From positions 2,336,001-2,400,000 of the forward strand of contig CBDCCI010000002.1 of NCBI GenBank assembly GCA_965214705.1: a stretch of DNA of 64,000 nucleotides. The letters are read 5' to 3'. Of this stretch, positions 1 through 64,000 are shown piece by piece. The notes under the pieces were generated by a model that was given only the letters and a program-made list of their open reading frames with translations, did no database searches and was not told the origin of the DNA. The translations under genes were made by a program, and so were the position numbers. The stretch's first letter is position 1, and each line of letters opens with the position of its first letter. Source of the stretch: Alphaproteobacteria bacterium. Lineage in GTDB: Bacteria; Pseudomonadota; Alphaproteobacteria; UBA828.

Positions 1-103
1 GGTCATCGAACTGAACTTCGAGGTGGACAGCGAGCCCAAGGACAGCAAGGGCCCGTCCGGGCAGAAGAAATACGAGTTCGGCATGTTTCGCGCCGCCGCC
101 TGA
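1..103 (+). CDS. 3' end of a CDS running in from the left edge (VIELNFEVDSEPKD...FRAAA*), possibly VOC/glyoxalase family
   Basis: Open frame from base 2 to TGA at 101-103 with typical codon usage; IELNF resembles VOC-family C-termini. Truncated by the window edge. Confidence 0.45.
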   Translation, partial: VIELNFEVDSEPKDSKGPSGQKKYEFGMFRAAA

Positions 104-179
104 GGCGGTCGCGCATCGCGGGGCGGCGATGCCGCTCGCCCCGCAATACTCCTTCCTATAAGGAACTGCGCGGCCTGCT

Positions 180-611
180 CTAACCCCGCGGGACTCGCGG
201 CACGCCGCTCGGCAGGGTGTCGTGGCGGGGCAGGTCGTCCGCGATCGGCAGCCACGGCATGCTATCGCGGAGAAAGACGTGCCGCTCCGGCGCAAGCGTC
301 TCCGGCTCGTCGAGCGTGCCCGCCATGATGTGGACCTCGCCGGGGTAGACCGCCGCCTCGTAGGTGAGCGGGGTGCCGCAGGCGCCGCAGAACTTCCGCA
401 CGACGTCCGGCGAGCTTTCGTAGATGCCGGGCGTGCCGGCCACGAAAACAAACCCGGTGTCACGCACGCCGACGAAGGTCGAGACCGGCGCGCCTGAAGA
501 CCGCCGACACTCCTCGCAGTGGCAATGAGAGACCCAGAGCGGCCCGCCCTCGGCCCGGTAGCGCACCGCGCCGCAGCGGCAGCCACCCTCGATGGTGGGT
601 GCGTCGCTCAT
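180..611 (-). CDS. GFA family (glutathione-dependent formaldehyde-activating / CENP-V-like) protein
   Basis: GGCRCGAVRY, CHCEECRR and FCGACGTPL Zn motifs. The real start MSDAP at 611 overlaps the xth stop (ATGA). Confidence 0.9.
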   Translation of the reverse strand: MSDAPTIEGGCRCGAVRYRAEGGPLWVSHCHCEECRRSSGAPVSTFVGVRDTGFVFVAGTPGIYESSPDVVRKFCGACGTPLTYEAAVYPGEVHIMAGTLDEPETLAPERHVFLRDSMPWLPIADDLPRHDTLPSGVPRVPRG

Positions 612-1381
612 TCCCTGAGCGTGCACCAGATCGGCGTGTGGTCCGAGGCCTTCACGCCGCCGCGTGGGCCCGAGTCGATCTCGCAGGCCTCGAGCCGGTC
701 CGCTGCCTCCGGCGAGAGCAGCAGGTGGTCGATCCGCAATCCCTCGCCCCTTTGCCAGCGGCCGGCCTGATAGTCCCAGAAGGTGTAGGCCCGCCGGTGC
801 GGGTGCAGCGTGCGGAACGCTTCCACGTAGCCGGAATAAAGCAGCGTGCGGAAGCGCGCCCGCGATTCCGGTTGGCACAGCGCGTCGTCGCGCCAGGCTT
901 TCGGGTCGTAGCAGTCGAGATCGGCTGGAATGACGTTGTAGTCGCCACCGAGCACGACCGGCTCCTCGTGGCTGAGTAGTTCGTCTGCGCGCGCCGCAAG
1001 CCGGTCCATCCACGCGATCTTGTAGGGAAACTTCTCGGTCGCGACCGGATTGCCGTTGGGCAGGTAGATCGAGGCGACCCGGACGCCGCCGGTCGTGGCC
1101 TCGACGTAGCGCGCGTGCTCGTCCTCGTCGTCGCCCGGAAGCCCGATGAAAACGTCCTCCAGCGGCCGCTTGCTCAGGATCGCGACGCCGTTGTAGGTCT
1201 TCTGTCCGTGGACGAGGAGGTTGTAGCCGCAATCCTCGATCTCGAGTCGCGGGAAGGCCTCGTCCAGCGCCTTGGTCTCCTGCAGCAGCACCACGTCGGG
1301 CTCGGCGCTGCCGAGCCACTCCAGCACGGCGGGCAGGCGGACCTTGATGGAATTGACGTTCCAGGTCGCGATCTTGAGCAC
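608..1381 (-). CDS. xth: Exodeoxyribonuclease III
   Basis: KIATWNVNS, LQETK, GDYN, YTFWDYQ, GLRIDHLL and SDHTP motifs. Confidence 0.95.
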   Translation of the reverse strand: MLKIATWNVNSIKVRLPAVLEWLGSAEPDVVLLQETKALDEAFPRLEIEDCGYNLLVHGQKTYNGVAILSKRPLEDVFIGLPGDDEDEHARYVEATTGGVRVASIYLPNGNPVATEKFPYKIAWMDRLAARADELLSHEEPVVLGGDYNVIPADLDCYDPKAWRDDALCQPESRARFRTLLYSGYVEAFRTLHPHRRAYTFWDYQAGRWQRGEGLRIDHLLLSPEAADRLEACEIDSGPRGGVKASDHTPIWCTLRE

Positions 1382-1385
1382 GGGC

Positions 1386-1760
1386 TCAGACGAGGGAGAA
1401 GGACGTGCCGCAGCCGCAGCCGGAAACAGCGTTCGGGTTCTTCACCTGGAAGGAGGCGCCGATCAGGTCTTCGACGTAGTCGATCTCCGAGCCCGCCATG
1501 TAGCCAGCCGAGACCCGGTCCACCAGTGCCACGACGCCGTCCCGCTCGATGGCGATGTCGTCCGGCCGCTGCTCGGTCTCGAAGGCGAAGCCGTACTGGA
1601 AGCCCGAGCAGCCGCCGCCCGAGACGCTGACGCGCAGCATCGTGCCCGCATCGGCCTCGTCGGCGATCAGCACCGCGATCCGCCGCGCGGCGCTGGCCGA
1701 GAGCGTGATGTCCTCGTCCCCGGCGGCGATCGGTTGAACTGTGTCGAATGCGCGTGCCAT
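1386..1760 (-). CDS. erpA: Iron-sulfur cluster insertion protein (HesB/IscA family)
   Basis: GGGCSGFQY and NPNAVSGCGCGTSF motifs; adjacent to xth as is common in alphaproteobacteria. Confidence 0.93.
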   Translation of the reverse strand: MARAFDTVQPIAAGDEDITLSASAARRIAVLIADEADAGTMLRVSVSGGGCSGFQYGFAFETEQRPDDIAIERDGVVALVDRVSAGYMAGSEIDYVEDLIGASFQVKNPNAVSGCGCGTSFSLV

Positions 1761-1903
1761 GGCGTCGGTTGGCCCTGCCTGAACTCCTGTGGATTAGATA
1801 GCGCTGCCCGAGCACTTGTCAATCGACGGGCGTGTAACTTGCTCACCGTGGCCTCCACCGCGATCCCGTGTTACGTGCCCTTGGGAGCCAGCGAGGATCG
1901 ACC

Positions 1904-1984
1904 ATGGCCTATCTTCTCACGGTCCAGGACTTGGGGCTTGAGATCGCTACTCCGGGCGACATCGTAAGGAGACTGATTCCATGA
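1904..1984 (+). pseudogene. Chimeric 26-codon ORF: duplicated start of the downstream membrane-protein gene fused to a probable PIN-toxin C-terminal remnant
   Basis: MAYLLTVQDLGLEIATPGDIVRRLIP*; the stop overlaps the antitoxin start (ATGA). The tail resembles PIN-family toxin ends of the type GIEVLTPGExLRRL. Confidence 0.55.
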
Positions 1985-2241
1985 CCGACCCTCGGCGCTA
2001 CAAGTATCCTCTGCAGTTGCCGGCATCCTTGAAGGACACGGCCGCACGTCTCGCTCGGGAGGACGGCGTATCCCTCAACCAGTGGATCGTCGCGGCGGTC
2101 GCGCAGAAGATCGGGGCCGTCGAGACCGCGGAGACTTTTCTGCGGGAGAGAGCGTCGGATGCGGTTGCGGGCGACTTGACGCGCTATCTGAATAGAGCGC
2201 CCGATGTCCCGCCCGAGCCGGGTGACGAACTGTCGCGCTGA
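1981..2241 (+). CDS. HicB-like / ribbon-helix-helix toxin-antitoxin antitoxin (orphan)
   Basis: YPLQLPASLK...AREDGVSLNQWIVAAVAQK RHH signature and PDVPPEPGDEL tail; AAGGAG RBS. Confidence 0.8.
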   Translation: MTDPRRYKYPLQLPASLKDTAARLAREDGVSLNQWIVAAVAQKIGAVETAETFLRERASDAVAGDLTRYLNRAPDVPPEPGDELSR

Positions 2242-2296
2242 CCCTCACCGCCCGTCCCCCGCCACGAGCCCGCCATCTGCCGAGCGAGGGTGAACC

Positions 2297-2752
2297 ATGG
2301 CCTATCTTCTCGCGATCCATGTCTTGAGCGCCGTCGTCTGGGTGGGCGGCATGTTCTTCGCCCTGCTCGTGCTGCGGCCGGCGGTCGGGCCGCTGGAGCC
2401 TGCGGTCAGGCTCGCACTCTGGCGCCGGGTGTTCGCGCGCTTCTTCCCGGCCGTGGGCGTCTCCGTGCTGGCGCTGCTCGCGACCGGGCACGCGATGATC
2501 CTGATCGAGCTCGGCGGTTTCGCCGCGATCGGGATGTCGGTACATCTGATGCAGGGCATCGGCGTCATCATGGCCCTGCTCTACCTCTGGCTTCTCGTCG
2601 GCCCCTATCGCCGCTTTCTGAAGGCGCTGGATGCGGGAACGCTGCCAGCCGCCGGCCGCGCGATCGAGGGCATTCGCTGGATCATCACCGTCAACCTGGC
2701 CCTCGGCATCGTGACCCTGGTGCTCGCCACCACAGGCCACTATTGGGACTGA
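2297..2752 (+). CDS. CopD-like / DUF4149 integral membrane protein
   Basis: HVLSAVVWVGGMFF and LVLRP motifs, four hydrophobic segments, VNLALG tail. Confidence 0.8.
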   Translation: MAYLLAIHVLSAVVWVGGMFFALLVLRPAVGPLEPAVRLALWRRVFARFFPAVGVSVLALLATGHAMILIELGGFAAIGMSVHLMQGIGVIMALLYLWLLVGPYRRFLKALDAGTLPAAGRAIEGIRWIITVNLALGIVTLVLATTGHYWD

Positions 2753-2806
2753 GAAGCGCGGGCGCAATCGGCGGTGTCTCGCGCGCCTCTGCCAGAGAAA
2801 GCACTC

Positions 2807-2933
2807 AATACTTTGTAATTGAAAAATAAAAGATGACATCATTGTGTGTTTTTTCTATACATCTATATTTCTCATGAGAAATCGCGCAGAAACAAATAAT
2901 AAATAACGAATCACCCTCACATTACAAAGTGTT
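2807..2933. promoter_or_regulatory. AT-rich regulatory region upstream of sbmA/bacA with a perfect 16-bp palindrome and flanking inverted repeats
   Basis: ATTTCTCATGAGAAAT at 2867-2882; ACTTTGTAAT (2810-2819) and ATTACAAAGT (2921-2930) form an inverted repeat; strongly AT-rich against the GC-rich background. Confidence 0.6.
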
Positions 2934-2983
2934 AATTTGACATATCACGCTTTTGTGGCCGACATAGGATCACGGGAGGCTTC

Positions 2984-4006
2984 ATGTTTCGATCTTTCTT
3001 TCTTTCCCGCGAATGGGCGCTCTGGGCCTGGGGCGGCATGGCGATCATCATCGGCGGCACCTGGTATCAGGTGCAGGTCGACGTTCAAATCAACGAATGG
3101 TTCGGCGAATTCTACGACGGTGTCCAGAAGGCGCTGGGCGAACCCGGCAGCATGACCATCGAAGAGTTCTACGCGCTGCTGCTCTCCTTCGGTCGCATCG
3201 CTGGCATCTACATTGTCGTCGCGGTGATGCTCAGCTTCTTCACCAAGCATTGGGTGTTCCGCTGGCGCCACGCGATGAACAACTTCTACATGGACCGCTG
3301 GGAGCGCTTGCGGCACATAGAGGGCGCCAGCCAGCGCATCCAGGAAGATACCCGCCGCTTCGCGATCATCATGGAATCCCTGGGCAGCCGTCTGCTCGAT
3401 TCCGTCATGACACTGATCGCCTTCCTGCCAATTCTCTGGCAGCTCTCGAAGTCGATCAAGGTGGTGCCGGTGATCGGCGAGCTGGATCATGCGCTGGTCT
3501 ACGCCGCCATCCTCTTTGCGCTGTTCGGCACGGCGGTGCTGGCGGTTGTGGGTATTAGGCTTCCGGGATTGGAGTTCAACAACCAGGTGGTGGAAGCCGC
3601 CTACAGGAAGGAACTCGTGTACGGCGAGGACCACGAAGAACGCGCCGACCCGCCGACCGTTCGTGAGCTATTTTTCAACGTCCGGCGAAATTATTTCAGA
3701 TTGTTCTTCCACTACATGTACTTCGATATCGCGAAGTGGTCGTATCTCCAGTTCGGCGTACTCGTTCCCTATATCGTTCTCGCGCCCACCATCGTCGCCG
3801 GCACCATCACCCTCGGTGTAATGCAGCAGATCGTCCGTGCTTTCGGGCGCGTGGAAGGCTCGTTCCAGTACCTCGTGCACAGCTGGACGGTCATCGTCGA
3901 GCTGATCTCGGTCTACAAGCGCCTGCGTGCCTTCGAGGCGGCGCTCTACGACCGGGGGCCCTATGCGGAACCCCCTCCATGCGGCCCAAGTCGATTCGGC
4001 CGGTAA
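2984..4006 (+). CDS. sbmA: SbmA/BacA-family peptide transporter
   Basis: MFRSFF start, INEWFGEFYD, FRWRHAMN, RHIEGASQRIQEDT, LPGLEFNNQVVEAAYRKELVYGED, ELISVYKRLRAFE. Confidence 0.92.
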   Translation: MFRSFFLSREWALWAWGGMAIIIGGTWYQVQVDVQINEWFGEFYDGVQKALGEPGSMTIEEFYALLLSFGRIAGIYIVVAVMLSFFTKHWVFRWRHAMNNFYMDRWERLRHIEGASQRIQEDTRRFAIIMESLGSRLLDSVMTLIAFLPILWQLSKSIKVVPVIGELDHALVYAAILFALFGTAVLAVVGIRLPGLEFNNQVVEAAYRKELVYGEDHEERADPPTVRELFFNVRRNYFRLFFHYMYFDIAKWSYLQFGVLVPYIVLAPTIVAGTITLGVMQQIVRAFGRVEGSFQYLVHSWTVIVELISVYKRLRAFEAALYDRGPYAEPPPCGPSRFGR

Positions 4007-4009
4007 CGC

Positions 4010-4906
4010 TCAATCGAACACAGGCGTGCCGTGGGCCCCTGAGTCCCTTAGCGCCCAGTAGAGCCGATCGAGCCGCTCGGTGACCGGGCCGGGGCAGGGC
4101 TGAGGCACCCGGCGGCCGGCGATCTCGCGCACCGCCAAGGCGCCACCGGCGGTGCTGCAGGTAAACACTTCGTCGGCGGCGTAGAGATCGAAAGCGGTGA
4201 GATCGCATTCCCTGAGCGGGAGCCCCGCGTCTCTGGCAAGCTCGATGAAGGTCTGGCGCGTGACACCGCGCAGCACATTGCGCCCCGGCGTGTGCACCAC
4301 CCCGTCCTTCACCGCGAAGATGTTCGACGCCGGTCCCTCGCAGGCATAGCCGGCCTGGTCGAGCCAGATCACGTCGTCGTAGCCGGCCTCCAGCGCTTCC
4401 AGCCGCGCCATCTGCGAGTGCAACCGGTCGAGGCACTTGTACCGGGCGTCGAGCGTGTCCGGTGAGAACGCCCGCAGATGGGTGATGTGAAGGCGAATCC
4501 CTGCGCGCCGCGTCTCCTCGTCGGCGAGGAAGATATAGGGCGCGGCCCAGACGATCCGCGTCGGCTCGAAGTCGCGCGGATCGGCGACCACGGCGTTGGG
4601 CGCGCCGCGCGTCACGATGAAGCGGATGCTGGCGTCGCGCAGCCCGTTGCGCCGGCAGGTCTGGACGATCGCCGCGCGCCAGTTGTCGCGGGTCATCGTG
4701 GTTTCCAGCCGCGTCGCGCGCAGCGAATCGAAGAATCGGTCGATATGCTCGTCGAGCTTGAAGATCGAGCCGCGCCAAGCCGAGACCACGTCGAAGACCC
4801 CGTCGCCGAGCAGGAACCCCTGGTCGAGCACGGAGATATTGGCCTCGCCGAGCGGCACGAAGTCGCCGTTCAGGTAGACGATGGGCTCGTTGGGCGTCTC
4901 GACCAT
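4010..4906 (-). CDS. Fold-type IV PLP aminotransferase (BCAT / D-amino acid / (R)-amine transaminase family)
   Basis: VYLNGDFVP, DQGFLLGDGVFD, EGPASNIF, LRGVTR, ADEVFTCST motifs. Start placed at MVETPN. Confidence 0.88.
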   Translation of the reverse strand: MVETPNEPIVYLNGDFVPLGEANISVLDQGFLLGDGVFDVVSAWRGSIFKLDEHIDRFFDSLRATRLETTMTRDNWRAAIVQTCRRNGLRDASIRFIVTRGAPNAVVADPRDFEPTRIVWAAPYIFLADEETRRAGIRLHITHLRAFSPDTLDARYKCLDRLHSQMARLEALEAGYDDVIWLDQAGYACEGPASNIFAVKDGVVHTPGRNVLRGVTRQTFIELARDAGLPLRECDLTAFDLYAADEVFTCSTAGGALAVREIAGRRVPQPCPGPVTERLDRLYWALRDSGAHGTPVFD

Positions 4907-4967
4907 TGCACGCATTCCGTGGTTGGTTAGAGGACGTTGTCGGCGATGACGATGCCGGCGCCGGCCG

Positions 4968-6032
4968 TCACTCGCGCCGCTCCTCGCCGGCGCGCCTGGC
5001 GGCCGGGCGGTCAAAGCCTCCCCGCAACGCGAGCACTTGCCGGCGCCCCCATTCCCACACCTGCTCCAGCCCGCCCGCGGCGCCTTGGGGTAGGAGCACG
5101 ACGATGGCGACGATCAGCGCGCCGTAGCCCATGTTCCTGATCTCGACGAAGTCCTTCATCCCCTCGTCCGCCAGCATTACCAGCGCGGCGCCCAGGATCG
5201 GCCCCCAGGCCCGCCCCAGCCCACCCACCACCATCATCGAGATCAGGAAGAGCAGCAGCGGCAGCGACAGGACGTTGGCGCCGATGACCCGGAAGTGCCC
5301 GGCGAAGACGCCGCCCGCGAGCCCGGTGAAGAAGGCCGACATGGCGAACACGAGCAGTTGGTACTTGAAGCGGTTGAGCCCGCGCGAGACGCCGTACTCC
5401 GGATTGTCGCGCAGCGCCCGAAAGGCGAAACCCAACGGGCTGCGGATGATGGCGAAGGAGAAGACCGTCGCCAGCACGAGCAGGAAGAGCGAGAGGTAGT
5501 AGTCGCCCTTCAGGTACTCGCGGCGGCCGAGCATCTCGCGGAAACCGAAGTCGCCGAACTTGGCGAGGCCCCGCGTACCGCCCGTGAAGTTTCGGCAGGT
5601 CACGCCCTCCATGTAGAAGCAGGCGGTGTCGGTGATGATGAGCAGGTACATCACCTGAGCGATGGCGAGAGTCAGCAGAGCGACGTAGGGCCCGCGCAGC
5701 CTGAGGCATGCGAGCCCGATGATGATGCTGAACAGGATCGACCCGACGCCGGCCAGCACCAGCGCGAACCAGAGCGAGATGCCGAGGTAGAGCCCCATCA
5801 TTCCGGTCGCGAAGCCGCCGAAGGCGAAGATCGCCATTTGCGCCAGCGAGAAAACGCCGGCGACGCCGAATACCAGGTTCCATTGGGAAACCACCGTCGC
5901 CCAGATGAAGAAGAGCGTGAGCTGGCCGATGAAATAACGCGACGGCCCGAGGAACGGGATCGCGATCATCACTGCGATCAGCACCACGCCGAAGGCGGCG
6001 TCCCGCCGCCAGTTGGGGCCCGTCTCGAACAT
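4968..6032 (-). CDS. Branched-chain amino acid-type ABC transporter permease (LivM-like)
   Basis: WNLVFGVAGVFSLAQ, LRLRGPYVALLTLA, SPLGFAFRALRDN, MVVGGLG motifs. Confidence 0.9.
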   Translation of the reverse strand: MFETGPNWRRDAAFGVVLIAVMIAIPFLGPSRYFIGQLTLFFIWATVVSQWNLVFGVAGVFSLAQMAIFAFGGFATGMMGLYLGISLWFALVLAGVGSILFSIIIGLACLRLRGPYVALLTLAIAQVMYLLIITDTACFYMEGVTCRNFTGGTRGLAKFGDFGFREMLGRREYLKGDYYLSLFLLVLATVFSFAIIRSPLGFAFRALRDNPEYGVSRGLNRFKYQLLVFAMSAFFTGLAGGVFAGHFRVIGANVLSLPLLLFLISMMVVGGLGRAWGPILGAALVMLADEGMKDFVEIRNMGYGALIVAIVVLLPQGAAGGLEQVWEWGRRQVLALRGGFDRPAARRAGEERRE

Positions 6033-6910
6033 CAGACGCGGCGCACCTGGCGGCGCCCGAACACACCGTAGGGCCGCCAAATCAGCGCGATGATGACCAG
6101 CAGCAGCAGCGCAGGAAACCCGAAGCGAACGCCGACGGCGAACTGCACCACGGACTCGAACAGGCCGAGGACGAAGGCGGCGATGAGCGCGCCGGGCACG
6201 TTACCGAGCCCCGCGATCACGCAGATGATGAAGGCCTTGAGCATGGGGTCGTAACCCATGGTCGGCGCGAGCGTGGTGATCGAGCTCAGCATGACGCCGG
6301 AGATTGCGGCCACGACGCCGGCGATCCCCATCACCTGGGCGAAGACCCGCCCGACATTGACCCCCATGAGCTGGGCGGCCTCGCGATTCAGGGCCGTCGC
6401 GCGGATGGCGCGGCCCATGCGGGTGCGCGAGAGCAGCGCCGCGACCAGCAGCATGGTGACGACCGCAAGCACCAGGATCACCACGTTCTGGAAGCGGATG
6501 AAGACGCCGGAAACGAAGAAGCCTTCCTCGATGGAGAAGGGCTGGAGAAACGGATAGGCGCCGTAGATCAGCAGCGTCACCTGTTCGAGGAAGATGGCGA
6601 GGCCGACGGTCGCGATGATGACGTTGGTCTCGAACGCCGGGTGCCGGTACATGAAGCGGAAGATGATGTGGTAGATCAGGAGTCCCACCACGAAGCTCAC
6701 GATCATCGCCGCCGGCAGACCGAGGTACCAGGGCAGGCCCAGGTGGATCACCGCCGAATAGGAGGCGTAGCCGCCGATGGTGAGCAGGGCGCCGTGCGCC
6801 ATGTTGAGCACGCCCATCGCGCCCCACACCAGCGAGAGCCCGATAGTGCTGGCGGCATACATGGCACCGAGCGTGAGCCCGCTGACCAGGATCTGGACGA
6901 ATGTTTCCAC
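6032..6910 (-). CDS. ABC transporter permease (LivH-like)
   Basis: GLTLGAMYA, LNMAHG, TRMGRAIRA, GLGNVPGA, RPYGVFG motifs. Confidence 0.92.
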   Translation of the reverse strand: METFVQILVSGLTLGAMYAASTIGLSLVWGAMGVLNMAHGALLTIGGYASYSAVIHLGLPWYLGLPAAMIVSFVVGLLIYHIIFRFMYRHPAFETNVIIATVGLAIFLEQVTLLIYGAYPFLQPFSIEEGFFVSGVFIRFQNVVILVLAVVTMLLVAALLSRTRMGRAIRATALNREAAQLMGVNVGRVFAQVMGIAGVVAAISGVMLSSITTLAPTMGYDPMLKAFIICVIAGLGNVPGALIAAFVLGLFESVVQFAVGVRFGFPALLLLVIIALIWRPYGVFGRRQVRRV

Positions 6911-6919
6911 TGCGCCGCC

Positions 6920-7636
6920 TCAGGCTCCGAGATAGGTCTCGACGATCTCCTCATGGAGGTCGAGCTCACTGGCGGTGCCCTGCCAGACGAATTCGCCGTG
7001 GTCGAGCAGGTAGATGCGATCCGCGAGATCGGCGACGCGGCTCGCGTTCTCCTCCACCAGAAGGATCGTCCGGCCCGCTTCCTTGAGCGTCTGGATCAGG
7101 CCGTAGATGGTGTCGATCGCAATGGGGGCCAAGCCGAGCGAGGGCTCGTCGATCAGCAGAATGCGCCCGCCCGTCATCATCCCGCGCCCGATCGCCAGCA
7201 TCCGCCGCTCGCCGCCGGAGAGCGTGGACGCGACCTGGCTCTCCCGCTCCTCGAGCCTGGGCAGCAGCGCGTAGACCTCCTTGAGGTTCGCGTCGGCCTG
7301 GCGGAAGGGCACGGGCAAGTAGGCCCCCATCAGGAGATTGTCGCGCACCGTCATCTCCGAGAAGATCATGTCCCCCTGTGGGATGTGCACGATGCCGCGC
7401 GCCACGATCTGGTCCACCCGCGCGCGGCCGAGCGCCTTGCCGTCAAAGCGAATCTCTCCCGCCATCGGATGAATCAGGCCGGAGACGGCGCGCAGCAGCG
7501 TCGTCTTGCCGTGGCCGTTGGGCCCGATGATGGTGATGAGGCCGCCGTCGGGCACCCCGAACGAGATGTCGCGCAGCACGCGCTGGCCGTGATAGCCGGC
7601 GTCGAGCGAGTCGACCTCGAGCAACGGCTCGCTCAT
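6920..7636 (-). CDS. ABC transporter ATP-binding protein (LivF-like)
   Basis: Walker A GPNGHGKTT, LSGGE signature, DEPSLGLAP. Confidence 0.92.
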   Translation of the reverse strand: MSEPLLEVDSLDAGYHGQRVLRDISFGVPDGGLITIIGPNGHGKTTLLRAVSGLIHPMAGEIRFDGKALGRARVDQIVARGIVHIPQGDMIFSEMTVRDNLLMGAYLPVPFRQADANLKEVYALLPRLEERESQVASTLSGGERRMLAIGRGMMTGGRILLIDEPSLGLAPIAIDTIYGLIQTLKEAGRTILLVEENASRVADLADRIYLLDHGEFVWQGTASELDLHEEIVETYLGA

Positions 7637-7654
7637 GCTCCCCTCACGCGCCGC

Positions 7655-8479
7655 TCAGGGGGCGCCCGGCGCGCCCTCGTCGGGCGACGGCTGGTCTTCG
7701 AGCAGGTGCCGGAGCCGCCGCGACGAGCCCTCCCCCAGATAGACGTCGACCACGGTCTTGTCGTAGACGAGGCCGGAAGCCGAGCCTTCGAAGATCTTCT
7801 CGCCGTGGTGCATGATCAGCACCCGGTCCGAGAGCCGCACCAGGAAGCGCATGACGTGCTCGATGAGCATGATGGTGAGGCCGCGTTCCTTGAGCCGCCG
7901 GACGAGCGCCATCACGTCGTCGATTTCCTGCGGGTTGAGGCCGCCGACCGGCTCGTCCATCAGCAGCATCTTCGGCTGGGTCGCGAGCGCGCCTGCCACC
8001 ATCAGGAGCTTGCGGTGATAGACGGGAAGCGTCTGCGTCGCTTCGTGGGCGACCTCGTCGAGGCCGACGAACTCCATCGCCTCGTCGGCGAGTCTCTGGG
8101 TCTCCCGGTCGAAGCGCATCCCGGGGACCAGCCTGTTGTGCCGGCCGAAGTAAGCCGCGATGAGTGTGTTCTCGCGTGCAGAAAGCGTGTCGAAACCGGC
8201 GTTTAGCTGAAACGTGCGCGCCATGCCAAGCTGGCAGGTGCGGTCCGGTGTCGCACGCGTAATGGTCCTGCCGTCGAAGGTAATGCTGCCGGCGGTCGCC
8301 GGGTTCAGGCCCGAGATGACGTCGAACAGTGTCGTCTTGCCGGCACCGTTCGGCCCGCCGATCCCGAGCGCCTCGCCCGGGAAGACGTCGAAGGTCATAT
8401 CGCGAACGGCGGCCAGGGCGCCGAAATACTTGTCGACGCCCTGGCAGGAGAGCAGCGGCTCGGATGCCGTCCGCTCCAT
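7655..8479 (-). CDS. ABC transporter ATP-binding protein (LivG-like)
   Basis: FGALAAV, GPNGAGKTT, ARTFQ, DEPVGGLN, IEHVM. Confidence 0.92.
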   Translation of the reverse strand: MERTASEPLLSCQGVDKYFGALAAVRDMTFDVFPGEALGIGGPNGAGKTTLFDVISGLNPATAGSITFDGRTITRATPDRTCQLGMARTFQLNAGFDTLSARENTLIAAYFGRHNRLVPGMRFDRETQRLADEAMEFVGLDEVAHEATQTLPVYHRKLLMVAGALATQPKMLLMDEPVGGLNPQEIDDVMALVRRLKERGLTIMLIEHVMRFLVRLSDRVLIMHHGEKIFEGSASGLVYDKTVVDVYLGEGSSRRLRHLLEDQPSPDEGAPGAP

Positions 8480-8487
8480 GACTGAAC

Positions 8488-9852
8488 TTAGCCGCTAATC
8501 CACGGCGGGATCTGGAACGCGGCCGTCTCGTACGGCTCCGGCGCGATCAGCTTGCCCTGCTCCAGGTGGTTCTGAACCTGGAGGAACTGATGCGGCATGC
8601 CGAGCGACGCATCGCGGGTCTCGGTCGGATAGGTCCGGGCCGCCTGGTAGGGCAGCACGAACGCCGTCGCTCCCTGCACGCCGCGATAGATGTTGCGGCG
8701 AATGCGATCGCACACCTTCTCGTTCTGCTCGAACTCACCGGGCGCCCCGGTGCCGCCGGCCATGGCCGACGCGATGGCCCAGTAGTGGCACGAGTCATAG
8801 GGCTGAGAGCCGGTGAGCGGGCTCGCGCTCTCACCGAACTTCGAGTTGAAGCGCTGGAAGTAGTCCTGGCCAATCTCGTCCTGCAGCGCGCCGACCACGG
8901 TGGCGAAGAGCACCCCGTTGGTGGCCTCCTTGCCGATCTCGCGGAAGGCCGCGAGCAGCGGGCCGTACTGCATGTAGACCAGGCTCGGCGTCGGGTTGGG
9001 CACGAACTGCATCATGAACTGGGCGAGATCCTGCGGCACCCAATGGGTGATCGCGATGGCCGCCGGTGGGTCGTTGCGGATCTTCTGCAGCGTCGGCCCC
9101 CATTCGGAGATCGGCACCACTACGGTCTCGTAAAGGCTGATCTCCCAGCCGTATTTCTCGGCCGAATCGCGCATCGCGTTGGCAATGACCACGCTGTAGT
9201 TCTGCGAGCCGGTAACGATGGCGACCTTCCTGTTGGGCGCCTCCCACTTGCCGGTGTCATTGAGGTCGCTGATGAACTTCATGAAGCCCTCGCCGTACCA
9301 GTACTCGGCGGGGTCGGCCATGAAGTTGCTGAAGTAGAGCTCGGGATCGTTGCCTACCGTCTCGTGATGCACGATGTCGGTGTTGTGGTGGATGTAGGGC
9401 ACCCCGGCATCGGCGATCGTGTCGTATTCCGCCGTGACGGCGCCAGTGTTGTAGCCGTTGATGATGGCGTGCACCTCGTGACGGTCGAGCAGGCGCTGCA
9501 TCGCCGGGATAATGTTGTCGGCGCCCTGCTCCTTGCTGTCTTCGAAGACAGGCGCGAGCGGCCGGCCCAGAATGCCGCCCATCATGTTGATCTCTTCGCA
9601 GGCGAGCTCGAGCCCGCTCTTGAACGAGAGACCGTCGGCAGCGGCCCAGCCCGTAAGCGGCACGCAGCCGCCGACCGGGATCGGCTCGCCTTCGGCGCGG
9701 ACGCCGTCGTTGATGTCGGCAAGCAGGCCGCTCGACATGGCGGCAGCGCCGAAACCGGCAAGCCCCGCGCCCTTCATGAAGTTACGCCTGCTCGCGATGA
9801 AGCGCTTGCGCGCTCCTTCCTCTCTGCGTGTTCCGCGGCGTCTGATGATCAT
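8488..9852 (-). CDS. ABC transporter substrate-binding protein, Leu/Ile/Val-binding fold, Tat-exported
   Basis: SRRNFMKGAG twin-arginine motif; PLTG...EEINMMGGILGRPL. First gene of the liv-like operon; start codon uncertain. Confidence 0.88.
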   Translation of the reverse strand: MIIRRRGTRREEGARKRFIASRRNFMKGAGLAGFGAAAMSSGLLADINDGVRAEGEPIPVGGCVPLTGWAAADGLSFKSGLELACEEINMMGGILGRPLAPVFEDSKEQGADNIIPAMQRLLDRHEVHAIINGYNTGAVTAEYDTIADAGVPYIHHNTDIVHHETVGNDPELYFSNFMADPAEYWYGEGFMKFISDLNDTGKWEAPNRKVAIVTGSQNYSVVIANAMRDSAEKYGWEISLYETVVVPISEWGPTLQKIRNDPPAAIAITHWVPQDLAQFMMQFVPNPTPSLVYMQYGPLLAAFREIGKEATNGVLFATVVGALQDEIGQDYFQRFNSKFGESASPLTGSQPYDSCHYWAIASAMAGGTGAPGEFEQNEKVCDRIRRNIYRGVQGATAFVLPYQAARTYPTETRDASLGMPHQFLQVQNHLEQGKLIAPEPYETAAFQIPPWISG

Positions 9853-10183
9853 GGTCGCTTTCCTCCCTCTATGCGCGCCGGCTTTCGGCCTCGGCGCAGG
9901 ACATCCGCTCTCGCGCGCGAGCGCTCTCTCGACAATCGAGAGCCTTTCGCCGCCGCGCGCTGTCGGCGGGAGTCTGCCCGGCTATGCAGCAGTTCGCAAT
10001 TGGGGAAGGCGTATTGTCATAACGGTTGGCGCGCCAGTTGTAACCGGCTGGGGCGGCGCCTACCTCTGCAGCAAGGGGAGGCGCGGAGGAACTCACTCCC
10101 CCGCGCGGTACGAAACAGGCGGAGTAGCGCGTCGCGTCCTCCCGCCTCTGAAGGAGAGTAAGCACATGAAATACCTCTTTGGG

Positions 10184-11685
10184 GAGCCACTTGCAAAATT
10201 CCGCATTTGAGCGGGATTTTGCCGCCGTGGCGGTCAGATTGTCCTGGAAATCGGGACCGCTCTCTGTTCCTGTCGGGTTTCGGACAACATCGACGGAGAG
10301 GGCGGCCCCATGTCGCTGGGACAGACACTATCCGGATTCTGGCATCACATTCAAGCGGATCTTTTCCCGTGGCTTGAGGAGGAGCTCGGGCCGCTCGGCG
10401 AGAGGTACCGGCGCTTCGTCACCGTGCTTGAGCTTGCGCGGGTCGAGAGCTTCCTTCCCCATTTCCATGGCCTGCCCGGTCGGCCGGTCGAGGATCGGGC
10501 GGCCTTGGCCCGCGCCTTCATCGCCAAGGCGGTGTTCGACGTACCCACGACGCGCGCCCTGATCGAGCGCCTTGAGAACGACAAGACGCTACGCCGTCTC
10601 TGCGGCTGGACCTATGCCGCAGAGATCCCGAGCGAGGCGACGTTTTCGCGGGCGTTTGCGGAGTTCTCCGAGAGTGCGTTGCCCGCTCGCGTGCATGAGG
10701 CGCTGATCAAGCAGACCCTCGGAGACCATCTGGTCGGGCACGTCTCGCGCGACTCGACGGCGATCGAGGCGCGCGAGAAGCCTCAGCCCAAGCCCAAGGC
10801 GGAGAAGCCGAAACGCAAGCGCGGCCGCCCGCGCAAGGGCGAGGAGCGGCCCAAGGAGGAGCGCCGCGTGAAACGCCAGCTCACGATGAGCTTGCCCCAG
10901 ATGCTCGACGACCTGCCGAAAGCCTGCGACGTCGGCACCAAGCGCAACGCCAGGGGCCATACCACATCGTGGATCGGTTACAAGCTGCACATCGACGCCG
11001 CCGATGGCGGCATTCCGATCAGTTGCATCCTGACGTCCGCCTCGCTGCACGACAGCCAGGCCGCGATCCCGCTGGCGAGTATGACCGCCGACCGCGTCAC
11101 CAATCTGTACGACCTCATGGACTCAGCCTATGACGCGCCCGAGATCGGCTGGCACAGCTACCTGCTGGGCCACGTCCCGATCATCGACGTCAACCCTCGC
11201 GACAAGGAGTACAAGGAGGAGCTGGCGCGCGAGGCCCGGGCGCAGAGAGGCGTCGGTCACCGCCACCCGGCGGACGAGCGCTACAACGAGCGCTCGAACA
11301 TCGAGCGCATCAACGGTGGGCTGAAGGACAACTGCGGGGGCCGCCATGTCCGCGTGCGCGGCCATGCCAAGGTTCATTGCCACCTGATGTTCGGCATCCT
11401 GGTGCTCACGGTCGACCAGCTGATGCGCCTCCTGGCCTGAGCGGCGCCTCCGTCGCTGTCACGCCGGCACGCCTCCCTCCGCGGAGGCGCAAAAAGCCAT
11501 GTCCGCATCGCGACGGCGGGTCCAAAATGCGCCCGCATGGGCATCGGTTTGCGGCGAATCGGCGCCCCGGCGGCAGCCAGCGACGTCCGCTCGTCCCGAA
11601 GTTCATGTTACGTTCCGACCGTCAATGTCCTCACGCCGGGCTCTCGGGAAAAGCAGACCGCGCCTGGGAGTTTTGCAAGTGGCTC
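10184..11685 (+). mobile_element. Insertion sequence (about 1.5 kb, DDE transposase, IS5/IS1182-like)
   Basis: Terminal IRs GAGCCACTTGCAAAATTC (10184-10201) and GAGTTTTGCAAGTGGCTC (11668-11685), 17/18 match; 4-bp target duplication TGGG at 10180-10183 and 11686-11689. Confidence 0.93.
10310..11440 (+). CDS. DDE transposase
   Basis: PSEATFSR, SRDSTAI, GYKLH, HDSQ, MDSAYD, YNERSNIER motifs. Confidence 0.93.
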   Translation: MSLGQTLSGFWHHIQADLFPWLEEELGPLGERYRRFVTVLELARVESFLPHFHGLPGRPVEDRAALARAFIAKAVFDVPTTRALIERLENDKTLRRLCGWTYAAEIPSEATFSRAFAEFSESALPARVHEALIKQTLGDHLVGHVSRDSTAIEAREKPQPKPKAEKPKRKRGRPRKGEERPKEERRVKRQLTMSLPQMLDDLPKACDVGTKRNARGHTTSWIGYKLHIDAADGGIPISCILTSASLHDSQAAIPLASMTADRVTNLYDLMDSAYDAPEIGWHSYLLGHVPIIDVNPRDKEYKEELAREARAQRGVGHRHPADERYNERSNIERINGGLKDNCGGRHVRVRGHAKVHCHLMFGILVLTVDQLMRLLA

Positions 11686-12336
11686 TGGGTTGACGGCATT
11701 CGCTGCCGTCGTTGGCCTGACGACCGGCGTGAGCCTCGCGTCTTCGCATATGTCCTATGAGGTCACGGTTACGAACAACATGGAGGATGAGCTGCTCGCG
11801 CCAGTGCTGGTGGCGCCGGTTTCCGAAGACGGAAAGATCTTCGTCGAGCGTTACGTTTCGCCGGAAGCGGAGCACCAGATCCTGACCGGAGACCCCGGAA
11901 TGCTCGCGGAGGCCATCGGCGACGAGGCCGCAGTGGCCCACGGCATGGACGGCCCTCCCGGCGTTCTGCTCGCGCCGGGCAAGTCCATCACCTTCGAGGT
12001 GGCGAGCCACGCGGAAGAAGTCCGTGTCTTGGCGATGGTAGCACCCACCATGTACGAGGACCACTACGTGACGGCGGTCGTGCAGTTGAACGGCGAGCCC
12101 ATGTCCGTCGGCCTCGACCGCTTCGATATCGGCTACGATGAGGGCCGCAAGACCATCGAGCCCGTCGCCGCCGCGGTCGCGACCGTGCAGGTCAGCGTAA
12201 AGCAGGATTTCAGCGCGAAGCAGGATTACTGAACACGTGTTGCGTGCCGGCCGGTCGGGCAACCGATCGGCCAGCGTCGCATGTTCAGCGCGCCGTCGCT
12301 ATCGTCGGGTCAGACTAGAGGAGGCAGGAGCGGGGC

Positions 12337-12810
12337 ATGACCCGAGAACACAGCTACAGCACAACGGTGACCTGGACAGGAAACCTCGGTGAAGGCACGG
12401 CGGGCTACAAGGCGTACACACGCGACTACGACATCGCCTGCGCCGACAAGCCGACGATTGCGGGATCGGCGGACCCCGCCTATCGGGGCGATGCAAGCCG
12501 GCACAATCCGGAGGACCTGCTGGTGGCCGCGCTCTCCGCCTGCCACATGCTCTGGTACCTGCACCTCTGTTCGGCCGCCGGCGTCGTGGTGACCGCCTAC
12601 GAAGACTCGGCCGATGGCGTGATGCAGACCCATCCCCCCGGCGGCGAAGGCGAGTTCACACGGGTCACACTGAGGCCCAGCGTGACCATTACGCCCGAGA
12701 GCGATGCCGAGACCGCGGCACGTCTGCACGCGCAGGCCAACGCCAACTGCTTCGTCGCCCGCTCGGTCAACTTCCCGGTGGATCACCAAGCGACAATCGT
12801 GAAGGCTTAG
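12337..12810 (+). CDS. OsmC family protein
   Basis: WTGNLG, NPEDLLVAALSACHMLWYL, CFVARSVNFPV. Confidence 0.92.
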   Translation: MTREHSYSTTVTWTGNLGEGTAGYKAYTRDYDIACADKPTIAGSADPAYRGDASRHNPEDLLVAALSACHMLWYLHLCSAAGVVVTAYEDSADGVMQTHPPGGEGEFTRVTLRPSVTITPESDAETAARLHAQANANCFVARSVNFPVDHQATIVKA

Positions 12811-12859
12811 CGCGCGCAGCCGAGAACCTACGCGGGACGATCGTTGGCCGGGGCTGGGA

Positions 12860-15800
12860 CTATTCCCGACGGCCCTCGACGATCATCACCAGCGCCGGCA
12901 ACACGAACAGGATCGACAGGGTGGAGAATGTCAGGCCACCCAACATGCTGACGACGAAGGGCACGAATCCGATCAGCTCGTCGCCGCGCTCGTAGAGCAG
13001 GGGCGAGAGCCCCAGCAGCGTGGTGAGGGTCGTCAGGAACACCGGCCGGAATCGCTGTCGTGTTACCGCGGCTGCGGCAGCGATGGCGGGGATCATCGCA
13101 TTGTCCTGCCGGATCTTGTTGTAGCGGTCCAGCAACACGAGAGCGTCGTTCACGACCACACCGCCGACGGCAATCATGCCGAAGATCGACATGGTGGTCA
13201 GATCCCAGCCCAGGACCCAGTGGCTCACGATCGCCCCGGCGAATGCGATTGGAATGCCCACGACAGCGATGACCGGCTTCCAGTAGCTGCGCAGGAAGGC
13301 TGCGATAAGGGCGTAGATCGCGATCAAGACGATGGGGACGAGAAGCGCCAGCGTCTCGAGCATGTCGCCCTCGTCCCGAGCACCAGCTTCGACCTCGATG
13401 GCGAGACCGGAATACTTCGCCAGAAGGTCGGGGATGACTTGATCGCGAACCTCACGCCGCGCCTGAATCGGCGTGATCACCGCAGTGTCCGCCCGCCCAT
13501 TGACGCGCGCAGCCCGCTTGCCGTCGATCCGCGTCAGCGTCGCCGACTCGCGCTTCTCGGTAATGCTGGCCACCAGCGAGAGCGGCATTTCGCCGCCGCC
13601 CGGCCGTTGGATCCGTTCGCTGGCGAGCTCGCTCAGGCTGCGCCGCTCGGCCGGATACCTGACCACCACGTTGATTTCCTCGCGGCCCCGCTGGATTCGC
13701 TGGACGTCCGCGCCGTGGAAGCTGGAGCGCAGCTGCTTCCCGATCAGTGCCGGCGTCAGCCCTGCGGCCTTTCCAGCGGGGGTCAGCCCGATCTCGAAGT
13801 GGCGTTTCCCCGGCGCCAGGTCATCATGGATGCCGTAGATGCCCGGCACGGTCGCCATCCCCGCCCTCAGCTCGGCGGCAGCGCTTCTCAACGTCTCCGT
13901 GTCGTCGTGCTTGAGCGAATAGGAAACACTCGGCCTGACTTCGACGCGCCTGGAGCGGAATTCAGCCTTCTCCAGGTTCGTCACGGAACCGATGGCCTCG
14001 CGCCACGCGCGCTCAATTTGGGCCGGGCTCGCGCTGCGGTCGGCCTGGTCGCTGAGATGCAGACGGACGGAGGCGAGATGGCTGTTATTCAACTGTTCTC
14101 TGATTTTCCGCGCCGTCTCGATGTTGCCGACGATCATGCTCACCGCGTCGACGGGAGCGCCCTCCAGCCGGTCGTTGAGGCTGTGCGCCGCCTCGACGAA
14201 GCGATCGGCTGTGGCCAGCGTCTCCTCGAACGGCGCGCCCACCGGCAGATAGATATCCGCCTGCACATTGTCGGTGCTGCTCAGGTTTTGGTCGAAAAGG
14301 ACGATCCGAACGGTATCGGAACCAAGGAGCAGAACTGCAGCGACCAGAACAAGGATCCCACCGCCGATCGACAACCAGACGTTGCGCACGGCCCATGAGG
14401 CCGCAGGCGCCACGACCCTGTCGCGCACCTCGTCCAGCCACCCGCCGACCTGGGTCTGCACGTCGCTCAGCGGCGAGAGGCTCCAGCGCCTCCCGTGCGA
14501 GAGATGCGCCGGGAGGATGAAGAACGCCGCAACCAGGGAGACGAGCAGAACGAAGATCGCGACATAGGGGAACACGTTCACGATCTGGAACGCGGGCGAA
14601 GTGATGAAGAGGAACGGCAGGAACGCCAGAATCGTCGTAATGGCGCCAATGGTGAGCGGACCCACCATGGCCCGCGCGCCGGAAATCGCCGCATCCAGCG
14701 CGTTCTTCCCCTTCTCGCGTTCCGCGGCGATGCTTTCTCCCACCACGACGGAATCGTCCACGACGATGCCCACCAGGAGGAAGAAGCCGAAAATCGTGCC
14801 GAGATTTAGGGTGAGGCTCGCGGCATCGAAGAAGAGCAGCGAGCCCACGAAGGACAGGGGAATTCCGACGGTCATCCACAATGCGATACGGAGCTCGAAA
14901 ACGAGAACGAGACTGATGAACACCAGGATCGCACCGATCGCTCCGTTCTTCACGATCTCCAGCAGCCGGTCGAATATGGGAGTGGCATTGTCGTTCCAGA
15001 TGCTGACGCTCACGCCTTCGGGCGGGTCGTAGACCGTGAGCAGATTCCTGACATCTTCGGCCATCTCGACGACGGACTGCTGCTCGGTCGCATCCACGCG
15101 AACTAGCACCGCCGGATGGCCATTCACCTCTGTGATCACCTCCTGGTCGACGAACCCGTCGCGAATCGTGGCGACATTGCCGAGCGTCACGATCGTGCCG
15201 TCGTTCTGCGTGATGAGCGGAATGTCCTCGAAATCCTGGCCGACGCTCCTCTTGGCGACGGTTTGCAGGATTACGCTGCCCGTGTCCGTGCGTATCTCGC
15301 CCATGGTGAGGTTGAGAGACGCCTGTCTCACCTTTCTGGACACTTCGGCGATGGTGAGGCTGTGGCGGCGCAACTCCTCCTCGCTGAGCTCTATCGCGAT
15401 CTCGCGGTCCCGGGTGCCTTTCAGCCCCACCTGAGAGACGGACGGCAGCGCCAACACCCTGTCGCGCAGGTCTTCCGCCGCGAGGCGCAGTCCATCCTCG
15501 GGCAGACTGGAGGACACGACCGCCAGCGTCATGACTTCGTGAGCAACCTTGAGAAGCTCGACATCCGGCTGTTCCGCCCTGACCGGCGGGAAGTTCTCGA
15601 TGCTGTCGATCGCACTCTGAATGTCGTTGAAGACGGCGTCTGAATCCGCGAAAGTCGCCATCTCCACCATGACCTTGCCGATGCTCTGGCTTGCGGTCGA
15701 CACCACGCGCTCGACGCCGGGCAACCCGACGACGGCCTCTTCGATGCGGCGGTTGATGTCCTCCTCGACCTCCTGGGGCGAGGCGCCCGGATACAGCACC

Positions 15801-16012
15801 GAAACGGCGGCCCGCCGCGCTTCAATATCCGGGTAGTACTGGACGATGAGTTGGAGCCCCGAAAGCACGCCACCGACGATCAGAAGAATCATCAGCAGGT
15901 TGGCGGCAACGGGATTGCCGGCGAAGTAGGCGATCAGTCCCGACTTGAGGCCAGTCGGGCTCGGCTGCGCCGCGGGCGCGGCGTCGGTGCTGCCGGCGTC
16001 GGTCATGCTCAT
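12860..16012 (-). CDS. RND efflux transporter permease subunit (AcrB/AcrD/AcrF family)
   Basis: 1050 aa; NPVAANLL, YPGASPQEVE, GIVVDDSVVVGE, GVVVNDALVL, RFRPVFLTTLTT. Confidence 0.93.
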   Translation of the reverse strand: MSMTDAGSTDAAPAAQPSPTGLKSGLIAYFAGNPVAANLLMILLIVGGVLSGLQLIVQYYPDIEARRAAVSVLYPGASPQEVEEDINRRIEEAVVGLPGVERVVSTASQSIGKVMVEMATFADSDAVFNDIQSAIDSIENFPPVRAEQPDVELLKVAHEVMTLAVVSSSLPEDGLRLAAEDLRDRVLALPSVSQVGLKGTRDREIAIELSEEELRRHSLTIAEVSRKVRQASLNLTMGEIRTDTGSVILQTVAKRSVGQDFEDIPLITQNDGTIVTLGNVATIRDGFVDQEVITEVNGHPAVLVRVDATEQQSVVEMAEDVRNLLTVYDPPEGVSVSIWNDNATPIFDRLLEIVKNGAIGAILVFISLVLVFELRIALWMTVGIPLSFVGSLLFFDAASLTLNLGTIFGFFLLVGIVVDDSVVVGESIAAEREKGKNALDAAISGARAMVGPLTIGAITTILAFLPFLFITSPAFQIVNVFPYVAIFVLLVSLVAAFFILPAHLSHGRRWSLSPLSDVQTQVGGWLDEVRDRVVAPAASWAVRNVWLSIGGGILVLVAAVLLLGSDTVRIVLFDQNLSSTDNVQADIYLPVGAPFEETLATADRFVEAAHSLNDRLEGAPVDAVSMIVGNIETARKIREQLNNSHLASVRLHLSDQADRSASPAQIERAWREAIGSVTNLEKAEFRSRRVEVRPSVSYSLKHDDTETLRSAAAELRAGMATVPGIYGIHDDLAPGKRHFEIGLTPAGKAAGLTPALIGKQLRSSFHGADVQRIQRGREEINVVVRYPAERRSLSELASERIQRPGGGEMPLSLVASITEKRESATLTRIDGKRAARVNGRADTAVITPIQARREVRDQVIPDLLAKYSGLAIEVEAGARDEGDMLETLALLVPIVLIAIYALIAAFLRSYWKPVIAVVGIPIAFAGAIVSHWVLGWDLTTMSIFGMIAVGGVVVNDALVLLDRYNKIRQDNAMIPAIAAAAAVTRQRFRPVFLTTLTTLLGLSPLLYERGDELIGFVPFVVSMLGGLTFSTLSILFVLPALVMIVEGRRE

Positions 16013-16024
16013 GGCCCGGCTCCG

Positions 16025-17209
16025 CTATTCCGACGCCTGCGCGGCGCTGACCTCGACGGCCAATCCCTCTCGCGCTCCCGGCAAGGAGCCGACGACGATG
16101 CCGTCGCCCACGTCGAACGCCTCCACCACCACGCCGCCGTCGGCGTGCCCCAGTGCGCGCGGCATGACGGCCTTCAGCGCGCCGCCTTCGACGATCCAGA
16201 CGCGGCCCCGGTCCTGCATGGCCGATTCCGGCAGGACGAGCACGTTGTCGTGCACGGGCCCCGCGATCGAAACCTCCACGAACGAACCGGGGAGCGGCAG
16301 CGTCTCCGCCGGGTGAGCCTCTGCGAATTTCAGGAAGACCCTCGCAAGACGAGACTTGGGACCGATGATCGCAGACGTGCGCTCCACCACAGCGTCGTAT
16401 GTTCCTGACGCAGTCCGAATTGTGGCGGAGCGACCGATGGCCGGCGCGAGATAAGCGAGGCTGTCCTGCTCGATGGGCGCTCTGACCTGGAGCGCGTCGG
16501 TTCGGTAGACGGAGCCCAATGACGAGGCGCGGCCGACCAGTTCGGCGGGGCCGACGAACTGGCCAACGTCGATATCCGCTGCTGCGACCCGGACGTCGAA
16601 TGGAAGGGAGATCTCGGTTCGGTCGAGCCGGAGTTGCGCCAGCTTCATCTTGGCCTGCGCCTTCATGAGCGCGGCTTCCGCCTTCGCTACGTGCGGCGCG
16701 CGGTGCACCCGCTCGGGAATGTCGGCTCCGGGGTTCTCGCGTGCGAAGGAGGCCGCGGCTTCCTCCGCCTTGGCCTTCTCGATCTGAAGCCGGGCCTCTG
16801 CCTTTGCGACCTTCGCGGTGGCGACTTCGAGCTCGAGCTCGTATTCGGCCGGATCGATCCTGATGATGGGCTCGTTCGCGGCGATCGACCCGCCGTTTCG
16901 GAAACTGGGCGAGACCCAAATCACACGGCCGCCGACTTCGGACGTGACTTTCACGTTCCCGTGCAGGGTGACCCCCCCTGTCAGGTCGACCCTCAGCGCC
17001 TGTTCGGTTGGCGCCGGTTGAATCACCGAAACGGTGGGTTTCGTCTGGTCGAGCGCCATGTCGGAGATCGGGTCGCGCTCCACACGGCTTGGTGCCTGCG
17101 CGAAGTAGAGAGCGACTCCGATGGCGGCCAATATCAGGACCAGCTGCGCGTAGCCCATCCACTTCGGGCGGCCGGATCTACCTTGGGGCTCTGTCGTTTC
17201 TTGTGCCAT
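16025..17209 (-). CDS. RND efflux periplasmic adaptor (membrane fusion protein)
   Basis: N-terminal TM, SEVGGRV, coiled coil, RTEISLPFD, LPGSFVEV; directly upstream of the RND permease. Confidence 0.9.
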   Translation of the reverse strand: MAQETTEPQGRSGRPKWMGYAQLVLILAAIGVALYFAQAPSRVERDPISDMALDQTKPTVSVIQPAPTEQALRVDLTGGVTLHGNVKVTSEVGGRVIWVSPSFRNGGSIAANEPIIRIDPAEYELELEVATAKVAKAEARLQIEKAKAEEAAASFARENPGADIPERVHRAPHVAKAEAALMKAQAKMKLAQLRLDRTEISLPFDVRVAAADIDVGQFVGPAELVGRASSLGSVYRTDALQVRAPIEQDSLAYLAPAIGRSATIRTASGTYDAVVERTSAIIGPKSRLARVFLKFAEAHPAETLPLPGSFVEVSIAGPVHDNVLVLPESAMQDRGRVWIVEGGALKAVMPRALGHADGGVVVEAFDVGDGIVVGSLPGAREGLAVEVSAAQASE

Positions 17210-17636
17210 CGCTCATTCCGGGTGCGTCTGACTAGGTCTCCGCCGATCCGACCGCACTAGGCACACAACCCGCGGCGTCGGACGTTTCTATCCGCCCCGC
17301 TTCCTTCGTATTCGACAGCAAGTCACGTGAATTGTGAGGAAGTTGAGACCGTTGCTCTTGGTCTCGGCAACGGCTTGGCTGCCGTTCGGCAATTCGCTGA
17401 GTCCGACAGCCCTCAGTGTCCCCTGCCTCCGTCGTGACTCCCTGTCAGCCAATCAGGACGGCATATTTTTGCCGCCGCAACGCTCGCACCCCACATTGCC
17501 GGCTGTCAAGCGCGCGACGGGTGGGGTGCCAATCTGGCCGCTACCGTGGCGAAAATGCCGGGGCGAGGCTCGGCACTCGAGGCCGCGGCGCGCTATGGTA
17601 CGCCGCTCAGTCGAAGAGAGCAGCGGGGGACGAACG

Positions 17637-19070
17637 ATGGGCGGGTTCGCGGAGTACGAGTCATACGACGCGCTCGGTCTCGCGACGCTGGTGAAGGCCG
17701 GCGAAGTCAGCGCGACCGAGGTGCTGGAGGCGGCGATCTCGCGCGTGGAATCGCGCAACCCGGCCATCAACGCGGTCGTGATGGAGCTTTACGACCACGC
17801 CACGCAGGCGATCGAGGCAGGTCTGCCGGAAGGCCCGCTCAAGGGCGTGCCGTTCCTGCTCAAGGATCTCGGCTCGGCGCTCGCAGGCGCGAGGACCGCA
17901 CGGGGCAGCCGCTTCTTCGCCGACCTGCCGCCCGCGACCGAGGACAGCGTCCACGTCACCCGCCTCAAGCAGGCCGGCGTGGTGATCTACGGCAAGACCA
18001 GCACCTGCGAGCTCGGCCTCAGCCTCACCTGCGAGCCGCAGCTCTACGGCCCGTCGCGCAACCCCTGGGACCTGGAGCGGACTCCCGCCGGCTCCAGCGG
18101 CGGTGCTTCTGCAGCGGTGTCAGCCCGTATGCTGCCAATTGCCCATGCCTCCGACGGCTTTGGCTCGATCCGCGCGCCGGCGGCCTCCTGCGGCTTGGTG
18201 GGGCTGCGGCCGACGCGGGCGCGCAACACCATGGCGCCCTACTTCGGCGAGTCGCTCGGCGGGCTTGCCATCGAGCACGCGGTGTCACTCACGGTCCGCG
18301 ACAGCGCGGCGCTGCTCGATGCCACGTCAGGCCCGGCGCCGGGCGATCCCTACATCGCGCCGCCGCCGGCCCGCCCGTTCCTCGAAGAGGTCGGCGCCGA
18401 TCCCGGCACGCTCCGCATCGCGTTCACCAGCCAGGCGCCCAACGGTGCGCCCGTGGCGGAGGATTCGCTTCGCGTCCTGCAGGAGACCGCGTCGCTTTGC
18501 GAGGAGCTCGGCCATCGGGTGGAAGAGACCGATCCCGCAATCGACCGGGCCGACGTGATCCCGACCTTCCGCACGATCAGCGCGATCCAGATCCTCTACC
18601 TGCTGCGCGCACACCCCTCGGGCCGGACGCCTGCGCCGGGCGAGTTGGAGACCGTGGTTTCCGACACGGCAAGGCTCGCCGAGACGATCGATGGTGCCAG
18701 CTACATGGCGGCGGTCCACACCGCGCACCGCGTCGGCCGCCAGATGGCGGCGTTCCACGCGGATTGGGACGTGCTGCTCACCCCTGGCCTCGGCACGCTG
18801 CCGCCCAAGCTCGGCTGGCTCGACATGATGATGGACGATCTGGAGGAGTACTGGCGCCGGGTGTTCAGCTTCAGCCCGTTCACGGTGTGGTTCAACCTCA
18901 CCGGCCAGCCGGCCATGATGATCCCGCTGGGCACGACCGAGAGCAGCTTCCCGGTCGCGGTGCAGGCGATCGCGCGCCACGGCGACGAGGCAACCCTCTT
19001 CCGCCTCGCCGCCCAGCTCGAGGAGGCGCGGCCCTGGATCGGGCGCCGGCCGGCGTGGACTACAGCCTGA
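17637..19070 (+). CDS. Amidase signature family enzyme
   Basis: [13 protein letters not shown]...[30 protein letters not shown]. Start at MGGFAEY after a GGGGG RBS. Confidence 0.93.
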
Positions 19071-21401
19071 TTACATCCCGACCCGCGACTTGTCGGGATC
19101 GTGGAAGGGGAACGGCACCACCGTCGCCTCCAGGCGCTTCTGTACGCCGTCGAGCTGGCCGACCTCGACGGCGGTCCCCGTCTCGGCATGCTCCACCGCC
19201 ATGCGGCAGAGCGCAATGGACTTGCCCGTCATCGGCGAGCGGGTGCCCGATGTCACCACACCGACCCGGTGGCGACTGACGAACACGCCATCGCCGTGGC
19301 TTGCCACTTCGTCGCCCGTGAGCTGGAGACCCACCAGGACTCGCTGGGGGTTGGCCTTACGCTTGACCAGCGCCGCCTTGCCGCAGAAATCGTCCTCCTT
19401 GGACTTGAGCGGCACGGTGAAGCCAATTCCCGCTTCGAAGGGGTCGGTCTGATCGTCGAACTCGTAGCCTGAGAAGATCAGACCGGCCTCGATCCGCAGG
19501 ATATCCAGGGCCTCCAGGCCGAGCGGGCCGAGTCCGTGTGGCTCGCCCGCCGCCCACACCGTATCCCACACCGCCTCGCAGTCGGTCGGGTGGCAGAAAA
19601 TCTCGTAGCCGAGCTCGCCGGTGTAGCCCGTGCGCGAGACCACGACCGCCGGCCCGTCCGGGTCGCCCAGCCGGCCGACGGAGAAGCGGAACCAGCCGAG
19701 CTCGTCGATGCTCGGCTGGGCCGGCGGCGTCCATACGACCTCGCTCACCACCCGCCGGCTCAGCGGCCCCTGAACCGAGAGGTTGTGGAGCTGATCGGTG
19801 GATGAGCGGACCCACACGTCGAGGCCGAGCTTTTGGGCCTGCTCGCGCAGCCAGGCACCACCCTGATCGCAGCCGCCGATCCAACGGAAGTTGTCCTGGC
19901 CCAGCCGGAACAGGGTTCCGTCGTCGAGCATCGTGCCGGTGTCGTAGCACATGGCGGTGTAGACCACCTGGCCCACCGCGAGCTTCCGCACGTTGCGGGT
20001 CAGGCAGTGCTGCAGCAGCGCCTCCGCCCCCGGCCCCAGCACCTCGAACTTGCGGAGCGGCGAGAGATCGACGGCGGCGACCCGCTCGCGGCAGGCCCAG
20101 TATTCGGCGATCGGCCCGACGCCGGTGTAGCTGTTGGGCAGCCAGTAGCCGTTGTACTCGACGAAATCGCGCGTGCGGCCGCTGGTGCGGGCGTGGAAGC
20201 CGGTTTCCTTGGTCATGGTCACGTCCGCATCCGGTTGCTTGTAGTGGCCGACGGCGCGCGTGAAGGACTCCGTCTCCGGATAGACGCGCACGTGAATGTC
20301 GGTGGGGTTCCAACCGTTCGCCGCGTCGATGTCGTCCGGGCAGGCGGACGAGACGCAGACCAGATCGGTCAATGCCCGCAGCAGGACGTAGTCGCCGGGC
20401 CGCGACCACGGCTCGTCGAGCACGAACAGGTTCTGGCCGTCGACCTCGGTGTTGTAGAAGAAGTTCATGGCCATCCAGCCGCGCCGGGGCTGAATCGCGT
20501 ACGATTCCAGAGCCATGTTGAAGTTGTCCGAGCAGTTGGCGTGGCCCGGATAGCCCTGGTCCTCGTAGTACTTGGCCGCGCAGGCGAGACCGAAGGCGTC
20601 GTGGCGCATGCAGGTGTCCCGCACCACCTCGACCAGCGCCTCGAAATCCTGGTCGAGATACTTGGCCCGCTGTCCAGGATGGGGATAGCCGAGCCCCATC
20701 AGCGAGCGGGTCGTGGTCACGTCGAGGCAGCGCTCGACTCCCTCATCCAGCCGCGCCCGGTGGAACGCCTGGAAGTCCGTGCACTGGCGCCCTTCGACAT
20801 CGATGATCTGGAACCACTCGCCGGCGCGCACCTCGTAGCTCGCGGCCGTGCGGCGGTCGATCCGCTGATCGAGGCGGGGGTCCGCCAGTGGCTCGGGCAG
20901 CACAGCCTCGCCCGCTGGCAAGGCACCTGCGACCCGCTCGACGAACACCACGATGGGCGTCGGCGGGTCCTGCCCGTCGGCCGCCATCGGCGCACCGGGC
21001 GTCGCCACGATCACCGTGCCGGCGCCGCTCGCAGCGAACGACGCCTCCTCGCCGGCGCGGCTCTCCGGCCCGAACAGATCGAGAGACGAAGCGCCTTTCA
21101 GGTCGCGGTCGACGTGTGCAACGCCGTCGGCCAGAAGCCGGCGGAGGCCAGCGGCATTCCCCCCTGCCCTCTCCCCTAGCAGGCTTTCGACGAACCGGGC
21201 GTCGTCCGCCACGCAGACCAGCTCGCAGGCCTGCCCGCCTTCGGCATTGACGAGACGGATGACGTCGCCGCCCGCGATCCGTATGGCCCGCGCGCTTCGG
21301 CCCGGAACGACGTGGCGTTCCACTCCAGGCGGGAGCGCGAGAAGGCCCGGACGCCGCACGCCGCGCGGAAACTGAGCGCCACCGGCTGAAACGAGTTCCA
21401 T
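19071..21401 (-). CDS. tdm: Trimethylamine N-oxide demethylase (DUF1989 domain plus GcvT-like THF-binding domain)
   Basis: IIDVEGRQCTDF, RHDAFGLAC..YY...HANCSDNF, SACPDD, NPTDIHVR, then GcvT motifs (DLSPLRKFE, SRTGYTGELGYE, LRIEAG); last gene of the tmoXWV operon. Confidence 0.88.
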   Translation of the reverse strand: MELVSAGGAQFPRGVRRPGLLALPPGVERHVVPGRSARAIRIAGGDVIRLVNAEGGQACELVCVADDARFVESLLGERAGGNAAGLRRLLADGVAHVDRDLKGASSLDLFGPESRAGEEASFAASGAGTVIVATPGAPMAADGQDPPTPIVVFVERVAGALPAGEAVLPEPLADPRLDQRIDRRTAASYEVRAGEWFQIIDVEGRQCTDFQAFHRARLDEGVERCLDVTTTRSLMGLGYPHPGQRAKYLDQDFEALVEVVRDTCMRHDAFGLACAAKYYEDQGYPGHANCSDNFNMALESYAIQPRRGWMAMNFFYNTEVDGQNLFVLDEPWSRPGDYVLLRALTDLVCVSSACPDDIDAANGWNPTDIHVRVYPETESFTRAVGHYKQPDADVTMTKETGFHARTSGRTRDFVEYNGYWLPNSYTGVGPIAEYWACRERVAAVDLSPLRKFEVLGPGAEALLQHCLTRNVRKLAVGQVVYTAMCYDTGTMLDDGTLFRLGQDNFRWIGGCDQGGAWLREQAQKLGLDVWVRSSTDQLHNLSVQGPLSRRVVSEVVWTPPAQPSIDELGWFRFSVGRLGDPDGPAVVVSRTGYTGELGYEIFCHPTDCEAVWDTVWAAGEPHGLGPLGLEALDILRIEAGLIFSGYEFDDQTDPFEAGIGFTVPLKSKEDDFCGKAALVKRKANPQRVLVGLQLTGDEVASHGDGVFVSRHRVGVVTSGTRSPMTGKSIALCRMAVEHAETGTAVEVGQLDGVQKRLEATVVPFPFHDPDKSRVGM

Positions 21402-21425
21402 GACGTGCCCTTTCCGTGGCTTCGC

Positions 21426-23426
21426 TCAGGCCAGTCCCAGTTGGCGCCGACGCTGCTCGGACCACTCCACGACCAGGCGATCGACCGTGAGACCGATGAA
21501 CGCCACGCAGAGTCCGATCACGAGGCCTTTGCCCGCATCAGCGAAGGTGAGCGCCCGGAAGATCTCCTGCCCTAAGTCCTTGGTCCCGATGAAGGCCGCG
21601 ATGATCACCATGAAAAGTCCGAACATGATGGTCTGGTTGACCCCCAGCATGATCTCGGGGAAAGCCAGCGGCATCCGCACCATCCACAGGATCTGCCGGG
21701 GCGTGCAGCCAGCGGTGATCGCCGCCTCGATGGTCTCGTTGGGCACGCCGCGCAGGCCAAAGATCGTGTAGCGGACGATGGGGATTGCCGCGTAGATCAC
21801 GATGGCGGTGATCGCCGCCACGTCGCCCACCTGGAACAGCATGATCACCGGGATCAGGTAAATGAACGACGGGAAGGTCTGGAAGGTATCGCAGAGGAGC
21901 TGCACGAACCGTGTGCGCCCCGCCGTCTTCGATGCCCAGATACCGAGCGGCAGCCCGAAAATCAGACAGAGGATCAGCGCGAAGAAGACCATGTAGGCGG
22001 TGATCGACGCACGCTCCCAGAAGCCCGTGAGCGCGATGAAGCAGACGAAGCCCGCCGCGGTCGCCGCGAGCCGCGGGCCCGCAAGGCGCCAGCCGATGGC
22101 GCCGGCCAGCGACGCCACCGCAATCCACGGCATCCACTGGAAGCCCGTGCGCAGCGGGATCAGCACGTGGACGAGCAGGCCGTCGCGAATGACGGACAGC
22201 GGGTCGTAGAGCGTGAACGTGATGAATTCCACGACCATGTCCCAGAAGGGCGCGGTGGTGATCGTAGCGTTCTTGGGCAGCATCTGGGCGTAGGGCGTCA
22301 GTAACGACAGGACAATCGAGACGACAATGATGACAGCGGCCACCATCAGATAGGGATGCACGCGCCAGAAGGGGCCGTCGGGGCGACGCTCGGGCTGCTT
22401 CTCGGAGAGTGCGCGGCTCAGCCGGTCGAGCATCACCGCCATCAACACCACGGCGACGCCGTTCTCCAGCGCCTGCCCGAGACGCAGGCTCTGCAGGCGG
22501 AACAGAAGGTCCTGCCCCAGCCCCTTGGCGCCGACGAAGGAAGCGATCACGACCATCGCCAGGCACTGCATGATGACCTGGTTGACACCCAGCATGAGCG
22601 AATCGCGCGCGGCCGGAATCTCGACCCTGAAGAGCATCTGCCAGCGCGTGCAGCCGGCCATCACGCCGGCCTCGCGCACTTCCTCGGAGACGCCCTTGAG
22701 CCCGAGCAGCGTGAGCCGCGTCATAGGCGGTATGGCGAAGAGGATGGTGGCGATGGCGCCGGCCCGGTGGGAGACGCCGATGAAGAGTGCGACCGGGATC
22801 AGGTAGGAGAAATGCGGCAGCGACTGCATGACGTTGAGGAGCGGCCACAGCGCCCGCTCGAAGGGCCGTGACTTGGCCCCCACCACGCCAAGCGCCAAGC
22901 CGACGGCGGCTGCGATCGGCGCCGCGACCAGAACGACGGAAAGCGTCGTCATCGAGAGCGACCACTTGCCGAAGACGGCGAAATAGACGATGCAGCCGCC
23001 GGCCAGCAGCGCGAGCCGCCAGCCCTTCAGCCACCAACCGAAGACCGCAGCGAGGCCGGCGATCATCACCCATGGGATGGCAGGGATGCCGATCGACCTG
23101 AAGCCACCGGCGAGCAGGCCGTGAACGATGTCGAGCGGCCACTCGATCCCGAAGGCGATCGCCCGCGTTACATCCTTGACCGTGAAGACGCCGAAGATCT
23201 CGTGCTTGTGGAAGACGTTGACGACGACGTTGATCCAGTCGATGAAGGGCACCGCGATGTCCCTGGGCCAGACGATCCCGGCCTCGGGCAGAACGGGCTT
23301 GAGCGCCAACAGAACCACAAAGGGCACCAGAACGAGCAGCGGCCCCGCACCCGGCGTGCGCCAGAGGCGGCGTGTCGTCGCAATCGACCCTGCGATCGAT
23401 CCTCCGAGGGTCCGCTCTGCGGCCAT
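21426..23426 (-). CDS. tmoV: TMAO / glycine betaine-type ABC permease with two fused ProW-like domains
   Basis: Two repeats of Q(S/T)xPxFxYLIPV...EAxxxAGCTxxQ...GVNQ; lies between the ATPase and tdm. Confidence 0.8.
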   Translation of the reverse strand: MAAERTLGGSIAGSIATTRRLWRTPGAGPLLVLVPFVVLLALKPVLPEAGIVWPRDIAVPFIDWINVVVNVFHKHEIFGVFTVKDVTRAIAFGIEWPLDIVHGLLAGGFRSIGIPAIPWVMIAGLAAVFGWWLKGWRLALLAGGCIVYFAVFGKWSLSMTTLSVVLVAAPIAAAVGLALGVVGAKSRPFERALWPLLNVMQSLPHFSYLIPVALFIGVSHRAGAIATILFAIPPMTRLTLLGLKGVSEEVREAGVMAGCTRWQMLFRVEIPAARDSLMLGVNQVIMQCLAMVVIASFVGAKGLGQDLLFRLQSLRLGQALENGVAVVLMAVMLDRLSRALSEKQPERRPDGPFWRVHPYLMVAAVIIVVSIVLSLLTPYAQMLPKNATITTAPFWDMVVEFITFTLYDPLSVIRDGLLVHVLIPLRTGFQWMPWIAVASLAGAIGWRLAGPRLAATAAGFVCFIALTGFWERASITAYMVFFALILCLIFGLPLGIWASKTAGRTRFVQLLCDTFQTFPSFIYLIPVIMLFQVGDVAAITAIVIYAAIPIVRYTIFGLRGVPNETIEAAITAGCTPRQILWMVRMPLAFPEIMLGVNQTIMFGLFMVIIAAFIGTKDLGQEIFRALTFADAGKGLVIGLCVAFIGLTVDRLVVEWSEQRRRQLGLA

Positions 23427-23429
23427 GAC

Positions 23430-24452
23430 TTACGAGCGGTCGGCGTACATCGCGTCGACGAGGCCGTAGCGGTCGACCACGCCGACCATCCGGCCTCTCT
23501 CGTCGACGACTGCCACCGGGCGCTCGGCTTCGATCACCTGCGGCGCGACGTCCGCCAGGGTGGCGTCCGCCTCGACCTCGCCTTGCGTCGTCTCGCCCGC
23601 GGCAGCGGGGCGCACAGCCGTCGCCACTGTGAGCAGGCGATCCCGCGCCACGTCCTTGGTGAACTCGCGCACGTAGTCGGTCTCGGGGTTCTCGATCAGC
23701 TCGGTGGCGGTGCCGGCCTGCTCGATGATGCCGTCCTTCATGATGATGATGCGGTCGGCGAGCCGGATGGCCTCATCGAAGTCATGCGTGATGAACAGGA
23801 TCGTCTTGTGCAGCATGTTCTGCAGACGCAGGAACTCGTTCTGCATCTCGCGGCGGATGAGCGGATCGAGAGCGGAGAAGGGCTCGTCGAGGAACCAGAG
23901 CTCGGGCCCCACCGCGAGCGACCGGGCAATTCCGACGCGCTGCTGCTGCCCGCCGGAGAGCTCGCGCGGGTAATAGCGCTCGCGCCCTTCGAGGCCGACG
24001 AGCTCGATCATCTCGCGGGCACGAGTCTCCCGCGTGCGACGGTCGATGCCCTGGACCTCGAGCGGAAAGGCCACGTTCTGCAACACCGTGCGGTGGGGCA
24101 GCAGCGCGAAGTGCTGGAACACCATGCCCATCTTGTGGCGGCGGAGCTGCGTCAGCTCGCGGTTGGTCGCCTTGAGCAGGTCCTGGCCCTCGAACACGAT
24201 CGCGCCGGCGGTGGGCTCGATCAAGCGGGCGAGGCAACGGAGCAGCGTGGACTTGCCGGAGCCCGAGAGCCCCATGATCACCAGGATCTCGCCGGCGTTG
24301 ACCTCTAGCGAGGCGTCGCGGACGGCGGGGATGTAGCCCTCGTCAAGAATGGCGGAGAGACCGGGCGCGCCCCCGTGTCTGTCCATGAACGGCCGGGGTT
24401 TGGGGCCGAACAGCTTCCAGACGCTGCTGCACGTGAGAATAGGTTCGGCCAA
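23430..24452 (-). CDS. tmoW: ProV-like ABC ATP-binding protein
   Basis: GLSGSGKST, LSGGQQQRVGIAR, DEPFSALDPLIR. TTG start after GGGGAGG. Confidence 0.85.
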   Translation of the reverse strand: MAEPILTCSSVWKLFGPKPRPFMDRHGGAPGLSAILDEGYIPAVRDASLEVNAGEILVIMGLSGSGKSTLLRCLARLIEPTAGAIVFEGQDLLKATNRELTQLRRHKMGMVFQHFALLPHRTVLQNVAFPLEVQGIDRRTRETRAREMIELVGLEGRERYYPRELSGGQQQRVGIARSLAVGPELWFLDEPFSALDPLIRREMQNEFLRLQNMLHKTILFITHDFDEAIRLADRIIIMKDGIIEQAGTATELIENPETDYVREFTKDVARDRLLTVATAVRPAAAGETTQGEVEADATLADVAPQVIEAERPVAVVDERGRMVGVVDRYGLVDAMYADRS

Positions 24453-24560
24453 ATCGCACCTCCCCGCCACGGCAGAGCGCGTGCCGCTACCCCACCTCGT
24501 CGGCGCTTCGCTCCATCGTTGGCGGCGATGGGCGCGAATACTATGTGCCGGCAGGGGCAT

Positions 24561-24607
24561 GAAATAAAGCGAGGGCGCCGCCACAGGGAGTCAAGGCGGC
24601 GCCCTCG
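24561..24607 (-). terminator. Intrinsic terminator or stabilising hairpin after tmoX
   Basis: 13-bp stem CGAGGGCGCCGCC (24570-24582) / GGCGGCGCCCTCG (24595-24607), followed on the minus strand by CTTTATTTC. Confidence 0.75.
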
Positions 24608-24624
24608 TAGCCAAGGACTCTGGG

Positions 24625-25593
24625 TTAGTTAACCCAGGACATCCACTTGGCTTCGTTGTCGGCCAGCCACTTGTCGGCCGCTTCTTCGACCTCCATGCCG
24701 TCGATGTCGACGAGCTTGGACATCACCGCGATATCGAGATTGGTCAGGTTCATCTTCGAAACGATGGCATAGACCGTCGGCCACTTGTCGGGCATGCCCT
24801 TCCAGACGCCGATCTTGAGATAACCGTCCTTCGGGTTGCCGCAGTCATAGGTCATGTCGGGATTGGGACCCCAGGCCGGGTCGTCCTTGCAGCCCTCGCC
24901 ATACTCCGGGAACTCGACGAACTTGCCGTCGTAGATCGCCTCGATGAAGTTGGGCGTCCAGTTGAAGTGCACGATCGGCGCCTTGCGCTCGAACGCCGAT
25001 GCGAGCTCCGCCCAGATCGCCGCGGCCGAGCCGGCGTTCACCACTTCGAAGTCCATGCCGAGGCCTTCGACGCGCTCAGCGTCGTGCTTCAACCAGTCGA
25101 CCGGCCCGCCGAGGAAGCGACCCTTCGGAGCCGTCTCGGCAGTCGCGAACATCTCGGCGCAGGCATTCAGCGCCTCCCAGTCGGGCAGGCCCGGGCACTG
25201 CTCCTCGACATAACTGGGATACCACCACTCCTCGCGGGTCTTGGCGTCGTGGGTCGCAGCGTCGATCACGCAGCCTTCGCCAACGACCTGCTCGAACGCC
25301 ACGCCGAACGCGCCCTGCCAGACCTCGTGGACCACGTCGATGTCACCCTCGCACATGGAGGTGTAAACCACCTGGCTGTCGGCGGGGATGAACTCGGTCT
25401 CGAAGCCTTGGCCGTTCAGAATCTTGCCCAAAACGTGGGCACCCACGATCTGGCTTGACCAGTTATGGATCGGGATCTTGATCGGGTCGTCGGAATCCGC
25501 GGCCTGAGCCACGCCGGACACGGCGCCCGACAAGCCGATCGCGGCCCCTGTGACGAGCGCGATTGCCCACCGCCTCATATTTGTACCCACCAT
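24625..25593 (-). CDS. tmoX: TMAO ABC transporter substrate-binding protein
   Basis: Signal peptide; IPIHNWSSQIV, HEVWQGAFG, TREEWWYP, FNWTPNF and DCGNP match TmoX as recalled; GAGGAGG RBS; tdm and tor context. Confidence 0.87.
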   Translation of the reverse strand: MVGTNMRRWAIALVTGAAIGLSGAVSGVAQAADSDDPIKIPIHNWSSQIVGAHVLGKILNGQGFETEFIPADSQVVYTSMCEGDIDVVHEVWQGAFGVAFEQVVGEGCVIDAATHDAKTREEWWYPSYVEEQCPGLPDWEALNACAEMFATAETAPKGRFLGGPVDWLKHDAERVEGLGMDFEVVNAGSAAAIWAELASAFERKAPIVHFNWTPNFIEAIYDGKFVEFPEYGEGCKDDPAWGPNPDMTYDCGNPKDGYLKIGVWKGMPDKWPTVYAIVSKMNLTNLDIAVMSKLVDIDGMEVEEAADKWLADNEAKWMSWVN

Positions 25594-25673
25594 AGTCGCC
25601 TCCTCGTTAGTGCTCGCATGAGCGTGTCTCGTGCGCGGGCCCTCCGCGCCGAGCCTGCAAGCCTAGAGAGGCG

Positions 25674-25735
25674 TTGTGAACAAGACAGACCCTTGCGATA
25701 AACAGCCTGTAAAAGATCATGAAAGATGTGAAAAT
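25674..25735. promoter_or_regulatory. Putative TorR boxes in the divergent tmoX/torR promoter
   Basis: Phased decamers TTGTGAACAA (25674), CGATAAACAG (25696), CTGTAAAAGA (25707), TCATGAAAGA (25717) resemble the reverse complement of the E. coli tor box CTGTTCATAT. Confidence 0.55.
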
Positions 25736-25765
25736 GAGGTGGAGATTGAGGCGCGGGGCCCGGAG

Positions 25766-26470
25766 ATGACGGACCCGTATCACATCGTCGTGGTCGAGGA
25801 CGACGCCGTCACCCGCACCAAGCTCGCCGGCTATGCCCAGGCGGCAGGCCACCGGGTGAGCGAGGCGGAGGACGGCGAACGCATGTGGCGCATCCTCGAA
25901 AGGGATGCCGCCGACCTCATCCTGCTCGACATCAACCTGCCGCGCGAAGACGGACTCGATCTGACCCGCAAGCTCAGGGCGCAAAGCAACGTCGGGATCA
26001 TCCTCGTGACGGTGCGCGACGACGACGTGGACCGGATCCTGGGTCTCGAGATTGGCGCCGACGACTACATCACCAAGCCTTTCAACCCGCGGGAGCTGCT
26101 CGCGCGCGTCAAAAGCGTTCTGCGCCGCGCCAAGGAGGGCACGCGGGAGCCCTTCTCGGGGCGCCGCTTCGCCGGTTGGGAGTTCTCCTCAGCGGCCCGC
26201 AAGCTGGTCTCGCCGGAGGGCGAGACGGTGCAGTTGACCCGGGCCGAGCACGAGCTGCTCGCAGCCCTGGTAGATCATCCGGGCCAGGTGCTCTCGCGGG
26301 AACGTCTGCTCGCGCTGATCACTCACCGGTCCTGGGAGCCGGGCGACCGGACCATCGATGTTCTGGTCCGACGGCTTCGGCGCAAGATCGAGCAGAATCC
26401 GAAGAACCCCGAGATCATCGTGACCGCGCACGGCGAGGGCTACCTGTTCACCCCGGCAGTGACCACCTGA
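25766..26470 (+). CDS. torR: OmpR-family response regulator TorR
   Basis: VVEDDAVTR, LLDINLP, GADDYITKPF, DRTIDVLVRRLR, TAHGEGY; adjacent to torS and torT. Confidence 0.88.
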   Translation: MTDPYHIVVVEDDAVTRTKLAGYAQAAGHRVSEAEDGERMWRILERDAADLILLDINLPREDGLDLTRKLRAQSNVGIILVTVRDDDVDRILGLEIGADDYITKPFNPRELLARVKSVLRRAKEGTREPFSGRRFAGWEFSSAARKLVSPEGETVQLTRAEHELLAALVDHPGQVLSRERLLALITHRSWEPGDRTIDVLVRRLRRKIEQNPKNPEIIVTAHGEGYLFTPAVTT

Positions 26471-29406
26471 CCCTCACGTTCGGCTGTTTCGAGACCCGCC
26501 CAGAGCGTCACCAGCGCCTCGCGCGATTCGTCGAACAACCGGTCCAGGTCCTCGGCAACTGCCGCCGCCTCTGGCGTGCGGGCGCGCGCCTCGAGCACGC
26601 CGCAGCGGTCCGCGAGGCGGCGCAGCCCAAGGCTGCCGGCGGCTCCTCTCAGCGCGTGGGCGAGGTCCGCCGCCCGCTCGGTCCGCCCCTCGGCCAGCGC
26701 CTGCCTGATGCCCTCAATCTGAGCCGGTGCCGTCTCGATAAAGGTATCGACCATCAAGCCGCCGCGCTCCGCCCCCAGCACCGCGCGATCCTGCGCGAGG
26801 ACGGCGGGATCGATGATCGCCTCCCCGCTGTCACCGGCACGGCCGCCGTCCATGGCGGCGCGCTCGCCGGGCGTGCGGCCGAGAACGCTGGCGATGGTCT
26901 GCGCCAGGCCATCCGGCGCGATGGGCTTGCCGATGAAGGCATCCATCCCTGACTGCAGGTGCTGGGCGACCTCGTTGTCGAACACGTGAGCCGACATGGC
27001 GATGACCGGCAACGAGCGAATCGCCGCATCGGCGTGGGCGCGGATGCGCTGCGTCGCCTCGATGCCGTCGATGCCGGGCAGGCTGATGTCCATGAGGACG
27101 AGATCGAACGCCTGCTCCTCCAGCAGTTCGAGCCCCTCCTCCGCGGTGGGCGCGACGAGGGGCTTGTGCCCCATCCTGGCGACGAAGGCCTCCACCACCA
27201 TGGCGTTGACCACGTTGTCCTCCACGATAAGGACGTCGAGCGATTGGCCGTGGCCGGCTGCCTCGTATGCTACCGCCTCGACCGGCGGCTGGACCGCGGC
27301 TTCGCCCTGCGGCAGTGGCAGCGAAACGGAGAAGCAGCTGCCGTCTCCCACTTCCGTCTCCACTGCGATGTCGCCCCCCATCGCCGTGACCAGCCGCCTG
27401 GAAATGGCGAGTCCGAGCCCGGTGCCGGTCTGCTGCCCGTGCCGGCGCGACGCGGCGGCCTGATAGAAGGGCTCGAAGAGATGGGCGAGGTCGGCTGCGG
27501 CGATGCCGGGGCCGGTGTCCCGCACGGCCAAGCGGATCGCATCGGGCTCCGCGCCGTTCGAGACCTCGAGCGTGACGGCGCCGCGCTCCGTGAACTTGAT
27601 GCCGTTGCCAAGCAAGTTGAGCAGCACCTGGCTGAGCTTTTGGCGATCGCCTGCCACCGCCGTGGGCACGCCGTCCTCGATCGCCAGGTCCAGGGCTAGG
27701 TCCTTCTCCCTGGCGCGCCCCTGCATCAGCACCACGATGTCCTCGACCAGCTCGTGCAGGTCGAAGACCGCGCGCTCCACCTCGATCTCGCCCGATTCGA
27801 CCCGCGAGTAGTCGAGTATGTCGTTGAGAATGCCGAGCAGGATTTCGCTCGACGAGCGCATGACCCTCACCTGCTGGCGCTGCCGCTCGTTGAGCGGACC
27901 GTCGGCCATGAGCCGCAGCATGCCGAGAACCCCGTTCATCGGGGTGCGGATCTCATGGCTCATGGTGGCGAGGAACTCCGACTTGGCGCGGCTCGCCTGC
28001 TCGGCGCGGGCGCGGGCGCGATCGTGGTTGCGTACCTCCTCGACCAGCCGGGCATTGGCCTCGGTCAGCTGCGCCGTGCGTTCCGCGACCAGTCTCTCCA
28101 GGTGCTCCTTGTGCTGCCGCAACTCGGCGTTGGTCTGTTCCCGCTCCTTCTCAAGCTCCCGCTTGCCGATCGCCTGGTCGCGGAAGACGCGCACCGTATC
28201 GGCCATGTCGGAGAGCTCGTCCTTCCCTCCCTCGGGCACATCGACGTCGAGCCGCCCCGCCGCGAGGCTCTGCATGACCCCGTGCAGCGATGTGAGCCGG
28301 TGGACGATATTGCGATGGACGTAGAGCCAGGCGATGGCGACCGCGATCGCGATGAACAGCACAATCTGGAGGAGGACGGTGAGGCCGCCGAACTCGACGG
28401 CACTATCCGCCGCCGCGGATGCGTCGGCGGCGATCTGCTGGGAGCGGGAGACGACCGCCGCGACGCCCTCGTTCATGCGGTCGGTCAAGGCGCGGTTGTC
28501 GTCCGCCAGGACCGCGAGCGCCGCATCGAGGTGTAGCGCCCGGCGGCGCTGGTTGAACAAGCCGAGCGTGCCGGGGGGCCCGTCGGAGGCGAGCGCGGCG
28601 ACGAGCGACCCCGCCTGCTCGCGGCGGATTGGGTCATCAATCAGAGCCACCCGGCGCTCGAGAATGCGGAGGTTGCCGCTGTAGCGCTCCTCGATCCATT
28701 CGATCTCGCCGGTATCCCGCGCGCGGCCGAGCTGGTTCAGCAGCAGACCCTGCTCCGAGGCGCGCATCCTGAGTTCGAACATCCGCTCCAGCAGGAAGAG
28801 ATCGGCCTCCACCAGCCGGTCGAAGGCGTCCAGCATGGCCGCGAGGCGCGCGGTATCCTCGGCAAGCTCGTAGAGATTGGAGATGACCACCGTCGCGCCG
28901 GACGCCGCGTTGGAGGTCAGCGTCTCCGAGAGCGCGGAGAGCTCGCCGGCCGCATCCAGCGTCCGCGCGACCGAAGCGGCCAGCACGGCATTCATCCCGA
29001 TCCGCGCCGCGACGAGCTCGTCCTGCCGGTTCAGGTTCGCGGCAAGCGCCGACACCACGCCGCGCAGCTCCGCCACTTCCTGTTCGGGAAAGCCGTAACC
29101 TTCAAGCACGTCGAGGCGGGCAGAGAGCAGATCGGTCGTGGACCGCAGGATGTTGGCCTGGGTCTGCCGCTCCCTCTGGCTTTCTGCGGTAGCGAGCAGG
29201 GCGCCGTGCGCCGCGATTTGGGTGGAAGTCTCGGCGATGATCCGCCCCTCGGCGATCGCCGGCATGGCCTCATCCACGATCGTCGTCTGCGCAGTGTCGA
29301 CGTTGCGCAGAACGACCCAGCCGATGATCCCGGCTGCGATCGAGAGAGCCGCCACCCCCGCAAACGAAGCGAACAGGCGGCTCGCGATGCCGAAGCGGCC
29401 GAACAT
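26440..29406 (-). CDS. torS: TMAO sensor hybrid histidine kinase TorS
   Basis: Large helical periplasmic domain (LERMFELR), HAMP, FLATMSHEIRTPMNG, G-boxes, receiver (MDISLPG), HPt (AHALRGAAG). Confidence 0.88.
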   Translation of the reverse strand: MFGRFGIASRLFASFAGVAALSIAAGIIGWVVLRNVDTAQTTIVDEAMPAIAEGRIIAETSTQIAAHGALLATAESQRERQTQANILRSTTDLLSARLDVLEGYGFPEQEVAELRGVVSALAANLNRQDELVAARIGMNAVLAASVARTLDAAGELSALSETLTSNAASGATVVISNLYELAEDTARLAAMLDAFDRLVEADLFLLERMFELRMRASEQGLLLNQLGRARDTGEIEWIEERYSGNLRILERRVALIDDPIRREQAGSLVAALASDGPPGTLGLFNQRRRALHLDAALAVLADDNRALTDRMNEGVAAVVSRSQQIAADASAAADSAVEFGGLTVLLQIVLFIAIAVAIAWLYVHRNIVHRLTSLHGVMQSLAAGRLDVDVPEGGKDELSDMADTVRVFRDQAIGKRELEKEREQTNAELRQHKEHLERLVAERTAQLTEANARLVEEVRNHDRARARAEQASRAKSEFLATMSHEIRTPMNGVLGMLRLMADGPLNERQRQQVRVMRSSSEILLGILNDILDYSRVESGEIEVERAVFDLHELVEDIVVLMQGRAREKDLALDLAIEDGVPTAVAGDRQKLSQVLLNLLGNGIKFTERGAVTLEVSNGAEPDAIRLAVRDTGPGIAAADLAHLFEPFYQAAASRRHGQQTGTGLGLAISRRLVTAMGGDIAVETEVGDGSCFSVSLPLPQGEAAVQPPVEAVAYEAAGHGQSLDVLIVEDNVVNAMVVEAFVARMGHKPLVAPTAEEGLELLEEQAFDLVLMDISLPGIDGIEATQRIRAHADAAIRSLPVIAMSAHVFDNEVAQHLQSGMDAFIGKPIAPDGLAQTIASVLGRTPGERAAMDGGRAGDSGEAIIDPAVLAQDRAVLGAERGGLMVDTFIETAPAQIEGIRQALAEGRTERAADLAHALRGAAGSLGLRRLADRCGVLEARARTPEAAAVAEDLDRLFDESREALVTLWAGLETAEREGQVVTAGVNR

Positions 29407-29453
29407 CGCGAAATTAGAACACCGGTTGGAATTGAAAGGCAATCGGCCGCATC

Positions 29454-30563
29454 ATGCGGGCCATGAGACTACCGCGCTTACCGAGCCTCGTTTTCGGCCT
29501 CCTCGCGGGCGTGCTACTGGCCGCCGGGCCGACACTCGGCGCGGAGCAAGACGCGGCGCCGAATTCCACATCCTCCTCGACGTGGGCGCTCGAAGCCTGG
29601 TCGCCGCCCTTCGATTTCCGCAGCCCGACGACGACCATCACCTATCGCCCCCTAGAGCGCGCATCGCAGAAGTGGCGCATCTGCGCCTCATACCCCCACC
29701 TCAAGGATTCGTACTGGCTGAGCGTCAACTACGGCATGGTGGAGGAGGCGAAGCGTCTCGGCGTCGCGCTCCGCGTGGTCGAGGCGGGAGGCTACCCCAA
29801 CCTCGAACGCCAGATCGCCCAGATCACCGAATGCGCCCAGGACGCGGACATCCTTGCGCTGGGAGCGGTGAGCTTCGACGGGCTGACCGAGGCGGTGCTC
29901 GCGATCAGCGAGGAAATCCCCGTGCTCGCCGTGGTCAACGACATCGCCGACGCCGGCATCAGCGCCAAGGCCGCCGTCTCCTGGGTCACGATGGGGGCGG
30001 TCACCGGTGCCTACCTCGCCAGCCTCCATCCGGCGGGCACGCCGACGGTCAAGGTGGCGTGGTTCCCCGGCCCGCGGGAGTCGCAGTGGGCCTACTTCGT
30101 CGAGGAGGGGTTCACCGAAGCGCTCGCGGGCAGCGCCGTCGATATCGTCGTGAGGAAGTGGGGCGATACCGGCCGCGAAATCCAGCTGATCCTGGTCGAG
30201 GAAGCGCTGGAGGAACGCCCCGATGTCGACTACATCGTGGGCAGCGCGGTTACCGCAGGCGCGGCGGTGAGCCTGCTCAGGGCGCGTGGCCTCACCGGCC
30301 AGATCCGGGTGCTGGCGGACTACTTCACCCACGCGGTCTATCGCGGCATCAAACGTGACAAGATTCTCGCCGCGCCCACCGACTTCCCCGCCCTGCAAGG
30401 CCGCATGGGCATCGAGATGGCCGTGCGGCTCCTCGAAGGCAAGCTCGAGCACCCGCACGCCGGGCCTTTGATCCACATCGTCGAGCAGGCCAATCTCGAT
30501 TCCTTCAACACGCGCCTTTCTCTGGCGCCGGCCGACTTCTCGCCCACGTTCGTGGTCGAGTAG
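29454..30563 (+). CDS. torT: Periplasmic TMAO-binding protein TorT
   Basis: WRICASYPHLKDSYWLSVNYGMVEEA, EAGGYPNL, YFTHAVYRGIKR, LAPADFSPTF. Confidence 0.93.
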   Translation: MRAMRLPRLPSLVFGLLAGVLLAAGPTLGAEQDAAPNSTSSSTWALEAWSPPFDFRSPTTTITYRPLERASQKWRICASYPHLKDSYWLSVNYGMVEEAKRLGVALRVVEAGGYPNLERQIAQITECAQDADILALGAVSFDGLTEAVLAISEEIPVLAVVNDIADAGISAKAAVSWVTMGAVTGAYLASLHPAGTPTVKVAWFPGPRESQWAYFVEEGFTEALAGSAVDIVVRKWGDTGREIQLILVEEALEERPDVDYIVGSAVTAGAAVSLLRARGLTGQIRVLADYFTHAVYRGIKRDKILAAPTDFPALQGRMGIEMAVRLLEGKLEHPHAGPLIHIVEQANLDSFNTRLSLAPADFSPTFVVE

Positions 30564-30726
30564 GCGCCGACGGGCTGCACCGGCGATATCGCGCCCTGCC
30601 CCGGTCGCTGCGCTCCGGGTTTGCGCCGCGCTCGCTCTTTGGCATGATGCGCCCGCAATCTGGCGCGCCGGCGGAGATTAGGCCGCTGGCAGGCGCGCCG
30701 GAGCCGTGTTGAGGGGGCCTGGAACC

Positions 30727-31290
30727 GTGCAAGCATCCTTGGAGAGCTGCCCAGCCCTCGTGCTCAACGCCGACTACCGGCCGCTCAGCTACTTCCCGCT
30801 TTCCGTCTGGGGCTGGCAGGACGCGGTCAAGGCGGCGTTCCTCGACCGGGTGACCATCCTCTCGGAATACGACCGGGCGATCCGCTCGCCGAGCACGGCG
30901 ATCCGGCTGCCGAGCGTGGTCGCGCTCAAGCGCTACCGCCCGCTCGCGCGCCGGCCCGCGTTCACGCGGTTCAACGTCTTCCTGCGGGATTCGTTCACCT
31001 GCCAGTATTGCGTGGCCCCCTTCCCGGTGGAGGACCTCACCTTCGACCACCTGGTGCCGCGCTCGCGCGGCGGGCGCACCACTTGGGGCAACGTTGTCAC
31101 CGCCTGCAGCGCCTGCAACCTCGCCAAGAGCAACCGGCTGCCGCGGGAGTGCGGCATGCGGCCGGCGCGCAAGCCGCGTCCGCCCAGCGCCTACGACCTG
31201 CACCAGGCGGGCCGGCGCTTCCCGCCCCGTTACCTGCACGAGAGCTGGGGCGACTACCTCTACTGGGATTCCGAGCTGGACCCCGACTAG
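30727..31290 (+). CDS. HNH endonuclease (HNH_5/McrA-like, conserved alphaproteobacterial type)
   Basis: ALVLNADYRPLSYFPLS, FLRDSFTCQYC, TFDHLVPRSRGG, CSACN. Confidence 0.9.
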   Translation: MQASLESCPALVLNADYRPLSYFPLSVWGWQDAVKAAFLDRVTILSEYDRAIRSPSTAIRLPSVVALKRYRPLARRPAFTRFNVFLRDSFTCQYCVAPFPVEDLTFDHLVPRSRGGRTTWGNVVTACSACNLAKSNRLPRECGMRPARKPRPPSAYDLHQAGRRFPPRYLHESWGDYLYWDSELDPD

Positions 31291-31314
31291 CGCCGCAGAA
31301 CCGGGAGAGCGCAG

Positions 31315-32106
31315 ATGCTCGTCGAGCAGATCTGGACCGCCAACGACTATCGCAATTTCAACTACCTGATCGCCTGCCCCGAGACCGGCGAGGCGCTCGC
31401 GGTCGACCCTCTCGATCACAAGCGCTGCCTCAAGGCGGCCAAGGATAGGGGCTGGCAGATCACCCAGATCCTCAACACCCACGAGCACGGCGATCACACC
31501 GGCGGCAACAAGGCGATGGTCAAGGCCACCGGCGCCACCTTGCTCGCCCACGCCAACGCCAAGGGCAAGATCCCCGGCATCGACCGCGGGCTCGGCGCAG
31601 GCGACGTGATCAAGGTCGGCGCCACGGTGGAGCTGGAGGCGCTGGACACCCCCGGCCACACCATGAGCCATGTCTGCCTGCTCTCCCGCACCGACACGCC
31701 GTCGCTCTTCTGCGGCGATACCCTCTTCAACGCCGGCGCCGGCAACTGCCATTCCGGCGGCCATCCGGCGGAGCTTTACGAAACCTTCGCCGGCCAGCTC
31801 GCGAAGCTGCCGGACGAGACCCTGATCTACCCCGGCCACGACTACATCGCGCACAACCTGGGCTTCACCCTGGACCGGGAGCCCGACAACAAGCAGGCGG
31901 CCTCGCTGCTTGAGGAGATAGGACCGCAGGACCCCGACGACGCCCTGGTCTCGACGCTCGCGCTGGAAAAGGAGATCAACACCTTCTTCCGCCTGCACAG
32001 CCCCACGGTGATCGCGCGGCTGCGCGAGGCCTTCCCCGACCTCCCCGACGACCCCGGCCCGCGCGAGGTCTTCCTCAAGCTCCGCGAGCTCCGCAACAGC
32101 TGGTAA
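31315..32106 (+). CDS. gloB: Hydroxyacylglutathione hydrolase (glyoxalase II)
   Basis: THEHGDHTGG, TPGHT, GDTLF, PGHDY metallo-beta-lactamase motifs. Confidence 0.88.
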   Translation: MLVEQIWTANDYRNFNYLIACPETGEALAVDPLDHKRCLKAAKDRGWQITQILNTHEHGDHTGGNKAMVKATGATLLAHANAKGKIPGIDRGLGAGDVIKVGATVELEALDTPGHTMSHVCLLSRTDTPSLFCGDTLFNAGAGNCHSGGHPAELYETFAGQLAKLPDETLIYPGHDYIAHNLGFTLDREPDNKQAASLLEEIGPQDPDDALVSTLALEKEINTFFRLHSPTVIARLREAFPDLPDDPGPREVFLKLRELRNSW

Positions 32107-32138
32107 GAGCGCGCCGCCAACAGCGTCGGCCGTACCGC

Positions 32139-32489
32139 ATGACCGACGGCCTGAAGGAGCGGCATCGCAAGGCCGTGATCGACATCATCGCGGCCAACGC
32201 CAGGGTGGAGCGGGCCGTGCTGTTCGGCTCGCGCGCGACGGGGACCTTCCGCCCGGCCTCGGACGTGGACCTCGCGCTGTTCGGTGACCGCCTGTCCATG
32301 AGCGATCAGGTGACCCTCACCGCCGCCATCGACGATCTGACGATCCCGCAGCGCGTCCATCTGCTCCTCTATGGAATGATCGACAGCACCGCCCTGCGCA
32401 ATCAAATCGAGACGCAAGGCGTGGAGTGGTACAGGCGGCGAGACGCGGACGCAGGGGACCGGCCCGGCCGCAACGACGGAGCGGACTGA
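32139..32489 (+). CDS. Minimal nucleotidyltransferase (MNT) domain protein, orphan antitoxin-like
   Basis: LFGSRATG...SDVDL motif; no HEPN partner on either side. Confidence 0.8.
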   Translation: MTDGLKERHRKAVIDIIAANARVERAVLFGSRATGTFRPASDVDLALFGDRLSMSDQVTLTAAIDDLTIPQRVHLLLYGMIDSTALRNQIETQGVEWYRRRDADAGDRPGRNDGAD

Positions 32490-32511
32490 CCCCGCCGAGG
32501 CGTGCCTCGCA

Positions 32512-33501
32512 TCACGCGAACAGCGCCTGGGCCATGAACTCCTTCGCGTCGATGTTGGTGCCGCAGACGATGACCGCGGTGCGCTTGTCCCGTAGGCGCC
32601 CGGCGAGCGGACCGAGCAGCGCGGCCGTTGCCGCCGCGCCTGCCGGCTCCACGGCGAGCTTCATCTCGGCGAAGAGCAGCCCCATGGCGCGGCGCATGGC
32701 CTCGTCGTCGATCGTCACCAGCTCGTCCACATAGCGCCGGCAGAGCCCGAACGAATAGGGGGCGGCATGGGGCGCGCCGAGGCTGTCAGCGATGGTGGTC
32801 ACCTTGTCGATGGCCTGCGGCGAGCCTGCGGCGAAGCTGCGGTGCATGGTGTCCGCGCCCTCCGGCTCGACGCCATAGACGCGGCACTGCGGCTGCAGGG
32901 TCTTGATGGCGCAGGAGACTCCGGCGCAGAGCCCGCCGCCGCCGATAGGCACGATCACCGCATCCAGCGCCGGCACCTGCCGCGCGAGCTCCAGTCCCAC
33001 CGTCGCAGTGCCGAGCGCGATAGTCCGCCCCTCGAAGGGATGGATGAACGTGCGCCCCTCGTCCGCCTCGATGGCGCGCACGGCCTCGAATGCCACGTGC
33101 ACGTCCGGCACCAGCACGAGCTCAGCGCCGTAGCGCCGCACCTGGGCGACGCGGAAGGGATCGGCGCCTTCCATCATTACCACCTTGGCCGAGGTGCCGA
33201 CGCGGTGCGCGGCGAAGGCCACCGCGATGGCGTGGTTGCCGGCGCTGACCGCCGTCACGCCGCGCTTCCGCCCCGCCTCATCGAGAGCCAATGCGTTGAG
33301 CAGCGCGCCCCGCGCCTTGAAGGTGCCGGTGCGCTGGAACAGCTCGAGCTTGAGGAAGACTGCGCTCTCCGGCCCGAGCCCGTCCGAGACCGGTGCCGCC
33401 CGCCAGCGGTGCACCGGGGTCTCCTCGATCAGATCGCCGAGGGTGAGCCGCGCCGCCTCGATCGCCGCGAGGTCCGGAGGAGCCTCGCTCTCTGGCGCCA
33501 C
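32512..33501 (-). CDS. PLP-dependent threonine/serine dehydratase family enzyme
   Basis: LKLELFQRTGTFKARGA, SAGNHA, PIGGGGL, VEPAGA, CGTN. Confidence 0.9.
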   Translation of the reverse strand: MAPESEAPPDLAAIEAARLTLGDLIEETPVHRWRAAPVSDGLGPESAVFLKLELFQRTGTFKARGALLNALALDEAGRKRGVTAVSAGNHAIAVAFAAHRVGTSAKVVMMEGADPFRVAQVRRYGAELVLVPDVHVAFEAVRAIEADEGRTFIHPFEGRTIALGTATVGLELARQVPALDAVIVPIGGGGLCAGVSCAIKTLQPQCRVYGVEPEGADTMHRSFAAGSPQAIDKVTTIADSLGAPHAAPYSFGLCRRYVDELVTIDDEAMRRAMGLLFAEMKLAVEPAGAAATAALLGPLAGRLRDKRTAVIVCGTNIDAKEFMAQALFA

Positions 33502-33505
33502 CGGC

Positions 33506-34297
33506 CTAACGGCCCCGGAAGCGCGGCACACGCTTCTCGACGAACGCCTGCACCGCCTCGCGGTGATCGCCGGTGGAGCCGAGCACGCCGTAGGTGGCCG
33601 ACGCGCGGTCCAACCCGGCGCGAAGATCGCCGCCGATGCCGTCTCGCACCAGCCGCTTGATGGCGCGGATGGCCAAAGTCGGACCGTCCGCCAGTTGGCG
33701 CGCGAGTTCCATGGTCTGGGGCATCAGCGCGTCGTCGGCGCAGACCCGGTTGACCAGGCCGATGCGCTCCGCCTCCGCCGCGTCGATGGCCTCGCCCGTC
33801 CACAGCAGCTCAAGCGCCTTCGCCTGCCCCACCAGGCGCGGCAGCCAATGCGCACCGCCGGCGCCGGGCGCGAGCCCGACCTTGACGTAGGTCTCCGCAA
33901 ACTTGGCCGAGGCCGCGGCGAAGCGCAGGTCCATCGCCAGTGCAAGGTCGAGGCCGGCGCCGATGGCCGCGCCGTTGATCGCCGCGATCACCGGCTTGTC
34001 CATGTCGGCGAGGGTGAGCGGAATGCGATGCACATGCTCGCCGATCGTCGCCCGTTGCTCGGCCGGTGCCTGCTCCAGGCCCTCCCCCATCAGCTCCTTG
34101 ATGTCGCCGCCGCTGCAGAAGGCCTTGCCCGCCCCGGTCACCACCACCACGTTCACGTCCTCGCGGTCGCGACAGTCCGCGAGCGCTGCCGCCCAGGCAT
34201 CGATCATGGAGCGGGTGAAGGCGTTGCGCCGCTCGGGCCGGTTGAGCGTGATCGTCGCGATGCGCTCCGCGACCTCCAGGCGGATCTCGTCGCTCAC
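33506..34297 (-). CDS. Enoyl-CoA hydratase/isomerase
   Basis: LNRPERRNA, AFCSGGD, KPVIAAING, GLAPGAGG. Confidence 0.92.
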   Translation of the reverse strand: MSDEIRLEVAERIATITLNRPERRNAFTRSMIDAWAAALADCRDREDVNVVVVTGAGKAFCSGGDIKELMGEGLEQAPAEQRATIGEHVHRIPLTLADMDKPVIAAINGAAIGAGLDLALAMDLRFAAASAKFAETYVKVGLAPGAGGAHWLPRLVGQAKALELLWTGEAIDAAEAERIGLVNRVCADDALMPQTMELARQLADGPTLAIRAIKRLVRDGIGGDLRAGLDRASATYGVLGSTGDHREAVQAFVEKRVPRFRGR

Positions 34298-35367
34298 GGG
34301 CGCTCTCCCTCTTCTACTACCGCGCTGCCGGAGGCGGCTCTTGATACCGCGCTGCCAGAGGCAGCGACCATCGCCGGCCATAGCGCCGCACCGCCGCCTT
34401 GCGCGGCGTGCGCACCGAGCCCCTGCCACCAATAGGCCTCGTTGCCGCACTCGTCGCGCCAGGCCCAGAGCCGCTTGGTCCAGTGGTGCAGGTCGTGCTC
34501 GGCGGTATAGCCGATGGCGCCATGCACCTGATGGGCGAGACGGGCGACCGTGCCCGCCGCCTGGCTCGCCCGCGCCTTGGCCGCAGCGAAGCCGAAGGTG
34601 TTCGACGCCTGCGCCGCCGCATCGACCGCAGCCCCGGTGGCCGCCGCCTCCCCGGCAATTTCGGCCAAGTAGTGCTGGATCGCCTGGAAGCGCTTGAGTG
34701 GCCGGCCGAACTGCACGCGATCACTCGCATACTGCAAGCTCATGGCGAGCACCTGCTCCATCGCGCCCCGCAGCTGGGCGGCGCGGGCGAGCGCCATGAG
34801 GGCGAAGCCGTCCACGTCCGGCGGCAGGGGAAGGAGGCGGTCCGGTCGGCCGGAGACGGCCACATCGTCGCGCGGCTCGCCGGCTAGGTTCGCACCCTCG
34901 ATCACGTTGCTGGGCGTGACGAAAGCCAGGCCATGGCCCGGCGCGCCCACCGCAAGCACAGTGGCGATTCGGGCCCACGGCACCCGCGGCAAAGTGGCAG
35001 CGACGATATCGTCCTGCACCTCCGGCTGCGGGGCCAGCGCGCCGGCCGGCGGCGCATAGAGGGTGAGCGGGCCATCAGGCGCCTCGGCCCCGGCGCGGTG
35101 GCAAAGCAGGGTTCCGATCATCGTCTCCGCGACCGGGATCGGCGCGGCATGGCGCCCTGCCGCGCGCAGCACCGCAAGCCCCGCCGCCAGACCCGCACCG
35201 CCCGCTTCCTCCGGCAATGCCGCGTGCGCCAGCCCGGTCTCGGCGAAGATCTGCCAAATCCGCTGCGGCCAGCTATTCTGGGCGAGCACCTCGCGCGCAG
35301 CCTCGCTCTCTGCCGCGAACAGGTCGTCAGCGATTTGCTCGACCAAGCGTGCCGTCTCGTCGCTCAT
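34294..35367 (-). CDS. Acyl-CoA dehydrogenase family protein (short, beta-type subunit)
   Basis: RVQFGRPLKRFQAIQ, HQVHGAIGYTAE; tandem with the next ACAD. Confidence 0.88.
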   Translation of the reverse strand: MSDETARLVEQIADDLFAAESEAAREVLAQNSWPQRIWQIFAETGLAHAALPEEAGGAGLAAGLAVLRAAGRHAAPIPVAETMIGTLLCHRAGAEAPDGPLTLYAPPAGALAPQPEVQDDIVAATLPRVPWARIATVLAVGAPGHGLAFVTPSNVIEGANLAGEPRDDVAVSGRPDRLLPLPPDVDGFALMALARAAQLRGAMEQVLAMSLQYASDRVQFGRPLKRFQAIQHYLAEIAGEAAATGAAVDAAAQASNTFGFAAAKARASQAAGTVARLAHQVHGAIGYTAEHDLHHWTKRLWAWRDECGNEAYWWQGLGAHAAQGGGAALWPAMVAASGSAVSRAASGSAVVEEGERP

Positions 35368-35374
35368 CGCACCT

Positions 35375-36532
35375 TCACCTGACCCCGAGGCCACGAGCGA
35401 TGATCGAGCGCAGGATCTCGTTGGTGCCGCCACGCAGGGTAAACGAGGGCAGCCCCAGCACCGTCGCACCCAGCGCGGCCTCGAGCGACGGCGCGTTGGC
35501 GCTTCCCCCCGCGACCGGCTCGACTGGCACGGCGCGGCGCAGAGTCTCGACGACCTCGGCCTCGAAGCGCGTGCCCATGTCCTTGACGATGGCGGCCTCG
35601 ACGTCCGGTAGCTCCCCCTTCTCCAGTTGGCCGGCGACCGCGAATGACATGGCCCGCAGCGCGTAGAACTCCGCCGCGAGGCGCCCGATCGCCTCGGCGA
35701 GCCGCGGCTCGGGCTCGGGGCCCGCCTCCTCGACCAGCGCGGCGAAGAGATGGAAGGTGCTGAGAATGCGCTCGGGCCCGCTCCGCTCCAGCGCAAGCTC
35801 GCCCGTCACCTGGCGCCAGCCGTCGCCCTCCTGGCCGATCAGCCGGTCGGCGGGAATCACCACGTCCTCGAAGACGCACTCGTTGAAGTCGTGCTTGCCG
35901 GCCAAGTTGACGATCGGGCTGACCTTCACGCCATCGGCTTCGAGGTCGATCAGGAACTGGCTGAGGCCCTCGTGGCGGCTCTCGCCGGCAGGTCCCGTGC
36001 GGCAGAGCGCGATCATGTACTGCGAGCGGTGCGCGTTGCTGGTCCACACCTTGGTGCCATTGATGCGCCAGCCGTCCGCCGTCCGTTCAGCGCGGGTGCG
36101 CACCGAGGCGAGGTCGGAGCCGGAATCGGGCTCGCTCATGCCGATGGCGAAGTAGCACTCGCCAGCGGCAATCCGGGGGAGGATCGTCTGGCGCTGTTCC
36201 TCGGTGCCGAAGCGCAGCAGCAGCGGGCCGCTCTGCCTGTCCGCCACCCAATGGGCGTAGACGGGCGCGCCGGCTGCCAGCAGCTCCTCGATCACGACGT
36301 AGCGCTCCAGCGCCGAGCGCTCGTGCCCGCCATAGCGCCGGGGCCAGCACATGCCGATCCAGCCCCGCGCACCGAGGGCACGGCTGAAGGTGGCCGACCA
36401 GTCCGAGCCGAAGTCGGAATCGGGCCGCCAGCCCTCGGTGGCTTGCGAGTCCGCGAGGAACGCCCGCACTTCGGCGCGCAACGCGTCCGTGCCCGGCGGC
36501 ATCGCCGGCGGCGGGAAGTCGAAGCCGGTCAC
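35375..36532 (-). CDS. Acyl-CoA dehydrogenase family protein
   Basis: GMSEPDSGSDLAS, NGTKVWTS, LALERSG, RGGTNEI. Confidence 0.92.
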   Translation of the reverse strand: MTGFDFPPPAMPPGTDALRAEVRAFLADSQATEGWRPDSDFGSDWSATFSRALGARGWIGMCWPRRYGGHERSALERYVVIEELLAAGAPVYAHWVADRQSGPLLLRFGTEEQRQTILPRIAAGECYFAIGMSEPDSGSDLASVRTRAERTADGWRINGTKVWTSNAHRSQYMIALCRTGPAGESRHEGLSQFLIDLEADGVKVSPIVNLAGKHDFNECVFEDVVIPADRLIGQEGDGWRQVTGELALERSGPERILSTFHLFAALVEEAGPEPEPRLAEAIGRLAAEFYALRAMSFAVAGQLEKGELPDVEAAIVKDMGTRFEAEVVETLRRAVPVEPVAGGSANAPSLEAALGATVLGLPSFTLRGGTNEILRSIIARGLGVR

Positions 36533-36541
36533 GGCGCGCCG

Positions 36542-36812
36542 CGGCCTCCGGCGCGGGGCCGGGCCTCCGGCCTGCGGCGGGCCCAGTGGGATAGTGCGAA
36601 CTTAAAATTCATGCGGGACGCGCCGGGATTAGGCGGGATAAGTGTGATGGGATGGGATTCCACGGCGACCGGCCACGCGCGCGGGATCGTACCGAGCGAG
36701 CCCGCTCATCATGCCGCCGCCGGTAGTGGTCCTATAGCGCGCGCAAGTCATGGCGCATTCGTGACGCAGCCGGCGCGCACCGTGCACCGCACCATGGTGC
36801 GGGTCGCTCGCG
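36542..36812 (-). repeat. Internally deleted copy of the DUF3486/gp27 cassette at 57.8-58.4 kb
   Basis: Shares GTGCACCGCACCATGGT (36782-36798 = 58412-58428) within a gap-free 36/50 block, and a 22/26 block with phased CGGGA repeats; encloses mini-ORF 36629-36712 MMSGLARYDPARVAGRRGIPSHHTYPA*. Confidence 0.72.
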
Positions 36813-36866
36813 CCCGAAGGGTCTCGCGCACATTAGCGGGATGCATTCGAACAAGGACGCGCGCGA

Positions 36867-37919
36867 TCAGCGGCCGAAGGTCTCGGCGTAGCGCGCGAGC
36901 TTGGCCCGCCAGGCCGCATTATCGAGAATCTCGCGGTTGACGACCGCCGCAGGCGCCTCGCCTCGCATCAAGGCCTTACAGGCGACGATGTCATCGGCGC
37001 CAAGCCCGGCGAAGCACTGGTCTGTCCAGGCCAACGCGTGCGGCGCGAACACCACGTTGTCGAGCTTGAGGATGGGATCGTTCGGGTCCGGCGGCTCCGG
37101 GTCGAGCACGTCGAGGCCGGCGCCGGCGATCCGCCCTTCCTGCAACGCCGCGGTCAACGCCTTCTGGTCCACCGTGCCGCCGCGCGAGGTATTCACGAAA
37201 TAGGCCGTGGGCTTCATCAGGCCGATCAGGCGCTCATCGACGATGTGGTGGGTCTCATCGCTGAGCGGGCAGTTCACGGTCAGGATGTCCGACTCGCGAC
37301 AAACCGTGTCGAGATCGACCATCTGCACGCCAAGCTCTTCGGCCACCGCCGGCTCGGCGTAGGGGTCGCAGGCCATGAAGTTCATGTCGAAAGGCTTGGC
37401 CATGCGGAACATCTCGGCTCCGATGTTGCCGATGCCGACCGAGCCGAGCGTCTTGCCGACGAGACCCACCCCCATGTGGGCGCCCTTGCGGGCGAAGCCC
37501 GGCGGGCCCTCGATGGTCAGCTGGTGCTTGAGCAGGAGCTTGCAGGTGACCGCGAGGATCAGCGCGATGATGGCGACCGCCACCGGCCGGCGCACGCCGT
37601 TGGGCGTGATGACCAGCGCGATGTCGTTGTCGGTGCAGGCGGGCACGTCCACGCTGTCGTAGCCGACGCCGAAGCGCGCGACCATGGCGAGCCGGCCGTC
37701 GCTCGGCACGCTGGAGCGGTCGAAGCGCTGGGCCAGCAGGATCAGCGCGTCGTGACCGGCGAGCTCGGACGCGTCCACCGGCCCCTCGCCGTTCTCCAGA
37801 TAGCGCCACTCGATGTCGGGGTCGTCGTCCAGCGGCGTGCGGTCGAACATGGGGAAGAGCGGCTCGCCCTCCGCCGTGAGAAAATCCCTGCTCAGTGCAA
37901 CCCTAAACTTTTCAGCCAT
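36867..37919 (-). CDS. D-isomer-specific 2-hydroxyacid dehydrogenase (NAD-dependent)
   Basis: RFGVGYDSVD, GIGNIG, NTSRGG, GLDVLDPEPP, APH. Confidence 0.9.
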   Translation of the reverse strand: MAEKFRVALSRDFLTAEGEPLFPMFDRTPLDDDPDIEWRYLENGEGPVDASELAGHDALILLAQRFDRSSVPSDGRLAMVARFGVGYDSVDVPACTDNDIALVITPNGVRRPVAVAIIALILAVTCKLLLKHQLTIEGPPGFARKGAHMGVGLVGKTLGSVGIGNIGAEMFRMAKPFDMNFMACDPYAEPAVAEELGVQMVDLDTVCRESDILTVNCPLSDETHHIVDERLIGLMKPTAYFVNTSRGGTVDQKALTAALQEGRIAGAGLDVLDPEPPDPNDPILKLDNVVFAPHALAWTDQCFAGLGADDIVACKALMRGEAPAAVVNREILDNAAWRAKLARYAETFGR

Positions 37920-37935
37920 AACCCGTTGATCCCCC

Positions 37936-38736
37936 TTATCTCTTCGGCCGCCGCCGGCCGCGCTTGCATTGGGCGCGTAGACCCTCCGCGCCCTCGCGCA
38001 TCGCCTGCTGCAGCAGCCAGACATCGCCCGAATAGCAGATGAAGTCGAAGCCTTCGTTGAATAGCGCCACGCCGACATCGACGTTGGGCACCAGCCGGCC
38101 CAGGGACTTGTTGTTCCTCTTCGCCGCCTGCACCACACGCGCCACCGCCGCGATGAAGTCGGGGTGGTCGAACTGGCCCGCGATGCCCATGGAAACCGAG
38201 AGGTCGAAGTGGCCGATCCAGAGCACGTCAACGTCCTCGATCGCCGCGATGTCGTCGACGTTCTCGATGCCCTCTGCGGTCTCAATCAGGGCGACGAAGG
38301 TGCAGCGCCGGTTGGCGTCGCGCAGCTTCTTCTTCGTGTCCCCCGGCGCGTAGCGGTCGTGGGCGATCTGCAGTGCGACGCCGCGCTCTCCTTCGGGCGC
38401 ATACTTGACGTAGCTCAGCAGCTCCCGCGCCACCTTCGCCGAGCCCACCATCGGCAGCATGATGCCCTCGGCCCCCATGTCCATGGCGCGCGCCGCGTGG
38501 TGGTACTCGCGCGACGGCACGCGCACGATCGCCGGCATGTCGCCTGCCTGCATGTAGCGCAGCATCTGCTTCAGCGTGTCGAAGCCGAAGCCCGAATGCT
38601 CCATGTCGAGCAGCACGTACTCGCAGCCGGCGGCCTTCAGGATCTGGCCGATTCCCGGCGTGCTGAACTCGACCACGAAGGTGCCGACCTTGAGCCGGCC
38701 GTGGCGGGACATCTCCTTGAGGGCGTGTTCTGCCAT
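37936..38736 (-). CDS. HpcH/HpaI aldolase family
   Basis: LDMEHS, VRVP, LIETAEG, IGHFDLS. Confidence 0.9.
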   Translation of the reverse strand: MAEHALKEMSRHGRLKVGTFVVEFSTPGIGQILKAAGCEYVLLDMEHSGFGFDTLKQMLRYMQAGDMPAIVRVPSREYHHAARAMDMGAEGIMLPMVGSAKVARELLSYVKYAPEGERGVALQIAHDRYAPGDTKKKLRDANRRCTFVALIETAEGIENVDDIAAIEDVDVLWIGHFDLSVSMGIAGQFDHPDFIAAVARVVQAAKRNNKSLGRLVPNVDVGVALFNEGFDFICYSGDVWLLQQAMREGAEGLRAQCKRGRRRPKR

Positions 38737-38774
38737 GTCCTTCCCTTTTTCGATCCGTCGAAATGCTCTGTCGG

Positions 38775-40754
38775 CTATGCGCCGATCTGGATGCGCGAGA
38801 CGGCAAACGGCGCCAATTCGACGCGGCCGGGGTCGCCCGGCTGGCCTGGGCTTGCAGCGAAGCCCGCCGGATCGGTCACCGCGTCCACGAAGTTGCTCGC
38901 ATCGAGCCGGCCGATGGTGGCCGTGCCGCCCGTGAGGCCCGAGACCGTCACCGTCTGAAGCGCCGGCGTGAGATTGGCGAGCCAGAGCAGGGTGCCGCCC
39001 CCGTGCTCGTAGGCAAGGCCCAGCAGGCGCGTCGCATCGCTGCTGGTCACCGTGCGGACCGCCGCCCCCTTCGCCTCCGCGAGCGCCGCCACGATGTGAT
39101 AGAGCGGCATCACCGCAGGCCCGTCGAGGTCGTCGAACCAGGGCTGCGGGTGCTCGGTCCTGCGATAGACCATGCCGAGCGCGCCGGAGGGCTGGCCAAG
39201 CGCCAGCGCCTCCAGGCCAAGCGGCGCCACCCGCGCAGCATAGCCGAGGCTGAAGGCCGCGCCGAGCAGGGCGCGGTGGCGCGGGTCCTGGCGATTGAAG
39301 GAGTAGCGCCCGTTGTCGCTGTTCTGGTGGACGTCCGGCCCGTAGGGGTTGAAGCGCATGCCGATGGCACTCGGCGCGATGCGGTAGGGCTTGCCGCCGG
39401 CGAGCGCCTTGGCCGAGGCGACGATATCCGGCAGCGTCTGCAGCGTCTCGATCACCGAGAGGTCGTCCGGCTCGTGCACCACGGCGCAGGTGGCATGGGT
39501 CAGGAAGTCGAACAGATCGGGCGTCGCGCAGTTGCGGTTGAGCTCGGTGAAGTTGGTGAAGACCCCGCCGCCCAGGCGCACGCCGGGGAACGCCGCGCGC
39601 GCCGCACCGTAGACCTCGTCGAAGTCGGGAATGCCGAGAGCCGGGATCTTCTCAAGGGTAAACTTCAGGAGCCGCGCCTGCTCCGGCACGATGGCGTCGG
39701 GCTTGAGCCCGGCACGACCCGCGATCTCGGCAGCCTGTGCCAGCTCGTCGGCCACCGGCCGCTCACAGGGCACCGTGATCTCCAGCACGACCTCGGCATC
39801 GAGGGCCTCGGCCAGTCCCCTGCCGGCGGCCAGCGCGTCTGTCGCGTGAGGGTCACGCGGGTCGCACTCGCAGACGATGTGCCCCGGCCCGAGCGCCTTG
39901 ATCAGGTCGAGCCCGTGGTCGAGATGATCGCGCTCTCGGTTGGCCACGCCGAGCCCGATCTCCGGCATGTGCGTCCCGGTCGCACCGCCGACGGCGATCT
40001 CGATCGCCCCGTCTCCGCCAGCCCCCGTCGCCACCGCCGCCGAGCCCCCCTCGATGCTGAGCGTCGCGACCTGCCGCAGCGTTTCGCCCGCCGCCAGGGT
40101 GTAGGGGAAGGGCAGCGCGAGCGGGCGGTAATAGGTCTTGTAGGAGGCGTCGGTCCAGTTGCGCTGATCCTCGGTCTCCCACGGGTCGGCGCCTTCGAAG
40201 CGGCAGGTGAGCCAGACCCCTGGCGAGACCCGGTGGCGCATGGCGGCAATGTCGTAGAAGGGCTGAAACGGGCTGATCAGGCCGGGGAAGGCAGTCTCCT
40301 CCACCGTGCCGTCGCTGTGGGTGATGGTGCAGGCCTCGCCCGCTACGCCCTCGACCGGATGCAGCACCACGAAGCCCGTGCGGCTGGTCTGGAACTCGGT
40401 CTCGGGCTCGAACTCGACCGTGAAAACCAGGCTCCGCTCGTTCTCCGCCGCGATATCGGCGCGGTAGGTGAGCACGCCATAGGGAGAGTCGATACGCCCG
40501 TCGTAGCTCACGCGAAAGCCGCCGTCTTCTTCTTCGACCTTAAGGTTGGCGATCTGCGGCGCATAGGTCTCCCAGCCGCCGCCGCGCACGACGAAGGCGA
40601 GGCCGCGCAGCGCCTCCACACCGCCGTGGCGAATCCAGCGCAGCTTGCCAGCCTCGAGCGTGGCCGTGAGCGCGCCGGCGGTGATGGTCCGCGCTTCCGG
40701 CGCCTCCTGCTCGGTGCCGTAGAGCGTGAGCGCCTCGCTCGGTGCCGTCGTCAT
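38775..40754 (-). CDS. D-apionate lactonase-like protein
   Basis: LYGTEQ, RTGFVVLHP, WETEDQRNWTDASYKTYYRPL, FTELNR and VHEPDD match the ApnL family as recalled. Confidence 0.75.
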   Translation of the reverse strand: MTTAPSEALTLYGTEQEAPEARTITAGALTATLEAGKLRWIRHGGVEALRGLAFVVRGGGWETYAPQIANLKVEEEDGGFRVSYDGRIDSPYGVLTYRADIAAENERSLVFTVEFEPETEFQTSRTGFVVLHPVEGVAGEACTITHSDGTVEETAFPGLISPFQPFYDIAAMRHRVSPGVWLTCRFEGADPWETEDQRNWTDASYKTYYRPLALPFPYTLAAGETLRQVATLSIEGGSAAVATGAGGDGAIEIAVGGATGTHMPEIGLGVANRERDHLDHGLDLIKALGPGHIVCECDPRDPHATDALAAGRGLAEALDAEVVLEITVPCERPVADELAQAAEIAGRAGLKPDAIVPEQARLLKFTLEKIPALGIPDFDEVYGAARAAFPGVRLGGGVFTNFTELNRNCATPDLFDFLTHATCAVVHEPDDLSVIETLQTLPDIVASAKALAGGKPYRIAPSAIGMRFNPYGPDVHQNSDNGRYSFNRQDPRHRALLGAAFSLGYAARVAPLGLEALALGQPSGALGMVYRRTEHPQPWFDDLDGPAVMPLYHIVAALAEAKGAAVRTVTSSDATRLLGLAYEHGGGTLLWLANLTPALQTVTVSGLTGGTATIGRLDASNFVDAVTDPAGFAASPGQPGDPGRVELAPFAVSRIQIGA

Positions 40755-40817
40755 GTCCCCTTCCTCGCCCCGGTCCGGGCCGTTATAGCAGCGCGCGCAG
40801 CCCGCAACACCCGGTGC

Positions 40818-41828
40818 TCAGGCGCCGACCTCCTCCCACCGGCCGCTCTCGCCCGAGCGCGCGAGCGCATCCAGCGCCCGCATCATCTTGACCGACTCCT
40901 CCAGGGGAAACGCCGGCGGCGCTTCGCCCCGCACCGCCGCGCAGAAGGCCTCCGCCTGCGGCACGTACTGGTTGACCCGTTCCAGGGTCTCGACCTCCTC
41001 GTTGAGCGGCTCCCAGATCTGGCGGGGCCCAAGGATCGAGATGCTGGCCTCGCGGGTCGGCGACTGGGCGAAGGGGTCGGGCAGCTCGATCCGCCCCTCG
41101 GTGCCGTGGATCGCCATGTGCTGATGGACCGCCGACAGGGTGCCGCAGGTAAAGCTCAGGATGCCGCTCGGAAACTCCAGCGTCGCGCTGGCCAGCACGT
41201 CCGTCCCCCATTCCGGGTGCCGCTCGATGGCGGCGAAGGCGCGGATCGGATCGGCCTCGAACACGTAGCGCGCGGTCAACAGCGGATAGACGCCGATGTC
41301 GAGCAGTCCGCCGCCCCCCATCTCCCGCTTGTTGCGGATGTTCTCGGGGTCGTCCAGCCAGTAGCTGACCCAGCCCTGAATCGCCCGCACGGGTCCGATG
41401 CGGCCCGCGCGCACCAGCTCCCGCACCCGCTTCCATTGCGGGTGATGGGTGACGACGTAGGCCTCCTGAATCTGCACGCCGGTCTCGTCGCGGACGGCGA
41501 TGAGCTGCGTCGCCTCGGCCGCGTCGAGCGCGATGGGCTTCTCGCAGAGCACGTGCTTGCCGGCCCGCGCCGCCTTGGCGGTCCAGGGCACGTGGAGGTG
41601 ATTGGGCAGCGGGTTGAAGACCACGTGGATGGCGGGATCGGCCAACATGGACTCGTAATCGCCATACGCCTGCGCCAGGCCGAAGCGCTCGGCCACCGCC
41701 TCTGCCTTGACCAGCTCGCGGCTCGCAATGCCGTGGACGCGGAGGCCGGCAGACTGCTGCAGCGCCGGAATCATGTGCTCGACGGCGAAGAACGAAGCGC
41801 CGAGCACGCCCCAGGAAAGTTCCGTCAT
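40818..41828 (-). CDS. Gfo/Idh/MocA family oxidoreductase
   Basis: PLPNHLH, GKHVLCEKP, GGGGLLDIGVY. Confidence 0.92.
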   Translation of the reverse strand: MTELSWGVLGASFFAVEHMIPALQQSAGLRVHGIASRELVKAEAVAERFGLAQAYGDYESMLADPAIHVVFNPLPNHLHVPWTAKAARAGKHVLCEKPIALDAAEATQLIAVRDETGVQIQEAYVVTHHPQWKRVRELVRAGRIGPVRAIQGWVSYWLDDPENIRNKREMGGGGLLDIGVYPLLTARYVFEADPIRAFAAIERHPEWGTDVLASATLEFPSGILSFTCGTLSAVHQHMAIHGTEGRIELPDPFAQSPTREASISILGPRQIWEPLNEEVETLERVNQYVPQAEAFCAAVRGEAPPAFPLEESVKMMRALDALARSGESGRWEEVGA

Positions 41829-41904
41829 CTCCCTACTCCCCGCCCCGGCAGAGCGCCGCCATCCTGCGGGAAGCCCCCCGCCCGCTCAAGGGACGGGAAG
41901 CGGC

Positions 41905-43029
41905 TCAAGCGGCTACGCGGCACACCGTCTCGTTGCCGCGGCCGGTAATCACGCGGCGCCAACCGGAGAGCGCCTGGTCGAGCGCGGGATCGCCAGTATC
42001 GACGTGCAGCGTGCTGTCATGCAGCGACGCGAGCTTTTCGGGCGTCGCCGCCACCAGCAGTCGGTCGAGACCCACCGCCCGCACCACGCGCGCGCCGATC
42101 TGCTGGTTGCCGCGTCCCAGAAAGTGCCCCTGGCCGCCGATGGGCGTGACCACGATCCCGCCGCCGGGCGGACTCTCCGCCAGCGTGCGCAGGATGGCCT
42201 CCTCGCTCGCGTCGGCACCGATCACCGCCCCGTCGCGCACCAGGTCGACGCCGAGCAGGGTCTTGGACAGTCCGAGCGCGTCGGCGATCGCCCGCGTGGT
42301 GGTGCCGGGCCCCAGAAGGTAGAGCCGCCCGGCCTCCATCCGGCTGGCGATCTCGGCCGCGATCCCGCTCAGCGCTACGCGGTCGCTGCTGACCCCGCCC
42401 GCCTTGACGCTTTGCATTAGATCAGGCGCGTAAGGCACTGGCAAGTAATCGTAAAGCTTCGCCGAGACGGCACCCGCGCGAAACGCTTCTTCGTCGATGT
42501 CCATGACCTCGCGAGGCCGCGCCTCAATGTCCTGGGCGAGCGCCCGGAGCGCGAGGTCGGCGGCGGCGCGGGGGCTGGTGGCGTAAACCGCCGAGTGCAT
42601 CTTCACCCCTGCGGGCACGCCGATCACCGGCACCCGGTCACCTAAGGCCGCCGCCATGTCGCGGGCGGTGCCGTCGCCGCCGGCGAAGACGATGAGCCGG
42701 GCGCCGGCAGCCGCCATGGCCTCGGCTGCGGCCCGCGTGTCCGCCGCGCCGGTCTCACCCTCGGCCGGGGCACCGACGACCGACGGGTTCAGGCCCGCCT
42801 CCCTGGCGATCCCCTCCCCCATCTCGCCGGGGGCGGCGAGCAGCCCCAGCCCTGGTCGCGCCGCGGCGAGCGCCTCCAGCACCACCGCCGCCCGCGTCGC
42901 TGCCTGCGGCCTCGCGCCGCGCGCGCGGGCCTCGCTCAGGATCGCCGCCGTGTCCGTGCCCTTGAGCCCGACGCTGCCGCCCATGCCGGCGATCGGGTTG
43001 ACGATGAGGCCGAGCGTGGGTCGGCCCAT
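41905..43029 (-). CDS. ATP-NAD kinase family (AcoX-like) protein
   Basis: GLIVNPIAGMGG, GGDGTARD, GVKMHSAVY, GRGNQQ, DTGD. Confidence 0.85.
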   Translation of the reverse strand: MGRPTLGLIVNPIAGMGGSVGLKGTDTAAILSEARARGARPQAATRAAVVLEALAAARPGLGLLAAPGEMGEGIAREAGLNPSVVGAPAEGETGAADTRAAAEAMAAAGARLIVFAGGDGTARDMAAALGDRVPVIGVPAGVKMHSAVYATSPRAAADLALRALAQDIEARPREVMDIDEEAFRAGAVSAKLYDYLPVPYAPDLMQSVKAGGVSSDRVALSGIAAEIASRMEAGRLYLLGPGTTTRAIADALGLSKTLLGVDLVRDGAVIGADASEEAILRTLAESPPGGGIVVTPIGGQGHFLGRGNQQIGARVVRAVGLDRLLVAATPEKLASLHDSTLHVDTGDPALDQALSGWRRVITGRGNETVCRVAA

Positions 43030-43039
43030 CAGGCGAGGC

Positions 43040-44638
43040 TCAGCTGTAGCCGCCCCCGTGCCCGCCCAGGCCGCGCTTGACGTTGGCCCAGTTGCCCCGC
43101 TTGCGCCGGTAGGCCCGCGAGGTGAAGGCCCAGCAATCCGGGTCCTCCGGCACGTCGCCGTCGATGGGCCGGATGGCCGCGCTGTGCGGGGCCGCCGTCA
43201 CCTGCTCCGGCGTGTCGCGGGCCTCCTCGGCGATCCGACGCAGCGCGCCGAGCACGTGGTCCATCTCCGCAATCGTGAGCGATTCGCCCGGCTCCAGAGT
43301 GAAGGGCTGCGGCACCAGCATCGGCACGTGGCTCTCCATGTAATGCTGCACGCCGAAATCGACCATGCGGTTCAGCACGTCGTGGCTGGCGACGCCGGTC
43401 TCCTCGTAGAGCGGCTCCCAGCTGTAGCGCACCTGCTCCAGCTTGGGATACGTGTTCTTGGGCCAGGGGACGGTGGTGCCGTCGATCTGCCGGATGTGGT
43501 GCAGCATGTAGTTGTTGTTGAGCACCGCCGTCTCGGCGACCGCGCGCAGGCCCTCGGCGCCCAGGCTGCGAACCCAAGCGTAGGCCTTGAGCACCGCATG
43601 CACGTTGCCGATGAAGGCGCGGATCTTCTCGATCCCCTCCCCCTGCTCGTAATCCAGGCCGTAGCGCTCGCCGTCGTAGGTGACGATGGGGCGCGGCAGG
43701 AACCGCTCCAGATGCGCCTTGACGCCGACCGCGGCGCAGCCCAGGCCGAGCGCGCCATGGGGTGCGGAGAAGGTCTTGTGCAGGTTGAATTGGCACATGT
43801 CGAAGCCGGTGTCGCCCGCGCGCACGACTCCCAGCAGCGGATTGCCGTTGGCCTGGTCGTAGGCGCAGAGCCCGCCGGCCTCGTGCACGATGTCCACGAA
43901 CGCGCGGATGTTGGGGTTGTACTGGCCGGTATCCTCGGGGTTGGTCAGCATCAGGCCGGCGGTCCGCTCGGAGACCGCGGCCTTCAGCGCATCGACCTCG
44001 GCAAAGCCCATCTCGCCCGGCATCAGCGTGATGACCTTGAAGCCCGCCACCGCAGGCGTCGCCGCGTCGGCCGGATGCGAGAAGGCGGTGGTGATGATCT
44101 CGTCCCGCGTGCCGCCTTCGCCCCGCGCGGCGTGATACGCGCGGATCAGGCAGGCGTTGGTGTAGATGCCCTGCGCCCCGCTCGCCGGCTGGAAGGTGAA
44201 GGCATCCATGCCGGCGATCTCGCACATCATGCGGTTGAAGCGGTAGAGGATCTCCAGCGTGCCCTGCAGCGTCTCCGGGTCCTGCAGGGGGTGGACGTCG
44301 GCGAAGCCGGGCAGGCGCGCGACATACTCGTGCACCTTGGGGCTGTATTTCATGGTGCAGGTGCCCATCATGTCGACGGTCACGTCGAAGCCCATGGCCA
44401 TCTGCGAGAGCCGCAGGAAGTGCCGGAGCACCCGGTGCTGCGGCAGCGCGGGCAGCGCCGGCGGTACGGCGCGCCGCACCCCATCCGGCAGCGCCGCGGC
44501 GACGTCGCCGACGGCATCGGCGATGGCGTCGTCCACCGCCGGCGGCAGCAGGCCGCGCCCGCCGTCGCCGGGGATTTCGTCGATCAGGGGCTCGTCCCAG
44601 TGCGCGGCGTGGAAGCCGCCTCCGATGCGGTCTGTCAT
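43040..44638 (-). CDS. gcvPB: Divergent glycine dehydrogenase (decarboxylating) subunit 2 homolog
   Basis: GTCTMKYSPK, HPLQ, TNPEDTG, YDQAN, NLHKTF (PLP lysine). Confidence 0.8.
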   Translation of the reverse strand: MTDRIGGGFHAAHWDEPLIDEIPGDGGRGLLPPAVDDAIADAVGDVAAALPDGVRRAVPPALPALPQHRVLRHFLRLSQMAMGFDVTVDMMGTCTMKYSPKVHEYVARLPGFADVHPLQDPETLQGTLEILYRFNRMMCEIAGMDAFTFQPASGAQGIYTNACLIRAYHAARGEGGTRDEIITTAFSHPADAATPAVAGFKVITLMPGEMGFAEVDALKAAVSERTAGLMLTNPEDTGQYNPNIRAFVDIVHEAGGLCAYDQANGNPLLGVVRAGDTGFDMCQFNLHKTFSAPHGALGLGCAAVGVKAHLERFLPRPIVTYDGERYGLDYEQGEGIEKIRAFIGNVHAVLKAYAWVRSLGAEGLRAVAETAVLNNNYMLHHIRQIDGTTVPWPKNTYPKLEQVRYSWEPLYEETGVASHDVLNRMVDFGVQHYMESHVPMLVPQPFTLEPGESLTIAEMDHVLGALRRIAEEARDTPEQVTAAPHSAAIRPIDGDVPEDPDCWAFTSRAYRRKRGNWANVKRGLGGHGGGYS

Positions 44639-46029
44639 CGGACTGCCTCCCCGAGCGCGGAGACCAGTCTCTCGATTTCGGCCGCCCCGTGCAGCTCGGT
44701 CACGCAATAGAGCGCCGACTGGCCCAGCGCCGGGAACTCGCCGCTCAGGTCCTTGCCGCCGTGAATCTCGGCCTCCAGCAGCGCGGCGTTGACGGCTGCG
44801 ACCGTCTTGCCCGTGCCCGAGAAATCGACCACGAACTCCTTGAAGAACGGCTGGCCCAGGTGGGGCACCGCGACGCCGGGAAGCGCCGCGATCCGCTCCG
44901 CCGCGTAGCAGGCCCGCTGCATGATGCCGCGGCCGAGCTCGGCCATCCCCTCCGGCCCCATCAGCGAGAGGTAGACCGCAGCCCCGATGCCCCAGACCCA
45001 CTGGGTGGTGCCCGCGTAGTCGGTGGCGTCGTGGCGGGTGTCGTAGGAGGTGCGCTCCATAGTCGACCAGGCGAAGCCGAAGCCTTCCCCCTCCGTCGCC
45101 GGCGCGATGCTGAAAAGAATCGAGGGATATTCCGAGACAAAGCGGGATTCGTCCCGGCTCGCGATGAAGCCGCCGTTGCCGCCGCCCGCATACATGTGGA
45201 TGCCGAGGGGCTGCAGATCGCCGATCGCCAGGTCGGTGCCGTAGTCGGCGGGCGCCGCGAGCACGCCAAGCGAGATCGGGTCCACGCCGCCGATAAGCAA
45301 GGCGCCGGCCTCGTGCGCGATATCGGCGATGGCCTGAGCCTGCGTCTCGATCAGGCCGAGGTAGCCGGGGCTCTCCATCACCACGGCCGCGGTCTCGGCC
45401 GAGACCTTGGCGCGGAGGTCGGCGAGATCGATCAGCCCGGTGGCGGGGTCGCGGGCGACGGTCTCGACGGATGCAAAGGGCTTGGCGAAGCCGATGAGCT
45501 GCGAGCGCCGGTCGGCACTCATGGTCTCCGGCACCAGCACGCCGCGCCGGCCGGTGATGCGGCAGGCCATGGTCACGGCGCTGCCGGTGGCGGCGCCGGC
45601 GTCGTAGACGGGGGTCGAGACCACCTCCATGCCCACCAGCTCTCCGATCAGGCTCTGAAACTCGAAAAGCGCCTGGTTCTTGCCGTGGTCCGAGTAGGTG
45701 CCGCCGCCGTAGGCCGTGAGAAACTCGCCGCGATGGACGATCTCGTCCACGATCGCCGGCACGTAGTGCTGGGCGCAGCCGGCACCGCAGAAGTTGAGCC
45801 AGGTTCCGGTGCAGGGCTGGTTGCGGGCGACGATCTCCTCCAGATGCCGCCGCACGTCCTGCTCGCCGGGCAGCGCCGGCGGCAGGTCGAGAAGCCCCTT
45901 GACCCTGAGCGCCTCGGGAATCGCGGCGTAAAGCTCCGCCACGTCGCCCACGCCGATGGCATCCAGCAGCTTGCGCCGCGGCTCCGGCGCCGCATTCGGC
46001 ACATAAGGATGAACGTAACCGTCGCCCAT
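44635..46029 (-). CDS. gcvPA: Divergent glycine dehydrogenase (decarboxylating) subunit 1 homolog
   Basis: HPYVPN, GAGCAQHYVP, RGEFLTAY, QALFEFQS, GDLQPLG, FFKEFVV. Confidence 0.8.
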   Translation of the reverse strand: MGDGYVHPYVPNAAPEPRRKLLDAIGVGDVAELYAAIPEALRVKGLLDLPPALPGEQDVRRHLEEIVARNQPCTGTWLNFCGAGCAQHYVPAIVDEIVHRGEFLTAYGGGTYSDHGKNQALFEFQSLIGELVGMEVVSTPVYDAGAATGSAVTMACRITGRRGVLVPETMSADRRSQLIGFAKPFASVETVARDPATGLIDLADLRAKVSAETAAVVMESPGYLGLIETQAQAIADIAHEAGALLIGGVDPISLGVLAAPADYGTDLAIGDLQPLGIHMYAGGGNGGFIASRDESRFVSEYPSILFSIAPATEGEGFGFAWSTMERTSYDTRHDATDYAGTTQWVWGIGAAVYLSLMGPEGMAELGRGIMQRACYAAERIAALPGVAVPHLGQPFFKEFVVDFSGTGKTVAAVNAALLEAEIHGGKDLSGEFPALGQSALYCVTELHGAAEIERLVSALGEAVR

Positions 46030-46175
46030 GATCGGCCTCCCTGCCCTTCCGGTCCCGGCCAGTCTATCCCGCCACATAGGACGCACCAACGGCGCCCGGC
46101 CGGATCGCCGATCCGCTTTGACTGCCCCGCTTCGCCCGTGCAGTGTTCCCCGCCACAGCGCAGCGGGAGCACGCC

Positions 46176-46901
46176 ATGGCGGTCACCATCAACTGCGACA
46201 TCGGCGAGGGGTACGGCCTTTACACCTTCGGCAACGATGAGCGGATCATGCCGTTCATCAGCATCGCCAATGTCGCGTGCGGCTTTCATGCCTCGGACCC
46301 GTCGGTCATGCACGCGACCGTGCGCCTTGCCCTCGAACACGGGGTCAAGGTCGGCGCGCATCCGTCCCTCCCCGACCGCCAGGGTTTCGGGCGGCGGGAG
46401 ATGCAGATGGAGCGCGACGAGCTGCGCGATCTGCTGATCTACCAGGTCGGCGCGCTCAGCGGCTTCCTTCGGGCGGCGGGCGCCACCCTCAACCACATCA
46501 AGCCCCACGGCGCGCTCTTCGGCATGACGTCCAAGTACGAGCATTGCGCCGAGGCCGCAGCCGATGCGGCGGAAGTCTTCGGGGTGCCGCTGATCGGCCA
46601 GGCCGGCACCATGCACGACACCGTCTACTCCCGGCGCGGCCTGCCCTGGTGGCCCGAGTTCTACGCCGATCTCGAATACGACCGGCACTGCAACCTCATC
46701 ATCACGCGCGAGCACGAGCCCTACGAGCCGGCGGCTGCGGCGAGGCGCACGCTCCGCGCCATCGAGGAGGGCATGGTCACCTCGGTCGAAGGTGTCGACG
46801 TGCCAATCCGGGCGGAGACGGTGTGCATCCATTCCGACACGCCGGGGATCGACGCGGTCGCCCCGGTCCTGCGTGAGGCGCTCGCGCCCCATATGGCGTG
46901 A
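46176..46901 (+). CDS. pxpA: 5-oxoprolinase subunit A / LamB-YcsF family lactam utilisation protein
   Basis: INCDIGEG, NVACGFHA, GAHPSLPD..GFGRR, HIKPHGAL, CIHSDTP. Confidence 0.88.
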   Translation: MAVTINCDIGEGYGLYTFGNDERIMPFISIANVACGFHASDPSVMHATVRLALEHGVKVGAHPSLPDRQGFGRREMQMERDELRDLLIYQVGALSGFLRAAGATLNHIKPHGALFGMTSKYEHCAEAAADAAEVFGVPLIGQAGTMHDTVYSRRGLPWWPEFYADLEYDRHCNLIITREHEPYEPAAAARRTLRAIEEGMVTSVEGVDVPIRAETVCIHSDTPGIDAVAPVLREALAPHMA

Positions 46902-46967
46902 GCCCGCGTCCGCCGCCGGCAATCGGGGGCACGGGCCACGCGGGGGCGGAACGATGGAGGCTTGGTG

Positions 46968-48290
46968 ATGGCGAACTCGAACCTGACGCTCGGCGAGCGT
47001 GACGACGCCGCGATCGCCGGCATTCAGAAGCTCCGCTTCAACCCGCTGGCGGCGCGCGGCGGGCACGGGTCGTACCTCACGGCCGACGACGGCCGCGCCA
47101 TCCTCGACCTCTCGGCTTCTGCGACGGCGGCGAGCCTCGGCTACGGCCATCCCGCCGTGATCGAGGCCGTGACTGAGGCGATGGCCGACATGGCAGGCGC
47201 GAGTCTGCTGATGTATCCGAACGAGTCGGCCGCAGCCCTCGCCGAGGTGCTGCTGGAGACGCTGCCTGGAGACACCGCGCGGCGCGTCTGGTACGGCCAC
47301 TCCGGCTCCGACGCCAACGACGCGGCCTCCCGTGTGCTTGAGGCGGCGACCGGCCGCCACCGCTTCATCTCCTTCATCGGCTCCTATCACGGCGGCGTCG
47401 CGGGCTCGATGAGCATCTCGGGCCACACGGCCATGACCCATACGCTGCCCCGGCCGGGCCTCGTGCTGCTGCCCTACCCCGACCCCTACCGGCCGCGCTT
47501 CAGCGCCGACGACGTGCTCGACATGCTGGATTACCAGTTCGAGACGACGTGCCCTCCTGAACAGGTGGCAGCCGTCTTCATCGAGCCGATCATGTCGGAC
47601 GGCGGCCTGATCGTGCCGCCCGCAGGCTTCCTCAAGGCCCTGGAGGAGCGCTGCCGGCGCCACGGCATCCTCACCGTCCTCGATGAGGTCAAGGTCGGCC
47701 TGGGCCGCTCGGGAGCGCTCCACGCCTTCAGCCACGAGGGGCTGGAGCCCGACATGGTCGTCCTCGGCAAGGGTCTCGGCGGCGGCCTGCCGCTGTCCGC
47801 GCTGATCGGCCCCGCTTCGATCATGGACCACCGCCCGGCCTTCGCGATCCAGACCACGGGCGGCAATCCGGTCTGCACCGCCGCCGGTCTCGCGGTGCTC
47901 CGCACCGTACTCGACGAGGATATTCCGAGCCGTGCGGAGCGCGTGGGCACGGCGCTGGCCGACGGTCTCAGGCGGCTCGCCGAGCGGCATGAGATGATCG
48001 GCGACGTGCGCGGGCGCGGTCTCGCCATCGGAGTCGACTTGGTGGAGAACCGGGAGAGCCGGACGCCCGTCCCCGCGACCACGACGGCCAAGGTGATCGT
48101 CCGCGCCTACGAGCTCGGCGCGAGCTTCATCTACGTCGGGCTGGAGGCGAACGTGTTGGAGATCACCCCGCCGCTCACCCTGAGCGATGCGGAGTGCGAG
48201 GAGGGCCTCGCCATCATCGACAAGGCGCTCGGCGATGTTGCCGCCGGGCTGGTCCCCGACGAAGCCGTCCAGGCCTACATGAACTGGTAA
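46968..48290 (+). CDS. Class III PLP enzyme; alpha-amino-epsilon-caprolactam (amino acid amide) racemase homolog
   Basis: QKLRF, AASLGYGHP, GHSGSDAN, EPIMSDGGLIVPP, DEVKVG and LGKGLGGGLPLSA follow Achromobacter obae ACL racemase, including the diagnostic Asp (SDGG) and Lys (DEVK). Confidence 0.82.
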   Translation: MANSNLTLGERDDAAIAGIQKLRFNPLAARGGHGSYLTADDGRAILDLSASATAASLGYGHPAVIEAVTEAMADMAGASLLMYPNESAAALAEVLLETLPGDTARRVWYGHSGSDANDAASRVLEAATGRHRFISFIGSYHGGVAGSMSISGHTAMTHTLPRPGLVLLPYPDPYRPRFSADDVLDMLDYQFETTCPPEQVAAVFIEPIMSDGGLIVPPAGFLKALEERCRRHGILTVLDEVKVGLGRSGALHAFSHEGLEPDMVVLGKGLGGGLPLSALIGPASIMDHRPAFAIQTTGGNPVCTAAGLAVLRTVLDEDIPSRAERVGTALADGLRRLAERHEMIGDVRGRGLAIGVDLVENRESRTPVPATTTAKVIVRAYELGASFIYVGLEANVLEITPPLTLSDAECEEGLAIIDKALGDVAAGLVPDEAVQAYMNW

Positions 48291-48302
48291 GGAGTTCCGC
48301 CG

Positions 48303-49292
48303 ATGCCCACCGCCTCCCGCCCCATGGGCGTCTTCATCCTCGGCGACGTCGCGCCCGCCGATATTGTGAGCCTGAGTCGGCAGGTGGAGCGTTGCGGCTT
48401 CTCCGACCTCTGGTTCGCCGAGGACTATTTCATGCTGTCGGGCTTCGCCAGCGCCGCGATGGCGCTCCAGGCCACTGAGTCAGTGGACGTGGGCATCGGC
48501 GCGGTCTCCAACCGGGCGCGTCATCCGGCTGTCACCGCCATGGAAGCCTCGACACTGGCGAATGCCTATCCGGGCCGCTTCACCCTCGGCATCGGCCATG
48601 GCGTGCCGTTCTGGGTTGCGCAAATGCATCTCACGCCGAAATCGGTGCTGGGCTCGATGCGCGAGGCGATCACCGGCGTGAAGCGCCTGTTCGCGGGCGA
48701 GACCCTCACGCAGGCGGGCGCCTACTACGGCTACGATGAGGTCTCGCTCACCCATCCCACGCCCGACCTTCAGGTGCTGGGCGCCGCCGTCGGGCCGAAG
48801 TCCGTCGATCTCTGCGCCGAGATTGCCGATGGGATGGTGCTCTCCGCGATGGCGGGCCCGCGCTACGTTGCGACCGTCCGGGAGCGGATTGCGAAGGTCC
48901 GGCGGGCGCGCGGGTTGCCGGAGGACTTCCAACTCGTCACCTATGCCATCACCAGCGTCGGCGAAGATCGTGCCGCCGCCCGCGCCAAGGTGCGCCCCTT
49001 GATCACCCTCTATCTTGGGGCCATGGGCCCGACGCTGATCACGGGCGTCTACGATGCCAACGACGCGCTCGTTGGATTGATCGACGAGGGAGGGGCAGCG
49101 GCGATCGAGGCGGGCATGCCGGACGACTGGCTGGACTGGCTCGCGGTCGCCGGCCGGCCGACCGACTGCCGCAGCGGCGTGGAGGCACTGTTCGACGCGG
49201 GCGCGACCAGGGTCGTGCTCTGCGTCGTGCCTTCCGAAGAGCTGCCGACGCAGCTGGAGATTCTGGGGAGCGAGGTGTTGCCGGGGATTTAG
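48303..49292 (+). CDS. LLM-class flavin/F420-dependent oxidoreductase
   Basis: GFSDLWFAED, RHPAVTAMEA, GRFTLGIG, AAVGPKS...EIADG. Confidence 0.85.
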   Translation: MPTASRPMGVFILGDVAPADIVSLSRQVERCGFSDLWFAEDYFMLSGFASAAMALQATESVDVGIGAVSNRARHPAVTAMEASTLANAYPGRFTLGIGHGVPFWVAQMHLTPKSVLGSMREAITGVKRLFAGETLTQAGAYYGYDEVSLTHPTPDLQVLGAAVGPKSVDLCAEIADGMVLSAMAGPRYVATVRERIAKVRRARGLPEDFQLVTYAITSVGEDRAAARAKVRPLITLYLGAMGPTLITGVYDANDALVGLIDEGGAAAIEAGMPDDWLDWLAVAGRPTDCRSGVEALFDAGATRVVLCVVPSEELPTQLEILGSEVLPGI

Positions 49293-49294
49293 AA

Positions 49295-49398
49295 CTTTGT
49301 CGCTCACGACAGCCGGCCTGCGGCCGGCGCCTCCGCGAGGGCGCCGCAGGAGCGGCGGGCCGCGGTCGCGGCCTGTCGCGAGTCCGTCAAAGACGGAC
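49295..49398. repeat. About 100-bp imperfect palindrome between convergent genes (terminator or REP-like)
   Basis: CTTTG..CTC.CGACAG pairs with CTGTCG.GAG..CAAAG; internal hairpins GCCGGCC/GGCCGGC and GTCCGTC/GACGGAC. Confidence 0.45.
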
Positions 49399-49403
49399 CC
49401 GCT

Positions 49404-50582
49404 CTAACCCGCGCCGTCGATCACCGCGAGCGTCGCCTCGACCCCCGCCCCCACGTCGGCCTTTCCGCCCAGCGACGCGACGGCGCCGCCGAGCGCGGTC
49501 ACGGCCACGGTCGCGAAGACCGGCCGCGCCACCGGCCCCATGTGGCCGATCCGCACCAGCTTGCCCAGCAGCGAGCCGCGGCCGGCGGAGAAGACCACGC
49601 CGTAGAGCCGGCGCGCCGCCTGCCGGATCGCGGCGTCCTCCAGCCCCTCCGGCACCCGCACCGTGGTCGCGGTATCGGCGCAGATGGCCTCGCGCACGGG
49701 CCAGAGGTCGAGACCCATGGCGCGCACGCCCGCGCGGCAGGCGCGCGCCGTCAGCGCGTGCCGCGCCCACACCGCCTCCGGTCCCTCGTCGAGATAGTTC
49801 TGCACCGCCGCGTCCAGCGCATGGACCTCGGAGACCGACGGCGTGTAGGGAAATAGTACATCCGCGCGCCAGGCATCCCGCCAGTCCTTGAGGCTCAGCA
49901 CGGAGTCCGTCGGCGCGGCGGGGTTGGCATCGATCTTCGCCCAGGCGCGCTCGCTGACGTGGACAATGGAAAGCCCAGTGCTGCCGCCGAGGCACTTGTT
50001 GGGGCCGGTCACGAAAATGTCGGCGTGGATGTCCTCGGGGTGAACGTCCATTCCGCCGAAGGAGGAGACTGCGTCCACGATGGTCAGCACGTCGTGATCG
50101 CGGCAGATCGCGCCGATCTCGCGCACGGGATTGACCGTGCCCGACGGCGTGTCGTGATGGCAGACGGAGAGGATTCGAATATCGGGCCGGGCCTTCAACA
50201 TGTCGCTGACCGCGTCCGGATCGATGGCGTCGTCGTAGGGCGCCACGATCTCGACCAGCTCCCGGCAATGGCGCGCGGCCCAGAATCCGAAGCCCTTGCC
50301 GTACTCGCCGGAGGCGAGGTTCAGCACCGCGTCGTCGGCGCCGATCAGGGCGGCAGCGGCGGCTTCGAGCCCGAGCACCGGCTCGCCCATCAGGATCACC
50401 GGCGGCAACGCGGTGCGCAGCGACTCGGCAGTCTTCAGGACCGTCGATTCATAAAAATTCTGGAATGAGGGGTCGAAGTCGTAGGTGACGGGCCGCGACA
50501 GCGCCCGCAGGACGACCGGATACGCGTCGACGGGCCCTGCGCTCAGCGTGATGACCGGGGGATCGTCGTCGACATTTCGCAT
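49404..50582 (-). CDS. ppaT: Pyridoxamine-pyruvate aminotransferase (class V)
   Basis: VITLSAGPV, GEPVLGLEAAAA, YGKGFG.WA, CHHDTPSGT, TGPNKCLG and RIGHMGP are co-linear with Mesorhizobium loti PPAT as recalled. Confidence 0.85.
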   Translation of the reverse strand: MRNVDDDPPVITLSAGPVDAYPVVLRALSRPVTYDFDPSFQNFYESTVLKTAESLRTALPPVILMGEPVLGLEAAAAALIGADDAVLNLASGEYGKGFGFWAARHCRELVEIVAPYDDAIDPDAVSDMLKARPDIRILSVCHHDTPSGTVNPVREIGAICRDHDVLTIVDAVSSFGGMDVHPEDIHADIFVTGPNKCLGGSTGLSIVHVSERAWAKIDANPAAPTDSVLSLKDWRDAWRADVLFPYTPSVSEVHALDAAVQNYLDEGPEAVWARHALTARACRAGVRAMGLDLWPVREAICADTATTVRVPEGLEDAAIRQAARRLYGVVFSAGRGSLLGKLVRIGHMGPVARPVFATVAVTALGGAVASLGGKADVGAGVEATLAVIDGAG

Positions 50583-50827
50583 TTTTGGGGCTGGCTCAAG
50601 GGCTTGGACGAGACCCTAGGATACATCGCCGGATCGCCTTCCCCAAGGCGGTGCATGGTGCAATTATAGGGCCCGAGGCTGGTCCAAATCGCGCTCACGC
50701 ACTCACGACGGCGGCCTATGACAGGTCGATTGACGCCCATGTCCTTTGTAGTACGGTTGTCATGTTGGTCTCGTGAGAATCGCGTCGCGCGACGGGCCGA
50801 ACGGTGACTCGACTGGGAGAGGGAGCC

Positions 50828-52741
50828 ATGCCGGAGACGCCGCATCTGGACCGCGTGAAGAGCCCCGAAGACCTGCGCAGCCTCTCGGTCAAGGAACTCA
50901 AGAAGGTTGCCGAGGAGCTTCGCGCCGAGACCGTCGACGCCGTCTCGGTGACCGGCGGCCATCTGGGCGCCGGGCTTGGCGTGGTCGAGCTGACGGTGGC
51001 CCTCCACCATGTATTTGACACCCCGCGCGACCGCCTGATTTGGGACGTGGGCCACCAGTCATACCCGCACAAGATCATCACCGGGCGGCGCGAACGCATC
51101 CGCACCATCCGCCAGCCGGGCGGGCTCTACGGCTTCACCAAGCGGACCGAGAGCGAGTACGACCCCTTCGGCGCGGCGCACTCGTCGACCTCCATCTCCG
51201 CCGGCCTCGGCATGGCGGTGGCGAGCGAGCTCACGGGCGAAGCGCGCAACGTCATCTGCGTCATCGGCGACGGTGCCATGTCCGGCGGCATGGCCTACGA
51301 GGCGATGAACAACGCGGGCTCGATGCCACCCCGCCTCATCGTCATCCTCAACGACAACGAGATGTCGATCGCGCCGGCGGTGGGCGCGCTCAACGCCTAC
51401 CTCTCGCGGCTGCTCTCCAGCCACCAGTTCCGCAGCCTGCGTGAGCTCGGCAAGCAGTGGGCGCGCAGACTGCCCAAGGCGATGGGCGATGCCGCGATGC
51501 GGGCCGAGGAGTATTCCCGCGGCATGGTCACCGGCGGCACCCTCTTCGAGGAGTTGGGCTTCTTCTACATCGGGCCGATCGACGGCCACAATCTCGACCA
51601 TCTAGTCCCGGTGCTGCGCAACGTGCGCAAGGACGAGACGCCGGGGCCCGTGCTGCTCCACGTCGTCACCAGCAAGGGCAAAGGCTACGAGCCCGCCGAG
51701 AACGCGCCGGACCGCGGCCACGCGCTCGGCAAGTTCGACGTGGTGACGGGCGAGCAGAAGAAGAGCAAGCCCAGGGCGCCGAGCTACACCGCCGTGTTCG
51801 CCCAGAGCCTGATCAAGGAGGCGGACCGCGACGAGAAGATCGTGGCGCTCACCGCCGCCATGCCGTCGGGCACCGGGCTCGACAAGTTCGCCAAGGCACA
51901 CCCCACGCGCTGCTTCGACGTGGGCATCGCGGAGCAGCACTGCGTCACCTTCGCGGCAGGGATGGCAACGGAGGGGCTCAGGCCTTTCGCCGCGATCTAT
52001 TCCACCTTCCTGCAGCGCGCCTATGACCAGATCGTGCACGACGTCGCGATTCAGAAACTGCCGGTCCGCTTCGCCATCGACCGCGCCGGCCTGGTCGGCG
52101 CCGACGGCCCCACGCACGCCGGCAGCTTCGACATCACCTATCTCGCGACTCTGCCGGGCTTCGTCGTCATGGCCGCGGCGGACGAGGCCGAGCTCGTCCA
52201 CATGGTGCACACGGCTGCGAAGCTCGACGACTGCCCGAGCGCCTTCCGCTATCCGCGCGGCGAGGGCGTGGGCGTGCCGCTGCCGGAGACGCCCAAGATG
52301 CTGGAGATCGGCAAGGGACGGATCGTCCGCGAGGGCACGGCCATTGCGATCCTCTCCCTCGGCGCCCGCCTGCATGAGGCCCTGGCTGCGGCCGACGAGC
52401 TGCAGACGCGTGGGCTCTCCACCACCGTCGCCGATGCCCGCTTCGCCAAGCCGCTGGACGAAGACCTGATCCGCCGGCTGGCGCGGGAGCACGAGGTGGT
52501 GATCACCATCGAGGAAGGCTCGATCGGCGGCTTCGGCGCGCATGTCATGCAGTTCCTGGCCACGGCAGGCTTCCTCGACTCCGGCCTCAAGATCCGGCCG
52601 ATGCTCCTGCCCGACCGCTTCGTGGCCCACGGGACGCCCGCCGGCATGTACGAGGACGCGGGCCTTACCGCAGGCGACATCGTCGACACCGCGCTCGGCG
52701 CTCTCGGCAGCAATTCGGCCACCCTGCCGCAACGCGCCTGA
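50828..52741 (+). CDS. dxs: 1-deoxy-D-xylulose-5-phosphate synthase
   Basis: [24 protein letters not shown]...[22 protein letters not shown]. Confidence 0.97.
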
Positions 52742-52746
52742 CGCCC

Positions 52747-54738
52747 ATGGAGGTTGCGCGCGTCGGCCCGGACCGGCGGAGTGAAACCATCGTCCGCCAG
52801 CCGTCGGACAGTCAGGACGGCCCCGTTTCCTCCCCCGACATCGAGCAGGTCATCCAGGATGCCGCCGCCGGCCTGCGCGGCCTCCAGCACGACGACGGCC
52901 ACTGGCTGTTCGAGCTCGAGGCCGATGCGACCATCCCGGCGGAGTACGTCCTCCTCAACCACTTCCTCGACGAGCTCGATCCCGAGACCGAGGCACGTCT
53001 GGGCACCTACATCCGCAGCCGCCAGGCCGAACACGGAGGCTGGCCCCTCTTCCACGGCGGCGCGTTCGACATCAGCTGCACCGTCAAGGCCTACTACGCC
53101 CTCAAGCTGATCGGCGACGCCCCTGACGCCCCGCACATGATGCGCGCCCGCGAGGCCGTGCTCGCCGCCGGCGGCGCCGCGCGCTGCAACGTGTTCACGC
53201 GGATCACGCTCGCACTCTTCGGCCAGGTGCCGTGGCGCGCCGCGCCGGCGATGCCAGTGGAGATCATAAAGCTGCCGCGCTGGTTCCCCTTCCACCTGGA
53301 CAAGGTCTCCTACTGGTCGCGCACCACCATCGTGCCGCTCACGATCCTGCTCGCGCTCAAGCCTCGCGCCAAGAACCCGCGGGGCGTCGGCATCGCGGAG
53401 CTGTTCACGACCCCGCCGGAGCAGGAATGGCACTATTTCCCGAGGGAGACCCTCACGCAGTGGTCCTTCCTTACCCTCGACCGTGCGCTCACGGTCGGCG
53501 AGAAGGCGATACCGGGCAGGGTGCGCCGCCGCGCGATCGACAAGGCGCTCGACTGGTGCATGACGCGCCTCAACGGCGAGGACGGCCTGGGCGCGATCTT
53601 CCCGCCGATGGCCAACGTGGTCATGGCCTTCGATGCCCTGGGCTACGGGCGCGATCATCCGCCGCGCCGCACCGCCCGCCGCGCGCTCGACCTGCTGCTG
53701 ACCGAGCCGGTGAACGGCAGCCAATACTGCCAGCCTTGCGTCTCGCCGGTCTGGGACACGGGGCTCGCTGCGCTGAGCCTCATGGAGTGCGACGGTGAGC
53801 AGGACCGCCGCGCGGCGGACGATTCCCTCCCCTGGCTCGCCGACCTGCAGATCTGCGATCTCGCGGGCGACTGGGCCGCCATGCGGCCGGACGCCCTGCC
53901 GGGAGGCTGGGCCTTCCAGTACCGCAACGACCATTACCCCGACGTGGACGACACGGCGGTGGTGGCGATGGCGCTCCACCGCGCCGATCCCCAGGCGCAC
54001 CGCGAGGCGATCGAGCGGGCGGCCGCGTGGATCATCGCCATGCAGAACGAGAACGGCGGCTGGGGCTCCTTCGACGCCGAGAACGAGCACTACGCGCTCA
54101 ACCACATTCCCTTCGCCGACCACGGCGCCCTGCTCGACCCCGCGACCGCCGATGTCAGCGCGCGCTGCGTGAGCTTCCTCTGTCAGATCGGCTATTCGCG
54201 CGAGCACGAGACCGTCGCCAAGGGGCTCGCCTATCTCCTCGCGGAGCAGGAGGAGAACGGCTCCTGGTTCGGCCGCTGGGGCACCAACTACATCTACGGC
54301 ACCTGGTCGGTGCTCTGCGCCCTGAACGCCGCCGGCGAAGACCCGGCCTCGCCCGCCGTCCGCAAGGCGGTCGCCTGGCTCGAAGCCAAGCAGCGCGCCG
54401 ATGGCGGCTGGGGCGAGACCGGCGACAGCTACTATGCCGAGCGCATCGAGACCGCGTTCGACGTGGTCTCGACCCCGTCGCAGACCGCGTGGGCGCTGCT
54501 CGCGCTCATGGCTGCGGGCGAAGTGCGGAGCGACGCGGTGCAGCGCGGCATCGACTATCTCTGCGGCGCCGAGCGCGAGGGGGCGAAGTGGCTGGAGGAC
54601 GACTACACCGCGGTCGGCTTCCCCCGCGTCTTCTACCTCCGCTATCACGGCTACAGCGCCTACTTCCCGCTGTGGGCACTGGCGCGCTACCGCTCGCTCA
54701 CGCGCGGCAACGACCACCGCCCGCGCTACGGCATGTAG
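52747..54738 (+). CDS. shc: Squalene-hopene cyclase
   Basis: Catalytic DVDD motif (YPDVDDTA), QW repeats, SPVWDT, GFPRVFYLRY. Confidence 0.96.
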   Translation: MEVARVGPDRRSETIVRQPSDSQDGPVSSPDIEQVIQDAAAGLRGLQHDDGHWLFELEADATIPAEYVLLNHFLDELDPETEARLGTYIRSRQAEHGGWPLFHGGAFDISCTVKAYYALKLIGDAPDAPHMMRAREAVLAAGGAARCNVFTRITLALFGQVPWRAAPAMPVEIIKLPRWFPFHLDKVSYWSRTTIVPLTILLALKPRAKNPRGVGIAELFTTPPEQEWHYFPRETLTQWSFLTLDRALTVGEKAIPGRVRRRAIDKALDWCMTRLNGEDGLGAIFPPMANVVMAFDALGYGRDHPPRRTARRALDLLLTEPVNGSQYCQPCVSPVWDTGLAALSLMECDGEQDRRAADDSLPWLADLQICDLAGDWAAMRPDALPGGWAFQYRNDHYPDVDDTAVVAMALHRADPQAHREAIERAAAWIIAMQNENGGWGSFDAENEHYALNHIPFADHGALLDPATADVSARCVSFLCQIGYSREHETVAKGLAYLLAEQEENGSWFGRWGTNYIYGTWSVLCALNAAGEDPASPAVRKAVAWLEAKQRADGGWGETGDSYYAERIETAFDVVSTPSQTAWALLALMAAGEVRSDAVQRGIDYLCGAEREGAKWLEDDYTAVGFPRVFYLRYHGYSAYFPLWALARYRSLTRGNDHRPRYGM

Positions 54739-54761
54739 CAACCCAGACGACCGGGCACGCC

Positions 54762-55544
54762 ATGGCTGACCGGTCCCGCATTGGCATCGTCACGGGCCTC
54801 GTGGCGGAGGCCGCGACCCTGCCCAAGGACGATTTCCGGATCGCGGTCTCGGCGGCCGACCCCGCGCGCGCGGCACAGGCGGCCGGTGCGATGGTCGCGG
54901 GCGGCGTGCGGCTGCTGGTGAGCTACGGCCTCGCCGCCGGGATCGATCCGCGCCTCGGCCCCGGCACTCTGCTTCTGCCTGAGTCGGTGATTGCCCACGA
55001 GGGGGAGGTCGAGGCGCCCGACCGCGGCGGCGTGCGCGACCAGCTCCAGCGGATGACCTCCTTCAGGCGAGAGGAGGGGCGAGGCCCGCCGGAGCCGCCG
55101 CCGGAGGAGGACTACCTGCCGGTGGATGCAACCTTGCGCGAGGTACTTTCCCAGGGTCTCGGGGAACGCGCCGAAGGCGGTGCGCTCGCCGGCGTGGACC
55201 ACCCGTTGACGTACGGCGACCAGAAGCTCTCGCTCTTCGCGCAGACTCGCGCCAGGGCCGCGGACATGGAGAGCCACGTCGTCGCCCGCGCTGCGGCGGC
55301 GGCTGGCGTGCCCTTCGTCGTGATCCGCGTCGTCAGCGACCCGAGCAACCGAGCGCTTCCGCGAGCGGCCATCGTCGGGGTCACCGAGGACGGGCGCATC
55401 AGCGGCGGAGCGGTCGCGGGCGCGCTGCTGCGGCGCCCGTGGGAATGCATGGATATGCTGACGCTCGCGCTCGACGGAGCGCAGGCGATGCGCCGGCTAC
55501 GCCGCGTTGGTCGCCGGTTGGCGCCCCTTCTCGCGAGCCTGTGA
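54762..55544 (+). CDS. hpnG: Hopanoid-associated nucleoside phosphorylase
   Basis: IVTGLVAEA, SYGLAAGIDP, ADMESH, IRVVSD; directly after shc. Confidence 0.85.
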   Translation: MADRSRIGIVTGLVAEAATLPKDDFRIAVSAADPARAAQAAGAMVAGGVRLLVSYGLAAGIDPRLGPGTLLLPESVIAHEGEVEAPDRGGVRDQLQRMTSFRREEGRGPPEPPPEEDYLPVDATLREVLSQGLGERAEGGALAGVDHPLTYGDQKLSLFAQTRARAADMESHVVARAAAAAGVPFVVIRVVSDPSNRALPRAAIVGVTEDGRISGGAVAGALLRRPWECMDMLTLALDGAQAMRRLRRVGRRLAPLLASL

Positions 55545-56669
55545 GGCTGCCTCTTCGGCCAGGCGTATCTCGCGCAGCTTATCCTGCACGTGCCGGTCGA
55601 ACATGTACTGGGCGGGGCGGGCCTTGGTCAGGTCGATCTCCGGCACCATCGGCCCGGTCGTCCTGATCCCGCGCAGCTTGACCATCAGCGCCGCCCAGGG
55701 CCGCGACAAGGAGTGCTCCGCCGCCGTCGGCTCGTAGCCGCAGTGGACCATGCAGTCCGCACACTTCTCGTAGCGGCCAGTGCCGTAGGAGTCCCAGTCG
55801 GTCTCCTCCATCAGCGCGCGGAAGCTCTCGGTATAGCCTTCGCCGATCAGGTAGCAGGGCTTTTGCCAGCCGAAGACGTTGCGGGTCGGGTTGCCCCAGG
55901 GCGTGCATTGGAAATCCTGGTTGCCGGCCAGGAAGTCCAGGAACAGGCTCGACTGGCTGAAGCGCCACTTCTTGCCCGCGCCGCGCGCGAAGATGTCGCG
56001 GAACAGCGCCTTGGTCTTGCTGCGGTTGAGGAAGTGCTGCTGGTCGGGCGCCCGCTCGTAGGAATAGCCGGGCGAGACCGTGATCGCCTCCACGCCCAGC
56101 TCGTCCGTCGCGAAGTCGAAGAATTCCGCAAGCCGCTCCGCCGGGTGGCCGTCAAAGACGGTGGCGTTGACGTTGACCCGGAAGCCCCGGCTGCGCGCCT
56201 CCTTGATCGCCGCCACGGCGCGCTTGAACGTACCGGGCTGATCGACCGCGTGGTCGTGCTCCTCCTCCAGCCCGTCGAGGTGGACCGAGAAGGTCAGGTA
56301 CTTGGTCGGCGTGAAGAGATCGAGCTTCTTCTTGAGCAGCAGCGCGTTCGTGCAGAGATAGACGAATTTCTTGCGCGCGATGATTTCGGAGACGATCTCG
56401 CCGATCTCGGGATGGATCAGCGGCTCGCCGCCGGGGATCGAGACCATCGGCGCACCGCACTCGTCCACCGCCTGCAGGCACTCGTCCAGGCTCAGGCGCT
56501 GGTTCAGGATTTCGGGCGGGTAGTCGATCTTGCCGCAGCCGGGGCACGCGAGGTTGCAGCGGAACAGCGGTTCCAGCATGAGCACGAGCGGATAGCGCTT
56601 CTCGCCCGCGAGCTTCTTGCCGACGATGTAGGCGCCGACGCGAATCTTCTGGATCAGCGGGACGGACAT
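55497..56669 (-). CDS. hpnH: Adenosyl-hopene transferase (radical SAM)
   Basis: LMLEPLFRCNLACPGCGKI, SPGYSYERAPDQ, CTPWG, CADCMVHCG. Confidence 0.95.
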   Translation of the reverse strand: MSVPLIQKIRVGAYIVGKKLAGEKRYPLVLMLEPLFRCNLACPGCGKIDYPPEILNQRLSLDECLQAVDECGAPMVSIPGGEPLIHPEIGEIVSEIIARKKFVYLCTNALLLKKKLDLFTPTKYLTFSVHLDGLEEEHDHAVDQPGTFKRAVAAIKEARSRGFRVNVNATVFDGHPAERLAEFFDFATDELGVEAITVSPGYSYERAPDQQHFLNRSKTKALFRDIFARGAGKKWRFSQSSLFLDFLAGNQDFQCTPWGNPTRNVFGWQKPCYLIGEGYTESFRALMEETDWDSYGTGRYEKCADCMVHCGYEPTAAEHSLSRPWAALMVKLRGIRTTGPMVPEIDLTKARPAQYMFDRHVQDKLREIRLAEEAASQAREKGRQPATNAA

Positions 56670-56675
56670 GAGCCC

Positions 56676-57653
56676 CTACTCGGCAGGCGCCGCACCGGCG
56701 GCCGGCTCCTGCGCCTTGCCGTTGCCGCTCGCCTCGACCAGCTCGGCCGGCAGCTTGAAGCGCACCCGCTCCTTGATCCCGTCCTGGATCTGCAGCTCGA
56801 CCGCGTTGATCTCGCGCAGCCGGGCGACCAGGTCCTGCACCAGCTCTTCCGGCGCCGACGCGCCGGCGGTCACGCCCACGCGGCGCACGCCGTCGAACCA
56901 CGTCGGGTCGAGGTCGCGAGCGTCGTCGATCAGGTGGGTCGGCACGCCCATCTCCTCGCCGATCTCGCGCAGGCGGTTGGAGTTGGAGCTGTTGCGCGCG
57001 CCCACGACGAGGATCAGCTCCACGTCTTCCGCCAGCTTGCGCACCGAAGCCTGGCGGTTCTGCGTCGCGTAGCAGATGTCCTTCACGTCGGGGCCGGAGA
57101 TGCTGGGGAAGCGCGAGGTCAGCGCTTCGATCACGTCGCGCGTGTCGTCGACGCTGAGCGTGGTCTGGGTGACGTAGGCCACCTTGTCCGGGTTGGCCAC
57201 CTCCAGCTTGGCCACGTCGTCGGGCGTGGCGACGATATGCACCCCGTTCTTCACGCGGCCGCTGGTACCCTCGACCTCGGGATGTCCGTCGTGGCCGATC
57301 AGGATGATCTCGCGGCCCTCGCGCTCGTAGCGCCTGGCCTCAATGTGCACCTTGGCGACCAGCGGGCAGGTGGCGTCGATCACCGGCAGGTTCCGACCCG
57401 CGGCCTCGCTCTCCACCTTCTCCGAGACGCCGTGGGCGCTGAAGATGGTGACCGCGCCCTCGGGCACCTCGTCGATCTCCTCGACGAAGACCGCGCCCTT
57501 CTTGCGCAGGTCGTCCACCACCCGCTTGTTGTGCACGATTTCGTGGCGGACGTAGACCGGCGGGCCGAATACTTCGAGCGCCCGCTCGACGATCTCGATT
57601 GCCCGCTCGACGCCTGCGCAGAAGCCTCGGGGCTCCGCCAGGATGACCTGCAT
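56676..57653 (-). CDS. ispH: 4-hydroxy-3-methylbut-2-enyl diphosphate reductase
   Basis: [43 protein letters not shown]. Confidence 0.96.
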
Positions 57654-57879
57654 GCTGCCGTTGTCGCCCACGTTAGGCCCTCGCTTAATCATGGGGGTGC
57701 TCGGGGCGGGACCGTCGACTCCGCACCCAGAGCCACCACTGCACCCTATCGCAGACCTGTGATTCCGACAACACGCAGGTTCCCCGTCCGTTTTCGGCAC
57801 CGGCCTCCCGAAAAGGCGGGCCGCCGGCCTGGGATTTTTGGCAAGAAACACACTTTTTTTGAGTCGGCACGAGCCGGGA

Positions 57880-58359
57880 TCATGCGGGATTCCCGTCTAC
57901 GTCCAAAGGATTCCGTCCCATGCTCCGGTCAGCGCTGACGGGGCGGGGCATCCGCTCGCGCTCCGCAAGCAGCTTGCCCGCGCCTTCGATGCGCAGCAGC
58001 GCAAGGGCGAGGCGGGCGATCTCAATCGGCTCCACCGGTTCTCCGTCTCTGTCGAGCGTGGCCACCGTCATCGCCGCCGCCGCGCCCACGGCTTCGAGCG
58101 CGACTGGCCGGGTGCCGTCCCTGGCACTCTCGACGATGGCGGCCGCCCAGGTCTTGGCGGCGCGGTCGATCTCGCGCCGCCGGTGGATCTGCTCGCGCCT
58201 GCGCTTGACGTAGCGGCCCACGGACGAGCGCGAGCACGCGGCGCCGTGTGCGCGAATCACCGCCGCGATGGCGTCGATGGTGGCGCCGTCCTCGATCGCC
58301 ACGTCCACGGCGGCGCGGATCTCGGGCGGCAACAGCTCAATTGTGGAACGCCGGCTCAT
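57880..58359 (-). CDS. Solitary phage Mu gp27-like (DUF3486) protein
   Basis: [15 protein letters not shown]...GATIDAI...SRSSVGRY N-terminal HTH pattern typical of DUF3486; GAGGGAG RBS; no other phage genes nearby. Confidence 0.72.
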
Positions 58360-58553
58360 ATCGCTCCCTCTCGCGTTGTGTGGCGCGATGCTGAAGCGGG
58401 CGCCGGAGGCTGTGCACCGCACCATGGTCCGGTGACTCGCGAGTGACGAGGCTACGCTCCCCTCTCCTTATGGTGCCGCTGGACCATTCGTCCGCCGCGC
58501 GCGGCGTGCTGTATCGTCAGGCAAGCACACGGAAACCACGCGAGGGCCAAGGG

Positions 58554-58895
58554 ATGACGCACGTCGCCGTATGCGTGACCGCCCCGAGCCGGGCCGAGGC
58601 CGAGGCCATCGGCCGCGCCCTGGTCGAAGCGCGCCTTGCGGCATCGGTCAATGTCGTGCCGGCCGTCTCATCCTTCTACTGGTGGGAGGGTGCGCTCCGC
58701 GAAGGCGACGAGGCCATGCTCTGGGCGAAGACCCGCGCCGATCTCGTCGGGCCGCTCACGGCCAAGGTCAAGGCGCTGCACAGCTACGCCTGCCCCTGCG
58801 TCATCGCCCTCCCGATCACGGGCGGTAACGCGGACTACCTCGCCTGGATCGACGCCGAAACGTCGCCTCCGCCCACCGATCCCGACAAGGCGTAA
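58554..58895 (+). CDS. cutA: Divalent-cation tolerance protein CutA
   Basis: LVEARLAASVN, SFYWWEG, LHSYACP, YLAWI. Confidence 0.92.
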   Translation: MTHVAVCVTAPSRAEAEAIGRALVEARLAASVNVVPAVSSFYWWEGALREGDEAMLWAKTRADLVGPLTAKVKALHSYACPCVIALPITGGNADYLAWIDAETSPPPTDPDKA

Positions 58896-58917
58896 CCCAC
58901 CGGTGACGGGACAGGCT

Positions 58918-58956
58918 CTACGGAACAGACCTACAGGTATCGGGAGGTGGTCTCAC
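58918..58956 (-). pseudogene. Vestigial PIN/VapC toxin N-terminus
   Basis: GTG overlapping the antitoxin stop gives VRPPPDTCRSVP*, a degenerate form of the usual MRLLLDTC start. Confidence 0.45.
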
Positions 58957-59201
58957 GTTTTCTCGCCACCGCCGTCGAACGCTGCCTGCAGATCGTGGGG
59001 GAGCGGCTCGAAGAAGGCGGCGGGAATGGTCATCCCCCGATCTATGCCCACCGGGCGTGGCTCGCGTGCCGGTTTGGGGAGCGCGCGAATCTCGGCGATC
59101 GGTACGTTGCGCCGGCACACGACAACCGTCTCACCTTGCTCGACGCTCTTGAGGTAACGCGAGAGGTGCGCCTTGGCCTCCGCTACACTGACTCGGATCA
59201 T
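58953..59201 (-). CDS. Phd/YefM family antitoxin (orphan)
   Basis: VSVAEAKAHLSRYL..VEQGETVVV..RNVPIA; FFEPLP tail. Confidence 0.88.
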   Translation of the reverse strand: MIRVSVAEAKAHLSRYLKSVEQGETVVVCRRNVPIAEIRALPKPAREPRPVGIDRGMTIPAAFFEPLPHDLQAAFDGGGEKT

Positions 59202-59232
59202 CGTCCCCTCACCAACCAACTTCCTAATTTAG

Positions 59233-60434
59233 GGAAGGTCTGATCAAGTCGGGTGTGCCATGATTTTCGTAGGAGTCGCAGATTGGATGATCGGGTCATG
59301 GCACAGGCGAGCTTTTCGGAACTGGAGCACGACTTGAAGAAGCGCCGGACGCGGCGCGAGCTGTTCCTGGAGAAGATGGACAAGCTGGTTCCCTGGGAGC
59401 GGCTGGAACGGCGGATCGAGCCGTTCTATCCGAAGGCGGGGCGCGGTCGGCGCCCGTACCCGCTTGCGGTGATGCTGCGCGTTCACTGCGTGCAGCTGTT
59501 CTACAACCTGAGCGATCCGGGGATGGAGGACCTGCTCTACGAGGTGGAGTCGGTGCGGCGTTTCGTGGGGCTGCGGCTGGCGGAGGCGTTGCCTGACGAG
59601 ACCACCATCCTGAACTTCCGGCATCTTCTGGAGAAGCACGGCCTGGGCGAGGGTCTGTTCGAGGAGATCAATGCGCACCTGGCGTCGCGCGGCCATTGGC
59701 TGCGCACGGGGACGATCGTTGACGCGAGCATCATCGAGGCGCCGTCGTCGACGAAGAACCGGCGCCGCGCACGGGACCCTGAGATGCGTCAGACGAGGAA
59801 GGGCAAGCAGTGGTATTTCGGGATGAAGGCGCACATCGGGGTGGACGCCGGGTCGGGTCTGGCACACAGCGTGGTGACGACGGCGGCCAACGCAAGCGAC
59901 GTGACGCAGGCGGGAGCGCTGCTGCATGGCGCTGAGACGACGGCGTGGGGCGACGCGGGCTACCAGGGGGTGGAGAAGCGTCCCGAGCACCGGGATGGCG
60001 GTGTCGAGTGGCGTGTGGCGATGAAGCCGGGGCGGCGCCGGCTGCTGGCCGGGGGTGGCGCCGAAGCGGCGGCCGAGACGCGCAAGGCGTCGGTGCGGGC
60101 GAAGGTGGAGCATCCGTTCCTGTACGTGAAGCGGCACTTCGGCTACGCCAAGGTGCGCTACCGGGGCGTGGCGAAGAACAGGCAGCGCATCGCGTTGCTG
60201 CTGGGGTTCTCGAACCTGCTGATCGCCGGCCGCTACGCGACGCAATGACAGGGGAGCAGTCCGCCCGCCGCCGGCGGGACGACGGGGAATGCGGCGGATC
60301 GACGCGGATATCGCCCGTTCGCTCCGTATCCCGCGACAAAAGCAGCCCCCGGCCTGCCGGCAATATCGTCGAGCTTCAAATCCAAGCCCCCTCTCCCCCT
60401 CGAAGCCGCCAAGATGGGGTTGTTCAGACTTTCC
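59233..60434 (+). mobile_element. IS5-family insertion sequence
   Basis: IRs GGAAGGTCTGATCAA and TTGTTCAGACTTTCC; TTAG target duplication at 59229-59232 and 60435-60438. Confidence 0.93.
59298..60248 (+). CDS. IS5 family transposase
   Basis: PDETTILNFR, IVDASII, WYFGMKAHIGVD, GDAGYQG, RAKVEHPF, KVRYRG. Confidence 0.96.
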   Translation: MAQASFSELEHDLKKRRTRRELFLEKMDKLVPWERLERRIEPFYPKAGRGRRPYPLAVMLRVHCVQLFYNLSDPGMEDLLYEVESVRRFVGLRLAEALPDETTILNFRHLLEKHGLGEGLFEEINAHLASRGHWLRTGTIVDASIIEAPSSTKNRRRARDPEMRQTRKGKQWYFGMKAHIGVDAGSGLAHSVVTTAANASDVTQAGALLHGAETTAWGDAGYQGVEKRPEHRDGGVEWRVAMKPGRRRLLAGGGAEAAAETRKASVRAKVEHPFLYVKRHFGYAKVRYRGVAKNRQRIALLLGFSNLLIAGRYATQ

Positions 60435-60466
60435 TTAGTTCAATCAGCACGACGCGCACTGGTTAA

Positions 60467-60615
60467 GGAACCTCTGATTTATCAGGGGTTCCCGTGGCAC
60501 AGGGATGTGCCACCATTTTCGGTGGCTGTAAGTCACTGAAAATGTGAGCAAAGCGGAAAGCGCGCTTCCGCCTTGCGCGTCTGAGAAATGCAGGAGGCAC
60601 TTATTCAGACCTTCC
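60467..60615. mobile_element. 149-bp non-autonomous IS5-type MITE
   Basis: Ends GGAACCTCTGATTTA and TTATTCAGACCTTCC (reverse complement GGAAGGTCTGAATAA, near-identical to the adjacent IS5 end); TTAA duplication at 60463-60466 and 60616-60619; no coding capacity. Confidence 0.8.
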
Positions 60616-60634
60616 TTAACGCATCCAGCGCCAG

Positions 60635-61012
60635 TCACCACTGCCGCGCCACGCCGACGGCGTCGAAGACCTCGTCGACCGAGACCAGCGCGCAGTTCTC
60701 CAGCCGCGCCTGGGCCGCAAGCAGGCGGTCCCACGGGTCGCGGTGGTCCCAGTCGAGCTGGGCCGCGTAGTCGGCGTGGTCGTGGGTGATGGCGAGGTCG
60801 TCCACGCCGTTGCGCCTGAGCGCGGCCCGCAGCTCTTGCGACGGCAAGGCGATGCGGCTGCGCTGCGCCTTCCACTCAAGCTCGTAGATCGAGACCGCGC
60901 TGACCAGCACGGCGTTCTTGCGATCGAGAATCAGCCCCCTGGCGGTCGCAGACAGTCTCCGACTGCCCGCGACCCACCAGTAGACGGCATGGCTATCGAG
61001 AAGCAGCCTCAC
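60635..61012 (-). CDS. VapC/PIN-domain toxin
   Basis: RLLLDSH, VSAVSIYE, HRDPWDRLLAAQA, LVSVD; GTG start overlaps the antitoxin stop. Confidence 0.9.
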   Translation of the reverse strand: MRLLLDSHAVYWWVAGSRRLSATARGLILDRKNAVLVSAVSIYELEWKAQRSRIALPSQELRAALRRNGVDDLAITHDHADYAAQLDWDHRDPWDRLLAAQARLENCALVSVDEVFDAVGVARQW

Positions 61013-61290
61013 GAAGCCTTCGGCGGGCCGCGCCAAATGCCGAGGGTGTCGCTGTAGCTGCCCGCGTCGATCATGGCCTGTTCCGGCTCCTCACGGTCGA
61101 AGAAGTCATCGGGCAGGTTGAGGTGCTTGAGCGGCGCGGCTTCCCGCTGCCCGACTTCGGCCGGCGGGACGATGCGCGCCTGCGGTTCGCTGCCCTTGGT
61201 GATCATGATCTCTTCGCCCTCCTTGGCGCGCGCCAGGAGGCTGGAGAAGCTGGCACGGGCCTCGGCTACCTTGAAAATCTTGGTCGGCAT
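61009..61290 (-). CDS. Phd/YefM family antitoxin
   Basis: KVAEARASFSSLL..AKEGEEIMITK..EPQARIVP. Confidence 0.88.
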   Translation of the reverse strand: MPTKIFKVAEARASFSSLLARAKEGEEIMITKGSEPQARIVPPAEVGQREAAPLKHLNLPDDFFDREEPEQAMIDAGSYSDTLGIWRGPPKAS

Positions 61291-61467
61291 GGCCCGATTT
61301 CCCCATTCGTATCAGCGACGAACACCATGCTCGCCCCCTTCCAACCAGTATGTACAACATAGATGGTCATATTGTAAGTAGAAACCGAATTCACATCCGC
61401 CGCAGCAGGCAGTTTGACGCCGTCCGCAGGGTGCCCATGATGGCGGGGCGAAAACGGCGGGGGCGGC

Positions 61468-62340
61468 ATGGTCTACGACGAGCCGGTCTTCAAGACACTG
61501 GGCGACACCGCGATCAACGTCGAGTTCGGCGACGAGTCGAGCATCCCCATCAACTTCCGCATCCTGGCACTCGATTTCGCGCTCCGGGAGGAGCCACCGA
61601 AGGGGTTGGTCGAGACCAACCCGCAGGTGCGCACCCTCGGCCTCGTCTTCAACCCGCTCGCGACCACCCGCGCACGCATCGTCGACCACGTGAAGGCGCT
61701 GATCGCTGCCCAGGGCACGGTGGAGACGCTGCCGAGCCGCCGGGTAATCATCCCGGCGCTCTACGACGACCCTTGGTCGCGCGAGTGCGCCGAAGCCTTC
61801 GGGGTGCGCAACAACATCGAATACATCGCCGAGTTCAACGACATGACGGTGGCGCAAGTCATCGAGACCCACACCGGCTGCGACTACTGGGTCACCGGCG
61901 TGGGCTTCGTCCCCGGCGCTTTCATGTCCTACGCCATGGACCCCACCAAGCGCTTCGGCGCACCGCTCTACCGCACGCCCCGCACCTGGACCCACGCCCG
62001 GCTGCTCAACTTCGGCGGGCTCACCTCCACCATCTATCCGATCCGGATACCGGGCGGCGGGCAGCTCTTCGGCCGCACCCCCATCGAAATCTTCGATCTG
62101 AGGGAAATCAGTCCGGCCTTCGCCGACGGCCCGGTGCTCGCCCGCGCCGGCGACCGGCACCGCTACGAATCGATCGGGCGCGAGGAATACGATGCGATTC
62201 GCGCCGAGGTCGAGGCCGGCACCTACGAATACCGGGTCGAGGAGGACAGCTTCGACTGCGCGGGCTACGAGGCGTGGCTCGCCGGGACCGGGGAGCCGGC
62301 GGAGAAGCGCGACCCCGACAGCACATGGGGGCCGTTCTGA
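61468..62340 (+). CDS. pxpB: 5-oxoprolinase subunit B-like (carboxyltransferase / AHS1 domain)
   Basis: LGDTAINVEFG, IPALYDD, GFVPG, PRTWT, PGGGQLFGRTP. Confidence 0.8.
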   Translation: MVYDEPVFKTLGDTAINVEFGDESSIPINFRILALDFALREEPPKGLVETNPQVRTLGLVFNPLATTRARIVDHVKALIAAQGTVETLPSRRVIIPALYDDPWSRECAEAFGVRNNIEYIAEFNDMTVAQVIETHTGCDYWVTGVGFVPGAFMSYAMDPTKRFGAPLYRTPRTWTHARLLNFGGLTSTIYPIRIPGGGQLFGRTPIEIFDLREISPAFADGPVLARAGDRHRYESIGREEYDAIRAEVEAGTYEYRVEEDSFDCAGYEAWLAGTGEPAEKRDPDSTWGPF

Positions 62341-63353
62341 TGCCAGAAGTCATCGACGGCGGCCTGCGCACCACAGTGCAGGACATGGGGCGGCGCGGCG
62401 GGCAGGCTCTCGGGATTCCGCCCTCCGGCGCGCAGGACGGCTTCGCGCTCAGGATCGCCAATCTGCTCGTCGGCAACCCACCCGGCGGGCCGCTGGTGGT
62501 GCGCGACGACCCCGGCGCGGCGGGCCTCGAAATGACCCTCGGCCGGTTGAAGCTGAAGGCTCAACAAGACCACGTGCTTGCCCTCACCGGCGCGGACACG
62601 GGCGCGACCGTGGACGGCGAGCCCGTGCCCTGCTGGGCGAGCTTCGTGCTGCGCGAGGGCCAGACGCTCGCCTGCGGATTGGCGCAGAGCGGCGCGCGGG
62701 CCTACCTCGCGGTCCACGGCGGCATCGACGTGCCGCTCTACCGGGGCAGCCGCGCCACGCATGTCAGCGGCGGCTTCGGCGGGCTGGAGGGGCGCCCGCT
62801 CGCGAAGGGTGATCGCCTGCCGGTGGGCGGGGCGACGGCAGCGGCGGCGGACCTCGCCGGGCGCCGGCTCCGTCCCGATCTGGTTCCGGCCTATGCGCCG
62901 CCCATGCAGGTGCGCACCGTCGCCGGGCCAGAGGAGCATCACTTCACCGCGGAGAGCGTCGAGGCCTTCTACGCCACCGCCTGGAAGCTCAACCCCAAGG
63001 CGGACCGCACGGGCATGCGCTTCATCGGCCCAGAACTCTCCTTCAAGCCGGGGCGCCCGCACTACCTGATCGAGGACGCGGGCAAGGACCCCTCCAACAT
63101 CGTCATCGACCCCGGCGCGCCGGTCGGCACCGTGCAGGTGCCATCGGGCGTCGAGCCGATCGTGCTCTGCGTCGATTCGCCGAGCATCGGCGGTTATGCG
63201 CGGATCGCCGTCGTGATCACCACCGACATGGCGCGCGTCGGCCAGGTCCGCCCGTTCGAGGAGACCCGATTCGTGCGCATCTCCCACGAGGACGCGGTGG
63301 CGGCGCTCGCCGAACAGGAAGCGCTGATCGCGGACCCGGACACCATCATCTGA
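62340..63353 (+). CDS. pxpC: 5-oxoprolinase subunit C-like (AHS2 domain)
   Basis: GLRTTVQDMGR, ANLLVGN, GARAYLAV.GG, DRTGMR, GGYARIAVV. ATG at 62340 overlaps the pxpB stop. Confidence 0.82.
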   Translation: MPEVIDGGLRTTVQDMGRRGGQALGIPPSGAQDGFALRIANLLVGNPPGGPLVVRDDPGAAGLEMTLGRLKLKAQQDHVLALTGADTGATVDGEPVPCWASFVLREGQTLACGLAQSGARAYLAVHGGIDVPLYRGSRATHVSGGFGGLEGRPLAKGDRLPVGGATAAAADLAGRRLRPDLVPAYAPPMQVRTVAGPEEHHFTAESVEAFYATAWKLNPKADRTGMRFIGPELSFKPGRPHYLIEDAGKDPSNIVIDPGAPVGTVQVPSGVEPIVLCVDSPSIGGYARIAVVITTDMARVGQVRPFEETRFVRISHEDAVAALAEQEALIADPDTII

Positions 63354-63380
63354 ACGCCAGCAGCGCGGGAGGCGCATGAC

Positions 63381-64000
63381 ATGCAGCGAGCGATGGACAT
63401 TAACAGCGACGTGGGCGAGAGCTTCGGCAACTACTCTTTCGGGGCCGACGCCGAGATTATTCCGCATCTCTCCTCGGTCAACGTGGCCTGCGGCTTCCAC
63501 GCGGGCGATCCCGTGCACATGGAACGCACGGTGACGCTGGCCAAGGAGAACGACGTCGCCGTCGGCGTGCACTGGGGCCTGCCGGACGTCAACGGCTTCG
63601 GCCGGCGCGAGATGAAGATTTCCACCGACGAGGCGCGCTGCCTCACCCTCTACCAGATCGGCGCGCTGCGCCAGATCGCGTCATCGGTGGGCGCCACCAT
63701 CGACCACCTGGTCCCCCACGGCGCGCTCTACCCGATGCTGGCGCGGGACGAGAAGATCGGCGGCGCCATGGTCGATGCGATCAACAGCGTCGGCGAGCCC
63801 TGGGTGCTCTACTGGCCGACGCCGCTGGAGCGCCACCGCTTCTACGAGATCGCCGGGCGCGAGGGCATCCCCATCGTCCACGAAATCTGCATCGACCTGG
63901 ACTACCGCGCCGACGGCTCGCTGATCGTCGAGCGCGTCAAGCAGGCCAGGGATCCGAGTTACATCGCCGACCGGGTGCAGCGCTTCGTCGAGGAGGGCAA
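63381..64000 (+). CDS. pxpA: 5-oxoprolinase subunit A (LamB/YcsF), truncated by the window end
   Basis: MDINSDVGESFG, NVACGFHAGDP, GFGRR, YQIGAL, PHGALY. Confidence 0.88.
   Translation, partial: MQRAMDINSDVGESFGNYSFGADAEIIPHLSSVNVACGFHAGDPVHMERTVTLAKENDVAVGVHWGLPDVNGFGRREMKISTDEARCLTLYQIGALRQIASSVGATIDHLVPHGALYPMLARDEKIGGAMVDAINSVGEPWVLYWPTPLERHRFYEIAGREGIPIVHEICIDLDYRADGSLIVERVKQARDPSYIADRVQRFVEEG

What the first reader, a model, noticed from the sequence alone, without database searches (positions are those of the whole stretch)
41905..46029. Non-canonical split 'glycine decarboxylase' with a remodelled active site, coupled to an NAD-kinase-family gene
Seen: the PLP lysine motif NLHKTF is kept, but the following loop reads PHGALGLG instead of PHGGGGPG, GSCTMKYN becomes GTCTMKYS, and the subunit-1 segment REQHIRREKATSNICT is replaced by ERTSYDTRHDATDYAGT. 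No gcvT or gcvH is adjacent; an ATP-NAD kinase/AcoX-like gene follows 10 bp downstream instead. Knowledge: AcoX occurs in the lipoate-dependent acetoin dehydrogenase operon with unclear function. Inference: an uncharacterised PLP (possibly lipoyl-dependent) cleavage system for a substrate other than glycine, sharing a divergent promoter with lactam-processing genes.
Basis: partly seen in the sequence, partly recalled or inferred. Interest (0 to 1): 0.7.

Follow-up and report, generated by a model that had tools for sequence, protein, structure and literature searches.

The report
Glycine-decarboxylase look-alike with kinase-fold partner
These three genes encode a widespread, unstudied sister of the glycine-cleavage P-protein that travels with, and is predicted to bind, a kinase-like protein; databases label it as ordinary glycine cleavage, which it very probably is not.

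Summary
On the minus strand lie a GcvPA-like gene (44635-46029), a GcvPB-like gene (43040-44638, 4-nt overlap) and an AcoX/NAD-kinase-fold gene (41905-43029, 10-nt gap). The same genome has a canonical riboswitch-gcvT-gcvH-gcvP locus on another contig, so this pair is a paralogue.

The PB-like protein falls in a separate clade (support 100, branch 1.25). That clade replaces canonical active-site and tunnel residues: PHGGGGPG in 0 of 81 against 35 of 35, and the active-site Cys is Gly. A scan of species genomes found 587 relatives of it. It is never next to gcvH or gcvT (0 of 80 loci).

A kinase-fold gene lies nearby in 65 of 80 loci, from bacteria to archaea, often with an SDR and an ArgE/DapE deacylase. 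A complex prediction supports PB binding to the kinase-fold protein (0.78 against 0.00 in controls).

My best reading is a PLP enzyme for a polar amino compound other than glycine, working with an ATP-using kinase-fold subunit. Substrate and chemistry are inferred, not shown.

PGAP names these genes GcvPA/GcvPB in cultured Rhodococcus, Sphingomonas and Gemmobacter. The scan noted the same module twice before on other genomes. I found no paper on it.

The parts
44635..46029 (-). GcvPA-like subunit (464 aa) of the variant clade
   Evidence: Pfam GDC-P scores 166.7 bits. NCBIfam GcvPA scores 421.5 against a cut-off of 364. Match to 1wyt_A has E 1.1e-58. Clade-specific changes are G109/P, Y112/E, D114/S, T327/E, S328/Q and G340/C, and the canonical RREKATSNIC segment is lost.
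43040..44638 (-). GcvPB-like PLP subunit (532 aa) with the PLP lysine K288 in NLHKTF
   Evidence: NCBIfam GcvPB scores 504.8 against a cut-off of 441. Match to 1wyt_B has E 2e-86. It sits in a separate clade with support 100. Sixteen clade-fixed substitutions were found, including D236/T, Q262/G and R404/V. The predicted interface with the kinase-fold protein is at residues 185-221 and 440-441.
41905..43029 (-). AcoX-type NAD-kinase/DAG-kinase-fold protein (374 aa), predicted third subunit
   Evidence: Pfam NAD_kinase scores 75 bits, NAD_kinase_C 50.7 and DAGK_cat 26.5. GGDGT and 50 other columns are invariant in 39 sequences. The AF2 model has pLDDT 89.2. Best structural matches are NADK 7qvs (Z 11.3), DAG kinases (Z 10.2-10.9) and SphK1 (Z 9.4), over about 130 residues of the N-terminal half. 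A homologue lies in the same locus as PB in 65 of 80 loci. The complex score with PB is 0.78 against 0.00 in controls.
40818..41828 (-). GFO/IDH/MocA NAD(P) oxidoreductase, 76 nt downstream; it may stand in for the SDR that follows the module in other lineages
   Evidence: Pfam GFO_IDH_MocA scores 86.5 bits. The nearest NCBIfam model is D-xylose 1-dehydrogenase Gfo6 at 140.6 bits, below its cut-off of 350. The same position holds a GFO gene in L006, L015 and L027, and an SDR in 17 of 66 downstream neighbours scanned.
46030..46142 (.). 113-bp divergent spacer between the PA-like start and the LamB/PxpA-like gene
   Evidence: No sigma-70-like site was found and no Rfam family, glycine riboswitch included.
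36867..40754 (-). Lineage-specific downstream context: an ApnL-like lactonase (38775-40754), an HpcH/HpaI aldolase (37936-38736) and a D-2-hydroxyacid dehydrogenase (within 36867-38285)
   Evidence: NCBIfam ApnL scores 555.7, below its cut-off of 750; the aldolase and dehydrogenase matches are in the same output. These genes are shared only with alphaproteobacterial loci L006, L015 and partly L009 and L011.

Best explanation
The three genes encode a conserved module that is separate from the glycine cleavage system. It has an alpha/beta PLP enzyme descended from the split P-protein, whose substrate pocket and lipoyl-arm tunnel have been rebuilt. It also has an AcoX-type kinase-fold protein that docks on the PLP (beta) subunit. 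The most likely working (inferred): a polar, probably hydroxylated or charged amino compound other than glycine is taken up, or released by a deacylase. The PLP core converts it by decarboxylation or another C-alpha reaction, without handing an aminomethyl group to H-protein. The kinase-fold subunit uses ATP to phosphorylate the substrate or product, or to drive the step. A neighbouring NAD(P) oxidoreductase (an SDR elsewhere, a GFO-type enzyme here) does the adjoining redox step. Shown here: the paralogy, the separate clade, the residue replacements, the gene linkage and a passing complex prediction. Inferred: the substrate class, the ATP use and the reaction type.
For: Paralogy. The own genome has a fused GcvP (617 bits), gcvH, gcvT and a tandem glycine riboswitch on contig 1, and no riboswitch in the window. 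Four of 5 and 46 of 49 other genomes with the module also hold a canonical-type P-protein, judged by score class.

Separate clade. The group label needs one change on the tree, with support 100, in 116 rows (FastTree) and in 43 rows (IQ-TREE C20, branch length 1.25).

Remodelling. Sixteen PB and 11 PA positions are conserved at 85% or more in each clade but with different residues. They include the Cys that is C335 in E. coli, whose C335S mutant lost more than sixfold activity (PMC10185560, passages read). They also include the loop holding human Q366, I372, R373 and K376, which a docking study labels the H-interface (PMC7259800, passages read).

Linkage. A kinase-fold gene lies in the same locus in 65 of 80 loci across at least 12 phyla, archaea included. 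In a sample of Bacillota, 12 of 19 full-length kinase-fold genes lie within 1.5 kb of PA or PB. GcvH or GcvT is found in 0 of 80 loci, whereas 26 of the 30 best canonical GcvPB places lie within 5 kb of a GcvH match (coordinates compared by eye). Paradesulfitobacterium has the module and no GcvH match.

Binding. The model supports binding but does not show it. ipSAE was 0.80, 0.78 and 0.78, and the best of 3 controls was 0.00. That mark was reached by 116 of 157 solved complexes and 2 of 215 mismatched pairs. The runs agree in at least 54% of contacts and the partner's pLDDT is at least 80. Interface residues T204, L205, P207 and A217 are 90-96% conserved in the clade and variable in canonical proteins.

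Kinase competence. GGDGT is invariant.

Context. Neighbours include an ArgE/DapE deacylase (12 of 61 upstream neighbours), an SDR (37 of 80 loci), APC permeases, acyl-CoA synthetases and LysR, TetR or sigma-54 regulators.
Against: Both subunits pass NCBIfam's GcvPA and GcvPB equivalog cut-offs. The PLP lysine and the core fold are kept, so glycine activity is not excluded. A GcvH exists somewhere in 54 of the 55 other genomes checked and in the window's own genome, so a lipoyl acceptor is available.

The kinase-fold protein is not universal. Seven loci with ample flank lack it, and in 4 of those genomes no copy was found at all. The PB interface strand is unchanged in them.

Close relatives of the kinase-fold protein (44-48% identity) stand alone in Aeromonas and Pseudoalteromonas, away from any variant P-protein. 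Its job may therefore be general rather than tied to this enzyme.

No substrate, ATP use or reaction has been measured. The complex score is a model's confidence, was obtained with my own alignments, and covers only the PB chain without PA.
Confidence: 0.6

Rival explanations
1. It is a second, differently regulated glycine decarboxylase that still uses the cell's single GcvH, GcvT and L-protein. The kinase-fold gene would then be an unrelated or regulatory neighbour.
For: It passes the GcvPA and GcvPB equivalog cut-offs. The PLP lysine, H188, D261 and many core residues are shared with canonical proteins. GcvH is present in 54 of the 55 other genomes checked and in the window's own genome.
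Against: The clade is separated by a long branch. Canonical-invariant residues of the pocket and tunnel are replaced, the active-site Cys among them. It is never linked to gcvH or gcvT (0 of 80). No glycine riboswitch is present here although the canonical locus has two aptamers. One genome has the module and no GcvH match. The context is catabolic and plasmid-borne, with permeases and deacylases.
Confidence: 0.1
2. Kinase-then-PLP logic on a hydroxylated amino acid. The kinase-fold subunit phosphorylates a hydroxyl group of a polyol or sugar-acid-like amino acid. The P-like enzyme then eliminates or decarboxylates the phospho-ester. Recalled analogues are PduX with CobD, hydroxylysine kinase with its phospho-lyase, and glucosaminate-6-phosphate ammonia-lyase. 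This is a sharper form of the best explanation.
For: All solved relatives of the N-domain are hydroxyl kinases: NADK, DAG kinase, SphK1 and YegS. The C-terminal half, folded alone (pLDDT 90.7), weakly resembles phosphosugar-binding folds: eIF2B Z 7.4 with 138 residues aligned at rmsd 4.5, then RpiA, DeoR/SorC, 6PGL and NagB at Z 4.5-6.2. In Peptoclostridium the kinase-fold gene overlaps a HisC/CobD-family PLP gene, a family whose named members (histidinol-phosphate transaminase, threonine-phosphate decarboxylase) act on phosphorylated substrates. The clade gains polar and charged pocket residues: R404, D236, Q262, N161, T184 and S187. In the window a sugar-type dehydrogenase, a lactonase and a 2-keto-3-deoxy-acid-type aldolase follow.
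Against: The C-domain matches have Z below 8, the tool's own bar for chance. The HisC/CobD pairing was seen once and in 0 of 24 Bacillota loci. The window's sugar-acid genes are shared only with a few alphaproteobacteria. The position of R404 and the other residues in three dimensions was not determined. Some genomes have PA and PB without the kinase-fold gene.
Confidence: 0.25
3. A biosynthetic role (an amino-alcohol phosphate, a cofactor linker or a lipid head group) rather than catabolism.
For: There is an analogy to the CobD pathway (recalled). Stand-alone kinase-fold homologues sit in housekeeping-like surroundings in gammaproteobacteria.
Against: Neighbours are permeases, ABC importers, deacylases, acyl-CoA synthetases and substrate-type regulators. 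The module sits on catabolic plasmids and has a patchy, transfer-like distribution.
Confidence: 0.08
4. A decaying or non-catalytic paralogue.
For: One sampled genome holds a copy with many stops (G165), and one locus has only a fragment of the kinase-fold gene.
Against: Frames are intact in the window and in 80 loci. The PLP lysine is kept, and 146 columns of the 23-sequence PB-like alignment are invariant. Identity is 50-98% across phyla.
Confidence: 0.02

Closest known systems
Two-subunit glycine cleavage P-protein GcvPA/GcvPB (EC 1.4.4.2; Thermus thermophilus 1WYT)
   Same: The split alpha/beta architecture, the fold-type I PLP fold, the NLHKTF lysine motif and many core residues are shared. 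Matches are E 2e-86 to 1wyt_B and 1.1e-58 to 1wyt_A. It passes NCBIfam's equivalog cut-offs.
   Different: Identity to canonical proteins of the same genomes is only 30-40% (PB) and 24-40% (PA). It forms a separate clade. The glycine-rich loop, the TPYQPE segment, the RREKATSNIC tunnel loop and the active-site Cys are replaced. There is no gcvH or gcvT linkage and no glycine riboswitch. It has a conserved C-terminal tail (W503, A504, T506, K513) and a kinase-fold partner.
AcoX of acetoin dehydrogenase operons (acoXABC)
   Same: Both are NAD-kinase-family proteins of similar size encoded beside an alpha/beta enzyme that cleaves a C-C bond, often with an SDR in the operon. AcoX is annotated as ATP-NAD kinase (PMC6722718, passages read) and its function was still called unknown in 2022 (PMC10107126, passages read).
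   Different: The partner here is a PLP enzyme, not a thiamine-dependent E1, and there is no E2 or lipoyl gene. No AcoX reference sequence was at hand, so the degree of kinship was not measured.
NAD kinase / diacylglycerol kinase / sphingosine kinase superfamily
   Same: The N-terminal Rossmann-like domain has an invariant GGDGT motif. Matches are 7qvs Z 11.3 (rmsd 3.2, 138 aligned), 2qvl Z 10.9 and 4l02 Z 9.4. The Pfam NAD_kinase N and C models are passed.
   Different: Only about 130 of 374 residues superpose, and Foldseek TM is 0.25. The C-terminal half is alpha/beta and weakly RpiA/eIF2B-like, not the beta-sandwich that I recall for NAD kinases. No NCBIfam NAD kinase model matched.
Kinase plus PLP-enzyme pairs that act on phospho-esters (PduX with CobD threonine-phosphate decarboxylase; hydroxylysine kinase with its phospho-lyase) - recalled, functional analogy only
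   Same: An ATP-dependent hydroxyl kinase is encoded with a fold-type I PLP enzyme. One kinase-fold homologue overlaps a HisC/CobD-family gene.
   Different: The protein families differ on both sides. No activity is known for this module. A predicted stable complex is, as far as I recall, not a feature of those pairs.

Membership tests
GcvPA/GcvPB, aminomethyl-transferring glycine dehydrogenase (EC 1.4.4.2) | Profile score above the curated equivalog cut-off | tested here: met
   PA scores 421.5 against 364 and PB scores 504.8 against 441. Variant-clade PBs score 497-614 bits, canonical split ones 680-785, so the cut-off does not separate the two.
GcvPA/GcvPB, aminomethyl-transferring glycine dehydrogenase (EC 1.4.4.2) | PLP-lysine motif and fold-type I core | tested here: met
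   NLHKTF with K288 is present, and H188, D261 and H294 are shared with canonical proteins.
GcvPA/GcvPB, aminomethyl-transferring glycine dehydrogenase (EC 1.4.4.2) | Canonical active-site and tunnel residues (PHGGGGPG loop, TPYQPE, RREKATSNIC with the active-site Cys) | tested here: not met
   GGGGPG is in 0 of 81 clade members against 35 of 35 canonical proteins. C340 is Gly in 100% of the clade, and E327, Q328, N338 and S337 are replaced.
GcvPA/GcvPB, aminomethyl-transferring glycine dehydrogenase (EC 1.4.4.2) | Branches within the clade of P-proteins that sit in gcv operons | tested here: not met
   It lies on one side of a branch with support 100 in both trees. The root was not inferred.
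GcvPA/GcvPB, aminomethyl-transferring glycine dehydrogenase (EC 1.4.4.2) | Genomic linkage to gcvH/gcvT and glycine-responsive control | tested here: not met
   0 of 80 loci hold GcvH or GcvT, whereas 26 of the 30 best canonical places lie within 5 kb of GcvH. The riboswitch is found only at the canonical locus.
GcvPA/GcvPB, aminomethyl-transferring glycine dehydrogenase (EC 1.4.4.2) | H-protein-dependent glycine decarboxylation / glycine-CO2 exchange | not testable with these tools
   This needs an enzyme assay.
NAD kinase (EC 2.7.1.23) | Pfam NAD_kinase N- and C-domain matches and the GGDGT motif | tested here: met
   Scores are 75 and 50.7 bits against cut-offs of 25.5 and 23.7. GGDGT is invariant in 39 sequences.
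NAD kinase (EC 2.7.1.23) | Whole-length structural likeness to solved NAD kinases | tested here: inconclusive
   Z is 11.3 over 138 of 374 residues, tied with DAG kinases. The C-terminal half gives other, weak matches.
NAD kinase (EC 2.7.1.23) | Phosphorylation of NAD(H) | not testable with these tools
   This needs an enzyme assay.
AcoX (acetoin operon protein X) | Encoded beside acoA/acoB/acoC | tested here: not met
   The neighbours are PA-like and PB-like genes. The genome holds only this one copy of the kinase-fold gene.
AcoX (acetoin operon protein X) | Close sequence kinship to a characterised aco-operon AcoX | not tested
   No AcoX reference sequence was available through the tools.

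The most novel reading that the evidence does not exclude
The AcoX-type kinase-fold protein is a true third subunit of a GcvP-derived PLP enzyme. It phosphorylates a hydroxylated, amino-aldonate-like or hydroxy-amino-acid substrate and passes it directly to the PLP site. There, loss of CO2 or of the alpha-proton is coupled to loss of phosphate. This would be an ATP-driven amino-acid cleavage of a kind not described, spread by gene transfer from Bathyarchaeia to Actinomycetota. It would also give the first function for the AcoX family.
Probability: 0.2. Interest if true: 0.85.

Novelty: new variant of a known kind. Interest (0 to 1): 0.7.

Why it matters
A scan of one genome per species found 587 relatives of the variant PB-like protein. 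In the annotated records read here its genes are labelled 'GcvPA/GcvPB, glycine catabolic process'. Metabolic reconstructions therefore count a glycine cleavage step that is probably something else, and they miss an unknown catabolic route. The module offers a defined, testable partner for the AcoX family, whose function was still described as unknown in 2022. It occurs on plasmids of cultivable, tractable hosts (Rhodococcus jostii RHA1, R. qingshengii, Sphingomonas psychrotolerans, Gemmobacter fulvus), so genetics and biochemistry are within reach. If the predicted complex is real, it is an unusual pairing of a kinase-fold protein with a PLP enzyme.

Tried and rejected
Literature. Six searches found no paper on this module (for AcoX). 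The two structural papers on P-protein (Nakai 2005, Hasse 2013) are not held. Residue roles therefore rest on passages of PMC7259800, PMC4767401 and PMC10185560.

Fusion check. An apparent PB-kinase fusion in Kitasatospora L067 was an out-of-frame reading, not a fusion.

Interface co-variation. PBs from genomes without the kinase-fold gene keep the same interface strand, so this gave no signal either way.

HisC/CobD pairing. It was sought in 24 Bacillota loci and found in none.

Structure searches. Foldseek on the kinase-fold model gave nothing at E <= 0.001. The ESM Atlas returned only 'ATP-NAD kinase family' clusters. The C-domain search gave only Z below 8.

Promoter scan. No sigma-70-like site was found.

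Expression. Three RNA-library runs hold contigs 90-95% like parts of PA and PB (X19: 693 nt over 43599-44291; X20: 344 nt over 45691-46034). Contigs cannot show transcription, and the sequences are from relatives, not this strain.

Complex. Only PB with the kinase-fold protein was folded.

Residue positions. The place of R404 and the other clade-specific residues in three dimensions could not be read, because models are not returned as coordinates.

Full report
WHAT IS THERE. On the minus strand three ORFs are packed head to tail. The first is a GcvPA-like gene (44635-46029, 464 aa). The second is a GcvPB-like gene (43040-44638, 532 aa), whose ATG overlaps the PA stop as ATGA. The third is a 374-aa NAD-kinase-fold gene (41905-43029) that starts 10 nt after the PB stop. 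Pfam finds GDC-P in PA (166.7 bits). In PB it finds GcvP2_C and Aminotran_5. In the third protein it finds both NAD_kinase domains plus DAGK_cat. NCBIfam's equivalog models for GcvPA and GcvPB are passed (421.5 against 364; 504.8 against 441), so an automatic pipeline would name these genes glycine dehydrogenase subunits. That is what PGAP did for the same module on plasmids of Rhodococcus qingshengii, Sphingomonas psychrotolerans, Gemmobacter fulvus and Antarctobacter.

In alignments to Thermus 1WYT, PB has GTCTMKYS and PHGALGLG where the solved enzyme has GSCTMKYN and PHGGGGPG. PA has MERTSYDTRHDATDYAGT where the solved enzyme has REQYIRRAKAKSNITT. The genome's own canonical GcvP carries REQHIRREKATSNICT, PHGGGGPG, GSCTMKLN and TAYTPYQPEISQG.

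IT IS A PARALOGUE, NOT THE CELL'S P-PROTEIN. The assembly (7.9 Mb, 3 contigs) has a fused GcvP on contig 1 (617 bits to GDC-P). Beside it lie gcvH and gcvT, preceded by two glycine-riboswitch aptamers (64.2 and 41.8 bits). The window has no Rfam match at all. The same holds elsewhere. Of 5 genomes with the module, 4 also have a canonical P-protein and GcvH. Of 49 more, 46 have at least one further match of canonical type, judged by score class; the 3 single-match genomes are assemblies of 1.1-1.6 Mb. Scores to the GcvPB model fall into classes: 680-785 bits for canonical split proteins, 446-468 for fused ones and 497-614 for the variant.

A SEPARATE, WIDESPREAD CLADE. A database search with the PB-like protein scored 8000 candidates. 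The best 120 (54-97% identical) all carry the variant loop, none has GGGGPG, and 101 of 120 have GTCTMKYS. Where named, they are called GcvPB. Of these, 587 encode a relative, and the best 80 loci were kept. They come from Alphaproteobacteria, Chloroflexota, Acidobacteriota, Bacillota, Actinomycetota, Planctomycetota, Spirochaetota, Thermotogota, Lentisphaerota, Bathyarchaeia, Thermoplasmata and others. In a tree of 81 variant and 35 canonical PB sequences the two labels need one change (support 100, FastTree). A subset of 25 plus 18 under LG+C20 gave the same split, with a branch of 1.25 changes per site. I chose the subset by hand for taxonomic spread, and the other 73 rows were left out for run time. 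Inside the clade the order does not follow taxonomy: Bathyarchaeia group with Chloroflexia and Kitasatospora. This points to frequent transfer. The root was not inferred.

THE ACTIVE SITE AND TUNNEL ARE REBUILT. Sixteen PB positions and 11 PA positions are conserved at 85% or more in each clade but with different residues. In PB these are T93/S, S99/N, N161/G, T184/P, S187/A, P189/G, D236/T, T237/L, Q262/G (next to the conserved D261), A274/P, W355/Y, N375/A, Q402/E, R404/V, P445/A and T447/M. In PA the canonical TPYQPE becomes GGGTY-D, E327 and Q328 become T and S, and the invariant Cys of SNICT is Gly in every clade member. That Cys is C335 of E. coli P-protein, called an active-site residue whose C335S mutant lost more than sixfold activity (PMC10185560, passages read). 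The same loop holds human Q366, I372, R373 and K376, labelled H-protein interface in a docking study (PMC7259800, passages read), and residues said to be mobile on PLP binding and to line the lipoamide channel (PMC4767401, passages read). The new residues are mostly polar or charged. That fits a larger, polar substrate, but their positions in three dimensions were not determined here.

NO LINK TO THE LIPOYL RELAY. With the genome's own GcvH and GcvT as queries, tblastn finds nothing in any of the 80 loci, each up to 10 kb either side. By contrast, 26 of the 30 best canonical GcvPB places lie within 5 kb of a GcvH match on the same contig (coordinates, compared by eye). Paradesulfitobacterium ferrireducens has the module and no GcvH match. 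Against this, 50 of 50 further genomes do have a GcvH somewhere, so use of H-protein is not excluded.

THE KINASE-FOLD PARTNER. A homologue lies in the same locus as PB in 65 of 80 loci. The gene orders are PA-PB-K in 55, K-PA-PB in 6, PB-K with PA cut off in 4, and none in 15. Of the 15 without it, 5 end at a contig edge just after PB and 2 have 2.1 kb of flank or less. Of the remaining 8 I checked the 7 genomes recorded: 3 hold the gene elsewhere and 4 show none. The gene is therefore very common but not obligatory. In a sample of 301 Bacillota genomes, 19 have it, and 12 of 19 full-length copies lie within 1.5 kb of PA or PB. The protein is highly conserved, with 52 invariant columns in 39 sequences, GGDGT among them. 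Its model (pLDDT 89.2) matches NAD kinase 7qvs (Z 11.3, rmsd 3.2, 138 aligned), DAG kinases (Z 10.2-10.9), sphingosine kinase 1 (Z 9.4) and YegS (Z 9.0), but only over the N-terminal half. Foldseek gives TM 0.25. The C-terminal half folded alone (pLDDT 90.7) gives only weak matches (best Z 7.4). These nevertheless come mostly from one group: eIF2B, ribose-phosphate isomerases, DeoR/SorC effector domains, 6-phosphogluconolactonase and NagB. This is a lead, not a finding. Relatives 44-48% identical stand alone in Aeromonas and Pseudoalteromonas. In Peptoclostridium acidaminophilum one overlaps a HisC/CobD-family PLP gene. AcoX, the family's namesake, was still described as of unknown function in 2022 (PMC10107126, passages read).

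PREDICTED COMPLEX. PB (alignment of 23 rows) and the kinase-fold protein (39 rows) were folded together. The tool's verdict is that the model supports binding but does not show it. ipSAE was 0.80, 0.78 and 0.78, and the best of 3 controls was 0.00. That mark was reached by 116 of 157 solved complexes and 2 of 215 mismatched pairs, counts that hold only roughly because my own alignments were used. The runs agree in at least 54% of contacts and the partner's pLDDT is at least 80. The contact is strand-to-strand. PB 201-209 (KVITLMPGE), together with 185, 192, 196, 216-221 and 440-441, meets the C-terminal strands of the partner (330-339, 356-371). PB residues T204, L205, P207 and A217 are 90-96% conserved in the variant clade and variable in canonical proteins. 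I know of no solved complex of these two families, so a pass from memory is unlikely. PA was not in the job.

NEIGHBOURS. One cluster of short-chain dehydrogenases occurs in 37 of 80 loci. It is the gene directly downstream in 17 of 66 neighbours scanned and directly upstream in 4 of 61. An ArgE/DapE-family deacylase is directly upstream in 12 of 61. Other recurrent neighbours are ABC or peptide-type importers, APC permeases, acyl-CoA synthetases, MttB-family methyltransferases, enolase-superfamily racemase or dehydratase genes, iron and zinc alcohol dehydrogenases, LLM oxidoreductases, class III aminotransferases, and LysR, TetR, GntR or sigma-54 regulators. This is the look of a catabolic module for an amino compound that plugs into varied pathways.

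THE WINDOW'S OWN CONTEXT. The downstream genes are a GFO/IDH/MocA dehydrogenase, an ApnL-like lactonase, an HpcH-type aldolase, a 2-hydroxyacid dehydrogenase, two acyl-CoA dehydrogenases, an enoyl-CoA hydratase and a threonine-dehydratase-like gene. Across the divergent spacer lie a LamB/PxpA gene, a class III aminotransferase and an LLM oxidoreductase. This arrangement is shared in full only with the 98%-identical L015 and, downstream, with L006. It is local colour and not part of the conserved system.

VERDICT. The finding is real and is more than a divergent annotation. It is a distinct, ancient and mobile sister lineage of the split P-protein, with its own conserved partner. What it does remains inferred. 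I put 0.6 on a non-glycine PLP enzyme working with an ATP-using kinase-fold subunit outside the glycine cleavage system. Within that, about 0.25 goes to the specific kinase-then-PLP route on a hydroxylated amino acid. I put 0.1 on a second true glycine decarboxylase.

EARLIER NOTES AND A CAVEAT. The scan noted the same module twice before on other genomes (e1-4265769, e1-4570785). My trees, residue tables and linkage counts were made independently and agree with those notes. The complex prediction, the cultivable hosts and the genomes lacking the kinase-fold gene may or may not be in them, because I saw only their summaries. One genome flagged as unpublished (G036, the genome of locus L057) contributes a single row to the tallies and tree.

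Noticed in passing
window 49404-50582 (-): A class V aminotransferase reaches NCBIfam's equivalog cut-off for pyridoxamine-pyruvate transaminase (606.4 against 600). This is a vitamin B6 degradation enzyme, and it lies 3.4 kb from the PLP-enzyme module.
   Followed up: no
window 38775-40754 (-): A 659-aa ORF has no Pfam match but scores 555.7 bits to the D-apionate lactonase ApnL model (cut-off 750). It is conserved in L006, L009 and L015.
   Followed up: partly
window 19419-20195 (-): A GCV_T-domain match lies inside a 784-aa frame. It is one of 13 GCV_T matches in the genome, which suggests many demethylase-type, folate-dependent enzymes.
   Followed up: no
window 50804-57851: A hopanoid/isoprenoid cluster: DXP synthase, squalene-hopene cyclase, a PNP_UDP_1 protein, a radical SAM protein with DUF3463, and LytB/IspH.
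   Followed up: no
window 57880-58425 (-) and 30706-31290 (+): A phage Mu Gp27-like ORF and an HNH endonuclease ORF, possibly remnants of mobile elements.
   Followed up: no
L131 8998-11074 (Peptoclostridium acidaminophilum plasmid): A kinase-fold homologue (42% identity) overlaps by 8 nt a HisC/CobD-family PLP gene instead of a P-like pair. This pairing was not seen in 24 Bacillota loci.
   Followed up: partly
L159/L164 (G165) and L168 (G042): Decayed copies. In G165 the kinase-fold match is broken into pieces, one of them carrying 7 in-frame stops, beside PB-like pieces. In G042 only a 54-residue fragment of the kinase-fold gene lies next to the PB-like gene of L069.
   Followed up: no
window 40800-47000: Contigs from three RNA libraries of three studies (labelled sponge, coral and marine metagenome) match parts of PA and PB at 90-95% identity. 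DNA runs labelled sponge metagenome hold about a fifth of the sampled words. This is a weak hint that relatives are expressed; transcription is not shown.
   Followed up: partly
L134 (Natronosalvus halobius plasmid): In this haloarchaeon the kinase-fold gene sits among class III aminotransferase, ornithine cyclodeaminase-family, DHDPS-family and SDR genes. A variant-type PB-like match lies 55 kb away on the same plasmid.
   Followed up: no

Follow-up and report, generated by a model that had tools for sequence, protein, structure and literature searches.

What a gene of phage packaging type does alone between two ordinary bacterial genes, and what it belongs to, is the question raised by this locus. 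In the window (the whole stretch of 64,000 nucleotides that was analysed), the first-pass annotation had placed a solitary, intact 159-aa ORF with a ribosome-binding site between ispH and cutA and had read it as a Mu gp27-like small-terminase gene with conserved ends. The ORF was indeed found to be intact at 57883-58359 on the minus strand, with its stop codon at 57880-57882 and a GAGGGAG sequence before its start. It was found to lie within a cassette of about 650 bp (about 57790-58437) that contained the palindrome box1 at the 5′ end followed by the ORF and by the presence of a 3′ array of helically phased repeats of about 10 nt, to which an A/T tract and one more repeat are added. The features were as follows.

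36583-36803, minus strand: ORF-less sister element (sequence comparison, motif classing)
56679-57653, minus strand: LytB/ispH, neighbouring gene (Pfam)
57797-57830, minus strand: GC-rich hairpin at the 3′ cassette edge, terminator-like on the plus strand (terminator scan)
57829-57919, minus strand: type A tail (sequence and motif-density classing)
57883-58359, minus strand: gp27-like ORF, DUF3486, terminase-small-subunit-like (ORF call and translation, Pfam, PHROGs)
58364-58370, minus strand: Shine-Dalgarno-like GAGGGAG, about 4-6 nt before the ATG at 58359 (from sequence)
58378-58393, minus strand: box2, degenerate in the window copy, CAGCATCGCGCCACAC (alignment of all instances)
58412-58434, minus strand: box1, CACCGG-ACCATGGTGCGGTG-CAC, imperfect palindrome with CCATGG at its centre, situated at the 5′ cassette terminus
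58548-58892, plus strand: CutA1, neighbouring gene (Pfam)
59253-60248, plus strand: IS5-type insertion sequence outside the cassette (Pfam DDE_Tnp_1 and DUF772)

The gp27/DUF3486 identity proposed for the protein was upheld by profile search, where it matched Pfam PF11985 Phage_Mu_Gp27 (DUF3486) at E 1.7e-16 (61.5 bits, gathering cut-off 28) and PHROGs phrog_426 'terminase small subunit' at E 1.2e-19 over residues 1-136. The PF11985 match was found to cover profile positions 1-134 of 173, leaving the C-terminal segment 135-173 uncovered. In the alignment, the family C-terminal motif GLSPEAVAIIRxEVEG was common to prophage and full-length gp27-like copies and was missing from the window protein, which contained other residues in its place. 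The AF2 model (pLDDT 83.6) contained helices at residues 6-9, 12-23, 28-37, 44-80, 86-105 and 111-136, in which a predicted N-terminal helix-turn-helix (HTH) of three short helices at 6-37 (pLDDT 97-98 over residues 11-50) was followed by the presence of long helices. S43, S45 and R49 were found to be nearly invariant among 113 homologues. The structure searches, which had been proposed beside the profile search, gave no significant small-terminase match: the best Foldseek E value was 1.4 (among solved small terminases, G20C TerS 2.6 and P74-26 TerS 3.3, both non-significant), the wide VIA-align search with the model gave generic helical matches only (Z <= 8.4), and the search of solved-structure sequences with the 113-sequence profile gave two chance-level rows only (E 0.07 and 0.33). 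No meaningful match of the window protein was found among PADLOC defence families and NCBIfam.

The word-indexed homologue search gave six close homologues only (147-166 aa, 77-94% identity), and the related-locus search gave one locus from 595 pattern matches. In three other genomes, the orthologues were found to keep the 159-aa frame. The suggested test for neutral decay spoke against such decay, since the four orthologues, all of 159 aa and without indels, showed dN/dS of 0.23-0.32 (binomial p 0.015 to 2e-5); the values for the paralogues c1-c6 were 0.31-0.62. Matches in RNA libraries were relatives' contigs only, namely X19 contig 13 (379 nt, 18 differences over 57856-58210) and X20 contig 19 (170 nt, overlapping the window gene). 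Neither contig shows transcription or a start site; DNA can occur in such libraries, and only small shares of both runs (0.05-0.06) are present as contigs, the uncovered parts being uninformative. Within the Mu gp27/DUF3486 family, the window ORF is an intact member under selection that is shortened at its C-terminus.

The ispH-cutA interval was 897 nt here versus 164-169 nt in the congeners G019, G020 and G007, and the cassette is inserted relative to these empty sites. Its box1 boundary and its 3′ end at about 57790 were set by comparison with the empty-site genomes. In most copies box2 was found to read CAnnATCGCGCCATG. The box2 ATG is the first in-frame ATG of the full-length paralogues c1-c6, whose CDS was taken from the second ATG, and it probably serves as start codon for the DUF5675 gene described below as well; a 10-bp hairpin spans this ATG. 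Box2 repeats the half-site CGCRCCATG, and the centre of box1 lies about 45 nt upstream of the box2 ATG. The type A tail contained ATCCCGC (57884-57890), ATCCCGG (57874-57880) and a degenerate TGCCGAC, followed by the presence of an A/T-rich tract (57841-57860) and ATCCCAG (57829-57835), the first repeats overlapping the last codons of the ORF. The cassette contained one ORF only and no integrase, replication or regulatory gene. Its ends were found to be unlike, with a palindrome at one and direct repeats at the other, and no terminal inverted repeats were present. No target-site duplication was visible against empty alleles at either polymorphic site, and none is definable because the intergenic sequences differ too much. 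The Rfam scan of 57000-59300 at E <= 1 gave no family. For a possible RNA stem of box1 and box2 (11-bp pairing), no usable covariation was found because the 5′ side is nearly invariant; position 3 varies in 7 cases, of which at most 2 stay paired.

The recurrence of the end motifs at 36.6-36.8 kb was confirmed. A 17-nt exact match was found between 58412-58428 and 36782-36798, and repeats of GGGAT type occur in similar form at 57829-57919 and at about 36583-36665. The sister element contained a box1 core (36785-36798), box2, about 110 nt and a type A tail (about 36583-36665). The 14-mer ACCATGGTGCGGTG at <=1 mismatch gave 3 matches at 2 sites in the window (expected 0.01), and 0 of 100 shuffles reached 3. 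The claim that the surroundings lack a transposase did not hold outside the cassette, where the DDE transposase gene of the IS5-type element was found at 59253-60245; this element is absent from the relative L009 and is a later insertion unrelated to the cassette.

The gene proved to be solitary at its locus and otherwise one of 9 gp27-like copies among 46 oriented box1 sites in the genome. The genome-wide PF11985 search gave 8 matches over the cut-off and 1 weak match, which make up the 9 copies. Nine box1 sites contained a gp27-like ORF and 28 were ORF-less with an array, so that the cassette design recurs 37 times. The box1 14-mer gave 56 matches at <=1 mismatch, and the 17-mer gave 23, 38 and 48 matches at 0, 1 and 2 mismatches versus 0, 0 and 1 for the reversed control. 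Within ±15 kb of the 9 copies, no neighbour was common at one position beyond the unit of about 0.9 kb, and the other shared flank stretches were transposable-element copies or lay elsewhere in the flanks. The flanks of c1, c2 and c4-c6 were ordinary metabolic genes, whereas transposase genes adjoin c7 and an integrase gene adjoins c3 and c9, which share a 1.5-kb integrase region upstream. Box1 was considered as a simple downstream promoter; among the 35 ORF-less sites examined, the next gene was co-directional at roughly 22 and opposed at 12, and box1 is therefore not simply the promoter of the neighbouring gene. A conserved small peptide from the box2 ATG of ORF-less elements was likewise rejected, the translations being unrelated. 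Even spacing of the elements along contigs was not seen by eye in the coordinates. The literature search gave no published description of such cassettes.

Three further box1 sites were found to directly precede a portal gene, a complete head-tail cluster and a DUF5675 gene pair, all without a tail array. The portal is the sole PF06074 Mu-type portal in the genome (G000:C3:1237022-1238020), on the same contig as the window gene and about 1.16 Mb from it. Its box1 lies 42 nt past the stop of the adjoining large terminase gene (TerL) and about 100 nt before the portal start, and a degenerate box1 was found at the start of TerL. In the head-tail cluster, box1 lies 173 nt before the gene of a 360-aa protease, followed by the presence of scaffold, major head, neck, tail terminator, major tail, 269-aa tape measure, J-like protein and collar fibre genes. 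The particle gene set is thus split over at least three loci. Mor, Mu F and Terminase_6N had no match in the genome, and Mu-transpos_C matches were found at 7 other places. A site at C3:2567 kb (L081) was considered as a second head module and rejected; PHROGs was blank, box1 was followed by a type A tail, and the site is an ORF-less element beside ordinary genes. Since the shared 5′ motif heads the portal, the head-tail cluster and the DUF5675 pair, the context is most likely a domesticated multi-locus Mu-like particle system rather than a phage-free one. The earlier statement that no prophage is present is right for the window; outside it, the genome carries this split, box1-headed set. The interpretation as a whole was supported as to protein family, solo locus and conserved ends, and had not foreseen the further copies, the missing C-terminal motif or the link to particle genes. 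The roles it had suggested, namely hijacking or jamming of packaging, transduction of neighbouring DNA and regulation, are putative.

Box1, gp27-like genes and particle genes were found to co-occur in 17 of 20 congeners. Taken singly, gp27 was found in 17, the box1 14-mer in 17 (3 to 47 matches), the portal in 18 and the capsid in 16, and G011, G015 and G016 contained no box1, no gp27-like gene and no capsid. The capsid was 88-99% identical in 15 of 16 genomes and single-copy in 13 of 16, with a 5′-truncated match in G004. According to the coordinates, the same RidA-like gene lies beside the head-tail cluster, 5-21 kb from the capsid, in 10 genomes. The structural genes were thus found to be fixed and vertically inherited in the host clade, one of the traits by which a gene transfer agent (GTA) is recognised. 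Conservation of the flanks among other copies, on which the early reading depended, was observed; in 69 gp27-like copies from 18 genomes, box1 was present 87-230 nt upstream in 59, and a phased-repeat array was scored in 54 (threshold >=3 motifs per 90 nt), 6 more being borderline. Every solo gp27-like gene contained box1. The 10 copies without box1 included those in the classic gp27-TerL-portal order, and prophage-type gp27 genes contained neither box1 nor array. At ispH-cutA, the gp27-like gene was found in G000, G014, G006, G017, G018 and G003, and an ORF-less element with box1 in G008. The sister site at 36.6 kb was empty in G008, G011, G015 and G016 and contained a type C element in G020.

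The array types A-E were found to track the protein sub-clade and the recognition helix. All 9 type B arrays fell in one clade (support 100/100), of which types C and D form sub-clades. The recognition helix RSAV-x-RY contained G at x in 27/27 type A proteins read (13 type A proteins were not read by the helix pattern), V or C in 9/9 type B proteins and N or A in type D, and it read RAAVGRY in type C (2/2) and RSAIARY in type E. Only A and B proteins are encoded in G000, in which type C arrays numbered 0 and 11 of 11 type B arrays were downstream of a box1. Between types, the HTH was found to differ little, at one or two residues. About four evolutionary switches underlie the array-helix correlation, and co-inheritance could be its source, since each cassette is passed on as a unit. 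This anatomy, in which array type co-varies with the recognition helix, agrees with the initial picture of a single DNA-binding packaging protein and its binding array.

With a confidence that falls just short of even, the cassettes are read here, from sequence comparison, as putative modules of a terminase small subunit and its binding array that belong to the domesticated Mu-like particle system, the window copy being a truncated DNA-binding derivative. Box1 and box2 would be the common promoter-operator of this vertically inherited, multi-locus, GTA-like system, and the gp27-like proteins would be its DNA-recognition subunits of small-terminase type. The gp27-like HTH would bind the array adjoining its own gene as well as ORF-less arrays of the same type, and each cassette would act as a chromosomal packaging-initiation (pac-like) module. 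Full-length copies may recruit the single large terminase via the conserved C-terminal motif, by analogy with the GTA of Rhodobacter capsulatus (RcGTA), for which deletion of the C-terminal helix of the small terminase is described as abolishing binding to the TerL ATPase domain (PMC6854486). The window copy was found to keep the HTH, the helical core, box1 and the type A array and to have lost the C-terminal motif. Judging from these parts, an oligomer of it most likely still binds type A arrays but brings in no terminase. Its role would then be that of a modulator, which covers or masks sites or regulates transcription, and not that of an initiator of packaging. Several observations count against the modular packaging reading as a whole: box1 forms the extreme end of the cassette and two IS insertions follow its GGTG, which also fits a recombination site; G018 has 26 exact box1 matches, one gp27-like gene and no capsid found; the elements show no even spacing by eye; the Foldseek and VIA-align results were non-significant; and the RNA contigs came from relatives only.

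The best surviving alternative, itself unlikely, takes up the satellite idea of the first-pass annotation and sees the cassettes as minimal elements that parasitise either the resident Mu-like particle system or incoming Mu-like phages. Their own small terminase and pac-like array would cause the cassette and adjoining DNA to be packaged preferentially, ORF-less copies would use the protein in trans, and truncated copies would interfere with packaging. Such parasites would fit the presence/absence polymorphism at two orthologous sites, the 1-15 gp27-like copies per genome, the excess of ORF-less over ORF-bearing cassettes (28 to 9), the coexistence of several array specificities, and the relatives' contigs, in which an internal-deletion allele (57935>58350) and an empty-site-like allele were found. 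Bona fide Mu-like prophages occur in G002, G012 and G006, and satellites with their own TerS are described (PICMI, PMC10803314). However, the cassette lacks integrase, replication and regulatory genes, an integrase adjoining c3 and c9 only; its length of 0.65-1 kb is well under that of any described satellite; box1 is missing from prophage-type gp27 genes; and no PADLOC defence family was matched. As the host-fixed particle genes also have box1, co-regulation is favoured over parasitism. The ispH-cutA copy has orthologues in several species and its sequence has diverged together with the flanking DNA, and hence it has not moved recently.

That the gp27-like HTH proteins are activators or repressors acting on box1/box2 in place of a missing Mor/C-type late activator is quite unlikely. 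Both the dispersed particle genes and the gp27-like genes themselves would be under their control, with the window copy as a dedicated regulator and the 3′ arrays as incidental or secondary sites. The dyad symmetry of box1, the position of its centre about 45 nt before the box2 ATG, the half-site in box2 and the lack of a Mor homologue are in line with such regulation, as is the presence of box1 on every solo gp27-like gene, which autoregulation needs. The recognition helix, likewise box1, is nearly invariant across types, and G018 keeps 26 exact box1 matches with a single gp27-like gene, at ispH-cutA (its capsid was not found with the query used). However, regulation leaves unexplained the homogenised, phased, type-specific arrays, their retention in 28 ORF-less copies and up to 15 copies of one regulator. 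To our knowledge, no gp27/DUF3486 protein acts as a transcription factor.

It is very unlikely that the cassettes form a MITE-like family unrelated to packaging, with box1 and the tail as recombination ends for a recombinase or transposase encoded elsewhere (candidates are the P4-type integrase by c3/c9 or the abundant IS91/Xer-type elements) and the gp27-like protein as an accessory DNA-bending or end-binding factor. In many copies the homology starts at box1 (about 15 matches from query 1353-1365), which resembles a recombinase core with two inverted 8-10-bp arms around CCATGG, and two IS insertions sit exactly inside box1, after its GGTG. Next to c3 and c9 there is an integrase and next to c5 a tRNA gene, the sequences flanking c1 are non-adjacent in relatives, and IS91/Xer-type pairs lie within 0.15-1.3 kb of 4/35 ORF-less sites. 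Nevertheless, the ends are not linked by terminal inverted repeats, neither of the two sites with empty alleles shows a visible target duplication, and box1 before the tail-less portal, head-tail and DUF5675 loci is left unexplained; moreover, the protein family is named for packaging in every characterised context (Pfam, PHROGs). Neutral debris of an old Mu-like prophage at ispH-cutA, with the shared motifs as a common intergenic repeat, is barely credible: the protein is truncated against the profile and the genome is rich in IS elements and rearrangements, but this reading is largely refuted by the four intact orthologues under constraint, the six further homologues of 147-166 aa, the ends conserved in 59/69 copies and a stop codon in only 3 of roughly 130 PF11985 matches across the genus.

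A wider version of the packaging-module reading is doubtful, though conceivable. In it, a domesticated Mu-like GTA would package non-randomly, steered by some 40 small cassettes per genome as launch pads (gene and array, or array only), with at least five orthogonal specificities (A-E) evolving in step and truncated copies such as that at ispH-cutA acting as site-occupying modulators. GTAs are thought to package host DNA without sequence preference, and the cassettes may bear on how a phage terminase loses or changes DNA recognition. The genus would offer a contrasting design, in which copies of the recognition subunit are multiplied and dispersed together with candidate recognition arrays of several co-varying types and the cassettes are wired to the control motif of a fixed Mu-like particle gene set. 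If the arrays were true initiation sites, an abundant intergenic repeat family would be explained, the most-transferred chromosomal regions would become predictable, and natural matched protein/site pairs would be at hand for studies of small-terminase specificity; a GTA steered by cassettes would be a new way of organising the entry of host DNA into transfer particles. Should the packaging idea fail, the cassettes still represent repeat elements of an undescribed class, with conserved ends and one gene or none, and purifying selection acts on at least some of their ORFs.

Among known systems, Mu gp27/DUF3486 (PF11985, PHROG 426) is the closest in protein, the window protein belonging to the profile over the N-terminal HTH and the helical core. 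In Mu-like phages, as in the prophage copies of the congeners, the classic gp27-TerL-portal order is kept, whereas the window gene has neither TerL nor portal beside it and is flanked by ispH and cutA. Unlike Mu gp27, window-type copies are multi-copy and carry box1 and a repeat array, and the window copy lacks the C-terminal motif. In pac and cos phages the small terminase gene stands beside its recognition site, as for lambda Nu1 with the cosB R sites and an IHF site, or SPP1 G1P with pac. The cassette is similar in that an HTH protein gene adjoins phased copies of a short site and an A/T-rich bendable tract, the types co-varying; it differs in its dozens of dispersed chromosomal copies, many of them gene-less, and in at least five specificity types in the genus, binding here being predicted.

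RcGTA is described as having a multi-locus 'genome' (Hynes et al. 2016, PMC5026251), and the likeness lies in phage-derived particle genes fixed in a bacterial clade and split over several loci. Its small terminase, the C-terminus of which binds TerL, is described as binding DNA weakly, with packaging presented without sequence preference in the passages concerned (Sherlock et al. 2019, PMC6854486); according to its authors, GTA small terminases had not been known until that work. As described there, RcGTA is HK97-like with one small-terminase gene, whereas the system here is Mu-like (Mu-type portal, 360-aa protease), its small-terminase-like gene is amplified with adjoining arrays, and the particles are predicted. 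Lateral transduction, in the accounts given in PMC8575950 and PMC8575938, would be comparable if the arrays are pac-like, since in situ chromosomal packaging carries neighbouring genes; there it starts from a whole prophage or PICI, whereas here putative launch pads of 0.3-1 kb lie in about 40 places. PICI satellites, and PICMI satellites as presented in PMC10803314, likewise steer the packaging machine of a helper with a private small terminase and pac. These satellites are several kb long with integrase and regulation genes, whereas the cassettes contain one gene or none, have an integrase adjoining 2/9 copies and share their control motif with the resident particle genes.

The gp27-like gene between ispH and cutA, called solitary by the first-pass annotation, was found to be one of a dispersed family, as the genome holding the window (G000) contained 8 places over the PF11985 cut-off and 1 weak place. 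Its assignment to gp27/DUF3486 was upheld by profile search, in which the intact 159-aa protein matched Pfam PF11985 (Phage_Mu_Gp27) with E 1.7e-16 and 61.5 bits (cut-off 28), over profile positions 1-134 of 173 only, and PHROG 426 'terminase small subunit' with E 1.2e-19. The AF2 model (113-sequence alignment, mean pLDDT 83.6) was all-helical and contained a three-helix N-terminal unit followed by long helices at 44-80, 86-105 and 111-136; structure searches with this model were uninformative. The cassette was found to contain a palindrome (box1), a second motif (box2), the ORF and a phased 3′ repeat array (the tail), and the window features were as follows.

Features of the window around the cassette, and the ORF-less element (box1 and tail without the gene)
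36583-36803: ORF-less type A element
52747-54738, + strand: presumably squalene-hopene-cyclase-like ORF (from translation), followed by a further ORF to about 55544 (+)
55497-56669, - strand: ORF taken to be radical-SAM (from translation), adjoined by ispH
56679-57653, - strand: ispH/LytB, left neighbour of the gp27-like ORF (Pfam)
57797-57830: GC hairpin of the cassette
57829-57919: type A tail
57883-58359, - strand: gp27-like ORF, 159 aa (from translation), start preceded by GAGGGAG
58378-58393: box2, degenerate, ATG lost; the ORF starts at its own SD-led ATG
58412-58434: box1
58548-58892, + strand: cutA, right neighbour of the gp27-like ORF (Pfam)
58956-59219, - strand: Phd/YefM-like gene
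59253-60248: IS5-type insertion sequence (DDE_Tnp_1 and DUF772, Pfam), transposase at 59253-60245
61012-61290 and 60638-61036, - strand: Phd-PIN toxin-antitoxin pair

The ispH gene was the last of what we take to be a hopanoid-type cluster (52747-57653, genes on both strands), in which ispH was assigned by Pfam and the other names were read from translations. The region had been described as lacking a transposase, which the IS5-type transposase contradicts. This element was missing from the closest relative (locus L009), where the flanks were joined directly, and it is therefore regarded as a later, unrelated insertion. It was found to be flanked by the Phd/YefM-like gene and the Phd-PIN pair.

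The proposed recurrence of the end motifs at 36.6-36.8 kb was confirmed by an exact match of 17 nt between 58412-58428 and 36782-36798. Allowing for 1 mismatch at most, the 14-mer ACCATGGTGCGGTG was found at 2 sites in the window (expected 0.01; observed count reached in 0 of 100 shuffles) and gave 56 hits in the whole genome (7.92 Mb, 3 contigs), and the 17-mer was counted 23, 38 and 48 times at 0, 1 and 2 mismatches, against 0, 0 and 1 for the reversed control. The shared end motifs are real and far from chance. The full form of box1 was found to be ccCCGG-ACCATGGTGCGGTG-CAC with a dyad around CCATGG, followed by about 22 GC-rich nt and box2 (CAnnATCGCGCCATG). The centre of the dyad lies about 45 nt upstream of the box2 ATG, a geometry that would suit an activator-dependent promoter with a leaderless or short-leader message. 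Two box1 copies (G000 C1:2073838 and C2:394788, both +) were broken exactly after ...GGTGC(A/G)GTG by similar AT-richer sequence (TC..GGGGTACGCTG..), and judged from these two copies some mobile element seems to target the palindrome.

Among the 46 correctly oriented box1 matches in G000, 9 were followed by a gp27-like ORF, 28 were ORF-less with a tail 110-250 nt downstream (16 type A and 12 type B, classes being assigned by simple motif density), 3 stood before phage-particle-type genes without a tail, and 6 were other or interrupted. The type A tail contained at least three (A/G)TCCC(A/G)(C/G) boxes at a spacing of about 10 nt, followed by an A/T-rich tract and one more box; the type B tail contained CCACCTTGGG three to four times followed by GGCCGGAATA two to three times. 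Every gp27-like copy of G000 (c1-c9) carried box1 upstream. The unit common to the full-length copies c1-c6 was only 0.9-1 kb (80-92% identity), and other stretches shared within 15 kb on either side were transposable-element copies or placed elsewhere, with c3 and c9 also sharing a 1.5-kb integrase region. Copies c1, c2 and c4-c6 were flanked by ordinary metabolic or housekeeping genes, c5 abutted a tRNA gene, c7 adjoined transposase genes, and a P4-type integrase lay divergently upstream of c3 and c9.

The c9 copy (in L017, G000 C1:2793755-2806254) had box1 and encoded a gp27-like protein of 392 aa that was divergent in sequence (PF11985 E 2e-4); it was followed by a 1207-aa protein without Pfam or PHROG match and preceded by a P4-type integrase region 93% identical to that of c3; the locus may be a small island. 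Of the 35 ORF-less box1 sites examined, 4 had a two-gene element (a Xer-like integrase and an IS91-type Y2 transposase) at a distance of 0.15-1.3 kb (L038, L040, L043 and L048; G000 C1:1442120, 986388 and 81223, and C3:1711314), possibly above expectation given that the 7.9-Mb genome has about 90 such elements. A further repeat family, (T/A)TCATTTCCCTCAA(T/C)(C/G)GCCGGGCGC... followed by the GC palindrome GCGCGCGGCGC...GCGCGCCGTCCGGGCC, was seen upstream of c1-c5 (e.g. L010:5570-5860). In several full-length cassettes 1-3 of these repeats, arranged in tandem, immediately preceded box1, and in congeners the repeats also lay downstream of some copies.

Between conserved anchors the ispH-cutA interval measured 897 nt in G000, 902 nt in congener G014 (identical to L009) and 894 nt in G006, and 164-169 nt in G019, G020 and G007. 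The alignment placed the cassette bounds at about 57790-58437 with box1 at the very edge, and the cassette is evidently an insertion with defined ends. At the same site a gp27-like gene was also found in G017, G018 and G003 (full length in G003), an ORF-less element with box1 in G008, and a partial replacement in G010. Relatives' contigs from sponge-metagenome run X10 contained an empty-site-like joint (57733>58560, with 85 other letters between) and an internal deletion (57935>58350). The 36.5-36.87-kb site was likewise polymorphic: empty in G008 (79 nt), G011, G015 and G016, with a type A element in G000, G017, G014, G013 and G004, a tail-only remnant in G012, and box1 with a third array type in G020. 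Comparison with congeners revealed no definable target duplication at the ispH-cutA site or at the 36.5-36.87-kb site. At the site orthologous to that of the 36.6-kb element, G005 contained an 807-nt insert of unrelated sequence without PF11985 match (L154, G005:C4:1231875-1232667), and similar-sized inserts were found in G018 and G002.

The box1 motif was also found on genes for a phage particle. The single Mu-type portal of G000 (PF06074, C3:1237022-1238020) lay directly downstream of a 470-aa large terminase (TerL, Terminase_6C), the pair sitting among ordinary genes with pyruvate carboxylase on one side; box1 was found 42 nt past the TerL stop, about 100 nt before the portal start, and a degenerate box1 (4 mismatches) at the TerL start. 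A box1 at C3:2819245 headed a 15-kb head-tail cluster containing, in order, a head maturation protease (360 aa), a scaffold or cement protein, a major head protein (349 aa), a neck protein, a tail terminator, a major tail protein, a short tape measure (269 aa), DUF1833, a J-like protein (1225 aa) and a collar fibre. A third box1 lay at C3:2897530, and a DUF5675 gene probably starts at the ATG of its box2. Next to this gene came one for a 176-aa protein (phrog_6637; weak Caa3_CtaG-like membrane-protein match), and the two (L082:12422-13519, G000 C3:2896422-2897519, -) could be a lysis-type pair of the particle system. Mor, Mu F and Terminase_6N had no match in the G000 genome, and the 7 Mu-transpos_C matches were all elsewhere than the particle loci. 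The claimed absence of a prophage stood for the window; elsewhere the genome has a split Mu-like particle gene set headed by box1.

Across the 20 congeners, where counts are descriptive because kin are not independent, and where genes were called in unannotated genomes by a GC3-based heuristic, PF11985 was found in 17 (1-15 matches each), the exact box1 14-mer in 17 (3-47 matches), the portal in 18 and the capsid in 16 (identity 88-99% in 15 of them, one copy only in 13; the G004 match 5′-truncated). G011, G015 and G016 were without box1, gp27 and capsid, with a partial portal-like match in G015, and PF11985 was absent from the 4 other genera of the family and the 5 genomes of the order that made up the sample. 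G018 was odd in containing 26 box1 matches, one gp27-like gene (the ispH-cutA copy) and no capsid match with the query used. In 6 genomes the distal end of the head-tail cluster ran directly into the same RidA-like flank, and by coordinates this flank lay 5-21 kb from the capsid in 10. In G006 and G010 box1 kept its position ahead of the portal, and in G014 and G001 its position ahead of the capsid cluster. Copies in classic Mu-like order, with the portal about 2 kb downstream (G002:C5:837-7913, G002:C6:494769-501858, G012:C9:184870-187925, G006:C24:13254-16428), were without box1 and arrays, which indicates that true Mu-like prophages circulate in the genus beside the domesticated set.

Arrays and proteins were compared in 69 gp27-like copies, 9 from G000 and 60 from 17 congeners, the latter hand-picked from about 130 PF11985 matches to span scores and genomes. 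Conservation of the ends among solo copies was borne out: in 59 of the 69, a box1 with no more than 2 mismatches preceded the Pfam match by 87-230 nt. Most of the other 10 had no array, and their number included copies arranged as gp27-TerL-portal. Further array types were C, (C/G)TT(G/A)TCTC(G/A)(G/C) five to seven times, D (CCAGTTTGTG-like) and E (TTGTGCCG-like), and all types shared one layout, in which the phased repeats are followed by an A/T tract and a final repeat. In the maximum-likelihood tree all 9 type B arrays fell in one clade (100/100), with C and D as sub-clades inside and no type A inside. The predicted recognition helix, RSAV-x-RY, contained G at x in 27 of 27 readable type A copies (13 were unread by the pattern, including the window's RSSVGRY), V or C in 9 of 9 of type B, N or A in the 2 of type D (one each), RAAVGRY in both of type C, and RSAIARY in the single type E case. 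G000 encoded A and B proteins only and contained no type C arrays, and its type B arrays lay downstream of box1 in 11 of 11. The pattern suggests that the HTH reads the array; it is suggestive and not proof, because evolutionary switches were few and the units are inherited together.

The orthologues in G000, G014, G006 and G017 were 159 aa each with zero indels, and the proposed dN/dS check gave 0.23-0.32 pairwise (binomial against neutrality p 0.015 to 2e-5, pairs not independent); the paralogues c1-c6 gave 0.31-0.62. Six more homologues in the protein collection were 147-166 aa long with 77-94% identity, and a stop codon was found in only 3 of about 130 PF11985 matches across the genus. The window-copy clade had a long stem branch (0.85) and short tips on the maximum-likelihood tree, evidently a phase of rapid change and then one of conservation. 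When G000 was compared with G014/L009, dS was 0.083 for the gp27-like gene against 0.20-0.24 for ispH, hpnH, cutA and the Phd-like gene; additional constraint at the DNA level or gene conversion may be the cause. In the alignment, full-length copies and the congeners' prophage-type gp27 ended in G-L-S-P-E-A-V-A-I-I-R-x-E-V-E-G or a variant, a segment in place of which the window protein and its orthologues contained other residues; L131 and L136 formed a second truncated clade. In the gene transfer agent RcGTA, the small terminase needs its C-terminal helix to bind the ATPase domain of TerL (PMC6854486), and by analogy the window protein should fail to recruit terminase.

That all particle-gene loci and all cassettes have the same 5′ motif speaks for common control of both, and that the 3′ arrays differ by type suggests that each protein type has a binding site of its own, the candidate array. 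We propose a domesticated, GTA-like, multi-locus Mu-like particle system whose DNA-recognition subunit would have been amplified and scattered together with its sites, the window copy being a putative terminase-blind derivative under selection. Alternatively, the cassettes may be selfish hitchers, the proteins a transcription-factor family acting on box1, or the whole a repeat family driven by a recombinase. The explanation as neutral debris is largely refuted.

In open-access papers, a halovirus genome description was the sole mention of DUF3486 found. No Mu-like GTA was described, by title and opening of the abstract, among the open-access papers listed, and the open-access literature found, on terminase structure, lateral transduction and satellites, described no dispersed terminase/array cassettes. 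The proposed domesticated particle system would resemble RcGTA in its multi-locus organisation (PMC5026251), and small terminase/pac pairs in that each protein type is found with its own 3′ array.
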